Positions 1-64,000 of a stretch of DNA of 64,000 nt are shown here, in pieces; the stretch's first letter is position 1; every line of letters begins with the position of its first letter. The DNA lies in assembly GCF_031769215.1 (NCBI RefSeq), contig NW_026782247.1:2666001-2730000 (forward strand). The letters run 5' to 3'. The DNA is from Ylistrum balloti. Lineage: Eukaryota. Below the pieces are notes generated by a model, which made no database searches, was not told where the DNA came from, and worked only from the letters and a program-made list of their open reading frames with translations. The translations under genes and the position numbers were made by a program.

Positions 1-1742
1 TTTGTTTCTTATGTCTTGCAGTGTTCTATATCTATTCTATATGTTGAGGTCAGCATCCAAAGTTTGGCCATGATTTAAATATCTAAGATATTGAAAGATT
101 GTAAGCTAGACAAATAAACATTAAAAGACAAAGTATGAAATAGATATAAAACAAGTGTGACCCCATATTCTATACAGGGAAACATCTACCCTGGGTTTGA
201 TCGCTCTCGCAAAACACGGTTAATTTAAATACGTTGTGAATTCGTCCTAAACTGAGGGAACATGTTAATTCTTATAACACAACCAGTAGAAGATTAGAGT
301 GTAACGTTTCGATGACTACACGGTCACCTTATAGTTCTTGTGACACAACCAGTAGAAAATTAGAGTGTGACGTTTCGATGACTACACGGTAACCATCATC
401 TTATAACACAACCAGTAGAAAATTAGAGTGTGACGTTTTTGATGACTACACAGTCACCTTCATCTTATAACACAACCAGTAGAAAATTAGAGTGTGACGT
501 TCCGATGACTACACGGTCACCTTCCTCAGACAAATGACCTGAGTGAAGCGTATTAGCACTGACGTACCTAGTGTACGAGATGGTAAGGAATCGACCAACT
601 TTTCCGGCTGTACTATGATTCTACGTACACTAAGGTCGAAAATAGTGTGACGAGATGGTAAACAGATTATTGAAAAAAATATACACAAGAAGGCAACAAT
701 ATACGCTTTGTTTAAAATTATATTCAATAAATATATGTCTGTCACTTGATATTAGTTCAACACATTTTTGAAACTCAAGCTAGACCTCATGAATGTTTTG
801 TATTGGTCAATGAATTATTCAGGAAACATCCTATTATGTAAATATTGTGTTGATATGTAATAGATCTTGAACCCGTCGTGTCATATATCCGTTTCGTCCA
901 ATATATCCCTCTGTTTATAAATCCCTATGTTGGTAACCACTAGATACCAGATGTACTCTGTTGAAACCATAGGACATGCACGTCTATGTGCCGGAAAGAT
1001 AAAGGTTATCTTAACCATTGATGACATCCGTTATACTAGTAGTTTAATGACACATACTGTGTTGACAAAGTGTTATTTGTATCACATTGCTGTCAATATA
1101 TGATAATCAAAGTCATTCGATATTGAAAATTATCTGGCGGACAGAATACTTTTGTTTTTAATTTTCATTCATCCGGTTCTTTGAATAAATAAACCTATTT
1201 GAATATTACTGAAAAATGTATGTGACATGTGACCGTGGAACCCTACCGACCCACCTACCTCCCCCTCTCCCCCAATCCCTCCTACCTCCCCCCTCTCCCT
1301 CCTACTCCCCACCCTCTACCCTATGAAGACTATTCCGGCAATATGGCCTGGTCTTTCCCACTGTATCCTAAGAGGGAAATCCTATGGGATCTCCGTGGCA
1401 GTACGAGTGATCTTTGGATATTATTTCTACACTGAAGATATCATAATTGAAATGTCATCCTCACTCTAACCTTATCTGGGACATTCTTTTTTATGTCTGT
1501 CCTTTCATCCGTGTGTTTTCTATTATAAAAGATAGCATAGGTATATTACAGAACAATGGACGGATATTACAAGCCTTCTAACATATCTTATCTTCCTGGT
1601 ATATCAACAATCGATATTATAAGATAGGATCATTGTTGTCGCCTTTTCACGCCATTGTTGGAATGATCAACATTACATACTATCATAAATATTGAAAAGG
1701 ACGACAAAAGTTCGAATGTTTGTTCACATTGTGTACAAATTG

Positions 1743-2720
1743 TCCTGTTATCTAGTAACATTAATATGTTAGGCTCCTGTTATCTAGTAACATTACTATG
1801 TTACACTGCTGTTATCTAGTAACATTGATATGTTACACTGCTGTTATCTAGTAACATTACTATGTTACACTGCTGTTATCTAGTAACATTGATATGTTAC
1901 ACTGCTGTTATCTAGTAACATTGATATGTTACACTGCTGTTATCTAGTAACATTGATATGTTACACTCCTGTTATCTAGTAACATTACTATGTTACACTG
2001 CTGTTATCTAGTAACATTGATATGTTACACTGCTGTTATCTAGTAACATTACTATGTTACACTGCTGTTATCTAGTAACATTGATATGTTACACTGTTGT
2101 TATCTAGTAACATTGATATGTTACACTCCTGTTATCTAGTAACATTGATATGTTACACTCCTGTTATCTAGTAACATTACTATGTTACACTGCTGTTATC
2201 TAGTAACATTGATATGTTACACTGCTGTTATCTAGTAACATTACTATGTTACACTCCTGTTATCTAGTAACATTGATATGTTACACTCCTGTTATCTAGT
2301 AACATTGATATGTTACACTGCTGTTATCTAGTAACATTAATATGTTACACTCCTGTTATCTAGTAACATTGACTCCTGTTATATAGTAACATTGATATGT
2401 CACACTCCTGTTATCTAGTAACATTGATATGTTACACTCCTGTTATCTAGTAACAGTACTATGTTACACTGCTGTTATCTAGTAACATTGATATGTTACA
2501 TTCCTGTTCTCTAGTAACATTAATATGTTACACTCCTGTTATCTAGTAACATAAATATGTTACACTCCTGTTATCTGGTAACATTAATGTGTTGCATTTC
2601 TGTTTTTTAGTAACATTAGTATGTTACATTCCTGTTATCTAGTAATATTTATATGTTAGGTTCCTGCTATCTAGTAACATTAATGTGTTGCATTTCTGTT
2701 ATCTAGTAACTTTAATTTGT
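1743..2720. repeat. 32-bp minisatellite (about 30 units), CTGCTGTTATCTAGTAACATTGATATGTTACA
   Basis: The period is 32 (ttacactg at 1801 and 1833). Units decay at both ends and contain internal TGTTA/TAACA dyads. Confidence 0.95.
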
Positions 2721-2759
2721 TATAAATGTTGATACTTCTTATATTTTTTTGTGTTCTGC

Positions 2760-2836
2760 TCCGGACAAAACTATGACAGACGGACAAACGGACGGACAAG
2801 TCGACGACTATATGCTATCCCTTTGGAAAACATAAA
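2760..2836 (+). mobile_element. 3' end of a Helentron/HINE (pearl-like) non-autonomous element, probably carrying the 32-bp array
   Basis: A GACAGACGGACAAACGGACGGAC microsatellite is followed by CGACTATATGCTATCCCTTTGGAAAACATAAAA, resembling the tetranucleotide repeat plus terminal stem-loop of bivalve HINE/pearl elements (from recall, not searched). Confidence 0.5.
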
Positions 2837-4439
2837 ATCATATAACGTGAAATAACAACATAACACTTTCCATGTCATGGTTCTAATCACGTCTAGTTTA
2901 ACGACACGCGACATGTTATCGATCTGATACATACATAGGTAACTTCATCTAATGACGTTTTAAAATAATATATGTCAACACACTAGTTAGCCTGCTGTAA
3001 AGTGTAGGAACGACTGAATACAGTCCCAAACAAAACACGGTATGTGTTTATTTCCCAATGGCTCTTTATAATTGTGAAACTGAAAGCTCATCAACAGGAC
3101 ATGATTAATTTATAGAAATCGATAACCATTCCTGCCCGTTTTATATGCAGAGACACGTCACAAAAATTAAACATGGCTTCAAATGAATGTATGGTTGTAA
3201 CATGCCGGTCCTGTACGGCGATCGATTCTGATGTGATATCAATATTATAACACATACACTGCTCGCCCGGTGTCTAATTATGTCTAGGTTAATTAGAATT
3301 GGTTTTTAAACAACATTCACATATATGTGAAATACCGAGGGTTAATTCACAAAAACGATTGAATTTCTAGGTGAAAATTTCAACTTCAGTTTTGGTGACT
3401 TTTGTCATACCAAAATGTACAGAAGACTCGATGGTAAACAGATTAAACAAAGCGTGGCCGAATTGACCACATTACATTTTTACCATCTGATGATTTTTTT
3501 TCTGAGGGGTGGGGGTGGGGTGTCGTGGGTGAGGGGATGGGGGTCTATATTCTGTTTACCATCTCGTCACACTATTTTCGACCTTAGTGTACATAGGATT
3601 ATAGTGCAACCGAAAAAGTTGGTCGATTCCTTACCATCTCGTGCACTACATACGTCAGTGCTAGTACGCTCCACCCTGGTCATTTGTTTGAAGAAGGTGA
3701 CCGTGTAGTCATCGAAACGGCACACTCTAATTTTCTACTGGTTTTGTTTAAAGATGAAGGTGACCGTGTAGTCATGGTCACACTGAAATCTTCTACAGGT
3801 TGTGTTATAAGATGAAGGTGACTGTGTAGTCATCGCAACGTCACACTAATCTTCTACTGGTTTTGTTATAAGATGAAGGTGACCGTGTTGTCATCGAAAC
3901 GTCACACTAATCTTCTACTGGTTTTGTTATAAGAACTTTTGTTCTACAACCAAAACACGTCCCGATGTAATAATACCTTCGCTAGGTTATTAAGCCTGGT
4001 TTTTGTTTATTTAATTCGTGGTTTGATTGCCTTTTGGCATGGTAAAGCAGTAAACTATTGATCGTAACCAACACAGACAATACACCATCCATGTTACCCG
4101 TACTTAACTCTGAGGGTCGGTTTTATTTATAATTCTAAACGTAAACGACCTCAATATTTTAAAAAGATGATTACAACTATACTGATCAGGTCCAGACTGA
4201 TGTTTGTTCTCTGATTTATATATTTAGATTTTATATGTTATCGACCAGTTATACATTATCTTAATATCGATTATCCCGGAGTAATATTGACAAAACTGTA
4301 GAATGTAATAGGTATTTTGTTTATATACAAACTGATCAACATCCTACCAGCCATATCAATGTTAAGCTGAAGCACATGGAATTTTGTCTTCATGTCACAT
4401 TAACCAAGCTGACGTATCCATGATTAGAGTTAACAATGT

Positions 4440-5320
4440 TGTACAAACAAACTACACTGACATATCCCTGATTTAGAGTTTTCATTGTAATACACACAAA
4501 CTACACTGACATATCCCTGATTTTGACTTATCATTGTTATACAGACAAACTTAACTCACATATCCCTGGTTTTGACTTATCACGGAATACAGACAAACTA
4601 CACTGACATATCCCTGGTTTTGACTTATCATTGTAATACAGACAAACCTAACTGACATATCCCTGGTTTTGACTTATCATTGTAATACAAACAAACCTAA
4701 CTGACATATCCCTGGTTTTGACTTATCATTGTAATACAGACAAACCTAACTGACATATCCATGGTTTTGACTTATTGTAATACAGACAAACCTAACTGAC
4801 ATATCCCTGGTTTTGACTTATCATTGTAATACAAACAAACCTAACTGACATATCCCTGGTTTTGACTTATCACGGAATACAGACAAACCTAACTGACATA
4901 TCCCTGGTTTTGACTTATCATTGTAATACAGACAAACCTAACTGACATATCCCTGGTTTTGACTTATCATTGTAATACAGACAAACCTAACTGACATATC
5001 CCTGGTTTTGACTTATCATTGTAATACAAACAAACCTAACTGACATATCCCTGGTTTTGACTTATCATTGTAATACAGACAAACCTAACTGACATATCCC
5101 TGGTTTTGACTTACCATTGTAATACAGACAAACCTAACTGACATATCCCTGGTTTTGACTTACCATTGTAATACAAACAAACCTAACTGACATATCCCTG
5201 GTTTTGACTTATCATTGTAATACAGACAAACCTAACTGACATATCCCTGGTTTTGACTTATCATTGTAATACAGACAAACCTAACTGACATATCCCTGGT
5301 TTTGAGCTATCAATATTATA
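4440..5320. repeat. 49-bp minisatellite (about 17 units), ACAGACAAACCTAACTGACATATCCCTGGTTTTGACTTATCATTGTAAT
   Basis: Direct periodicity of 49 (4641 and 4690), with a homogeneous core and diverged edges. Confidence 0.95.
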
Positions 5321-5886
5321 CACACAAACTGTTGATACTTATACATGCACGGTTGAATTAATGCAATAAGCCTTCCAGTAAAAATTGACCAAAGGTATGG
5401 TCGATCAGTAAGCTGGTGCAAACCATTTCGGTGAAATATTTACCATAAATATGATATATATATCACGAATCATAGGTGTTATTGAAAACATTTTAACCGA
5501 TTTCTTATAAACCGATTCCTTTTCAAAAGAAATGATGATTTTCTGATTTCTCTTTAACTTTTGTAATTTTGTTTTTGAACAGTACAATGTTCTAATTTTG
5601 CAAACTGTTTTTATTATGACAATTAAAATGCAATTCGTCTTTATTTTGATGTACAGTTTCAACAATGAGTTATCTTTTGCCATTATTTCTGTGTGCTGTA
5701 TCTGTACTGTATAACTATTTCCATTTTATTACCTGTATCAAACTTACGACAATAATGTACATCAGATATGTGATTACCGTCAGAAAGACAATAAGGTGTA
5801 CAACAGCTGCTTAAGTTACGATTTGTTTTACAGGGAGGTTTGGACGTAACCGTTTACGGTAATTGTCAGGGAAGCAGTTAGGCAGG

Positions 5887-7328
5887 ATGGAAGGCACAAC
5901 CAGTTATATCCTTGTCTGTGGAATTTGCTTCGGACTGGCTATCATAGCCTCTGCTGGTGGGTTATATTGCATTCGCATTTACGTGTCAGTTTATTTTTAA
6001 TATACGATTTAAAAATTATGTGATATTTCATCATTCCAACTGACATAAATGAAATTCCAAATGACATAAATGAAGAAAGACAAAATAGGAATGATTCTTT
6101 CTACCTTTTCTATCGCAAAGTCAAATACTGTACTTCACTGCTAATAGTATCTACCAGTTACTATATAAAAAGGATTTCTTAGCTGAAGAAGTAATTGAAG
6201 AGACCTGACGTTAAAGCATCGTACCTTTTTATCAGATAGTGTCCTTTAACTTTCAAACGCGGTATGTTGTACGTTAGAATTTAACTGCAGACCGAGATGT
6301 CTCATAATACAGTAATACCTTCCTGTCACTGCTATAACAGAGAATTATTTGACTGCACTACATGACTTTTGAGGCTATTGTTTTGCTAATCGCATGTAAT
6401 AAGTTCAATAAGGGCAATTTGAGTAATCCTATTCCCGATTTGCTGGTATGATTGAAACGAGTGCAGTACACTTTCCCTATATCGAACAATCTAGTCTCTA
6501 TAGCAATGACGTCTATACATTACATGTATATTATTGGATTTCAATAACGACTTGACTGGAGTTATATTGGTGCAGATTCATCAGAACAACTTATGTGGTG
6601 TAATATATCATTGGTTTACAGAGAATGGTCCTGAAAGCGGCTTTATCGGAAGGAGGCTTTTAAACAGCACAGCACCGGAACCGGATAAAAGTATCTGGCA
6701 AAAAATCGAGGAATTCTACGATGACAAGAATAACTTTGCTATGTACCTGGTTCTACCTCTTCTGGTCTTTGTGTATGGTGGGTGCAGTCTCATCTATTGC
6801 ATTGCTAAATGTCGACGACACCTGAAAAAGAAGAAGCACAAGGAAATGTCGAAATTAGACCGCCAGGATATCGACGATGATGATGATGAACCGGTCACCG
6901 AACGTACCGATAGTGTAGAACCGCGTCAAGAGAGAAAGGGTGCTAAGCAGACCTCTGCCTCTGACGTCAGAGTGGCAATGGATCGGGAAAACACCACCAC
7001 ATCCCTGCCGTGGCAGGTCCCAGACGAACAGGAGAATTTATATCAACGCAAGCCTGCACCTCCTCCCCCTCGTAAAGCTGAGCCACGGAATGCCTTGAAC
7101 AACCATCCGAGCCCTCCTCCACCCTACGATGCCTTTTCACCCAAGCCTGCCATGAACCGGGCAATGATGAACACCGTCTCTAACCCTGGAAATGACCACC
7201 GGACCAGGAATGCAATGGAATCTTATGCTATGGCGAAGCAGGCGGCAGAGTTGCTGAGACAAGAGGACCACTATCGGCCTGGCGGTGGCTACAAGAAGGC
7301 AAAGAGGCTCGTTTTCGTAGCTGATTGA
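5887..7328 (+). CDS. Uncharacterised single-pass type I membrane protein; join(5887..5956,6622..7328), 258 aa
   Basis: Exon 1 encodes the hydrophobic signal peptide MEGTTSYILVCGICFGLAIIASA, ending A-S-A, with a phase-1 GT donor at 5957. The acceptor TTTACAG ends at 6621 and its phase matches. The ORF then has a TM helix (FAMYLVLPLLVFVYGGCSLIYCIA), a basic stop-transfer stretch RRHLKKKKHK and a Pro-rich tail. Confidence 0.75.
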
Positions 7329-10300
7329 AGAGGAATGTGATTTCACAAGAGGTGTACCGAATTACTGACAATGAGGTATATGTTAGGTATTCAGTATAAA
7401 AGATAACCTGATTAGTATTTTTGGCAAAAACGATATTTTTTTTTATGGAAATCGAAGGTGATCGTGACAGATTGAGAATAGTAATTCATTACAATTCAAA
7501 GGGTTCATGTAACGTGTGAACATTTCATATTTTTTTAAAGTCGATCATAAAAGCAGCAACCTAGAAATCGATCATGTTTAATATGTTTAAATTTTAAGAA
7601 AGGTTTGTCAATATAAAACCCTCTTGTATCAAATATTGTGCAGGTTTATGTTCATATTGGTTTGAAGTTTTGTTTTGTTTTTATAAATAACGCTGATTAT
7701 CTATGAATCTTGTTTCAGTACCATTTGGAAATTTTGGCTAAGGTCATCACAACAGGAAAAAAATTGAGACTTGTGATTGATTTAATCGAAATGTGACCTA
7801 TTTATTATCATCCTGAAGAATTGAATGCTTGGATAAACATAACTTTAACTATAGTTTTTTTCTTATTTTTTAAGTCAATGTAGAAGATCTCAAAACCAAA
7901 CAAGTGATTTATTTATAAAGTTTGGTAGTAATTATCATTTCATTTTAAGATGGAGAGTGGAATAACAAAAGAGAAGAAATTTTCTAGGGACGGGAAGAGA
8001 CTGTAGAAAAGACGATCGGGAAGGGGAGGACTTTTGTATGGTTTAAACATAAGATATAAGAAAATGACACATATTTTCAGAAACAATGTCGGATACGGAA
8101 ATAAAAACGCACATAATGATATCATTGTCAGATTGACGGCAATTCTCCAAATCCAGATTTAGCGAAATTATATCATTAATTGTCCCGGGTAATGCGTTTT
8201 CCCTGCCGTCGACTGTGGTAGACATGAGTAAATTGGTAAAGCCTTATATGTATATAGGAAAGTCCTATATGTATATTAGTTACTGATACAGACTGTACGT
8301 TAAAGTTTATATAATGAGTTAAATATGTTGTTGCTTTTTTGAATATCAGGTTTTTCTTTAATATTTTTTGTCTGACCTGTATATAAAATATAAATCTTTT
8401 CATTTAAAATCACATTATTTTAACAAAGTTATACGTCAACGCAACGTGTTTCTGTGATAGATTATAAGCTGATTACATGTATACAACTTTACAGGAATTC
8501 ATACATGTATCCAAATTATCCTGATCAGTTTTGCAATAGATATTTCAAATGAAAAGAATCTGATTATATTAAACTACGGAAAGAGACAAATGAGACAAAC
8601 CGATTTTTTAAAACTTGGATTAAAAAATTCTGTTCTGCGTAATCAGCTTAAAGGTATATATTATTACGTGATAGACCAGGTCTCAGCTATTTTAAATACC
8701 ATTTACTGCCTTTGACACTTAAATATATTTTTGTAATCAACAATATTGTAATTTGTCAACGTAATTCTAATGTAGATGCACTTGTTAAAATGTAGAATTT
8801 TTTTCATATTTTGAATATTTAATACATGTTTTCATCTCAAAACAGCAAATTGTACATTATAAAAAGGGGTTGATCAACTTTCTGGCCTTCAGTTATATCG
8901 AATCGTTTCTGGTAGCTGATTATAAAATTCAGTCTGTGTATTTTTTTTAGATTGAAAGATAAGATTGTGGAGATTTACTTTTTTCAAGTCGACAGAACGT
9001 AAACAAAGGAACAATTAAGTTAGTTGGAAGGTAAAATAGAATTGAAAATACGTGATTTTTGTTATGTTTCAAAATGGCCTGCTTGATAAATATCATATCG
9101 AAATGTGGCATGTTTTCTTTAATGTAGATAAGACCCGACTTTTGCTAGGTGAAATAACAAAAATACTTTTGCGTACAAATTGAAGCATTTGCTTAATTGC
9201 ATGGGATCTTTATATATACTTATCGGCTTCTTCTGATGTGTGGTGTTGTTTATTGTGTATAATATTTTTGTACTTTGAAATACACTGCGTATGCTCAATC
9301 TGTTTTAAACTCTTTGACCATGGGACACAGTTTGTGCCATTATCTATTTTACAATAAGTAGCTGTATGTGTTGCTTGCTATTAAAAAGCGCATTGTGATA
9401 TCGTAGTTGATTGACATTAGATAGAGTTAAAGCTGAACTATAAGTCTCCGATTTACTATTTAATAAACCCGAAAAGTATCTCATTCTTTAATGTTAGATT
9501 TAATTTTGTATTATTTGTTATTTCTTAATTAATTGTAGCAATTAGATATTATTGATACTTAAAGTAGTAAATAAATGCAATATTATCTCCGTCCAATTTC
9601 TTCACCGACCACGAATTATTGAAATTGTTTTTTCTATTCCTTTGTAAATCATTAACATATAACATTCCTGGTTAATAACAACGATTAAAGACGTTATCAC
9701 AATTCGATAAGTTTACTTCATTAAATTTAACTGTAAGTGTGACTAGGGTTAAACATTGGTAGCTTTCGATTATTACTCACTGAAATATACATCTATACCA
9801 CCCATTATTTAACGACGAATACGCTTTGTAAGTATTACCCAGTACTGGTGAAACAGAATAGTAAATTATTGGTATGATCTACAAGAGACATTGTCTTAAC
9901 ATTTAATTAGAACTGATTTGAAGTTAAAGATAGAAATAAGCAACTCTGGAAAAAGTGCAGTGACTTTCATTTTTTTTACAGAGAACAAGCAATACTTAAG
10001 AAACAGTCATAATTGTTTCATTTCAACGTTGTTCTTAAAACAAAATGTCCATGTACAATGTCACAATTCTAATATTGGAAGACGATATTTTTGTATATAA
10101 ACAAACTAAGATATATCTGCTGAATCTGTTATTGTTAGATGTACTTTTTACAAATAAAGTTTCTGTTTACCTGTTGTGTTCATGGTTTTAACTGATATCC
10201 TAAAGTATTGGTGTCCAATATTTTTATTTTCAACATTATTTTCTATTATTTGTTGTTTTGATTTTTTTCAGGTTTAGAATAACTGATGATTCCTGTTTAG

Positions 10301-10498
10301 TTTACGTAATGTTGACTATTACCATTTAAAACACTTTGTATAAATATCATATTTCAATACAAGAACCACGAAGAAAATACCAATATGTCTATATATATAA
10401 TCATAATTCAAACTAAAATTCCATAAAACATAAAATTAGGGCAAAATATGAACAAAAGAAAGATTTGCTCGGAGACACCTGAAAAAGTACAAGAGAAA

Positions 10499-10591
10499 AA
10501 GGCAGGGTGTTCCGGAACAGTGAACGTATTCTTCTTCATCGCCGACACCCGCCATGAAATCTTTATCAATCCAAGTAAATAATGTCAAGTT
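10499..10591 (-). mobile_element. Interspersed repeat family B, copy 1 (SINE-like or LINE 3'UTR-like)
   Basis: Its reverse complement matches 25718-25810 and 60070-60146 (TTTACTTGGAT...GATGAAG...CTTACTCTTC.GGAACACCTGGTCTTAT). Confidence 0.55.
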
Positions 10592-10940
10592 CTCAAATGA
10601 GAACAAGGTATACAACAACGAAAACAGACAGTTTAGTTTAAGTAAATAATAAGTGGAAAAGTAAACACATAGCTGTAACGTGTTTTTAGGTTTCATCCGT
10701 GATGATAAAATCCCAAAGTGTCATAAATCTAAAGTCAATGTTATCATTTTAGTAGTGAATGACGTTGAACCGGTGTAAATAATTGATTGACGTTGACAGC
10801 GTGAAACATTATTGACTGAAATACTGCCTGTAATGAAACATGGTCATGTTCTGTCCCAGATGTACAGAATGTAACACCAAACAATTATTCTTGTATCAAT
10901 GACATCGTCTGTTTTATAAGTATTTTTTTCAAAGTCTCCG

Positions 10941-13881
10941 TTAAAGTTCTTTCTTCAAAAAATCTTTATACGCTGATAACGCCTGTTTTCCCTTACCCAA
11001 GACAAATCTTGATGAAAAGAACCCGTGCTGAACTCCAGTAAAATGTTGATAGGAAACGCGAATACCAAGGTTTTGGAGACGCTTGACAAGAATCATACCG
11101 TCGTTTAAAAGTGGGTCATACTGACAAGTAAACACTAGCATCTTCGGGAGTTTCCGTAAATCTTCGTCAGTCGATAATAATGGCGACAGAAACTGATTAG
11201 ATACAATAGCCTCTACATCTTTAGCAAGACTTTCGTTAAAATTTAATCTGTCATTAATCTGCTTGGCGCCAACATTTCCCCGAATGAACGAATTATCCAC
11301 ATAATGTCTGATGTTTTTCCACGACTCAGGCGACATATGTCTGTTATTAAAAAATTCTGTTATGTGTTCCTCATTGCCGAAGGCATAATTAAGCCATGCA
11401 GAAATCATGATCTGCTTCTTAAGTAAGAAAGGTCCTTCTGTGTAGGCGAGGTAGGAAGGCAAGTTGAAGTCAACCATCTGTAATGCAGGGTATACTAGTG
11501 ACAAGGTACGTAAAGATGGTAGAGTTGTGTCCCTTGACTGTGAAAGTTTCACCGCTACTGCCATAGCAAGATTTCCCCCTGCACTATCACCTAAACACAA
11601 GATAAATACATTTGTCGAATAAAAAGTGTGAATAAGTTATCTTCCTGTGGTGAATATCTACTATTCCTCTCATCATAACTGGTTACTGATTCGTCATCTT
11701 AAGAAGTAATTGGTTTTTCTTTTTTATACATGTGAAAAGAAATATTTGTCAATGAAACAATTTCTGTGTATGGAATTACACATTTCATCATTAATACAAT
11801 TGTTAGTTAATTCATTGAAGTTATCTCTCTGATCCAACTAAACTGTACCTCCAATTCCGATTCTACTTGGATCCACTCCGTAGTCTTTAGCGTTTCTAAG
11901 GAAATGAGTTGTAGCATTTAGGCAATCTTGTAGTGGAATAGGAAACGGATGTTCCGGGGTCAGTCGGTAACTATGGAAACATAACTTGTTATGTAAATAA
12001 AATCGATCAAAATCGCATCAGCGTTCGTATTATAGCCACCATAATTGTTGTCATAGTAGCGAATGAACAAACGTTTAAGATTATTTATATGTAGACATTA
12101 AAATTTTGCTGTAAATTTAATGTTAGCGATGTACCCTTTAACAGCCATGCCTTAAAAGCCAAGTCATTTACATTCGGCTAGCTCTCTCCCATCAAACCTC
12201 GCTTTTACATGTACGTTTCATGAAAAACATTTGAAATTGAAATTTGTATTTTATTCGATATAATTACATCAACGTCATCTATAAGTGATTAGATAATGGT
12301 AGTATCACAAGCAGGCACAATCTTGGACCAGTCAAGGCGAGATGTTTGAGATTCAAAACAAATAGTACTTACTCTACTGACACAACTACTGCCTTCACAG
12401 ACCTGGCAATATCCCGTGTCTTCCTGTCGTATATATCTGTAGGTTTGTAAAACGTCCTCAATCATATTTATCTTGTAATGAACAACACGAACAAGGAATT
12501 GAACAGAAGATCAGACAGTGAGAACAGAATTTATATATATCTGGAATATAATGACATATCTTGTGCTGTATCTCCATGATTTCTGTCGCGGAATTAACCA
12601 CCATTATCTTTACTACATCATTCTCACCAAGACAGCTGTACTACACGAAACACTTTCAAATCCAACATTTCTGTGTATGCATATCTAACGTAGTAAAATG
12701 ATACAAAAAGAGTTCACACACCTGTAACATATATGCTACAATACTAGCGTACCGAGACAGGCGAGAACATTATGCTATATAATAGACTATTTGATGTGTT
12801 TGTGAGGATTACTTCTAATAAGTCAAGTCTGCCAGTGTTAAGTATTTTAAACAATGATACATACTGACGTTGCCCAAATACCATCCGCCACCATGTATGT
12901 ACACAAAGCCAGTACGATCTCGGTTGGAATCTTTTGGAATATAGAGTCTCACTTTTACACCTCCAAATAAGGGCTCCGTTACCTGTAAGGAAATAGACTT
13001 ACAGAGATGACGTTACATTAGCCACGGTCTGTACGGGATAAGTATGTCTGAACGTACGTCCTTAACCAAAGGAAGCTGCAATATACCTACTCTTAACAAT
13101 CTGTTTGAAATATTCCGAATATTATTTTCTCTGACGAAAGAATATGTTCTGTACAATTTGCTTTTTCTGTTTCTCTGTTGTCCTTCATTGAAAGCCTAAA
13201 ACTTCTTTATCAGACCAATCAACCTTAGATTGATTCTCCTCCCTTCAATGTGAACTGAACTGAACTAGCATGTATTCTATCAATACTCTTCCAAACTTTT
13301 CCTACCTCCAAATCCTCGTCACTCAGTTCTCGATCTGTAGTCAAGAATTGTGAAAACCATCTTCTGCAGTGGACAGAGGACGAGTAACCAATGTTTTCTT
13401 CAAAGGCACACTGCATGGTAAATAAATGAAAGCGGGCTGAATATTAAATCTCACGCCAATAGATACAAGTCAAGCGATGTCACTACTCCCTTTTATCACC
13501 ATTATCACACAAGGTTTGTACACAACTGACAGAAGTATCTTCATTTAACTACTAATTTGAATATTTCCTCACCCAAAATTGATGTGGAAAAATGTCATTG
13601 CAGAGCCTCATTTCTGTACGTTGTAAAAGACATATTTTCGTAATAAATATAGGAATGATAACTGTAATCAACGCTTGAATCCATCACATGAAAACGCTAT
13701 AACGATGGTAATAATTCGATATGGTTTCACCCCTTACCACATGGTTAACGATCCGTATCGGGACCATAGACAACATCATTTTCCACGGTTCGTCAGCATC
13801 AGCGGGGAAAGGATAATATACATAATAAGCCACGCCCACCAGCAGTACTGCCGACAATTTCAAAACGTTCTGCACGCGCAT
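10941..13881 (-). CDS. Arylacetamide deacetylase / neutral cholesterol ester hydrolase-like GDXG lipase; complement(join(10941..11590,11849..11970,12373..12436,12865..12982,13306..13410,13738..13881)), 400 aa
   Basis: Six GT-AG exons with consistent phases sum to 1203 nt. The protein has an N-terminal signal-anchor, YIHGGGW oxyanion motif, VSV(D)YRLTPEHPFP, the GDSAGGN nucleophile elbow, catalytic Asp (QYDPLLNDG) and His (HGFF). AADAC versus NCEH1 orthology cannot be resolved by eye. Confidence 0.93.
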
Positions 13882-14405
13882 GTCGTGATTTGAGTACAGA
13901 TCTACAAATAACAATGTTAACAAAACAGCTCATTTTAATACACTATTTCAGGTGACCTTACGGTAAAATTAAATCATCCTCGACAGAGTCTATAAATTGA
14001 CCATCGCTTAGTGTAAATGTACTTTGTCTCTTCAGATCTCACATATTATGAAGCATATTGACAGACCTTGTTTCAGTACCAAGATCGAAAGTCGAAACAT
14101 ATTTAATGTTGTCACGCTAGTTCACACTAAGTAAGGGAGATAACTCGATGTTTGTATTGACTGATAGTAGAATGTGATCACATACACAAACGTACAGATA
14201 AAGTATAGCGAATATAACTAAACTAACAGACACTTACGTATAACCTGGACATAGAATCGCAATGGTTTACATTTTATATAAAGTTCTGTATATACCTGGT
14301 ACGAAAACACTTCTTTCTGTTAACTGTAGTGTATGAAGCTCCGGAATCTTGCCCTTCGAAAGTGTATAGCATGTTCGATAAAGGTCAAAGGATACAAATC
14401 TACCC

Positions 14406-14408
<3 letters not shown>

Positions 14409-14448
<40 letters not shown>
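14409..14448. repeat. (TG)20 microsatellite
   Basis: Perfect dinucleotide run about 530 bp upstream of the lipase start codon. Confidence 0.98.
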
Positions 14449-14450
<2 letters not shown>

Positions 14451-14855
14451 TTGATATCACAGTGACTAAGGCCATAAACTATAACGATGATATCTATGAT
14501 AACTCTCGTCTTAGATAACATTCCAGCAAGGTTATCATACTTTCCGACGATGGTACAAACGTCCTACTACATCCGTCACAACAGACAATGGAAATAGTAA
14601 CGAATTACTGGTAACGAAAAATGTGGCAGAGACGAAACAGATACAATTTGCTGATATTGAAATTATATATTTGCAAACATAATCGTTTTCCAATAATTCC
14701 GAGGAACAAAGGGGGAACAATTCACAAAATAAAATAAGAAAAAAAAATGCGAATTTGTGGTTTATCAGGTCTCAACATCAGACAGGAAATCTTAGGATAA
14801 TGATGACCTTAAAAACAGCAATCTGTGTTATATTTTACAGGCAATCTTCCACTTC

Positions 14856-15750
14856 ATGGCAATGTTAGGTACTTGTATGGCAATGTTAGGTAATTATATG
14901 GCAATGTTGGATACTTATATGGCAATGTTAGGTACTTATATGACAGTGTTAGGTACTTATATGGCAATGTTAGGTACTTATAGGGCAGTGTTAGATACTT
15001 ATATAGCAATGTTATGTACTTATATAGCAATGCTATGTACTTATATGGCAATGTTATGTACTTATATAGCAATGTTAGGTACTTATATAGCAATGTTAGG
15101 TACTTATAGGGCAATGTTAGGTACTTATATAGCAATGTTAGGTACTTATAGGGCAATGTTAGGTACTTGTAGGGCAGTGTTAGATACTTATATAGCAATG
15201 TTATGTACTTATATAGCAATGCTATGTACTTATATGGCAATGTTATGTACTTATATAGCAATGTTAGGTACTTATAGGGCAATGTTAGGTACTTATATAG
15301 CAATGTTATGTACTTATATGGCAATGTTAGGTACTTATATGGTAATGTTAGGTACTTATATGGCAATGTTATGTACTTATATGACAATGTTAGGTACTTA
15401 TATGGTAATGTTAGGTACTTATATAGCAATGTTAGGTACTTATATAGCAATGTTAGGTACTTATATAGCAATGTTAGGTACTTATATGGCAATGTTAGGT
15501 ACTTATATAGCAATGTTAGGTACTTATATGGTAATGTTAGGTACTTATATGGCAATGTTAGGTACTTATATAGCAATGTTAGGTACTTATATAGCAATGT
15601 TAGGTACTTATATAGCAAATGTTATAGGCAATGTTAGGTACTTATTATATGGTACTTATATAGTAATGTTAGGTACTTATATAGCAATGTTAGGTACTTA
15701 TATGGTAATGTTAGGTACTTATATGGCAATGTTAAGTACTTATATGCACT
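14856..15750. repeat. 21-bp minisatellite (about 42 units), ATGGCAATGTTAGGTACTTAT
   Basis: The 21-bp period produces spurious 7-aa-periodic ORFs on both strands (MAMLGTY / YKYLTLP). Confidence 0.97.
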
Positions 15751-16401
15751 TGCTGTCAGATCATCGCTTATTACCATACCCTGGCGATAACGACCAAGTG
15801 TTGCTGAGTAGACACTCAAAAGGGTTTCTGTTTTAAAAATATTTTGCCTGTATTGGTGAACAACCGTCGTAAAACTTGTATAAAGTATGTCGTTATGAAT
15901 CATTACTTGGCAAACACAAAAAAAACCCCCAAAAAAACAAAAAAACAAAAGACACAAAAAATACACAAAAAGCAACGAAAAATTTTACAGGAATTCAAGT
16001 TGTCAACAGAAAACAGGAAAAGCCTTTTAGAACAGCAGTGACGAAATACGTGATAATCGCCATTGAATCTCAGAATCCTATTTAACGTTACTTTGATAAA
16101 TGATAATTCAAGTATGTAGTAAATTAAAGAAGTTGTATTGTCCACTTTACCTTATGTGTATCTACAGAAGCGTCTTTTACAGAAAAGGCAAATAAACTTT
16201 CTATGACGCTGCTGAACATTAAGTAAATGCATGGTGACGGTTTGGATGGATATAAAACAAATCGAAAACATCTCAACGTGATTTTATTTACAAAACATAT
16301 GGCATTGTTTGTGTTATAAACACTATCAAATAAAATGCACTATGACACGATACCGTTCAGCCATGTATAAAAACGCCGCGCACAGAGTCACTCACTTAGT
16401 A

Positions 16402-16637
16402 ATAAATAAATAATAAAAACTTTATTTATTTTACAACAATTGCGAAACAAGTTATTCCAACTTATACTAATCACTCTTGTTGGCCCAGATGTAAGCGCGC
16501 GAGGGGTCTTATTGTAGGTGGAAACCGGAGCACTCGGGGAAAACCCACGTGGTCGGGCAGGTGACCCTTACCTTTTCACATCCATTCTGTGAATCGAACC
16601 CCGATCGGCTAGGTGAAAGGCGAGTGCGTCACCCGAC
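16402..16637 (-). mobile_element. tRNA-derived V-SINE-like retroposon with a 13-bp target-site duplication
   Basis: The reverse complement carries the V-domain-like CCACGTGGGTTTTCCCCGAGTGCTCCGGTTTCCACC and an AT-rich simple-repeat tail. It is flanked by the direct repeat CACTCACTTAGTA at 16389-16401 and 16638-16650. Confidence 0.85.
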
Positions 16638-17774
16638 CACTCACTTAGTATATTACATACTTCTGATAAAAATGAAGCGAGTCAGTATAATTGTATATTC
16701 TCAATGAATCCCAAAGATTTTACAAGTCCTAACAAAAGAAATGATGTATATTTTTCTGTATTTTGGTGGAATATTTAAGTATAACGAAAAAAATACCATA
16801 TTGATTAATTATCGTTTTTACTGTAGACGTACTTTCAAACCCAATTATGATTGGACGTGTATTCATGTTTATTCTGGTGTCTATATTTCAATGTTACAAA
16901 TATCAACCATGTTTCGTCATGTTCTTTCTTCTCTTTTCAGCAACACGTGAATGTCTGATTGAGTAATAGTCATCTGTGTTAATTTTAGGTCGACTTTTTA
17001 AAGAAGAACGAATTAAGTACGAATGGTCAGGTGGCAAAAATTTCCAAACGTTTGGTCTGGTGCCAATGTTAGTGCTATCATGTACGGGGATAGGACCGGG
17101 ACGATATGACACACGAAACACGGACTGCCAAAGTTTAGTGTACGTCGGTTTATTATAAGCAGTGAAGGTCTGAAAAGTACAGAAATAAGACAGAATTACA
17201 GTATGTTTACAATGGGAATAATCGTAAAAATAAACGGAAACCACCTGATTTGACTTGGGACGAATCGACCTGACTACGACTAGCAAAATTCCAATCAACA
17301 AAATACAGCGAGAAACTCACTGTCATGTAATAAATCTTACTAAACTACACAGCGAGAATGGTGTCTGTTACGTTCGATCACTAATCAAATCAATAATTCA
17401 ACGATCTCATAAAAAAAAACTTACATTATGGTCTCTCTAACTCACGGAGAGTTTGGGTCTCCAATATTGCAAAACGCATAACAAATGTATACACATTGAG
17501 TTCCACAAGGGGAAGTAACTACTACTGAATAACTATAGGTCACGCGTAAGTATGGTTAGCATACCATAGTTTTTGTAAATATAACTACTTGTAACAGGAC
17601 TGTCGCCTTTATCTTACTGCTTTTTTCTTTAATAACAGGCATTTTCTGCTACTTCTAGGGGGAATTATTTTCCAACAAACGTCACTTTAATTAAACTGTC
17701 GAGTGATACTTGAATGATAAGAAATAAAGATATAAAAATGTTAAATTTAGATTTGATATTACAAGCGAATAATG

Positions 17775-18015
17775 ATAAACTTTATTTATTTTACAACAAT
17801 TGTGAAACAAAATTTTCCAACTTGTATTAATCACTCTTGTTGGCCCGGGTGGAAGCGCGCGAGGGGTCTTACTGTGGGAGTAAAAAGACGTACTCGAAGA
17901 AAGCCCACATGTTCGGGAAGGTGGCCCTATACCTTTTCACGTCCGTTCTCGGGAATCTAACCTCGGACGGCTGGGTGAAAGGCGAGTGTGTTACAACGGC
18001 ACCAACCGCCAACCA
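17775..18015 (-). mobile_element. V-SINE-like retroposon, copy 2
   Basis: Aligns by eye with 16402-16637 and 25932-26165 (AATCACTCTTGTTGGC, GGTGAAAGGCGAGTG). Confidence 0.8.
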
Positions 18016-19555
18016 TATTAGGAGCTTCGAAGTATATTCCATCCACACAGAGATTAAATACTTTATTTAACATTGTTTAACTCTTGAATTTCGTGTGATA
18101 GAAAATAGTCAAGAATAATTTTCATCATTGAACAAGAGAGTGTCACTGTGCTTCAAACTTTTTAATGTTAAATAAAGCCTTTTTACGAGATCAAGAAACA
18201 ATCTTAAATAAGTTTTTATCAGGTTCTAAAAATCAAGTCAGTCGCAAAGCCATATTCCCGTAAATCATATCTGCCAATCCAATGACAATTCATGAAAACT
18301 TTGTTGATCCTACCCAAAACTTCCGGGGTCCTAGCCAATAACCCACCAACAGTATAACGTCAATTAGAAATCTACAATCATCCTATTTATCGCTGCACTT
18401 TACCACTGAAGGTCAGCTAGTGTTGATACGATGCATCAACAGATCACGTCTCAGACATTACAGCCAATCTGTTTTCTATCGAAGAAAATCATAATTCCAG
18501 TCAAGCATGACTTTGACATGTCAATGTATGGGACCATATAGATCGTTCATGTTTGTAATTACGATGTTAAGATGTATATCCAAAATATAAAGTATGTAAG
18601 ATGTAGTATCATAATAAGATTTATTTCTTCATGATGTTGTTTTATCTTAAAACACATTCTCCAAAAGGTATTTACATTTTTTATCTACCTTCTTTAGATC
18701 ACATGTATTCGCCGATATTGTTTTATATAATACTCGAGTAAGCGACCCCATATTCTTGTTAACGTTTCATAATTTCATATGCTGATTCTATGTTGTCACA
18801 GTTTTATAGATGAATGGAAAAAATTCAAACTGTAATATGATATGAAAGGCAATAAGATGTTATTGCGAGACTTGCTGTTCGGTCTACCTTTTCTAGTGAC
18901 ATTTTCTTCTATATTTATATACCTTTGCTGTCGTTTTCTGTGTTTCGTGTTTGTGTTCAGTATAATTAATTTCATGGTATAAAGAGATCAGGGTATCAAA
19001 GTAGACATCTTCGCGTTTAAGAACAAAAGGATTTATCAAATCTAGTGTCCTCGGCGTGTTGATGTAAGAAAGGTACTAAGGGCTTTCCTTGATATCTAGT
19101 TGTCCCTATCAGCCTTTAGTTAAATAAAAGTTAGTAGGCGCTCCTAAAAACTGCCACTTTTTCCCGAAGAGAGTTCCTGCTAAAAAGTATAATTAATTTG
19201 GGTAGCACAGTTCAACATTACACATATACCTCTCTATTGTGTCCCCTTAGGTCTAAACGACATGGCCTCGGACAAAAACCCTTTATATTGATCACTACTC
19301 CGTTCGACATCAGTATCAGCTCTGTACACTGCAGACGTATTTTATAGACAATGTCACATTTATCAAACAAAACTCAGAATCTGTAACTAAAAAATGATAG
19401 TCATGATGTTTTGTGACGATGAAGACTTTTTAACCGATTTCACAAAAACCTGAATTTCAAATAAACACGCGTTCAGTGCATTTGACAACCACAATAGCAG
19501 AGCTAATATTGTAAAAGGAGCGGGTCGGCGTGGCTTGTACATAGTATTAAATACG

Positions 19556-19629
19556 GTCTCTGTCACTCAGCTGACATAGCATGCTGGCTTATCACGCCGG
19601 AGACCCGGGTTCGATTCCTGGTCGGGGCA
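19556..19629 (+). pseudogene. tRNA-Asp-like pseudogene or SINE head with ATC anticodon
   Basis: Anticodon stem CTGGC/GCCGG around loop TTATCAC, and T-arm CCGGG-TTCGATT-CCTGG similar to tRNA-Asp. The acceptor stem is imperfect (several G-T pairs and one mismatch) and the D-arm is degenerate. Confidence 0.65.
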
Positions 19630-20479
19630 CTCGACAGGAATGTGTATTTCCCGTTATTCTACAATATCACTGGCTTTAGAGGATCTATTCCAACATGAGA
19701 AAACAGCATCTACCATGTAGTTTATTGTGTCTGAACTGCAGTAAGACTTAAGTTAATCCATCAACCGATTTCTGAAAGACAGATACACGTTGTCCTCACT
19801 CATGGTCATCAGGTGTGTCCTCGTGATCGTCAGATATTCCTAAAGAACGATAAGGTATCAATTGTACCCAGACATTACGAACGGCAAATATCAATTTGTT
19901 TTGGTCCGATATATATAACCTGAGTGTACGGGTCATATGAAATAGTCACTGCCTAAATGCGAGCAATATGATAAAAAATGCACATTTAAAACGACGAATC
20001 GATGAATTCACTGAAGCGTATTTTGTTTTTTTTATTTTTGTTTGTTATCATTTTGTTTGTTTTTTGTTTTTCGTTTTTTGTTTTTTGTTTATTTTTTCAA
20101 TCTTACTTAAATTGTGCAAGATTTTAACAAAACACACGGCGACATATCCACATATAGCAATGTTTGACGTCATCAACTTCTTTTCCTTCTGGACACCGTT
20201 GCATCATCTTCATTATCATCACAAGGTTGGTCGGGTGGCGCACTGGTTACACACTATCTTCCACTTCGATTGTCTGAACGGATACGTATATCAGGTGTGA
20301 GTAGTATTAATTAAATTGCTTATCAAGGTAGGATTCCGCGAACTGTCCAACCTTTTATCACTTGTATTGTGATAAGCTTCCTTGCCGATTGGAAGCGAGA
20401 ATGTACTAATCTCGACAAAGTGGCACTTGAACAGGCCATTCTAAGCAAGGACATACCCACCCCTAGAGGGTCCAGTATG

Positions 20480-21215
20480 TTACAACGTGCTATTTTAGGG
20501 TTTTATTATTTATTTGCATTTAGATTTTTTCAGTAAACAAAAGTTATGCATGGCTTAACTACCAGAAAGTCTAGGGAGAGTGCTGGGATTAGTATTGGTG
20601 TTTTTTTTTAATCTTGGAGAAAGGTTCGATAGTACTGAAATGGTATTTTGACAAAAGATTTAAGTTCATCTTACCAATGAACGAATCAAATTGATATGTC
20701 AAGTGTACGTCGTTTCGACAAAGTTATTTTTAGGTTTTGATTTTTATTATTTATTTGCATTTAGATTTTTTCTGGTACGGTTTGTTAATCTTACAAAAGT
20801 TGGAGATGTAAAGATTTAAATATTCATATGTTACAGGAAAAGTCTATTGTTTTAGTAATGGTGCTGGGATTAGTATTGGTCTTTTTTTTTAATCTTGGAG
20901 AAAGGTTCTCTCTTCCTGAAATTCTCTTTGACAAAAGATTTAAGTTCTCTCTCCAATGAACTCTCAAATTCTCTCCGTCAAGTGTATGTCTCTCTCGTTT
21001 CGACAAAGTTATTTTTAGGTCTCTCTCTCTTGATTTGTCTCTCTCTCTCTCTTTTCTCTTCATTAGAAGGTCTTCAACTCTCTCCTTTCTTACACTTCTC
21101 TCCTCCTCTCCTCTACGGTTTGTTAATCTTATAAATGGTTGGAGATTTCGGTAAAGATTTAAATATTCATATGTTACAGGAAGTAATGAACCCTTCTATT
21201 GTTTTAGTAATGGTG
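20480..21215. repeat. Degenerate tandem repeat of about 240-290-bp units (about 2.5 copies); the last copy is infiltrated by CT runs
   Basis: GTGCTGGGATTAGTATTGGT at 20580 and 20861; TTATTATTTATTTGCATTTAGATTTTTT at about 20503 and 20744; AAGATTTAAATATTCATATGTTACAGGAA occurs twice. Confidence 0.75.
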
Positions 21216-21905
21216 ACTGACTCTCCTCCTCTCCCTCCTTCCTCTCCTCCTCTTCCTCCTTCCTCTCCTCCTCTCCCTCCTGCCTCTCCTTCTCTTCCTC
21301 CTTGCTGTCCTCTCCCTCCCCTCCTCCTTCTCTCTCTCTCTCCTCTCCTCCTCCTCTTTCCTGTCCTCCTCTTCTTCTCTCCTCCTCTTTCTCTCCTTCC
21401 TTCCTCTCCTCTCTCTTCTCTCCCTCCNNNNNNNNNNNNNNNNNNNNNNNNNNNNNNNNNNNNNNNNNNNNNNNNNNNNNNNNNNNNNNNNNNNNNNNNN
21501 NNNNNNNNNNNNNNNNNNNNNNNNNNNNNNNNNNNNNNNNNNNNNNNNNNNNNNNNNNNNNNNNNNNNTCTTCCTCCTTGCTGTCCTCTCCCGCCTTCCT
21601 CCCTCCTCTTCCTCCTTCCTGTCCTCCTCTTCCTCCTTCCTCTCCTCCTCTTTCTCCTTCTTCTTCTCCTCTTCCTCTTCCTCTTTCTCCTTCATCTCCT
21701 CTTCCACTTTCTCCTCCTTCCTCCTGCCCTCCTCTCTTCCTCTCCTCCTTGCTGTCCTCTCCCGCCTTCCCCCCTCCTCTTCCTCCTTCCTGTCCTCCTC
21801 TTTCTCCTTCCTCTTCTCCTCTTCCTCTTTCCTCTCCTCCACTTTCTCTTTCATCTCCTCCTCTCCCTCCGTCTTCTCCTTTTCTCCCTCCTTCCTCTCC
21901 TAACT
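21216..21905. repeat. Polypyrimidine (CT-rich) low-complexity tract flanking an assembly gap
   Basis: The + strand is almost pure C/T, and CCTTGCTGTCCTCTCCC recurs at about 21299, 21577 and 21748. Confidence 0.9.
21428..21568. other. Assembly gap (141 N)
   Basis: Run of n characters. Confidence 1.
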
Positions 21906-22794
21906 TTCCGTCTTATCCTGGGCTGTCTTTCTTAATAGTAACACGATCAACTGAAAGAAAGAAAATGGCACCTTCATTAATGCATATCAGGTACATATCG
22001 TGAAATGAAGCGTGGTAACGGAAACAATATTATGTCAAGATTGTAAGGAAAAATAATAAAAATAGCACCCTCATCAATACATGTCAGGAAAATTAATTCT
22101 TATCTTCAAATGAATCCGGGGTAACAATATAGTAAAACGAAAACAATATGATGTCACGTGATTGTTGAAAAATTCTTCAGATTTATTGTAGCAACTGAGT
22201 CAGATAGGCTACAGAGAAAGAACTCTTTTATTGTCATTATCACTCTTAGTTCGAAATCAGTGAAATAGGAATGTTATAAAACAAGGATAAGTTATGCCGT
22301 AATGGTAAAATAATCACCGCTTTATTATCACCTCCATAATAAATGGTTTTAGTAGTTCCAATAACTGAAGGTACACTTTGACGATCGAGGATTAAATGAA
22401 GTTTACAGCGATTTAATGTGTAATGACAATATCATCAAAGGAAAAGCATTTCATTGGCAAGCTGCTCCTGTATTAGCCTTCAAAGCATATTCACTGGGCA
22501 TTCTCTTCTCAATGGGAGACGTGACATCACCGATGAAATTCTGATAGCAATTGAGGAACAGATTCTACATGCTTCTATAAAAACGTATCTTTGACGTAAT
22601 TTATTTTAGTTTGATTTATGTGATTTTACAAAGTCAGAAGGTAGTTTGAAGGAAAACAAATATTTTTTTGTTGGTGAACGTCAGTGAGGACAACAAAATT
22701 AGGACTGCATAGAGTACTCCCAGAGTGTATAGACTAAAAAGTGTGATTGGATATTTTTGTTCTAAACATTATTGATAACTATTCAGTTGTCAAT

Positions 22795-23145
22795 ATGATA
22801 CAAGTTCGGAACACCGTATTCATTATTGTGTTATCGACATACATCTTGAATATTCCTCAAACGATCTGTTTTGACCAGCCTGGGTTTTTCACGTCGGCCT
22901 TCTCGTCGCGTGATGGAGTCGTCGAGGATATTTACAGCGCACAAATATTATCAAGTGTGTCGGGGGTGCGATCCTCCCTCAATTGTGCCAGTTTGTGTCG
23001 GGGCTGTTCTTCGTTCTCCTATAACAGAGAAACAGGTATATGTACCACATACAGTGACCAGTTGTGTGCAACACAAAATGGAAGCATCTCGGACGTTAAA
23101 GTCTATTTCAACAGGATAAAAATTAGTGGAAAGCGTGGTATGTAA
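22795..23145 (+). CDS. Secreted PAN/Apple-domain protein (116 aa if single exon; may splice onward from a phase-1 donor at 23138)
   Basis: Signal-peptide-like N-terminus (MIQVRNTVFIIVLSTYILNIPQTIC) followed by the PAN core SSLNCASLCRGCSSFSYNRETGICTTY (CxxxC..CxSFxY....C). Confidence 0.7.
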   Translation: MIQVRNTVFIIVLSTYILNIPQTICFDQPGFFTSAFSSRDGVVEDIYSAQILSSVSGVRSSLNCASLCRGCSSFSYNRETGICTTYSDQLCATQNGSISDVKVYFNRIKISGKRGM

Positions 23146-24659
23146 GATGGTCGCTCAAGGCTGCAGATCTATTCCATGTCTCTTCTGACATAGGAATATG
23201 TCTGGAACATGATATAACACAATTGGAGTAAGATACAGTAAAACCCAGTAATGATTTAAAATCCCTCATGCAACCGTTTCATCTCAAGAGTGATGCCTAA
23301 GTGCCTTAATTGTTGAAACGTAAAAAGTAACTGAAGGAGATTTAAATTTGTCGAATTAAATGTCAAAACAAGATTGGCTAGGGTGGAGTAAGCCTTAAAT
23401 AGAATCTACATCATCACTTTAAATAATAGATAAAACGGTGAATGGGATTGAGATCATATAATCCTGCAGAATTTACATATCACGTATAGATGAAGCACGT
23501 TTTCTTACAATTGTTTGCAATGATTTTTCGATTTTTATATCTTGTATAACTGCTTTGTGATGGCGATCATAGTCAGTACAATTACCAAATAGACAGATAT
23601 ATTTTCAACTTTACTATCATATTGTAGTGTCTGCTAAAAAGTAGATTATGAATTTAAATCTATTTATGGATATAAATTGCTTTGTTTTTCACAAGTATAG
23701 AATTCTACTGAAGGGAGTGGAATAACTTTGTGTTAACTTAATTATATTATTTTACTTTATATTTCTCAATAATTCTATCTCTTACACTCATTCCAGACTT
23801 TGACAGCTGTACCTAGAGGACGACAGATATGTGTGTTTTATACTGCAACAGATGTGGTAAAATATGGTCGTTTTGATGTACAAACAAACAAGCGAACTAT
23901 TTAAATGTTGCTTCGAACCTTCCTGTCTATCCAGCTTCTGAACGTCTTCATCGCCCGCTTCTGAAGATCTCATTCGTCCTTTTCCAGTAAAATCTTAAAT
24001 ATCATTTCTGTTATCATGTCTTTATCAGGCAGGATCAATGGGATATCTTTTCGTTCTTTTATAACCACACATTCATTGGGTGTAGATTCAAAACCCAAGC
24101 CCATCAGTCACTGATCAATAAGCGAGAACCAAGGAAACTAATTTCATATTGTGATTTCATAGCTTCGACCAATACTCAATAAAAGTTCATTGTAATAACA
24201 TTTTGATATACCTCTATATCATATATTATATATTAACACTCAAATGTAGGAATTTCTCAATTTGATGAAAACTTATATCATCATTGCAGCGATGTGCAAC
24301 CATCAAAGATTCTCTATTAAGAAGAATCTATCTAATTGCCTTCTTATCGAATTATATCCCCTCAACACAGAGAATGAGAAATACTGGATAGGCGATAGCC
24401 TGACGGGTGTCAGGTGAAATTTGTGTGCAGCTTGTAACTGACATTGCCAGACTTATAATTTGGTGTACTAAATGCAATCGCAGCAAACAACATTGCATTT
24501 TATACAAATGTATAGAATCTGGCAAACAGCTCTTTGTAGTATAAGATTTCAAGACAAGCGTTAAGTAGCATTCTTTAAGGGAAAAGACAGAAAACGAGTA
24601 GGTACACGGTACAGCAAAATGAAATGATAGAAAAAGTCTATACAGATCTGATATCTATC

Positions 24660-25655
24660 AGTGTAACATAAATGGAAGGCTTTAGGCGACGTGTGTTCCT
24701 ATTCTGTGTGCTATTTCTTTGTCCAGTATGATGGTAACATAAATGGAAGGCTTTAGGCGACGTGTGTTCAAATTCTATGTGTTATTTCTTTGTGCAGTAT
24801 GATGGTAACATAAATGGAAGGCTTTAGGCGACGTGTGTTCATATTCTATCTTTGTGCAGTATGATGGTAACATAAATGGAAGGCTTTAGGCGACGTGTGT
24901 TCCTATTCTGTGTGCTATTTCTTTGTGCCGTATGATGGTAACATAAATGGAAGGATTTAGGCGACGTGTGTTCCTATTATGTGTGCTATTTCTTTGTGCC
25001 GTATGATGGTAACACAAATGGAAGGCTTTAGGCGACGTGTGTTCAAATTCTATCTTTGTGCAGTATGATGGTAACATAAATGGAAGGCTTTAGGCGACGT
25101 GTGTTCATATTCTATCTTTGTGCAGTATGATGGTAACATAAATGGAAGGCTTTAGGCGACGTGTGTTCCTATTCTATCTTTGTGCAGTATGATGGTAACA
25201 TAAATGGAAGGCTTAAGGCGACGTGTGTTCCTATTCTGTGTGCTATTTCTTTGTGCCGTATGATGGTAACATAAATGGAAGGCTTTAGGCGACGTGTGTT
25301 CAAATTCTATCTTTGTGCAGTATGATGGTAACATAAATGGAAGGCTTTAGGCGACGTGTGTTCATATTCTATCCTTGTGCAGTATGATGGTAACATAAAT
25401 GGAAGGCTTAAGGCGATGTGTGTTCCTATTCTGTGTGCTATTTCTTTGTGCAGTATGATGGTAACATAAATGGAAGGCTTTAGGCGACGTGTGTTCAAAT
25501 TCTATCTTTGTGCAGTATGATGGTAACATAAATGGAAGGCTTTAGGCGACGTGTGTTCATATTCTATCTTTGTGCAGTATGATGGTAACATAAATGGAAG
25601 GCTTAAGGCGATGTGTGTTCCTATTCTGTGTGCTATTTCTTTGTGCAGTATGATG
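24660..25655. repeat. Tandem array of 62- and 71-bp units (45-bp constant core plus short or long variable tail), about 15 units
   Basis: The core AGTATGATGGTAACATAAATGGAAGGCTTTAGGCGACGTGTGTTC alternates with ATATTCTATCTTTGTGC-like or CTATTCTGTGTGCTATTTCTTTGTGC-like tails. Confidence 0.95.
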
Positions 25656-25717
25656 GCGGACGTGTTTGATGCTCGTTAATTTGATCCCGTTTTTGTTTCC
25701 TGTGTACTTATTTGGAA

Positions 25718-25810
25718 ACATGACATTATTTACTTGGATTAACAAAGATTTACTCGTCGTCGACGAAGCTAAAGATGCTTACTCTTCTAGAACACCTGGT
25801 CTTATCTTTT
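25718..25810 (+). mobile_element. Interspersed repeat family B, copy 2
   Basis: Similar to 10499-10591(-) and 60070-60146(+); the ORF translations share TLFTWIxKD. Confidence 0.55.
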
Positions 25811-25931
25811 TGGTTATTAGGGAGAGGGGGATGGGGGGAGGTTGCACGATGCTAAGTTATACCACAGATGTTGTATTTACTTGTAATTACGTACTTAAGC
25901 GTTTCCATGATGAAGTGTTACATGAAGTGTC

Positions 25932-26165
25932 GGGTGATCGGGTGGCGCAGTGGTAACGCACTCGCCTTTCACCTAGCCGTCTGGGGTTCCATTCCCGGAA
26001 TGGATGTGAAAATGTATGGTTTACCTGACGGCCACGTGGGTTTTCCCCGGATATTCCGGTTTCCTCCCATAATTTAACCCTTCGTGCGCTTACATCCGAG
26101 CCAACAAGAGTGATTAGAATAATTTGGAATAAATTGTTTCGCATTTGTTGTAAAACAAATAAAGT
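25932..26165 (+). mobile_element. Full-length tRNA-headed V-SINE-like retroposon, copy 3
   Basis: Pol III A-box-like GTGGCGCAGTGGTAA and B-box-like GGTTCCATTCCC, followed by the V-domain-like CCACGTGGGTTTTCCCCGGATATTCCGGTTTCCTCCCA and an AT-rich tail. Confidence 0.85.
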
Positions 26166-26589
26166 TTATGGTTTATAGATATAAAGGTTACATATCATTG
26201 ACCTAATTACCGTGAAATAAGTGGTACATATAGTTGTATACAATTAGAAATACATATAATCGATGAAGTAATTGTAAACACAATATAGGCGAAAACAAGA
26301 TGTGACTCTCTGGGACAATATGACAGTACTGTTAGCCTGAGAAGAATTAAATTTTATAAATAAAATGTTTGACACATCTGAAAATACTTTCATTCTCATC
26401 AATGGATAAATTTAGATCACCGACAGGAAGTGTGTCCAGGGTGTAGTTATCACGTAAGTTTACAAAGCATTCGTCTTTTATAGTCGATAAGATACAAGGA
26501 AATCATACTTACACGGCAATAACATCTTATAACATTCATTCGGTTTAGAATTAGCTTTTCAATAGATGCCTATAGTAGTTCCAGCACTG

Positions 26590-27050
26590 TATTTGTAGTT
26601 CCAACAGAGTATGTAGTTCCCACACAGTATATGTAGCACCGACATAGTTTATGTTGTTCCCAAATAGTGCCTGTTGTTCAAACAGTGTATTTAGTTCCGT
26701 CACAAATTATGTAATTCCTACACAGTGTATGTTGTTACCACACATATTATATTGTTCCCACACAAATTATGTAATTCCCACACTGTATGTTATTCTCACA
26801 CAAAGTATGTAGTTCCAACACAGTATTTGTAGTTCCCACAGTGTATGTAGTTCCCACACAGTTTATGTTGTTCCCATACAGAGTATGTAGTTCCCACACA
26901 GTTTATGTTGTTCCCACACAGAGTATTTAGTTCCCACACTGTATGTTATTCCCACACAAAGTATTTAGTTCCCACAATGTACGTATTCCCACACAGTGTA
27001 TGTTAATCCCACACAAAGTATGTAGTTCCAACACAGTGTATGTTGTTGTC
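26590..27050. repeat. Degenerate minisatellite of about 20-21 bp (CACAGTGTATGTAGTTCCCA-like)
   Basis: Recurrent CACAC...TATGTAGTTCC motifs with many substitutions. Confidence 0.85.
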
Positions 27051-28289
27051 AGTTGTCCCAAGTAGTGACCTAAAGATTTGAAACATGTATTGAGATTTTC
27101 TAAATTTGAGTATTCAAATCTTAATTCCCAATTGTCCAAATTTAATCTAAATGTGGTATGTATTCTATGATAATTAAATGTTGTTACTATGATTTTACGA
27201 ATGGATTAAGGTTCTCGGTTAGATGAAATATGAATTGCAGTTCAAAGAATGGCATTAATACTAAAATTTGTTTTAAATGAGGTAATATATATTGGCTAAA
27301 CGAGTAATGAGTACGCATGACTGTACATACACAGCTGACAATAACAGAATATTCGTGGAATCTACATGTCAATAATCTTATTCATATTTGTGACGGCGAC
27401 TTCAATGTATTGCCTTACAAATAAGTTACTTTTTCTCAGAATAACTTTCAAAATTTATTCAGTAGATCTTGTAATACCCGAATAATCTCTAAAAATAACA
27501 CCATATCGTCAGCATAATGAATAAAATGAAGTCTTAAAATTCATAATGTAAATTACAGTGCGTTATAAAGAATCATTCACAATCGTTGACAAAGGAAAAA
27601 ACCAGGTACAGGATTTCCTCCTGGAATATTTTATAGTTTGAACCACAAATGAACACGATCAACACGGTCAAGTGCTTTTAGGAAATCAATGAAGCAGTCG
27701 TCTAAACGTTTGTTGATGCTGAAAGATTTAGTAATAGCACATATTAAATATACCTAGGACATTTTTATGTACAAACCATCTTAAAAAATTGTTTGTTTGT
27801 AAATTAACATCGATCCTTAAGCTTGTCCTCACGTTTATTAGCAAATCCATACAAACGTTTACCACCTGCCCACCTGCACTTGTACGCTCTGTGTGTACCC
27901 GGCACATAGGCGAATCTAATAGTAGTTGAGAGATAATACCAATGATTGCTGCAGTAAATAACCCTTGTGTAACCGATTCTCCAATCTGAACTATATAATT
28001 TATTTTTGCTATATTTACTTCATTTTCTATAAAATCAGATATTATTAACTATACATACTTACGTGTGTCCTCGAATGTACCATCGCTCTTGGCCAATGAA
28101 AGACACGTATACATCTCCACGTGTAGGGGGCGTGGTCTAATGATACATTGGAATTTCCAACATTTAACAATGGACAGATGTAAGTTATGACAGGCTTAGG
28201 CGAAAAAGCAAAACACTGGAACCAATATCTCCACAATATGCATAAATGTTTGAGAAAAGACGAAAGACAACTCAACGTATGCTTATGAC

Positions 28290-28698
28290 GTATGTTTGTA
28301 ACGTATATTGATGACATATCATGTTGGTAACGTATGTTGATGACGTATATTGGTAACGTATGTTTGTGACGTATCATGTTGGTAACGTATGTTTGTGACG
28401 TATCATGTTGGTAACGTAGGTTTGTGACGTATCATGTTGGTAACGTATGTTTGTGCATATCATGTTGGTAACGAATGTTTGTGCATATCATGTTGGTAAC
28501 GTATGTTTGTGACGTATCATGTTGGAAACGTATGTTTGTGATGTATCATGTTGGTAACGTATGTTTGTGACGTATCATGTTGGTAACGTATGTTTGTGAC
28601 GTATCATGTTGGTAACGTATGTTTGTGACGTATCATGTTGGTAGCGTATGTTTGTGACGTATGCTGGTGACGTATGTTTTGTGACATATGTTGGTGTA
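28290..28698. repeat. 29-bp minisatellite, ACGTATGTTTGTGACGTATCATGTTGGTA
   Basis: The period of 29 is built from ACGTATG subrepeats; a related array resumes at 29295-29715. Confidence 0.9.
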
Positions 28699-29280
28699 GC
28701 CTGGTTTGCTAACAAGGAAGTAAAACGCAAAATACTATTTAAATGTATTAGTCCCACACCAAGTGACACGGCATTCTGGCCATGACTTTTCACAGACACA
28801 TTTACACATACGTTTATTGGGCCCGAGTTTTGATCGTACATTTTTAAAGTTCTAACAATGTAAAGGTTCTGAATAATTGTTGTGGTAATAGCATTCATAA
28901 TGATCTTTAAAAAACAAAAATAAAGAAATCATTCAAAGACTTAATACTTAAATTGACATACTTCCTGAAAATTATAGAAGTACTCATCTAGATGGTATAA
29001 GATATCATAGTTATCTGTAAACATAATAACGTAACAATGGTGATTTCATTTCCGTGAAAGATAACTTTTATCATTGTAATGGCTGGCGTTACTCTTAACA
29101 ACAGCCAAATATTGACACTCTTACACGTAAGTGGAGTTGATACAAAAGGCAGTGTTCAATCATTGTCACCGTTCATGTCACACGATATAAAAACTATGTC
29201 GAGGTTAGGTATAATGATAATATAATAATAATTACTGTGTATGTCCGGATCTTCCATGTATTCCGGATCTCCATGTAGTT
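28699..29280 (+). repeat. Copy A of a direct duplication or interspersed element of about 580 bp
   Basis: Highly similar to 31169-31830, from GCCTGGTTTGCT to CCGGATCTTCCAT. ORFs 28575..28898 and 31150..31401 give near-identical peptides. Confidence 0.9.
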
Positions 29281-29294
29281 CGAATCTCCGAATG

Positions 29295-29715
29295 TATGTG
29301 ACGTATGTTGATAACTTATGTTTGTGACGTATGTTGGTAACGTATGTTTGTGAGGTATGTTGATAACTTATGTCTGTGACGTATGTTTGTGACATATGTT
29401 TGTGACGTTTGTTTGTGAGGTATGTTAGTGACGTATGTTGATGACGTATGTTGTTGACGTATGTTTGTGACGTATATTGGCAACGTCTATTCGTGACGTG
29501 TGTTGGTGACGTGTGTTGGTAACGTATGTTGATGACGTATGTTGATGACGTGTGTTGGTGACGTATATTGGCAACGTCTATTCGTGACGTGTGTTGGTGA
29601 CGTGTGTTGGTAACGTATGTTGATGACGTATGTTGATGACGTGTGTTGGTGACGTGTGTTGGTAACGTATGTTGATGACGTATGTTGATGACGTGTATTG
29701 GTGACGTGTGTTGAA
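29295..29715. repeat. GACGTATGTT/GACGTGTGTT minisatellite (11-13-bp subunits)
   Basis: Shares subunits with the 28290-28698 array. Confidence 0.9.
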
Positions 29716-30727
29716 GAACTTCTTTTCAATGATATCGATTTACATAACTTGTTTGATACTTATAAGATATCATTTTTTTTTCCTGTAGAATACTTTATGA
29801 TTTATTAGTGGTACACCACTCGTTAATGTTATCCTAAAAACCCTCATATCATACAAGATATATGAGATATAAGTTATTATAATTAGATTGTACCTACTGA
29901 GGGTTCCATTATACACTGTACAACTTCTCATCAAAGTTGAAACCTAGGAAAAAGTCGCGGTCTCGGAGGAATTCTGAAATTCTATGCATTAATAATATAT
30001 TTCAGAAACATTTGTTTTGTTGTAGAATAAAAATACTTGTAGTATAGCATATTTCATGATTACATACATAACGTATTTATCATTGCAATTCAAGCTTTAT
30101 TTAGATAATCAATATGGCTATAATATGAATGTGTATATTTAAGGCTCTGTGTATTCTTGTCCGTATCGAGCACATGTCCTGTATTAACCTGAAACTATAC
30201 AACTTGAAGTCCTTTAAGGTGTATCTAACCGAGAACTAGTATTGTGTGATCCGAGTCGTGTTTTAAGTAGTGTGTGTGTGTTGGTGTGTAAATACGCTTT
30301 GTATTCGTCTCACAGGGTATATCAATCGATTAAATTGCCGACGATCATCTACCAAAACACGACGTGTGTTGTTCTGACGTACCCGCCTTATTAATTATAC
30401 CATACACACATGTACACACGTGTATCTCATACCAGTCAATAGTATTGATCTCATTGATCTTTGTGTTACTGTCGTGTTACGTATATCACATTAAGGCGAA
30501 GAAGACTGACAAGAAAACATATACACCGTGTTGTCACATGGTACCCGGGATATGTTATTGTTAATGATGATTTAAGACATTTGTGTTCCGTTCGAAGACA
30601 CATGGATTCCATGAGATTTGTCTACCATATGGGGACAGGTAACTGTGTAGATTAGAATATCGAGTCTACAGGAATTCATAGAAGGAAACTAAGATAAAGG
30701 AGAGAGCTGTTCCGAGAATAAGGGACG

Positions 30728-33700
30728 ATGGCGGAAAACGTAAAGGTAGCAGTTCGAGTGAGGCCATTCATATCCTTTGTAATAAATTCGTTTATCAGTG
30801 TCATCAATGATCACATGTGTTTGAGGATGATTGCAGCATAAGTACAATCGATTCAGCGTTGCCAAGCACGCGCAATCGCTAATCGTCAGGCAAGTCTTTA
30901 TTTCCGGTTCAGTTATTGATACAAAGACTTTGTGGAAACATACCATATTTATGTACTGATCATCGTAGTTTAATAAGTCTAACCAAAACATTTGCTTGTT
31001 TTTCGAAAATGGTTTCAAAGCTGTAAATCAATTCTGTCAGAAGAGGGTTTATTTTAATTGGTAGCGTCCCATGTGTGATTCTATTGGGGCGTCTATTGTA
31101 CATACACGCATAGCTATCTCTAGATATAGTATGCTATATATACTATATACTATAGCAAGATAAGACATGCCTGGTTTGCTACCAAGGAAATAAAACGAAA
31201 AATGCTATTTAAATGTATTAGTCCCACACCAAATGACACAGCAATCTGGTCATGACTTTTCACAGACACATTTACACATACGTTTATTGGGCCCGAGTTT
31301 TGATCGTACATTTTTAAAGTTCTAACAATGTAATGGTTCTGAATAATTGTTGTGATAATAGCATTCATAATGATCTTTAAAAACAAAAATAAAGAAATCA
31401 TTCAAAGACTTAAAACTTAAATTGACATACTTCCTGAAAATTATAGAAGTACTCATCTAGATGGTATAAGATATCATAGTTATCTGTAAACAAAATAACG
31501 TAACAATGGTGATTTCATTTCCGCGAAAGATAACTTTTATCATTGTAACGGCTGGCGTTACTCTTAACAACAGCCAAATATTGACACTCTTACACGTAAG
31601 TGGAGTTGATACAAAAGGCAATGTTCAATCGTTGTCACCGTTCATGTCACACAGTATAAAAAATATGTCAAGGTTAGGTATTAGTGTTACAGACCTATAG
31701 TTACAGATGTACGCTGCGCGATTGTTTACTAGATATACGATATATATACAGTTAGCAAATAAGGTTACTGATAATTACTGTGTATGTCCGGATCTTCCAT
31801 TGAGTCCGGATCTTCCATTGAGTCCGGATTTTCCATTGGTGTTTATTTCAGAAAGAGCTTTTGAATTTTATCAAATTCTGATCCTGAGAAAGTTAGTAAT
31901 TTTCATCCTATTATAAAGGGAGATAACTTCAATCTTTGTAATTACTTGTTATGCACTTATGCTGTTTGCACTTATAACACAGTAATACTGTAGCAATGCC
32001 ACAAATTGTAAACATGAAGTGATATCATCAAAACAATTAGAGCGACGTATCAAGTACAGGGAAAATTTAAAACATAATATTGAAAAACCAAAAATAAAAA
32101 CAATGATGTCTTCTTTTCAATACAGACACAGAGATGTCTTTTCAGGTTTTTCAAAAAGTGCACATTTGTCAAAACATTGGCAGGTTGTACCATTAGATGT
32201 TCCACACCATCAATTGACTATCGTCTATCATCCTACTGATGTCGACATCTTCACAAGTGTGTGAAATCGCTGTTAATTTTTACATTATATCGGATCCTAG
32301 AATTATCCCCCCTTCTCCTCAGTGATCACACGCACGAAAAAAATGTGAGGACAAAGGTAACACCTATTACATAATTTTGTATCAGAAGATCATGTAAGTT
32401 TTTGTTTAAATATAGGAATATTTTAATTAACCAGAAATTATACATAAAATTAACAAACATCAACTGTTTGATACATGTACAAAGTATTAATATATATAGC
32501 AACCTTCATAACATGCAATGTCATTTAATCTACAATACATCAGTAAGGCTACTTCAGTACATGATCCTAACGAATTGACCTTGACACTAGCTCACAATGA
32601 AAGAGAGGAGGACAGAAATGCCACTCCTGTCATCAAGATGGAGGGAAAATGTACGGAGATTTTCAACCCCGAGGATATGAAAGCGGAACCAAAGAAATTC
32701 AACTTTGATTATTCCTACTGGTCACATGATGGATACACGAAGCGCCCGGATGGATATATGGAACCGGCAGAACCGAAATATGCCGATCAGGTACATTTAG
32801 TATAAACTAATCTGATCGGGTTTGACCTTTGAACTTGTTTGTTTAGATATGATGTTACATGTCTCCTCTTTTATCATGTACTGTAATACTGAGGAATTCT
32901 ATCTTCGTATGGTTTTAACTGTACACATAGCATACCTTAATCAACATGTAAACAATTTACTTTGTATCTAATTAAAATTATTTCTTGGGGAACGGAAAAT
33001 ACACATAAAGTCATCAGAACTATATTTAGATCTATCACAGCTGAGTAAAACATCACAGTATATTGTAATATTGGTAGGAACGGAATCACGTGATAGTTGT
33101 TCAAATTGTTTCTCTCTAGCAACGAGTCTTTGACGACCTTGGCAAAGGAGTGCTTGACAATGCCTGGAAGGGCTACAACTGTTCTCTGTTTGCGTACGGA
33201 CAGACCGGAAGTGGAAAGACATACTCTATGGTCGGTTACCAAGCCAATAAAGGGATCGTTCCCATGGTCTGTACCGAGCTCTTCAAGGCTATCGACCAAA
33301 AACGATCCGATGTCAGTGACACTAAAGACAAGGGAGTGTATGAGGTAAAATATATATTTTGTGTGATAGCTAATTGTACGTATAGAACAGTATCCCCGAC
33401 AAGGTGTTTTAGAACGCGACAATAGTCAAAAGTTTGCGATTATCCAGTAAAGGTAATTTTGAATGACATCGTAAGGTATTATAATACACTTTTCTAATGT
33501 TTAGCAACTGACACTACAAATATGCATACAGCATTAATTTTATTTTTGTTACCAAATTTAATCATGGTTCCATTTTACTCGCTCATATACCCGACGGCCA
33601 AGTGAGAATATGCCGTGGTGCGACGCCCTTTCCTTTAAAGAATTTCTTCTCAATAACCAAGAGGACCCAGGGTCAAGACATTGAGTCAATATGCTTTCAA

Positions 33701-36700
33701 GCTTGTCCAAATGAGATACCTTGACCAACTTTTAAGGTCAAAGGTGTTACATTCTTCAGCGGGCTTCTTCTCAATACCAAGAGAAAAAGAACATTTATGT
33801 TATGTCGATAGTAAAATCGTGTCCAAATTCATGACCTTGAAAAGCTCTCATAGAATTAGGACTTTGTTATAAAATGTTGTGCTAATGAAAATATTTGTTT
33901 TTTCCTGTACTGAACAGGTGATGATCAGCATGTTAGAAATTTACAACGAACAGGTGCGTGATTTGCTGAACTCCAAAACAATTAAAAACAGGGGAAGCAT
34001 GAACATCAAGAGTGATCCAAAACGAGGCTTCTACGGTAATAAAACTGAAAATATTCATATAGAATCGCTAAAATTATAGCCCCTATAGTGCCAGAAAGAT
34101 TAAAGCGTTTTGATAGAGACTGAAGCAGGTATATTATTTGTTCTGTCCGTTCTAACATATATTTAATATAATTGTTTTCAGAAAGGTTATATTTTGATTT
34201 GAATATAGATGGTTAAATGGCAACATTTTCGACCTTGTGCCAAAGGAAAATGACATTCGAACGAAAATTTCTCATCAAATCTTCGTTATCGTTTACAAAA
34301 TGTCATGTATTTTTCAAAGATGCTCAACATTCAATACAAGTTTCGAATTATATTTTCATGCAGTTGAAGGACTTATGAAATCGCTTGTGAACAGTTACCC
34401 GGAAATTGAAAATAAAATCAATGAAGGCACGAAAAACAGAACAGTAGCGTCCACCAACATGAACGCCACGAGCAGGTCTGTACAAGCTTTACATTCAGAT
34501 GCGTGACGTCATTTTATATCGAACTGTAGTAACGTTATAAAAATCGGCGCAAAAACTAAAATATATATTATTCTATTCACTGTGTATAACAAACAAATGC
34601 AAAGTGTATCTTGCATAAAGTCAACTCTGAATGAAAAAGTTACCATATTGTTTCTGGATAAATATACGTTCGCAGAAATGGAGAAATAGGGTGGTACAGT
34701 TTTATCTGTTTTTGTGTTGATCTAGATAGAAATTTTTTATCCTATAATCTCTAACCGAAAAGACAAGTAAAACAAGAATAAGTGGTAAAACTATAATAGG
34801 AATGATTAATGAAAATACCCTGCGCGTGACAGGGTTCGAACTAACAACCCTACGATCTCTAACTGGTCAGGCCATCGCTCAACTAACAGAAAATTCCCAC
34901 TTGTGTAAGCTAGTAAGGCGACCTGTACTTCGTACTCTCAGCTTCTACAAAACTATTGAAGCATACAATTGCATCTCGTCCACCATCTAATAGGAATACG
35001 GATATTTTTGAAATGTGTGTAGGAAATATCCATTGTCTACATCAGTATAATGTGTAAGAGTTTTGAAATCGCAATGTTTTGTTACAGCCGCGCTCACACC
35101 ATCGTGGCCATCCACTTCAAACAGGAATCAAAGGATAGCACTGGTCAGAATATGACAAAGACATCAGTTATCAACCTCGTGGACTTGGCTGGCAGGTAAG
35201 ACAAGACCCCAAATTGTAGACCAGAACCCTCATTTATCTGGTCGACAGAATAAGCAAGATTTTTTATGTACCTTTTTTAACTAAAGGCATTCAATGTTAA
35301 TGCCCTTGCTATTTATAGACTTCTGTGTTTAGTCTGACTCTTCACTCGTTATGATAAACAGAAATCTTCCCTTCGCCAAGTCGGTATGGAGTCACAGGTA
35401 TTCTACCTGAGTAACACACATGTACATGTTAAAGGTGTTCTCTGAACGATATTCTGGTTTATGTTTTCACGTTAAATGTCTTTTTAGATAAGCTGTAATG
35501 AATGTGTGGTGAAAAATGAGCACAATGGGATACGATTATCGTGCAGTCGACAAACATATTAGGATGTTGTAATCAGAATGTATTTTGTCAATATCGTTAC
35601 CCATTCTCGAGTTAAATTAACTTAATAAAATTACATAAAATTTACATTTGATAAATATTACTTTTCGTCTCTGTTTTATCAGATGTTATTGTTCTATTCT
35701 CCTATTTTTACTCAATAGAAGACTTGTCGAAGGGCTGAAATAAAACAGACTGATAACAGGTGCTACCTGAAGAAATGTAGTCAGTGTTGATATAACGTAA
35801 TGAGAATAACACGATGCTGGGATGATACCACAACTACAAATGTTATTGAGGTCAAGAAAGAATTATAGTGATTTCAGTACCGTAAAATTATTTTGTTAAG
35901 CAAACTACATTAAATTAATTATTTGAAACCCGTAACAATGTCTGTGTGTTCGAAGTGCGACTTTACCTTGTCCTGCTTACATTATAAAACATATTAATTT
36001 GCTCAGCTTAACTTGCATGTAGTTTATACAGATTAAGCATGGTTTCATTTTATCAGCGAGAGAGTTGCGAGTACTGGAGCACAAGGAGACAGGCTTAAAG
36101 AAGGCAGTAGCATTAACCAGTCTCTAAGTTCACTTGGAAATGTCATCAATGCTCTAGCTAAGAGCAAGCCTTTCAGTAAGTTACAACCTTATATGTTTTG
36201 TAAACAAAACTCAATTTTAGGTAGATGAGATTTAAAATGAGCACATTTATGCAAATTATCATATTTTGAATTAGTTTAGTTTGCTTAAGTAGTTATTTTC
36301 AATATATATCGATTAATGAATTTATACTTAAATACTTTCGAGCATTTCAACTTCATAAATCTGCTCTGAAGTTTGACGTAAAATCCTTTGCAGTTCCGTA
36401 TAGAGATTCAGCATTGACGAAATTGTTAAAGAATGCTCTTGGTGGCAACAGTAAGACTATCATGGTAAGTCATAACATTTATATTACCCCTAGTTATATC
36501 ACATAATTGATACTTTCTTTTACCAAATATTAAACATTTAATGTCGTTTTCATATTAGACTATTGCCAAGTAGATGTTTTTAATAAGCGATATGTTGTAT
36601 TCTGAATTGATAACAAGCAGCTAGGTCTGATTGTTTTGGCACAATTGCATTACTTTATGAAGATTGTAAATAAATACTAACAAAATATAACGGAGTAATC

Positions 36701-39700
36701 CTTCACGTTGATATTTTTCTTGAAGTTGAACATTCCTCTTCAATACCTTTTGAGAGTTTGCATGTTTGATTTAGATTAATGACTGCAATTTTTAATGTAT
36801 AGTTAAAACATTCATTGTATATGTCCTTTGTTCACATTGCAAAATTCAAAACTAGATAACAATATTATTAGGATCAAACGCGACCTTCTCTATTGTATCT
36901 AGATACTTACAAATATCTACTACGTTTCACTAGATTGCTGCACTAAGTCCTGCTGATATCAATTACAAAGAAACTTTATCCACTCTCAGGTTTGGTAAGA
37001 AACATTTCTTGATATTGACAAAATTGTCGGTTCTGTCTTATCGATTTTTTATATTACAATTTTTCCTTTTTTGATAGTCTGTTGTAAAACATGATTTGTA
37101 GTTATGATAGAAGAATTGGGTTGTTATTCGTTAACTGTCGTTATTATTATGTAGCGTTAAAATACACCATTCTGTAATCAGAATGCTAAACGATATAACT
37201 AAAAAGTCAAACGTTTCATTTCAATCCACATCGTTACATATTTTATTTACAAATCAATATGATAGTCGGCGGAGAACTGCAAACTGTTCGTTAAAACCAT
37301 GATTTGATGTTTTCTTGTTTATAAAGCTGATAGAGCAAAAGCGATCAAGACTACAGCGACTGTCAACGAAAATCCCACAGACAAACTTATTCGAGAACTA
37401 CGAGAGGAAAACGCGCGGTTACAGAAGCTGTTACAGGAAGGCGGAATCAGTGCAATACAGGGAGAAAGTTCAGGAGGTACATTTTTTCTGTATATAGACA
37501 GAGTACAAAAAAAGACTGGAAAGTTGAATAGGTCTGTTTTATTCTGCTTTAATCGTAAAATAAGTTGACAGTATCCTTGTTTTTCTATATATGTAGATAT
37601 TATCAGATTTCCAATACGATGTGTTCATTTTTATTACGACGTGTTCATATTCAATTAGTATCTGTGTAACGAAGTCATTTCATCGCTAATGCAGGTTTCA
37701 GTATATTATGTGTAAATATCAAAGTACGTATTGAATTGTAGTCACAAGTGAGGAAAAACGATTATTAGAGGAACAACTTCAACAAAACCAAAGGGAAATG
37801 GAAGAGATGAAAACCACTTGGGAACAAAAGCTAGAGATAGCCCAGAAGGAAAACCAGGTATGTCAACACTCCATCCAACTCTATAAGTTATATAGAAGTA
37901 TTGGTGAATTATTCATCACTATCTACATAAACTCCATGTTCGGAGAGCAGGAGTAATTATATGGAGGTAAATGTTTCTGTGGCGTTTCACAATTACTGTG
38001 AATAAAATATCAAGTGGTTAGGGAAAATGCATATGCATGCACTTCAATTTCATAATAAATAATAAATTTCAAAACATGTTAAATTATGATTAACTGAACA
38101 TTGTATGTTTTCTATGATATCAAATTATTGAAAATGCAAATTATTCCGAATTATGAATTAACACGTTATCTCTTTTCAGAATATTGAAATAACAATTATA
38201 TATATAAATAATAATTATATATGTTTAGTATGATAATTAGTATGATATTGTGGCTTCCACTCTTTTGATTTATAGGCGAAAATTGAAGATGAAAGAAGGT
38301 TGGCGGAGCATAAGAAAGTTACACCGCACTTCTGGAATCTTAATGAGGATCCTGCACTTTCCGGAATGGTCGTCCACTTTTGCGATAAAGGTGATTAATA
38401 TTTTATTTGATTCTCGTAGACGTAAAACTACGTAATGATATAATGAACATGTAGTGAAATAATTGAATATATAGCATTTCTCTCTAGCTTTCGTCGCACA
38501 CATGAATGTTCAGGTATTTACAGTAACTATATATAATTGGCTAATAGTGTGATATACATTAGATTTGAAATCCATTTTCAAACATTGAAAAGAGTTTTTT
38601 TTTAATTCTAAAGGTATGTAAAGCCTTTTGTCAGCATAGTATGACTTAAATTGACGTTTCGTATATCTTCTTCAGACAAAGCTCTAATAGGTAGAAAGGC
38701 ATCAGAATCAGGTGCAGATATACCACTTGCAGGCTTGGGGTGAGTGTTTAAGATGTTAAGAAAACATAATCTTTCCTTTCCACTTTTGTCCTCAGCTGTA
38801 CACAAACAGCAGCCTACAATAGTACGTAATGACAGTGTGTTCCTTATATATCGAATTGGTACTGTTTCCATCAATCTGAAATATCTTAGTATAGTATAAT
38901 TTATTCTACCATCATAATGCAATGATGACAAGTGACTAAGACGTCCATGAGACGTTACAACATAGAAGATTCGTCCATATTCATCATCACAAATTACACT
39001 CGTCCAATTATAGGATTGTTGGATTCAGACCCCAATTTCAAGAATGTTCTTTAAATTATGGCAATTGTAACCGCTCTCACACAAAGCATAGCATATTCAG
39101 CAAAAGTTAAGACCAATTACTGAGTCTAATATTGCATCCCTTTGAGCAGACTTCAATTTTAAAAGTTTACCAAGTTATATCAAGATCTTAAAAGAAAGAA
39201 AAATACATTGCAAAGTTAGATCAAGATCTTTATAAAAACAATTACATATTCTAATTTAAATCTTCAGCATCCAACCCAACCATGCGGAGATCCTGAACAA
39301 AGATGGGTCAGTGCTAATTATACCAGTTGATACCGCCAAAGTGACCGTCAATGGTCAGAAGATATTAGCCGAGACTAGACTACATCATCACGACAGGTAT
39401 GCTATATTCACGGTACACAGCATAACTAACATAATTTTAATATCTATACATGACTAATATTATGCTCCGGGTTGTGAGTTTATGATCAGTCATTCCTGAC
39501 AACTAATTAAAACATATTTGAACAAAACCACCGAAAAATGTAATTGTCTTCCATCTATTGTATTTTCAAGCTTTCAAACAACATTGTTAGGCAAAACATT
39601 TAGACCTGTATGTAAATATGGCATGCATTTTATTCCTCATAATTTAACCATGTATTAGTTGTGCTGAAAGATTAACTATTAATGGTGTTGTGTGGAAATT

Positions 39701-42700
39701 TTATTTCCTCAGATATGTTCTTAATTAATGATATTCAAATAGTTAAATGACGGTACAAGAAAACGGTATGCACAGAAAAAAAAATCAATACACTTGTGAC
39801 AGAACACTTAATTACTAATAATTATAAAAGAAATTCAGATCTCACACCAACGAAAATTTGCAGAAGCGCGTGTTACAATAATTGCACCTATATGCACTGC
39901 ACCAAGGCTGAATTATAATATCGGAAAGGTTTCGGTTCCAAGATTAATACATTATTTAATGCACATTCGATTGTTTGATTTCGTATGCGTTCCATGACAC
40001 TTGACCTGTGCTTGTATGTAACTTTCTTTCTGGGATGCTACCGATTGCCATTCAGTCTCATTACAATACCGGTTATTTTTGAAAGCATCTCATTTTTATT
40101 GATTCTTTATCATCAATGGTGTAGGGTACTGTTCGGAGCGAATGCTCTATACATTTTCCATCATCCTTCTGAAGCTGCAAAACTTGCTGAAAGTGGGGGT
40201 AAAATCAACACTCCAACCTTCGATCAGGCGCAACAGGAGCTGGCTATGATGGCCGGCCTGGTTTCAAAAGATGGCACGTCTAAAGGTTAGTTGCAGGAAA
40301 ACGATGATACTTGGTCGGATAAAGAAAATTCAGAAATATGTCGAGGACCTCATTCTTTACCTTATCGTTAATAAGAAATAGTTCTCTGGTTTTCATAACA
40401 TGGTTTCAATAGACAAAGAAAAAAATACTGAAGTGTCAAAAAACATAATTTGATCATTAATATAAAGAGTAATTAACAAAGTGAAATGAAAAATTGTGTT
40501 CACAAGCAAAACTACATCCTTCAAGTGTAACACGGTACCGTTTGCACATGCCTTAGTTGTTAATTGTCTTTAATAACATATTTAACTTGTTTCAATTAAT
40601 TGCGTCGTTGCAGAGGACCTGATTTTACAAGAAGAAGTCACACAGGTACTCCGGATCGTGAATGAAGCCAACGCCATGTCTGAGGAAATGGACAAGAAAG
40701 TAAAGTTTGAGGTCGCTTTACTAGCTCCCTCATTTCGAAGTCTATACAGAGGCCCTACAGAGGTACCATCTTAAAATAATAAAACATTTTTTTTAAAAAA
40801 AAACGAGCAAATTGAATGTGGTCCATGATGCAGCTATTATTTTAAGAATTTCCTCGTTAAAATGACTTTAAATTTACCCTACCTATATAACGTCATATTT
40901 AATGATAACCAATACATAGCCATCAAGGCAGCCGGTCAGCGTAAGACGTTTGACGTCATTTTTATGAGAGTCCACACACATGCAGTGGACAGCAGTATAA
41001 TACCTGTGTGGTTTATTCAGTTTAACCTCTTTAATGTACGTTCATAAATAATTTTGCACTGAAAATAATAAGGAAGCATGTTTGAAATGCTTCAAAACGA
41101 GAAACGTAGTGATCACCTCCATAGCAATAAGAGACAGTTCAGCTGTCACATTAACGATCTTCTATCGCAGCCAGTATATAACGCTTTCTACAACACATAG
41201 CATGAAATAGATATATATATAATAGAATTGGAAATACTTCTCATTAGTAAGCACTTCCATTTAAAATCTTCAGATGCTAACATAGTTTTACTGCCTCAGT
41301 AGGCCTACGTACATGACTGCCTAATTGGCAACACAATATTACGTCATCAATAATGGCTTGACTGTCTATTACGAAGTTATAGAAATGGGAGATAATTATG
41401 TCTTTTCGATTATACTGTATTTATTCTGATATCATTTTTATAAATTGTCAGTATTTCTTGAGGTAAGAATCTGTGTGTCTATCCTACTTTTAACCATAAT
41501 AATGATTTAATTGGATGTTAACTGTTTCAGGCGGATATCACTGAAGTGAGAACTAATGAGCGAACGTATCATAAACTTTTAAATTCACTTCTCTTATTCC
41601 CATTCACGTGTATGATAATAAGCACAACCCTTTCCAGTGACTGCAATGTTTGGAAAATCATTATTAAATTAATATCTTAGATCACCTGTTTTTTCTTAAT
41701 GTTTAGCACTCATGTTTGTGTAATATATCATATTTGTGAATACAACTATATTAACGAGAAATGCTTTGATACAAGCAAATGACATCAAGCGTGTGTTAAG
41801 TGTGACGTCATTGTTGCATTCACTACGCGCTCAGCACTCGGAGAGAAAATACTGTTCCATCGTGACTTCTGTTAAATAAAACTCTACAAAGGGCAAATGA
41901 AAAGCACCATTTAATACAAATTTAGAATTCGATACAATGGAGCCAAATACTGAATAAACCATACATCATACATCCTATTCGGACCCGTCAATGATCCTAC
42001 AGGCCTACATGTCGAATCATACGAGACACTTCTAGAATGAGAGGTGTACTAGTTCCATAATTTGATTCTATACATTTCATAGTTTTTATGTCTAATGATA
42101 TCAGAAAAACGTCAGGTACGAGTGTTTATCATGAACTATGTCAACATGAATTAAAATTTATGGTGTGTGGCTGGAAAACTTTTTGATCGACAATCGATAT
42201 CAGAAGATATCAAATAATTAGAAGTAAGTAACGTTCACGTTCACGTTTCCCTTGTAAGCTTTGGGCAAGACCAATTGAAATATATTGATTGACACTGGCT
42301 TATAAATAAGAATGAATTCACTGTAGTGTTCTATATTATAATTATTAGTGTGAGCAAGTTGAATGAGTCCGAGTGATCTCCCCTTGTATAAAAGCACGGG
42401 ATTAACCTGAAATACACTGGTTCCTGAAACGCCATTGTTGTTGTGATTTGATTCGCTGGTCATAGTTTAATCTGTAATGATTCAATTCGGAACCCATAAC
42501 GACACTACATTCATAATCATACATAACTGATGAGGAAACAAATCAAAACTAAGTTGAAATGTAATTTTCATTTATAAAGCGAAATTATTGTACGAGTCAT
42601 TTAGATTACAGTGTATATAAGTATATTAAGCAATCGTGCATTCATAAAAAATGTTTGTCCTTGTGGGTAAATCATATCTAACTGAACAATTGGAAATAAA

Positions 42701-45700
42701 TAGGATAACATAATATAATGTAGTCAAACCCATGTTTCTTTATAAGTGTGAGTCAGTACAGAATAAAATGCAATGTGTAACTTTATTTCAAGGAATAGAT
42801 AGTTAGATCACATATAAATTCATATCATACCCATATTAGGTGCGGATGAAAGTGAAGGATCTCGTCTCTGGTAACCACTGGATGTGGACTAAAGACAAGG
42901 CTATACATCGGCACGCACTCATGCAGCAGTTGTACCAGGACTTTATCTCCAAGGACGACAACTGGAAAGTTTCAAAGGTTAAAGCTCGTCTATATATAAT
43001 AAAATTATATACAAGTCATCTCGAAAGTTTATTTGTGCAACATGTTTGTAACAAAACCCAAAAGAATACAAGTAAGCTGAACGAACGTACAAAGTCAAAC
43101 AGACGATAAAAAAAGTCTTTACAAATAAGAAAAAAAAAGATCGACTATTTTTTTAGTTGTTGCTTTCATTATCTTTTATAAGTTTAATGTTATATATGGG
43201 AAATACACACTAATATGATAACTAAAGAAAACTCCAGTTAGTAGTATTCACTCGAATCTCTTCAGGAAGATGACCCCTTCTGGGAGCCGGCTGATACAGA
43301 AATCATGATCGGAGTAGCACATCTAAACCTACTGTCACTTGCATATAAATGCAGTATAGAGGAAAACGCCGATATTCACGATCACAAGACAACAATCAAA
43401 GGTATTGGCTGGGCTACAATATGATTTAAGATTGTCTCTGCGGTGGTGTAAAACCGTTTCAAGTTTACGTTTCAAGTCAAAAGAAGTTTTCATTTTAATT
43501 GAATACGAGATAAATGCTGGTATCTAGAGTTTTATACACGATTACCTTACATATTGAACTTCATAAACTCTTCTGATAACTTTATCAACCTTAATTTAAT
43601 ATTTTAAGTTGATATGACATGGATATGATCACACTATAATGTAATGATCTTTGTGCGTATATTGTTCATATGAATAACTCAAAACTGACAATAAAATACA
43701 CTTTATGGACGAAGTAATGAACTACATTAACATATCTGAATACCTATTTCAGGTCATTTAAAATTGGAGGTGATTCCATGTGATAAAAACAAGCAACCCT
43801 TGGAGGATATTGAACTTCTGGAAGATACAACAGAATTAGTAGGTTGTTTTTATTTTCGTAAGATCACTAGTCTATATATCAGATTTGCTATAAATAACAA
43901 TAAGTATTACAACACTACAACTTTATGTATTAAAGTTTGATAACAACACAACATGCACACTTACTACTTAACACGTAAGTCTAGCTTTTATCTTACAATA
44001 AAATGACTCAAATCGACGCAACCCAGCAGCATACTGTGATGTAGCAAATCATTCGCTTGACTTTCATCTAGACGACGTTGATTTGTTTCCCGCGTATGGA
44101 TGTGAATAGCGATGGGGTCACCTGCCTGATCGACCCACGCAGATGTTCTGTCGTTACTCGGGGCTCTCCTGCACAAACGTGATGACTATAAATTGCTATT
44201 TTTTTCAGATTGGCAAAGATTTGACTTTCTTGTTGAAAATTAACGGAGCAAGAGGACTACCTACAAATATTACAAAAGTAAGATTGCAATAAATAACTAC
44301 TATAAGTTATTTACAAGTTTTAAAATCTGAAACATGTTTGCATTTCTCATGCAAATTGCCTGTAAACAATTACCGATATCATGTATATATGTAATGGTGT
44401 AATTATTCAAGGTGTTTTGGTCGATTTTGTTTTGGAAGTTAATCAAATGTATATAACAATATCTGTTGTTATAATGTAAAATGTAGCATGTAATATGTTC
44501 TGTTATTTTCCAGTCATTTTGCAAATTCAAGTTTTACCTGGATCACGACTATGTTCAAACGAAGGAGGTAGCAGGGATGACTCCAGATTTCGACTTTGAA
44601 CAATTTTATGTACAAAACCCTGTTACAAAACAGGTAAGAAGGACAATTCTCCTTTCTTTCTTAATATTGAGAATTCTGTTAGAAAAGGAAAGACAATTTA
44701 GAGCGTGTTGTATTCTAAACAACTGGCAATATACAAACATACGTCCTGTAACCTGACGGTGACTAGCAGAGTTTTTACAAACATTGGGTAAGGAGAATAT
44801 AGATATTTTATCAATTTTTACTCATTTTGTAAATAAGATGTAGATGTATTGATGTGTTGAATAATGTTTTTGTCTATCGTCTTCTATGGTTAGTTTTATT
44901 GTTCATCATTTAATGTTAAATATTTATGTTGTATATTTCCATTTCAGTATTTTTCATGATCATTGCTTAACTTTCAGTGAGCGAGGATTCTTCCTCGTAT
45001 ACTTTGATTAACTGTACAATTTGGTTTTCAAATACAGTTTGTAAAATGATTCGAACAATGTCTTGTTTGTATTGCTAACGACGGGAATGAAAGTATTTCA
45101 GAATTAATAGGTCTTTGTCAATTACCATTGGCTATACATTCAATGTGTAAATGCTATTTACAATAGGTATATATCATATATATTTTGTATCAAAAATTAG
45201 TTTGTATGTCGGTCAATTTCATGTTCGCTTTATAAATTAAGTAGTCTCCACTTTACTTAACATAAATAAAAAATAACGATGACTTTAACGACGACAAAAC
45301 TGATACGAATGTCGTTATAACTTGATAGTGTTTATCAATTAGCAGTGCTAATCATGAATATTTCTAAAAGTATAGGAGGACATTTGCTAAAGATAGTATT
45401 TTTGCCATCAGTTTTTAGTTGTTGTTGGTGACGTTTTATTCATTTTTTTTTCAATGTTACAGTTCCTGGATTATTTGAAAGATCGTCATCTAGTGATTGA
45501 AGTCTGGGGACGACAAAAGGATGAGCAATCGCCGTCAAAAGGAAACACAGGTCTTCTACCAACAAAGGACTTGATGATACGAGAAAAAACTTTCATAGGG
45601 GTAGGTGAAAACGAATAATTTCTTAATGGTTAAAAAACAAATGTTAAACATATCGCAAGCATTAAAGTATGTGCTAATTGTTAAAATTATATTTTACTGT

Positions 45701-48700
45701 AAAAAGTGTTTCATGTGCGCCTCCTCACCAACTGTGTTCGGTCCGAAACCTATATACACATGTTGTATGTTTATTTTTCAATCATCTAGTAAGTTTTCTT
45801 TATTTGATATGTCAGTAAATTAAGATGAAAATTGCGTTTGAATTACATTGTTTCATTACAGAAATCTGCGTTAGAAGACGGGGACACTGGGGAAAAGAAG
45901 AAAAAGAAAAAGAAGAAAAGAAAGAAGGAGCATGATGTTGATGCCGCTGATGGGACAAATGGTATAATAATTCCGGTGCCGCCACTTAGTGGACAAAAGA
46001 GTGATGTACGCGACAACATGTCAAATATGTCGAAAGAAGAAGAAAAGAAATTAAGAGACGATCTTTCTAGATTAGAAAGTGAAAAACAGAGATCTGAAAC
46101 AAAATTGAAAGAGACGATAGATGCTCACAAAGCGGAAATGTCTCAAAAGGTGCAGGAAATAGAGAGTTTTAAATCTAGAGGGAGACAACTACACCAGGAA
46201 AACATGGATAACAAGAAAACACTGGTTTGTATTGAAGGCTCTCCTTACACACAAAGACATTGTGAAGTCATTGTTTGGTACATCATCATAGCTTAATACA
46301 CTATTATATATGTATATAATCAATAAAGTACTAACGACAATACGGACAAATGATTTGTTAAATTTTCGAGGCAATATGCCCCTTTATCAAGACGCAAATA
46401 TTACATAAATTACATTACATAAATAGTACATAAAACAAACACAAAGTCAAAAATCTAAATCGGAAATGTAAATGTAGGTGACTCGATAATCCTCTGGGTC
46501 GATGGACGCCGAAGGCCTTTTATATAACAGTGTTATAGATTAGATCACATAACGGTAATTCTTTAATTGATAAATAATGTAGATAGAATGTAAATAAAGG
46601 TCAAATCTATCGTAAATAAGAAAATTATGAACTTCATCAACTCAACAACACACGACATTAATAAAGATATTTGTGACGATATATATTCCTAAACTCAAGG
46701 TACTGTGAGTAACTATGCCCTAAATCAAAGGTACTGTGAGTAACTATGCCCTTAACTCAAGGTACTGTGAGTAACTATGCCCTTAACTCAAGGTACTGTG
46801 AGTAACTATGCCCTTAACTCAAGGTACTGTGAGTAACTATGCCCTATACTCAAGGTACTGTGAGTAACTTTGCCCTTAACTCAAGGTACTGTGAGTAACT
46901 ATGCCCTTAACTCAAGGTACTGTGAGTAACTATGCCCTATACTCAAGGTACTGTGAGTAACTTTGCCCTTAACTCAAGGTACTGTGAGTAACTATGCCCT
47001 AAACTCAAGGTACTGTGAGTAACTATGCAATAAACTCAAGGTACTGTGAGTAACTAGTGAGTAACTATGCCCTAAACTCAAGGTACTGTGAGTAACTATG
47101 CCCTAAACTCAAGGTACTGTGAGTAACTATGCCCTAAACTCAAGGTACTGTGAGTAACTATGCTATGTGAATGATAGTATATTGTATCTTCATATTTTCC
47201 TTTTTCTTTAATCAGCAACCCAACAACTTATTATACAATATTCATTATGTTGTTTTCTTCAACGTATGAAGAGTTCATATTTTTATTTCACTAGGAAGCT
47301 GTCAAGGAGCTGCTAGCAAGGACGAGAGGAAACGGAAAATCTACCATAAATGTACGTATGTTATGTAACCTCCTGAATACGTTTCAGGATTAAACGATAA
47401 TGTTGCTGGTCTTCTAGTGGGGGTTTGTTCTGGTGATAATTGATCGTTTGGCTCTGATCTAATTAATTCTTAATGTGGGTCCTTTGTACAATCAGCAGGC
47501 ATTCAGCATCCAAAAAATGTAAACACATATATTTTGATTATCTTTATAGCAACGCTGTTCAATCTTTTTGATAAAGATACAGTAGGACAAAATATTGACG
47601 TAAAATTCATTATACAGTCATCTCCTCCTTCTAGGACTCGTCAGTGATGTGTCCAAATTTTACAACCTATTAGACGACTGAAGAAAAAGAAAATAGATTG
47701 AAAGAAATATGAAAGTTTTGATGGGAAGGTACATTAGTCCAGGATATCCCACATATCTGATCATTCTAGGGTATCCCACATATCTGATCATTATAGGATA
47801 TCCCACATATCTGATCATTATAGGATATCCCACATATCTGATCATTCTAGGGTATAACACATATCTGATCATTCTAGGATATATCCCACATATCTGATCA
47901 TTCTAAGGTATCCCACATATCTGATCATTCCAGGGTATAACACATATCTGATCATTCTAGGATATCCCACATATCTGATCATTCTAGGGTATCCCACATA
48001 TCTTATCATTCTAGGATATATCCCATATATCTGATCATTCTAGGATATATCCCACATATCTGATCATTCTAGGATATCCCACATATCTGATCATTCTAGG
48101 ATATATCCCATATATCTGATCATTCTAGGATATATCCCACATATCTGATCATTCTAGGATATCCCATATATCTGATCATTCTAGGATATCCCACATATCT
48201 GATCATTCTAGGATATCCCACATATCTGATCATTCTAAGATATCCCACATATCTGATCATTCTAGGATATCCCTAGGGTATCCCACATATCTGATCATTC
48301 TAGGGTATCCCACATATCTGATCATTCCAGGGTATAACACATCTGATCATTCTAGGGTATCCCACATATCTGATCATTCTAGGGTATCCCACATATCTGA
48401 TCATTCTAAGGTATAACACATATCTGATCATTCTAGGGTATAACACATATCTGATCATTCTAGGATATCCCACATATCTGATCATTCCAGGATATCCCAC
48501 ATATATGATCATTCTAGGATATCCCACATATCTGATCATTCTAGGACATCCCATATATCTGATCATTCTAGGATATATCCCACATATCTGATCATTCTAG
48601 GATATCCCATATATCTGATCATTCTAGGATATATCCCATATATCTGATCATTTTAGGATATATCCCATATATCTGATCATTCTAGGATATCCCACATATC

Positions 48701-50327
48701 TGATCATTCTAGGGTATCCCACATATCTGATCATTCTAGGGTATCCCACATATCTGATCATTCTAGGGTATCCCACATATCTGATCATTCTAGGGTATAA
48801 CACATATCTGATCATTCTAGGATATCCCACATATCTGATCATTCTAGGGTATCCCACATATCTGATCATTCTAAGGTATAACACATATCTGATCATTCTA
48901 GGATATCCCATATATCTGATCAGTCTAGGGTATAACACATATCTGATCATTCTAGGGTATAACACATATCAGATCATTCTAGGATATATCCCACATATCT
49001 GATCATTCTAGGGTATAACACATATCTGATCATTCTAGGATATATCCCACATATCTGATCATTCTAGGATATCCCACATATCTGATCATTCCAGGATATC
49101 CCATATATCTGATCATTCCAGGATATCCCACATATCTGATAATTCCAGGATATATCCCACATATCTGATCATTCCAGGATATCCCATATATCTGATCATT
49201 CCAGGATATCCCACATATCTGATAATTCCACATATCTGATCATTCTAAGGTATAACACATATCTGATCATTCTAGGGTATAACACATATCTGATCATTCT
49301 AGGGTATAACACATATCTGATCATTCTAGAGTATAACACATATCTGATCATTCTAGGATATATCCCACATATCTGATCATTCTAGGGTATAACACATATC
49401 TGATCATTCTAGGATATATCCCACATATCTGATCATTCTAGGGTATAACACATATCTGATCATTCTAGGATATATCCCACATATCTGATCATTCTAGGGT
49501 ATAACACATATCTGATCATTCTAGGATATATCCCACATATCTGATCATTCTAGGATATCCCATATATCTGATCATTCCATGATATCCCACATATCTGATA
49601 ATTCCAGGATATATCCCACATATCTGATCATCCCAGGATATCCCATATATCTGATCATTCCATGATATCCCACATATCTGATAATTCCAGGATATATCCC
49701 ACATATCTGATCATTCCAGGATATCCCATATATCTGATCATTCCAGGATATCCCATATATCTGATAATTCCAGGATATATCCCACATATCTGATCATTCC
49801 AGGATATCCCACATATCTGATCATTCCAGGATATCCCACATATCTGATCATTCCAGGATATCCCACATATCTGATCATTCCAGGATACCCCATATATCTG
49901 ATCATTCCAGGATATACCGCATATCTGATCATTCCAGGATATACCACATATCTGATCATTCCAGGATATCCCACATATCTGATCATTCCAGGATATACCA
50001 CATATCTGATCATTCCAGGGTATAACACATATCTGATCATTCTAGGGTATCCCACATGTCTGATCATTCTGGGATATACCAAATGTAAATCTTTGAATTA
50101 AGCCAGTAATAAAATATAAATACGTCAGAGAAACAGTCAGCCCCCAGAAAAAAACTTTTTATTGTTTAAATATCGGAATACACATTTTTGATATATACTA
50201 ATGGTTGTAATGTCATTGTTTAATGTGTTTTATCCAACAGGTGTCCGATTTAGAGAGGACGTTGGATCCATCGGCGCCACAAACGGTGGAACATGGCAAC
50301 ACATCCAAAGCTTGTATCTTACAATAG
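30728..50327 (+). CDS. KIF28: Kinesin-3 KIF28/KLP-6-like protein, about 1042 aa, 25 exons: 30728-30769, 32596-32790, 33120-33344, 33918-34035, 34364-34475, 35088-35195, 36057-36175, 36394-36464, 36934-36994, 37327-37476, 37742-37857, 38276-38390, 38676-38739, 39268-39396, 40125-40285, 40614-40762, 42840-42977, 43266-43401, 43753-43838, 44209-44277, 44514-44633, 45463-45600, 45862-46224, 47295-47351, 50241-50327
   Basis: All exon phases chain to 3129 nt, with an in-frame stop at 30719 upstream of the ATG. Motor motifs: [25 protein letters not shown]-loop GQTGSGKT, switch I NATSSRAH, switch [18 protein letters not shown]. These are followed by a neck coil, an FHA domain (NLNEDP...HHDRVLFG), an EDDPFWEP kinesin-3 block, a C2-like region, a coiled coil and the C-terminal CILQ. 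Subfamily assigned from recalled similarity, not from a search. Confidence 0.9.
30770..32595 (+). other. U12-type (minor spliceosome) AT-AC intron 1 of the kinesin gene
   Basis: The 5' end is ATATCCTTT (30770), the branch-like CCTTGAC lies at 32579-32585 with A 11 nt before the junction, and the 3' end is CTCAC (32595). Splicing restores RVRPF-NERE. Confidence 0.88.
31169..31830 (+). repeat. Copy B of the duplication of about 580 bp, inside kinesin intron 1
   Basis: Matches 28699-29280, with an extra internal segment (about 31680-31770) and three terminal 18-bp GTCCGGATCTTCCATTGA-like repeats. Confidence 0.9.
33650..33870. mobile_element. Probable Helentron/HINE internal fragment
   Basis: GACCTTGA/AGGTCAAAGG motifs and CCAAATTCATGACCTTGA resemble bivalve HINE cores (recall only). 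Confidence 0.35.
34815..34890 (-). mobile_element. Degenerate tRNA-derived SINE head
   Basis: B-box-like GTTCGAAC and A-box-like TAGTTGAGCGATGG on the minus strand. Confidence 0.35.
44030..44185 (+). mobile_element. Highly diverged V-SINE-like copy
   Basis: TTGACTTTCATCTAGACG...TATGGATGTGAATA...GGTCACCTGCC...CCCACG parallels the 25932-26165 copy. Confidence 0.5.
46695..47165. repeat. 31-bp minisatellite (about 15 units), CTCAAGGTACTGTGAGTAACTATGCCCTAAA
   Basis: Period of 31 (46741 and 46772), located in a kinesin intron. Confidence 0.95.
47735..50085. repeat. 27/29-bp minisatellite (about 85 units), ATATCCCACATATCTGATCATTCTAGG
   Basis: Fills most of the last kinesin intron and generates spurious MIRYVGYPR ORFs on the minus strand. 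Confidence 0.97.
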
Positions 50328-50539
50328 TTTTCAGAGTTTCACTAGATCACTATACAAGCTGAAACTCTGAGCTTATCTGTGATATCAACCTAGCTCTTGT
50401 ATTAATGGGACAAGATACTCACATATCATATAACCTGTGATACCAACCAAACCAAGGTTTGTTTATAAATCATGTGTGACCAAAGAGTAGTTCAACTGGT
50501 TATTGGCATTCACATACAGATTAATGTGTGGCAGATCTC

Positions 50540-51060
50540 GGAAGGTAACGTCTTGACAGGAACCGTCTCGATAGGCATTGTCTTGGTAGATACTGTTTCA
50601 GTACGTACCGTCTCGATAGGCATTGTCTTGGTAGATACTGTTTCAGTATGTACCGTCTCGATAGGCATTGTCTTGGTAGATACTGTTTCAGTACGTACCG
50701 TCTCGATAGACATTGTCTTGGTAGATACTGTTTCAGTACGTACCGTCTCGATAGGCATTGTCTTGGTAGATACTGTTTCAGTACGTACCGTCTCGATAGA
50801 CATTGTCTTGGTAGATACTGTTTCAGTACGTACCGTCTCGATAGGCATTGTCTTGGTAGATACTGTTTCAGTACGTACCGTCTCGATAGGCATTGTCTTG
50901 GTAGATAATGTTTCAGTACGTACCGTCTCGATAGGCATTGTCTTGGTAGATACTGTTTCAGTACGTACCGTCTCGATAGGCATTGTCTTGGTAGATATTG
51001 TTTCAGTATGTACCGTCTCGATAGACATTATCTTGGTAGATACTGTTTCATTAGGTACAG
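50540..51060. repeat. 45-bp minisatellite (about 11 units) made of three 15-bp subunits
   Basis: ACCGTCTCGATAGGC-ATTGTCTTGGTAGAT-ACTGTTTCAGTACGT, with period 45 (50562 and 50607). Confidence 0.95.
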
Positions 51061-51899
51061 TCTATAATAATAATGATTACAATATTAAGAAATGATGATA
51101 ATAATAAAAGACTGAATTTAAGATTGATGACATTTTGTGTTTATAACGCTCTTCTTACAAGTGGTCAACATCAGAAATGTCGATATTTATAATCAGTAAA
51201 ATTAAAACATCACAGATAAATATAAATATCACTGTAAAATACATTTAAAAAGACGCTTAAATGAAATAGATTATAATAATAGATACACGATGAATGTGTA
51301 TAAAGCATTTGAAACACACATAAAAAAATAATAAGATACAGTTGCGATCATAAGATCTTCTAAAACTTCCAGACAGTGGAATTTTATGTTTGAAAGTTTG
51401 ACATATAATTATATGCATTCAATTTTAAAACTTTTCAGGTTTTGACACTGCCTAACATTGTCTGGTAAACGATTCCAAAGTGTTGGTCCATTACACTTTT
51501 CTGTTTTATATTTAGGGGTGACACATTTCTGTCCAGTAGATGACCTGGTCTGTCTTTAGCGAACACTAGATACTAATACATTACAGTCCAGATAATTTGG
51601 ACATAGTTTGTTAATAACTTTGTACATCATATGTACTGTTATATTTAACTATATTACTAAATGGTAACTATTTGAATTTAGTGAAAAACTCTTCGCCTGA
51701 TATAGAATAATCTGCATCTAGTATTATGCGTCAAATTCTCTTTCACAACCTTTCTAACTTTTTAATTTATATTAGTGAACAGTTTCCCTAAATATTTGAA
51801 CAACAATTAAAGTAAGGTAAAATAAACCGTTTAAAGTATGTTATTCTTGATAAAATAGGCCAGAATCATGGACATGTTTGTTCAATGTAAGGGTATCAT

Positions 51900-52215
51900 T
51901 TCGGTAGGTTCCATTTCAGTAGGTACCAGTTCATAGGTACCGTCTTGGTATGTACCGTCTCGATAGGTACCTCTTGGTAGGTACCATCTCAATAGGTGCC
52001 GTCTCGATAGGTACCTCTTGGTATGTACCGTCTCAATAGGTACAGTCTCAATAGGTACCGTCTCGATAGGTACCTCTTGGTATGTACCGTCTCGATATGT
52101 ACCTCTTGGAAGGTACTGGTACCGTCTCGATAGGTACCTCTTGGAAGGTACTGGTACCGTCTCGATAGGTACCTCTTGGAAGGTATTGGTACCGTCTCAG
52201 TAGGTACCGTCATTA
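51900..52215. repeat. 14-15-bp-monomer minisatellite related to the 45-bp array (GTACCGTCTCGATAG / GTACCTCTTGG)
   Basis: Shares ACCGTCTCGATAGG with 50540-51060. Confidence 0.9.
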
Positions 52216-52839
52216 TGATTTTTATAATTGTTCAGATTGTTTGTTCCTAGATTTATATAATATTAGTGCTGCTAATCTTACTGCGTTTATGTTGGATTGC
52301 GTTCAGACTGTGTCCTTATGTCGATGTCATGTATTTGTTTTCTGTTTTACACGTCAAATCATTAATAAATTACTTTTTAACAATAAGAATATGTGTCCTA
52401 ATTGTTTGTTATTTCGTACAAAATTTATAAAAACATACTAAGTATACTAAAATAAGAACTAAGGAGCTCACACAGAAATTCCCGACCCACAACCTTACAT
52501 TTGTAAAGTGCTCAGTGGTGATCATTTACTTTACGGCAAACTTTCTCTAGAGACGTCATTTTAAGAATCATTAGATTGAGACATGACAACACTATAGGCT
52601 GAGGAAACAGAAATGTTAACATCTGGAAACGGAAAATTCAAAATGGATGAATGTAAACATCACACTGACTAAGCAGCTTAATAGAAAGCAGATCATCAGT
52701 GTTTCCTTGTAGGAAAACAATAAGGCCAGCGGCTGATGTAAGCTAATTTTATTTGTTAATGATCTCCACGTCTGATAGATAGATATATACGATGGTCATG
52801 CTCAATGTTTCTTGTTATCCAAAAGTGATATAGAAGTAC

Positions 52840-53030
52840 TGGACAAGATTTTTGTGATCCATTTTAACAAATAATTCAGTCTTGTATGAAAACAAAATCA
52901 AGTCATCCAAGAGGGACTATTTTCTTGATTATGGTCACGACAGAGACATCAGATCCTAGCAGTTTAGCGTAGGTGCTCGTAATCTAATATCTGGAATATG
53001 GACGGACGGACGGACATGATAGTAATGCAC
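52840..53030 (+). mobile_element. Helentron/HINE remnant with a (GGAC)n microsatellite
   Basis: CTGGACAAGATTTTT...CCAAGAGGGACTAT...GGACGGACGGACGGAC. Confidence 0.4.
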
Positions 53031-54129
53031 ATACTAGTGGAGAAAAGTTGTACCAAGTCATGTGATCTTGTCTATATAAAGAGCAATCGTTGCTAGTCCA
53101 TGTGTGAATTATCAATTAACAATGACCTGCGTTCAAAATGGCGCCAAGTCGACTCAGTTCCGGTATCACTATTTCATTCTTTTGCTATATTTGGTGTAAA
53201 ATCTAATTATGTATGCTTGGGTTGACATCATTTTCTGTTCAACTAGATTCGTTATAAAGAGACAAACCACTAGTGTGGCGGAATGTGATGAAACGAGCAT
53301 CCAGTTGGAACCAAGTCAAAATAACCTGTCATTTTAGTTAATTGAAAACTCGGATCCCATCTTCACATAGAATTTAAAAATAGATAAAATTAATATCAAA
53401 GTATTTATCCTCTTAACATCATGTCTTTTTCATGTGACTGACCAGACAGCGTAGTGGCGGCACCAAACACAACATATATATATGTATCTATATCATGAAG
53501 CAGTTATGAGGTATATGTAGGTATTGAGGACATACCGCGTCGCGTATTCTCGGATTTCTTGCTCCAGGAAGCCGTCCCTATTCAGAATAAACCATACTGA
53601 TACACGCTGACTTCTTTATTTTTAACAGCTTTTTTTGCAAAATCCAAATGCACATGTTCTACATCAGGTCCTTTACAAGAACTACATTTTTCGTTTTTCA
53701 ATAAAGAATACTAACCACAGAAGTATCAAATAGATGTAACATGGTTTAAACAAGAGCACCTGGAAAGTAATGCTAAAAAAGATTTGCGTCCTTGGACAGC
53801 CAAATGCTTACAACTGAATGTGTTATTGAATTTTAGTAAAATTACTAAATGTGAAAACTGATCAACACAAGAAATCATACAACCCTTGTAATACCATTTC
53901 TCATTACCATGTAATCTTCCATCTTTTTGGGAAACAATGATTTAGTTTTATATAGGTTTACAGTAACAGCATTCATTACAATAGACATTTAGATTATGAA
54001 GCAAGTCTTGAAGACATTCCACAGATTCAGAAAATAAAACAAGGTCAGCGACATACAACAGTAGATATCAGCTTAATTCTTCAAAGTCGTAACAAGATTT
54101 ACATATTTGAATAAAAAAAATATTCAAAA

Positions 54130-54438
54130 TCATGAATGTTTATAGAAAAGAATATCGGGGATAATATTTCCCTGTAAGAGTCCGACACTATTAACGAAGA
54201 AATCAGACAGGTTACCATTTAATTTTACATGTAGATACACAGACTTTACAAATTTAAGAGGTTTTTCTCTTATTCCAAGTTTTGAAAGTTTAAACCAGAG
54301 ATTTACTCTATTAACTTTATCAAAAGCTTTGCGAAAATCGACAAGGCAGCAGTACAATCTTTTTGTATTATTCAAAGATTTAGATATTATAAAACAAAGA
54401 CAAAATGAATGGACAGTACTAAGACCAGGATTAAACAT
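54130..54438 (-). pseudogene. Non-LTR retrotransposon (LINE) reverse transcriptase fragment
   Basis: The translation contains LYCCLVDFRKAFDKVNRVNLWFKL...VKLNGNLSDFFVNSVGLLQG, matching the LINE RT motifs D-F-x-KAFD and G-x-x-QG. It is truncated before the YADD motif. Confidence 0.85.
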
Positions 54439-56779
54439 AGGTACTAATCGCTATACACCCCAAGGGCAGTTAACTTTCTCACCCAGTGGCAGACCTTTCT
54501 TTATCACGCTCCCCATCCGTCCTATCAGAAATTAATTATCTTCAAGAAGTAGATGGTTTCTTTTGAATGGGTGAAGTGTAGACTAAAACAGATGCCAAAC
54601 TGCTTCCAAACGTCACTATGTCCTTACAGATGTAAAGATAGATAGAGTACAGCCAAATAATGCTGCACCTAACAACAGCAGAGAGACAAAAGACATAACA
54701 TCACGGTAGCACAGTGGTAAAATCCCGGCTCTCAGCTGCAAAGTTCTTGAATCGAATGAGTTTTTATTATCATTATTGAAGGGAGATCACGTGGTATTTT
54801 TCTATTTTGGAAACAATAAAATATGTAACAATTAAATCGTTGGTTGTTTGAGATGTGAAATGAAGTGTAAATATCAATTTAATAATTCTTACATCGTCTC
54901 CAATCACAAAAATGTCAGCGTATATTTCGGGCGTATGTATGAAACGAAATTGTAAGTATAGGAAAGTTGTGAGGTAAGGAATTATCCTTAAATTTACTTT
55001 CAGGTATATGACTGTAGAATGTTAATATATATAAATTATTTAAGTGTTAGTTAGCTATCTGATCAATTGTAACTGTTTGTTGGTAATATGCGGAAGAGGG
55101 CTTTACATAATTTAAATAACTTGTGCCCAATGGTTTTTTTTTCAATTAAATATGTTTAAAGGGCGATGACTGGCTTCTTTTGTTTCATTCGATTTAAAAT
55201 AAATTAAATTTCGTTTCTTCACGTGCTCGAGGTTTTAAATCTACAGTCAGTAACAAATTTTCTTACAAAAGAAATCTAATGGTACTTGTCTTCGTTTAGT
55301 TTTTAAACATATTTCAGTACCGATGAGGGGCTTCACTCCTGTTTAAAAAGTCTGGATTTTTTCCTTGGTACATGTAGTTGATAGATATCATACGTATAAG
55401 TTTCCAGCTGATAACGCCTGAAGGAGAAATCCCATTAAAAGGCTAAGATAACTAGATTTTTCCCAGATACTACACTCACCTGACGTAGTAAATGATGTCG
55501 AGAACTAGAATAATGTCAAGCTTCATCAAAATGTCTATTGTGTTTTTATTTAAACAGGCCGATGTCGCTCCATTCATTACCAGCAATTTTGCCTGTTTAA
55601 GGGAGATAACTCGTACTACTTTAAATCCCTATCGGGTTCCAGCAATACACAATGTACACATAAATCATAGTAAATAATTTCGGTGTCGATTAGAGAGTGA
55701 AATAAATATAACGACACAGAGAAGAAAGTCAATGATCCTGAAACCGTAGTGTGTATTTCAGTCAATATGACTCCGTACATTCTCCAAGAATAAATCTATC
55801 AGTATTTCTTTTTTCGAAGTTTTGGTTTGATACCCAAGCCTGCTAATTTAGCCTTAATTTCTGAAACAGACATTTCATTTAATTCGTCAGAAGTACTTTT
55901 ATTGCATTTCTCGGGGATGTTTGTTTTGCTTTGAATTTCTTCCAAAAAATATTTTTTTCTTCTCGTGTGAAAAAAATCTCTTTCCCAGTACTCGGCAAAT
56001 TAGCGGATTTTAACCGTGTAGACATCCGTTCAGTATCAAATGTCATAATATGTTAATTATTTATTTCTCCGTGTTGAAGACAACTATTTTCCTTAACATA
56101 CAGTTATAGGATCTTACATCGTGTAACGAAAGGAAAACAGGACGTAGTAAGATACCGCCCATAAATATCGCATAGATGTGCGATTCTGTCGTAGCTGATA
56201 TAAATCTTAAAACTATGTGTATGTATTGGATAGAAGCATTGTCACAGTAGAGAAAAATGTCTTTTTAAAATTGCTGTGGTTAATCAATTTTTTTTCATTG
56301 TTCTTCTTTCCTTAGTGTAATGGGTTACTTTAAGATATAGTTAACTGTGTAGATGTTGTATTCCCTTTCGATCCGAAACCTTGATCAAGAGTTTGCAGCT
56401 GTTTATCTTCAGATTTTGATTGCTGCAGTAAAAATGAGTTGTTCTGTTCAAATGTATTTTCAAATTCTAGACCGGGAATGGTAAACTTGGTAGGTCTATG
56501 TGAGTAACACGTTTATAGACCTGGAAGCGTTTGTATGAACTGATCATACAACTTGTCATAAATAACATAAATTTTATATAATCTAATTCAATTTTGAGAC
56601 ACTATATATTTTATAACGGATTTATGTTTACCTGATTCGATGCTTTATGAATGACACTGTATACTGGGTGCAATTATTTTATTAGTCACAGATATACTAT
56701 AATCGGTGTTAATTTACTGTCAAGAAATCAGCACACGTGTATTTGTGAATATCTGAAAAAATTTAATCTGATCATTTAA

Positions 56780-56966
56780 GGTTTGAAATGAAGTAGTTTT
56801 GGCTCACTGCTAGATCACAGTTTGTACTGTTAGTAATCATTATGGCGACCGGAAATTACCGGTGTTTGCCGATTTATATAAACCAATGAAAACAACTTCC
56901 GGTCTACCGAGGTTTGAGCGCCATTTTCGATTCCACTGATTTCAAAACATTAGAGATCAGCTCAAG
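56780..56966 (+). promoter_or_regulatory. Putative SMC4 core promoter (ETS, CCAAT, YY1 and CHR-like motifs)
   Basis: CCGGAAA 56849, CCAAT 56883, ACTTCCGG 56895, CGCCATTTT 56919, TTTCAAA 56940 (inverted TTTGAA) and TTTGAAA at about 56783, with local CpG enrichment just upstream of the ATG. Confidence 0.5.
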
Positions 56967-59900
56967 ATGCCTGCTCCAAAGAAAAAGAAGGGACAAAAAG
57001 CGGCTCAAACGGTGGATGAACCTATGGAAGTCGTGGAAAATGATGCTGATACCGATCCCACCGTTGAAGGCGATTTGATGTCCAGTGTTGCGTCTCGTCA
57101 GTTCAATCCCGAAGGTGAAATAACAAGTCATGTTTCAGCTGTGTTGTTGGAACAGAGCGTTCTGTATTTGAAATATAGTAATATGCTTCATATAAAGCAA
57201 AATCATATTCATATGTAAACCTACCGTTTTAAATTTCACATGTAGAACGCCCGATTCTTGTGACATGACATCATGAAACAAACTCGAAGTCATTTACTCT
57301 GGGGGAACATTGACAGCTGTGTAAGTCGTTATATATTTCATGAAGCAGAAATATTTCCGAATGGAAGCAGATGAAAGAGTCCGAGAATATCTCTGGTTAA
57401 ATGTGATAATGTTAAAAAAAAGAACGTTGATTTACATTATTTCATTGTGCATCTTGTTTGATTTAACAGTGATTTATTATTTTTATCGGGATACTGTGCA
57501 CCTACAACAAAGACGAAAATGTGTCAAATGTGTCAGCGGATAAATACACAGGACCTCTAGAAACATCAGTTGTACACATCTGGTTGGTTCCTTCAGTGAT
57601 CGCCATTGTACTTCTGTTGATAGAACGTTTACCTAGTCTATGCAATATCAGATGAAAATCTGGAGTGTGTGGTTTGACATTCAATACTAGAATAGAGATT
57701 AAATTCCCCAGGAAGCTAAGAAGTGGTTCAGTTGTCATGAATGTGTCTTTTAGCAATACACTTATTCCCATCTTCTCTGGATGATGCTAGAATGGCCTCT
57801 TGTATGTTGTGTAGTGAGGTAGTCACCAGCTCTTCCAAGGAAACCCTGTCTCAAACCAACCCAGGTTGTTGATGGGGTATTATACCAGGGAAAAAATAAG
57901 CCAATGATGGTCTCTTTTATATTCAAATTAGGTAGACTTTGTATCTTCAGGCTTCTACACCAGATATTAGACATATTGACAAATGTCTGGTAACGATACT
58001 GTACAGCATGAAAATATGGAGTACTATTTATAATTTTATAATTTGGTGTTGTTATTTTTTTGGAGTCTTGCCAATTAAATCTATGTTGACACATTTATAA
58101 CAACAATATTACATATATCATACGATGAAATATGAATTAAATGCTCATATTCACAATGAGTTTGTCTCAAATCAATCAATTTTATCAATACTTGCCATGG
58201 CTTTACACAATTAAGATTTCTCACATGAACAGACAAGATTTTGTAGAATATGCAAATCAGAATACATGTCAACTAATTATAGTACAGCTGTGTAGTGAGC
58301 CAAACAGACCCATTTTTATTTTCTTGTATTTATTATGTTTATTCAACAAAAATAAACATATTCTTTTCTGTTCTTTCTGTAGAAAATTGGTGAAAAATTG
58401 CTCTAACACACCTGACAATAACATCAACAAGATGTGGTTGTTTGGAAAACACTAATGACATAAGTGTATATTAACACTAACTTTTATCTTTACTCATTTA
58501 TAGATTTTGGAGAAATAGAAATTCCTCCTGCTGCTGTTAGTGTTGCAACATATGAGATACATGGACCCCGTCTGATGATCACTCATATTGTCAATGAAAA
58601 TTTCAAATCCTATGCTGGTACCCAAACTCTTGGACCATTCCACAAGGTATTCAACTAATAAAGTCACTATAGTCTTTACTTCCAGGGTTTTCCATAAGAG
58701 CCGGTCGCCGGCCAGTTTGACCGGCTACCTTGATCATTTGGCCGCCTACACCAATCCAGTTCCGTAATAATGTTCTGTACACGACTACACGTACACGGCA
58801 GGCCTGCCTCCTACTTTCACTACACCGCCTACTACTAACAAAATTATGGAAAACCCTGATTTCAAAGCTTGATTGTGTGATCAAGACATATTCCCAAATC
58901 ATTTTCAACAATTTTTAGTCAATGTCTGAAGAAAGGAAGGCCTTCCTTTAATAAAAATTGTAAAAAATTGAATGGCCAATAGAAGATTATTTCTGCTCCT
59001 GTGAATAGAAAAATTCTTTTGTTTTTATTATGATGTAAAGAATTTTGACATTATTTTTATTAGTCAATCAACCTGTCAGCTAAAACGATCCAGCTAGAAA
59101 ATCAACAAGCCTCAGGCTATCCTTACCATCTGGAAAAAAAATATCAATCTTTATCTTGACCCCAGATTTGTCACAAAAATCTTCATTCAAGATATTTATT
59201 CCCTGCATGCCTTGGTTTTTTTTCTGTTCCAGAGTTTCACTTCTATTATTGGACCAAATGGAAGTGGCAAGTCTAATGTGATAGACTCCATGTTATTTGT
59301 GTTTGGTTTCCGTGCCAACAAGATCCGTTCAAAAAAGATTAGCGTTCTTATCCACAACAGTGAGAACCACACAAACATTCAGGGATGTACAGTCAGTGTT
59401 CACTTCCAGAAAATCATTGACACAGGGGTATGTACATGAAATGTAATAGGTGTTTTTTGTATGCCTTTTACTTTATGCTAAAAATTTGTGAAATTTTCAC
59501 ATCTTTGTCAATCTCTGCTAAAATATCTGTCATTGTTTAAAAAGAAAATTTAGAATTTTGTGATCTGAGTTGAAGATAAAAACTTACAGCTCAATCAGGA
59601 TACTATTAGCAGATCTTTTTCCTCTCAGATTTTGAATTCCGAAACTGGCTGACATTAACTGGTGATTTTGTTTAAATGGCTGTCAGTTTAGGATGTTTTT
59701 GAGTAAACTCTTAACAGAATTTTGTATTGAGAAAATCTTTTTATAAAAAGTGTAAAATATCGCACAGTTTAAATGATCTATTGTTTGACATTTTTTATAG
59801 CCTGGAGATGATGAGTACACGGTGGTCCCTGACTCCAAGTTTGTTGTAGCCAGAACAGCATTCAAGGATAATAGCTCCTACTACACTGTGGATGGCAAGC

Positions 59901-62900
59901 GGCATACATACAAGGAAGTGGCAGTAGTCCTAAGAAGTAGTGGCATTGATCTTGACCACAATCGTTTCCTCATTCTACAGGTAATACAGGATGCTTGTTA
60001 GCGCCGGGATTCTAACCTTGGCAACTTATGATCTCAAAGGGGAATATTCTATTTCTTTGCGCAATATTAAGTTGAATGTTGTTATGTGGCAGGTGATGTT
60101 GATGAAGCAGAAGACTCTTACCCTTCTGGAACACCTGGTCTTATTCTACATGTGCTGCCAGTCATGCAAGAGATCCCTCAATCATGCAAGGCAAAGCAAA
60201 AAGTCTTTGTATAATCTGCGTGGTAAAAATGCTGTATTCTTTAATTTGATTCAGGCATTTAATCTAATCCCTTTTCCAGATGATAAATGTGAAACATGCC
60301 TGAAGAAAGATGATTTGTGTCTCTAAAAATAACATTGATTTATCTATTTTGCCAGGGTGAGGTCGAGCAGATTGCCATGATGAAACCTAAAGGTTTGACA
60401 GAAAGTGAAGATGGCATGTTAGAATTCCTGGAAGACATTATTGGCAGTAACCGCTTCAAGGAGCCCATTGAAATCCTTGCCAAACGGGTAGAAACCCTGA
60501 ATGAAATGAGGGGTGAAAAGGTACAGTGTTAGAAACTTACATGAAAGTACAGTGAATGAAACATACTTTTGCTTTCATAAGAAATATCATACCTGTACAA
60601 AAAATTGAGATTTACGAAAATTTTATAAGAATGGTTGTTTTTTAATCCAAGGTATAATTCTATACTTATTGGTATTTTACTTGGCTTGCACTGTCAGTTG
60701 CCATCAGCACCAATGGTGAAAATGAAGACTCTTTGGCGATTTAAAAATTACATTGGCAAAAGTTTGAATTGCCAAAATAAACTGACATGTCACTGCTACA
60801 GTGACTTGAATTGCCAGTGAAGCCCTATCCACCCAGACATCTTGACACTGACCTCATTATATACACAAAGTGGCGTGATCATGTCACTACCTGCTATTAC
60901 CTCAGTGGTGAGTCTCGTGTCATTTGTAAGGGGCTATGGGGTGCCCAGGTGGTTGTCTGTCTGCATCCTCAGGCAATCACACTCATAGTTAATAACCATT
61001 ATCCTGTGGTTGTAATTTGGGACCATTACTTGAAAACCAAACACTGTTTATAGTTGTCACTAATTTACTTACATGACCACCTTTGTTAAAGAGGAAATAC
61101 ACATACTGGTATGGTGCTTAAAAAAATTGGTATGAAAAAATACAGATTTTCAGCATAGATCTTCAAGAATGTTAAACACCCAGAAAATCAATGTTAAATA
61201 GAAGTAAAAGCAGTATCAAAAACTCTTTTAGAGGAAAAAATAAACCTAGAATGTACAAGATATGTATCAAAACTCCAACATACAGGGGTTAAACAACGAC
61301 TGGCTGTGGTATATGGTATTTTTTCATTCAAGAAAGCTATTTTTAAAAAATAGAAGAAAAAACATGAGCAATAACAGATGTTTTGAATCTTATAAACAAT
61401 ACCCTGACCTGTTTCTATCACATTGAAATAGCTATTCTGAAGATGAATTGACCTGTTCTGTACCCATGTTTTGCTTACTTTATTATGATTAGTTAAGGAC
61501 ATAATGATGTGACTTTCATCAATATGATAATGATTAATTGGCAAAACTGACGATTTCAGAAATACATGGAAATCAAAATCAGATTTTAACAAATGAAATT
61601 GTGAACCACTGATTGTGTCTACTCATTACAGAGAGTGTTTGAAGTGTCCAGTTGGTCAAAGTTCACTGTTTCAGCCAATCAAAACAAGTAAAAGTGTTTC
61701 ACCATAAGCACATGTGGTTTAATTTGTATGTTTATACAACAGTTGGAACGATTAATTCATGCCTTTGTAGTTGGATAACACCAACCTAATTTGGTAGAAA
61801 GTATCTTTGATGACAAATAGAAGATTGGTGATCAGTAACTTTGCAATGAGGATGCAGAAAAACATTCATACCGTAAATATAACAGCAACGAATTCATGCT
61901 CAGATGGCAAAAAATCTTTTACCAGAATGAAAATGACATAACTGATTATATTGTTATCATTCAAATCCTGTTTCACCTGGCAGATAGCAGCTGAAACTGG
62001 ATTAGAATACTTGACAAGTTATTTCTGATAAAACATTCAAGGGATCCTGAAAAAAATAAAAATTTGAGATGAGTAGTTTATTTCTTGTCTGGGTTAATTT
62101 GTTTTTCTCAACTAGGTTATCCTTAAAATATTTTTTCTTTTGTCATTGACTAACTCACTCCGGTCGGTGGAGAGGGGAAATGGCTTATTCCAATGAAAAG
62201 AAAGACAAGTGTGAAATATTGTTTATTTACATTCCGGTCCAGGTCACCAGTCATGGTCACCAGTCATTCAGATATTTTAAGTTGCGGAATGGGGTAATAA
62301 GAGGCACAAGCATGCATGCAAAATCATATCCAAATACCCAGTCAATAAATATATTATGTGGGTTTTTTTTTCTCTTTTATACTTTTGGGTCAATATCAAA
62401 TACAGCAGTATTTTTGCCTTAGTCCACAGTTTGCTGATTTATTTTCTTCTAAGTTTACTGATTTCAGGGAAATATAGAGAAAAAAATCAGGAAGGAAATA
62501 GACTGAAAACTTTTTCTCTATTTTGTAGCTGAACAGAGTAAAAGCGGTAGAAAAGGAGAAGGATGATTTAGAAGGATCTAAGAATGAAGCTGTGGAGTTT
62601 CTGTCTATGGAGAATGAGATCATTCGACACAAAAACAAACTGTACCAGAAATATATGTGAGTTTAGATCTGATTGGCTCATCTGAAACAAAAATACTGTT
62701 TTATACTCAGCCACTACTTAAACTTCTGTTATTCCAGTGATCCATGCACATATTTACTTATATGGATCATATACATTGCTAAGACAAGTCCTAACTGTAT
62801 TCAACAAATATATATTTCAGTGAAGTTTGTCAATTGTACAGCAGTTTTAAAGCAGAATTTTTAATACTATCATACTATGTACTACTACCTGTACAAATAG

Positions 62901-63918
62901 GGGCATGGTCTCAGTGGGACAGTCATCAGGTATTGACTGTAGGTTGGTGGTTTGTCGTTGGGAACTCTGGCTTATCTCCACCACCTAAACCTGGCACATA
63001 TTTAATTCAATACCCTGTTTGTGTGTAGGAAGTAAAGCAACAATAACGTAAATGGTTGTAATGGGATTGGGTTTATTTTTACTCTGTAATTATTGAAATA
63101 TGTAATTTTTATTTCGTCTGTGACAAAAATCACAAAAGGAGACTGTGGTGTGACTTTTCTGATGGCGTCCGCTAGATCAGTTCTTTATTTCCAGTTTTCC
63201 ATTTTGATCAACTCAGCAGACAAGAATTTGATGGGTTTTTTTCCTGATATAGTCACCACTCTTTAACATGATGTATGCTCTGTATAAAGTTAGCTTGTTT
63301 GTTATACTGATTTCAGTAAAGAGTGTGCTGTGAATGAGGAAAAAGCAACAGAGCAGTATAACAAAATCAATGAAGGGATGAAAGAGGTCAATGGAAAGAT
63401 GCAGTCCATCACAGATGCCATGAAGGCAAAGGAAAAGGAGCATAAACGAATCCTAAAGTAGGAAATTTAGATCAAGTTTTAGTAGTGTCTGTCAAATAAT
63501 ATAAACATACAATCTGGTCATTATTAAGGAAATACTTGACACTGAGTACTGGGAAAATTTCACAAACTGAAATATTTGTTGTTTACTGATGCTGAGTGTT
63601 TATTTTGTCACAATTTAATTGTTATTGATGGTGAATTACAAGTATTGATGTTATAATTGATATGCCCTAAATTAAGTTAAACAGGAGAAATGATTAAAGC
63701 CATATATAGTAATGAACATACTCAGCAGCCTTAGAGATTCTTCATTGACTACTATTGTCCAATGTAGGCAATACGAAATGTTGGTTGTGAAAGGAGATGA
63801 GGCAAAGGAAAGATTCAGTGAATTTGAAAAACAGGATGTGAAATGTCGAGAGGACATGAAACACACCAAGTCCAAAGCTAAAAAACTGGAGAAGACGTTA
63901 GAACAAGAGAAAAAGAAG
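56967..63918 (+). CDS. SMC4: Structural maintenance of chromosomes protein 4 (condensin), 5' part; exons 56967-57114, 58504-58646, 59233-59427, 59801-59980, 60356-60520, 62529-62656, 63317-63457, 63768-63918; continues beyond the window
   Basis: Motifs [60 protein letters not shown] (Walker A), DLDHNRFLILQGEVEQIAMMKPK (Q-loop) and GMLEFLEDIIGS, followed by coiled coil. All introns are GT-AG with consistent phases. Confidence 0.96.
60070..60146 (+). mobile_element. Interspersed repeat family B, copy 3 (SMC4 intron 4)
   Basis: GATGAAGCAGAAGACTCTTACCCTTCTGGAACACCTGGTCTTATT matches 25718-25810. Confidence 0.55.
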
Positions 63919-64000
63919 GTATTGTTAAACATGTGCATAGGAGTGTGAAGAAAGAAGTTCACAAAATAGTTATGCAAAATGAGAAAACGTGAGACTAAAT

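What the first reader, a model, noticed from the sequence alone, without database searches (positions are those of the whole stretch)
50241..50327. Kinesin-3 (KIF28-like) motor ending in a CaaX prenylation box: candidate lipid-anchored kinesin
Seen: the last exon, spliced in phase 0 after a 2.9-kb repeat-filled intron, reads [28 protein letters not shown]-stop, with C-I-L-Q at 50313-50324 preceded by a flexible S/T/K-rich linker. I found no PH, PX or CAP-Gly domain in the tail. Known: CaaX motifs ending in Q are farnesyltransferase substrates; the kinesin-7 CENP-E is farnesylated, while kinesin-3 motors normally reach membranes through PH (KIF1A), PX (KIF16B) or adaptor domains. Inference: this lineage's KIF28-like motor may tether directly to membranes or vesicles through a prenyl group, a cargo-attachment mode I do not know of for kinesin-3.
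Basis: partly seen in the sequence, partly recalled or inferred. Interest (0 to 1): 0.72.

Follow-up and report, generated by a model that had tools for sequence, protein, structure and literature searches.

The report
Conserved prenylation box on KIF28-type kinesin
The last exon of this scallop kinesin-3 gene really does end in a lipid-attachment (CaaX) signal, and the same signal closes most invertebrate and many protist KIF28-type motors but not vertebrate KIF28, so a lipid-tagged kinesin-3 lineage seems to have gone unnoticed.

Summary
Confirmed and widened. Window 50241-50327 (+) is the true last coding exon of a 26-exon kinesin-3 gene (30728-50327). Its exons match, at 100% identity, the RefSeq protein 'kinesin-like protein KIF28P' of the scallop Ylistrum balloti (1047 aa), which ends ...NTSKACILQ.

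The CaaX box is not peculiar to this lineage. Of 170 invertebrate and protist KIF28-like proteins, 140 end C-a-a-X. In 132 non-redundant C-termini the a2 position is always I/L/V/M, and X is Q (69), L (30) or M (26). Ser stands three residues before the Cys in 130 of 132. Carriers include sponges, cnidarians, placozoans, echinoderms, amphioxus, molluscs, chelicerates, choanoflagellates and far-flung flagellates. Vertebrate KIF28 lacks the box (5 of 119, none canonical), and so does the one nematode orthologue I saw.

CILQ is in an experimentally derived farnesylation-positive set for yeast. Ser at -3, one of the two positions of the published high-affinity PDE6delta ciliary sorting signal, is matched; -1 is Ala here.

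Prenylation itself is untested, and I found no RNA run for this species.

The parts
30728..30769 (+). coding exon 1 ([14 protein letters not shown]), followed by an AT-AC type intron (donor ATATCC, acceptor ..CAC) that runs to 32595
32596..37476 (+). coding exons 2-10, encoding the kinesin motor domain and neck: 32596-32790, 33120-33344, 33918-34035, 34364-34475, 35088-35195, 36057-36175, 36394-36464, 36934-36994, 37327-37476
   Evidence: Exon chain; 100% tblastn match to P0293; Pfam Kinesin E = 2.7e-107
37742..40285 (+). coding exons 11-15, encoding coiled coil 1 and the FHA domain: 37742-37857, 38276-38390, 38676-38739, 39268-39396, 40125-40285
   Evidence: FHA E = 5.9e-10
40614..45600 (+). 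coding exons encoding the CC2, MBS and MATH/C2-like tail domains: 40614-40762, micro-exon 41531-41545, 42840-42977, 43266-43401, 43753-43838, 44209-44277, 44514-44633, 45463-45600
   Evidence: matches KLP-6 chain 7WRG residues 443-848, E = 7.3e-76
45862..46224 (+). coding exon with a Lys-rich patch (E-K8-RKK-E) and a helix-like, heptad-rich stretch; the Lys patch is shared only with the scallop co-orthologues
   Evidence: all 4 variants in another individual's DNA are synonymous
47295..47351 (+). penultimate coding exon ([19 protein letters not shown]), the first half of a conserved tail helix
47352..50240 (+). last intron, phase 0, 2,889 nt, holding a 27-bp tandem repeat of about 85 copies at 47741-50081
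50241..50327 (+). last coding exon including the stop codon; encodes the end of the conserved helix, a variable linker and ...NTSKACILQ
   Evidence: no variant in another individual's DNA while the flanks vary
50304..50306 (+). Ser codon three residues before the Cys; Ser at this position in 130 of 132 non-redundant family C-termini
50313..50324 (+). CaaX box Cys-Ile-Leu-Gln (Cys1044 of the 1047-aa protein), the predicted farnesylation site
51103..51108 (+). first canonical AATAAA after the stop, just beyond a 45-bp x 11 tandem repeat (50562-51063); a possible poly(A) signal
   Evidence: inference only

Best explanation
The exon is the genuine 3' coding end of a KIF28/KLP-6-type kinesin-3.

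The protein has an N-terminal motor followed by neck, CC1, FHA, CC2, MBS and a MATH/C2-like beta-sandwich. These are the modules that hold C. elegans KLP-6 in a folded, inactive monomer. After them comes a tail extension of about 190 residues. It holds a Lys-rich patch, a helical stretch, a conserved helix, a variable flexible linker and the C-terminal motif Ser-Lys-Ala-Cys-Ile-Leu-Gln.

I infer the following steps.
1. Cytosolic farnesyltransferase adds a C15 isoprenoid to the Cys, because X = Q is a farnesyltransferase-type ending.
2. The last three residues are probably trimmed and the new C-terminus methylated.
3. The lipidated tail then inserts reversibly into a cargo membrane. It may be helped by the basic patch, the beta-sandwich domain and any pairing of two tails.
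4. Concentration on the membrane would release autoinhibition and start transport.

What is shown: the exon, the gene model, family membership, and deep conservation of an extended S-x-[A/T/V]-C-a-a-[Q/L/M] ending. What is inferred: lipid attachment, processing, membrane insertion and activation.
For: Exon and model. The model is identical to RefSeq P0293 apart from the micro-exon that I missed.

Family: Pfam finds Kinesin, FHA and KIF1B domains and no PH, PX or CAP-Gly. The tail matches KLP-6 structure 7WRG with E = 7.3e-76. Trees place it inside a KIF28 supergroup.

Conservation of the box:
- 111 of 130 and then 140 of 170 relatives end in a CaaX box.
- a2 is I57/L49/V25/M1; X is Q69/L30/M26; Ser at -3 in 130 of 132.
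- The tail just upstream is otherwise poorly alignable, with 30% mean column identity, yet S, C and Q are invariant in 14 Q-type tails.
- The box appears in complete transcriptome ORFs of Choanoeca, Hemimastix, Ancoracysta, Pharyngomonas and Diphylleia.
- It also appears in transcript-sized contigs, for example a 1006-aa protein on a 3,234-nt contig.

Substrate quality: CILQ and 13 other Q-ending variants seen in the family are in the 'prenylation positive' training set for yeast. None of the family's tetrapeptides that I checked by eye is in the negative set (PMC9231725 S1 File).

Selection in this species: in DNA of another individual, 5 of 5 exonic differences in exons 45463-46224 are synonymous, the last two exons have none, and the flanking non-coding DNA has 19.

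Precedent: CENP-E and T. brucei KinesinCaaX are farnesylated kinesins (PMC3206815).
Against: There is no biochemical evidence of lipidation for any KIF28-type protein.

I found no RNA run for this species. Use of the exon therefore rests on the RefSeq model, on homology across the junction and on transcripts of relatives.

A single farnesyl group binds membranes weakly. The window protein has no nearby palmitoylatable Cys and no polybasic run next to the box; the Lys patch lies about 140 residues upstream.

Some relatives have annotated isoforms or models without the box, such as Biomphalaria isoform X2, crustaceans and Ciona. The vertebrate and nematode members work without it.
Confidence: 0.55

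Rival explanations
1. The Cys is farnesylated, but the lipid is mainly a handle read by a prenyl-binding carrier of the PDE6delta type, with release by ARL3. It would then sort the motor to cilia or flagella, or to another compartment, rather than act as a stable membrane anchor.
For: The published high-affinity PDE6delta sorting signal depends on positions -1 and -3 before the farnesyl-Cys. INPP5E has Ser and Ile there, GRK1 has Ser and Met (PMC5512577).

The family has Ser at -3 in 130 of 132 C-termini, and A/T/V/M/I/L at -1 in 129 of 132. That is far more constraint than a bare CaaX box needs.

C. elegans KLP-6 works in male-specific sensory cilia (PMC3675070). The protist carriers named are flagellates, by my own knowledge of those taxa.

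A lone farnesyl with no second signal is typical of carrier-shuttled proteins (established knowledge).
Against: The -1 residue is mostly Ala, including in this window, not the bulky Ile or Met of the measured high-affinity cargoes.

About a quarter of family members end in L, which predicts geranylgeranyl. I did not check how that lipid fits the published PDE6delta data.

No expression or localisation data exist for CaaX-bearing KIF28 proteins. The Ser could instead be a phosphorylation switch.
Confidence: 0.25
2. The conserved C-terminal Cys motif has a role other than prenylation, for example S-acylation, metal or redox chemistry, or recognition of the free C-terminus by a partner domain.
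For: No lipidation has been shown. The invariant Ser at -3 is not explained by CaaX rules alone.
Against: The Cys sits exactly four residues from the end in 140 proteins. The a2 position is always aliphatic. X is restricted to the classic farnesyltransferase and geranylgeranyltransferase-I residues Q, M, S, L and F. Many of the tetrapeptides are experimentally positive for prenylation in yeast. I know of no other system that demands this geometry.
Confidence: 0.08
3. In this scallop the exon is a minor or unused 3' end, and the main product ends elsewhere, for example by read-through of the 47351 donor (...[17 protein letters not shown]-stop).
For: No RNA data are available for the species. 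Alternative ends without the box are annotated in some relatives.
Against: The RefSeq model uses this exon. The conserved tail motif spans the junction. The exon is invariant between two individuals while its flanks vary. A scan of the + strand from 46225 to 56900 found no other plausible CaaX-ending exon.
Confidence: 0.03

Closest known systems
C. elegans KLP-6 (kinesin-3; full-length structure PDB 7WRG)
   Same: Same domain order: motor, neck, CC1, FHA, CC2, MBS, MATH. The tail aligns over chain residues 443-848 with E = 7.3e-76. In the IQ-TREE tree the one nematode orthologue sits inside the same 'Q-type' clade as the window protein, though on a long branch.
   Different: The nematode orthologue I could read (Parastrongyloides, P0311) ends in a Lys-rich tail without a CaaX box. 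I could not read the C-terminus of C. elegans KLP-6 itself. [quoted passage not shown]
Vertebrate KIF28 (rat KLP6, linked to mitochondrial morphology and transport)
   Same: Same supergroup in both trees and the same Pfam architecture. NCBI gives the scallop protein this name.
   Different: Vertebrate KIF28 forms a separate clade (100* support) together with one abalone paralogue. It ends ...LKNDVALIVKKKRE plus a few residues. Only 5 of 119 have Cys at -4, and none is canonical. Coelacanth, caecilian and chimaera keep a decayed S-x-x-C remnant. The two CaaX-bearing paralogue groups have amphioxus members, and tunicate members in the Q-type group, but no vertebrate members in my sample.
CENP-E (kinesin-7) and Trypanosoma brucei KinesinCaaX
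   Same: Both are N-terminal-motor kinesins that end in a CaaX box and have been shown to be farnesylated (PMC3206815).
   Different: They belong to other kinesin families. CENP-E is kinesin-7, and the trypanosome motor could not be placed in any family. Both act in chromosome or nuclear segregation, not in vesicle-type transport. Neither is described with an FHA, MBS or MATH tail.
KIF1A/UNC-104 (PH domain) and KIF16B (PX domain)
   Same: Kinesin-3 motors that bind cargo membranes directly through the tail (established knowledge). Activation by concentration on the membrane is the accepted model.
   Different: They use folded lipid-binding domains. Here Pfam finds no PH or PX domain, and the proposed contact is a covalently attached isoprenoid.
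INPP5E and GRK1, high-affinity farnesylated cargoes of PDE6delta
   Same: Ser at -3 before the farnesyl-Cys and a non-polar residue at -1.
   Different: The -1 residue is Ala in the window protein, against Ile or Met in those cargoes. They are unrelated proteins, and binding of the kinesin tail is untested.

Membership tests
Kinesin-3, KIF28/KLP-6 subfamily | N-terminal kinesin motor domain | tested here: met
   Pfam PF00225, E = 2.7e-107, residues 10-357 of P0293
Kinesin-3, KIF28/KLP-6 subfamily | FHA domain after the neck and first coiled coil | tested here: met
   Pfam PF00498, E = 5.9e-10, residues 481-546; the single exon alone gives E = 4e-6
Kinesin-3, KIF28/KLP-6 subfamily | KLP-6-type tail (CC2, MBS, MATH beta-sandwich) and no PH, PX or CAP-Gly domain | tested here: met
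   7WRG chain residues 443-848, E = 7.3e-76. Pfam lists only KIF1B and a weak C2-C2_1 match in the tail.
Kinesin-3, KIF28/KLP-6 subfamily | Groups with named KIF28/KLP-6 proteins in a tree, apart from KIF13 and KIF14 | tested here: met
   FastTree on 155 rows: supergroup support 99*. IQ-TREE quick on 78 rows: 98*, with the window in the Q-type clade, sister to Argopecten P0289. The C-terminal 40 residues were left out of both trees.
CaaX-box prenylated proteins (farnesyltransferase substrates) | Cys exactly four residues from the C-terminus | tested here: met
   Codons 50313-50324 followed by the stop at 50325-50327
CaaX-box prenylated proteins (farnesyltransferase substrates) | Aliphatic a2 residue and an X residue accepted by farnesyltransferase | tested here: met
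   The box is C-I-L-Q. CILQ is listed in the 'Prenylation (positive)' training set for yeast (PMC9231725 S1 File).
CaaX-box prenylated proteins (farnesyltransferase substrates) | Motif conserved in orthologues | tested here: met
   140 of 170 relatives; a2 always I/L/V/M; X is Q, L or M in 125 of 132
CaaX-box prenylated proteins (farnesyltransferase substrates) | Flexible, accessible linker before the Cys | tested here: inconclusive
   The 10-60 residues before the motif vary in length and are rich in G, S, N and K across relatives. No structure was predicted.
CaaX-box prenylated proteins (farnesyltransferase substrates) | Isoprenoid actually attached, then -aaX cleavage and methylation | not testable with these tools
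   Needs labelling or mass spectrometry
High-affinity PDE6delta cargo (ciliary sorting signal) | Ser at -3 relative to the farnesyl-Cys | tested here: met
   The window has T-S-K-A-C; the family has Ser in 130 of 132. The criterion comes from PMC5512577.
High-affinity PDE6delta cargo (ciliary sorting signal) | Bulky hydrophobic residue at -1 (Ile or Met in the measured cargoes) | tested here: inconclusive
   Ala in the window. Family counts: A86, T17, V16, M5, I3, L2.
High-affinity PDE6delta cargo (ciliary sorting signal) | Nanomolar binding to PDE6delta and release by ARL3 | not testable with these tools
   Needs peptide binding assays
Kinesin-7 (CENP-E-type farnesylated kinesin) | Kinesin-7 motor with a long coiled-coil stalk and kinetochore-binding tail | tested here: not met
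   The FHA domain and KLP-6-type tail place the protein in kinesin-3

The most novel reading that the evidence does not exclude
KIF28-type kinesin-3 motors were prenylated before animals arose, possibly already in the last eukaryotic common ancestor. Their extended ending S-x-[A/V/T]-C-a-a-X is a sorting code read by the PDE6delta-ARL3 system. That would make them lipid-tagged motors of ciliary or flagellar membranes, or of the vesicles that feed them. The code would then have been lost in vertebrates and in at least some nematodes, the two groups that hold the only members studied so far.
Probability: 0.22. Interest if true: 0.85.

Novelty: new variant of a known kind. Interest (0 to 1): 0.72.

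Why it matters
How KIF28/KLP-6 motors hold their cargo is open. [quoted passage not shown]

A covalent lipid at the tail tip would be a new way for a kinesin-3 to meet a membrane. The box is conserved from sponges to amphioxus and occurs in distant protists. Kinesin-3 motors are otherwise known to use PH or PX domains or adaptor proteins.

It would explain why the two studied members, from rat and a nematode, gave no hint of it. It also gives a simple, cheap test in tractable animals: a Cys-to-Ser mutant, farnesyltransferase inhibitors and click-labelling. The invariant Ser at -3 links the motif to a published ciliary sorting rule, and that link can be tested with peptides.

Tried and rejected
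1. RNA support in this species. Two run searches found only X1. It holds the introns too, so it is DNA. Laying it gave polymorphism data but no splice joints.

2. Single-exon searches. Pfam on ten tail exons and a PDB search with one exon gave only noise, apart from the FHA match. The multi-exon protein could not be passed to the search tools by reference. I therefore reached full-length relatives through one motor exon and went on from the hits.

3. The C-terminus of C. elegans KLP-6. I tried to read it through PDB alignments with nematode and priapulid tails. The alignments stop before the end, so KLP-6 itself is unchecked.

4. Other possible 3' ends. A scan of the + strand from 46225 to 56900 for C-x-[ILVM]-x-stop found only one other hit (53735...RCNMV), with no homology or exon context. 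I rejected it.

5. Chance motif or wrong exon: rejected on conservation and on the RefSeq match.

7. Literature. Searches for KIF28 or KLP-6 together with farnesyl, CAAX or prenyl gave no relevant paper. The one paper that holds both KIF28 and CAAX uses CAAX for the formin INF2. The 2005 paper that presents three prenylation-motif predictors does not mention kinesins.
Full report
OBSERVATION

Window 50241-50327 (+) reads [28 protein letters not shown] followed by a stop. The Cys-Ile-Leu-Gln codons are at 50313-50324. The exon has a clean acceptor. It joins exon 47295-47351 in phase 0 across a 2,889-nt intron, most of which is a 27-bp tandem repeat of about 85 copies.

GENE MODEL

I chained exons on the + strand from splice-site scores and reading-frame continuity. 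This gave a 25-exon, 1042-aa kinesin-3 running from 30728 to 50327.

A later homologue search returned P0293, 'kinesin-like protein KIF28P [Ylistrum balloti]', 1047 aa. Its last 28 residues are identical to this exon. A global alignment shows that P0293 equals my model plus five residues. tblastn maps every exon to the window at 100% identity, including 47295-47351 and 50241-50324. The five residues come from a 15-nt micro-exon at 41531-41545, flanked by tttcag| and |gtgag.

RNA AND POPULATION EVIDENCE

I found no RNA run. The only holder, X1, covers the introns as well, so it is DNA, and it differs from the window at roughly 1% of sites.
- All five differences inside exons 45463-45600 and 45862-46224 are synonymous.
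- The last two exons carry no difference.
- Nineteen differences lie in the flanking introns and the 3' region.

The sample is small, but it is what purifying selection on these reading frames predicts.

WHAT THE PROTEIN IS

Pfam finds Kinesin (E = 2.7e-107), FHA (5.9e-10), KIF1B and a weak C2-like match. It finds no PH, PX or CAP-Gly domain.

Residues 440-861 align to the full-length C. elegans KLP-6 structure 7WRG over chain residues 443-848 with E = 7.3e-76. That stretch covers the FHA, CC2, MBS and MATH modules, which lock KLP-6 in an autoinhibited monomer (PMC9314371).

After the MATH domain the scallop protein continues for about 190 residues. This extension holds a Lys-rich patch shared only with scallop co-orthologues, a helical stretch, a conserved helix, a variable linker and the ending. 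The conserved helix motif (...G-x-x-T-I-x-V/I-x-D/E-L-E-x-x-L) runs across the 47351/50241 junction. This independently supports the splice.

THE KEY RESULT: THE BOX IS FAMILY-WIDE

A search of cluster representatives with one motor exon, followed by blastp with my model, showed that the best full-length tail-matching representatives mostly end C-a-a-X. Cluster look-ups named them:
- Diadema (CSIM) and Apostichopus (CIVQ)
- Biomphalaria (CVVL) and Limulus (CILL)
- the choanoflagellate Choanoeca (CAVM)
- Hemimastix (CLIL), Ancoracysta (CTIL), Pharyngomonas (CIIQ) and Diphylleia (CTIS)

Several of these are complete ORFs from transcriptomes.

Two tail-directed homologue searches gave 170 invertebrate and protist proteins of 500 aa or more, of which 140 end in a CaaX box. 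In 132 non-redundant C-termini:
- a2 is I (57), L (49), V (25) or M (1).
- X is Q (69), L (30), M (26) or S (4), with single cases of N, V and F.
- The residue before the Cys is A (86), T (17), V (16), M (5), I (3) or L (2).
- The residue three before the Cys is Ser in 130 of 132.

The tails just upstream barely align (30% mean column identity), yet S, C and Q are invariant in 14 Q-type tails.

Many of the 30 proteins without the box are flagged partial or low quality, or are unnamed (hypothetical or unnamed-product) models. Others are annotated alternative isoforms, such as Biomphalaria X2, which stops about 15 residues short. Some contigs that carry the box are transcript-sized, for example a 1006-aa protein on a 3,234-nt contig.

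WHERE THE BOX IS ABSENT

A profile search seeded with a stingray and a nematode tail returned 119 vertebrate KIF28 clusters. Only 5 have Cys at -4, and none is canonical. They end ...LKNDVALIVKKKRE plus a few residues. Coelacanth (..DSLGCIKP), caecilian and chimaera keep what looks like a decayed S-x-x-C remnant.

The one nematode orthologue in hand (Parastrongyloides) ends Lys-rich, without a Cys. I could not read the end of C. elegans KLP-6 itself.

TREES

The last 40 residues were excluded from both trees: FastTree on 155 rows and IQ-TREE quick with LG+G4 on 78 rows. Both recover a KIF28 supergroup (99* and 98*). Within it:
1. A vertebrate KIF28 clade plus one abalone paralogue, without the box (100*).
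2. A small clade with the box that includes sea cucumber.
3. A large clade (98*) holding choanoflagellates and two old metazoan paralogue groups.

One of those paralogue groups ends mostly in L or M (98*) and runs from sponges, Trichoplax and cnidarians to amphioxus, echinoderms, molluscs and chelicerates. The other ends mostly in Q (94) and runs from sponge and cnidarians to amphioxus, tunicates, echinoderms, nemerteans, flatworms and molluscs.

The window protein lies in the Q-type group. It is sister to Argopecten P0289 on a long stem, within a scallop-specific pair of Q-type co-orthologues. The nematode sits inside the Q-type protostomes, but on a long branch.

These are quick trees. Placements of long branches are unsure, and the root is not inferred. 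I therefore claim antiquity of the box (at least pre-metazoan), not a dated origin.

IS THE BOX A GOOD SUBSTRATE?

It is established that an X residue of Q, M, S, A or C directs farnesyltransferase, and that L or F directs geranylgeranyltransferase-I. In the yeast data of PMC9231725 (S1 File), CILQ is in the 'Prenylation (positive)' set. So are CSIQ, CSLQ, CTIQ, CVLQ, CVIQ, CIVQ, CTVQ, CSVQ, CLLQ, CNVQ, CNLQ, CTLQ and CLMQ. None of the family's tetrapeptides that I checked by eye is in the negative set.

MECHANISM

Most likely (0.55): farnesylation of Cys1044, the usual trimming and methylation, and reversible insertion of the tail tip into a cargo membrane. Membrane concentration would then relieve the KLP-6-type autoinhibition.

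A lone farnesyl binds membranes weakly, and there is no adjacent second signal here. The anchor would therefore need help from the basic patch, the beta-sandwich domain or pairing of tails.

The main rival (0.25) keeps the lipid but makes it a handle for a prenyl-binding carrier. PMC5512577 shows that high-affinity, ARL3-released, cilium-directed cargoes of PDE6delta are defined by Ser at -3 and a hydrophobic residue at -1. The family's near-invariant Ser at -3 fits this. The usual Ala at -1 fits only loosely. KLP-6 is a ciliary motor.

A non-prenyl role for the motif (0.08) and an unused exon (0.03) are unlikely.

NOVELTY

Farnesylated kinesins are known: CENP-E, and the trypanosome KinesinCaaX, whose authors found orthologues only in kinetoplastids.

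I found no paper that links KIF28, KLP-6 or kinesin-3 with a native CaaX box or with prenylation. The library searched lacks most subscription papers, so this is not proof of absence. The scan's own notes hold nothing on it.

I rate it a new variant of a known kind. The gene is annotated, but the lipid signal and its depth of conservation appear undescribed.

LIMITS

- Everything about lipidation is inference.
- Many public proteins are automatic models, some built partly by homology. The transcriptome ORFs are the independent part.
- C. elegans KLP-6 is unchecked.
- The trees are quick.

Noticed in passing
window 30770-32595: The first intron of the kinesin gene has an ATATCC donor and a ..CAC acceptor (U12-type AT-AC). 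The RefSeq protein requires exactly these boundaries: residues 1-14 map to 30728-30769 and residues 15-79 to 32596-32790.
   Followed up: partly
window 41531-41545: A 15-nt micro-exon (ADITE) with good splice sites lies in the 2-kb intron between 40762 and 42840. It is present in the RefSeq protein and hard to predict without transcript evidence.
   Followed up: yes
P0151-P0156, P0080 (Apostichopus japonicus): Isoforms annotated for one sea cucumber locus (all on one contig) end in two different C-termini...SSRMCVVM and ...GSKACIVQ. Both are CaaX boxes with Ser at -3. This points to alternative last exons that both keep the signal.
   Followed up: no
P0159 vs P0160 (Biomphalaria glabrata); P0181, P0243, P0194, P0199: Some L/M-type members have an annotated isoform or model that stops at ...IPKEKG.., about 15 residues before the box. 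Splicing may switch the lipid signal on and off. Both crustacean models seen (a barnacle and a spiny lobster) are of this short form.
   Followed up: no
P0366, P0367, P0362, P0355 (coelacanth, caecilian, chimaera, sawshark KIF28): Basal vertebrate KIF28 proteins keep a polybasic run followed by S-x-x-C close to the end (for example ..KKKRDSLGCIKP). This looks like a decayed remnant of the box.
   Followed up: partly
P0271/P0288 (Pecten), P0280/P0289 (Argopecten), P0281/P0292 (Mizuhopecten): Scallops carry two Q-type co-orthologues, on the same chromosome-scale contig in Pecten and in Argopecten. The copy in this window is the fast-evolving one (stem length about 0.5) and alone has the Lys8 patch. 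Both copies keep ..NTSKAC(V/I)(I/L)Q.
   Followed up: partly
window about 56967-64000 (+): The next gene downstream looks like SMC4. It has an N-terminal MPAPKKKKGQK.. stretch and a Walker A exon (..IIGPNGSGKSNVIDSMLFVFG..) near 59200-59400.
   Followed up: no
window 46688-47163, 47741-50081, 50562-51063, 51892-52208: Four tandem-repeat arrays (31 bp; 27 bp x 85; 45 bp x 11; a 15-bp-based array also scored at longer periods) surround the last two exons. The terminal exon sits in a unique island of about 480 bp between two of them.
   Followed up: partly
window about 50372: In the DNA of another individual (run X1), one contig carries about 100 extra letters just after the stop codon region. 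This is an insertion/deletion polymorphism in the presumed 3' UTR.
   Followed up: no
window 6510-7325 (+): A 272-codon stop-free stretch with a hydrophobic segment, an acidic run and a Pro-rich tail. It may be a single-exon membrane protein or a large exon. Not examined.
   Followed up: no
window 14796-15833 and 20800-22000: A long tandem array that reads as repeated ..MLGTYMA.. units, and a CT-rich low-complexity block that contains the only N run (21428-21568, left untouched).
   Followed up: no
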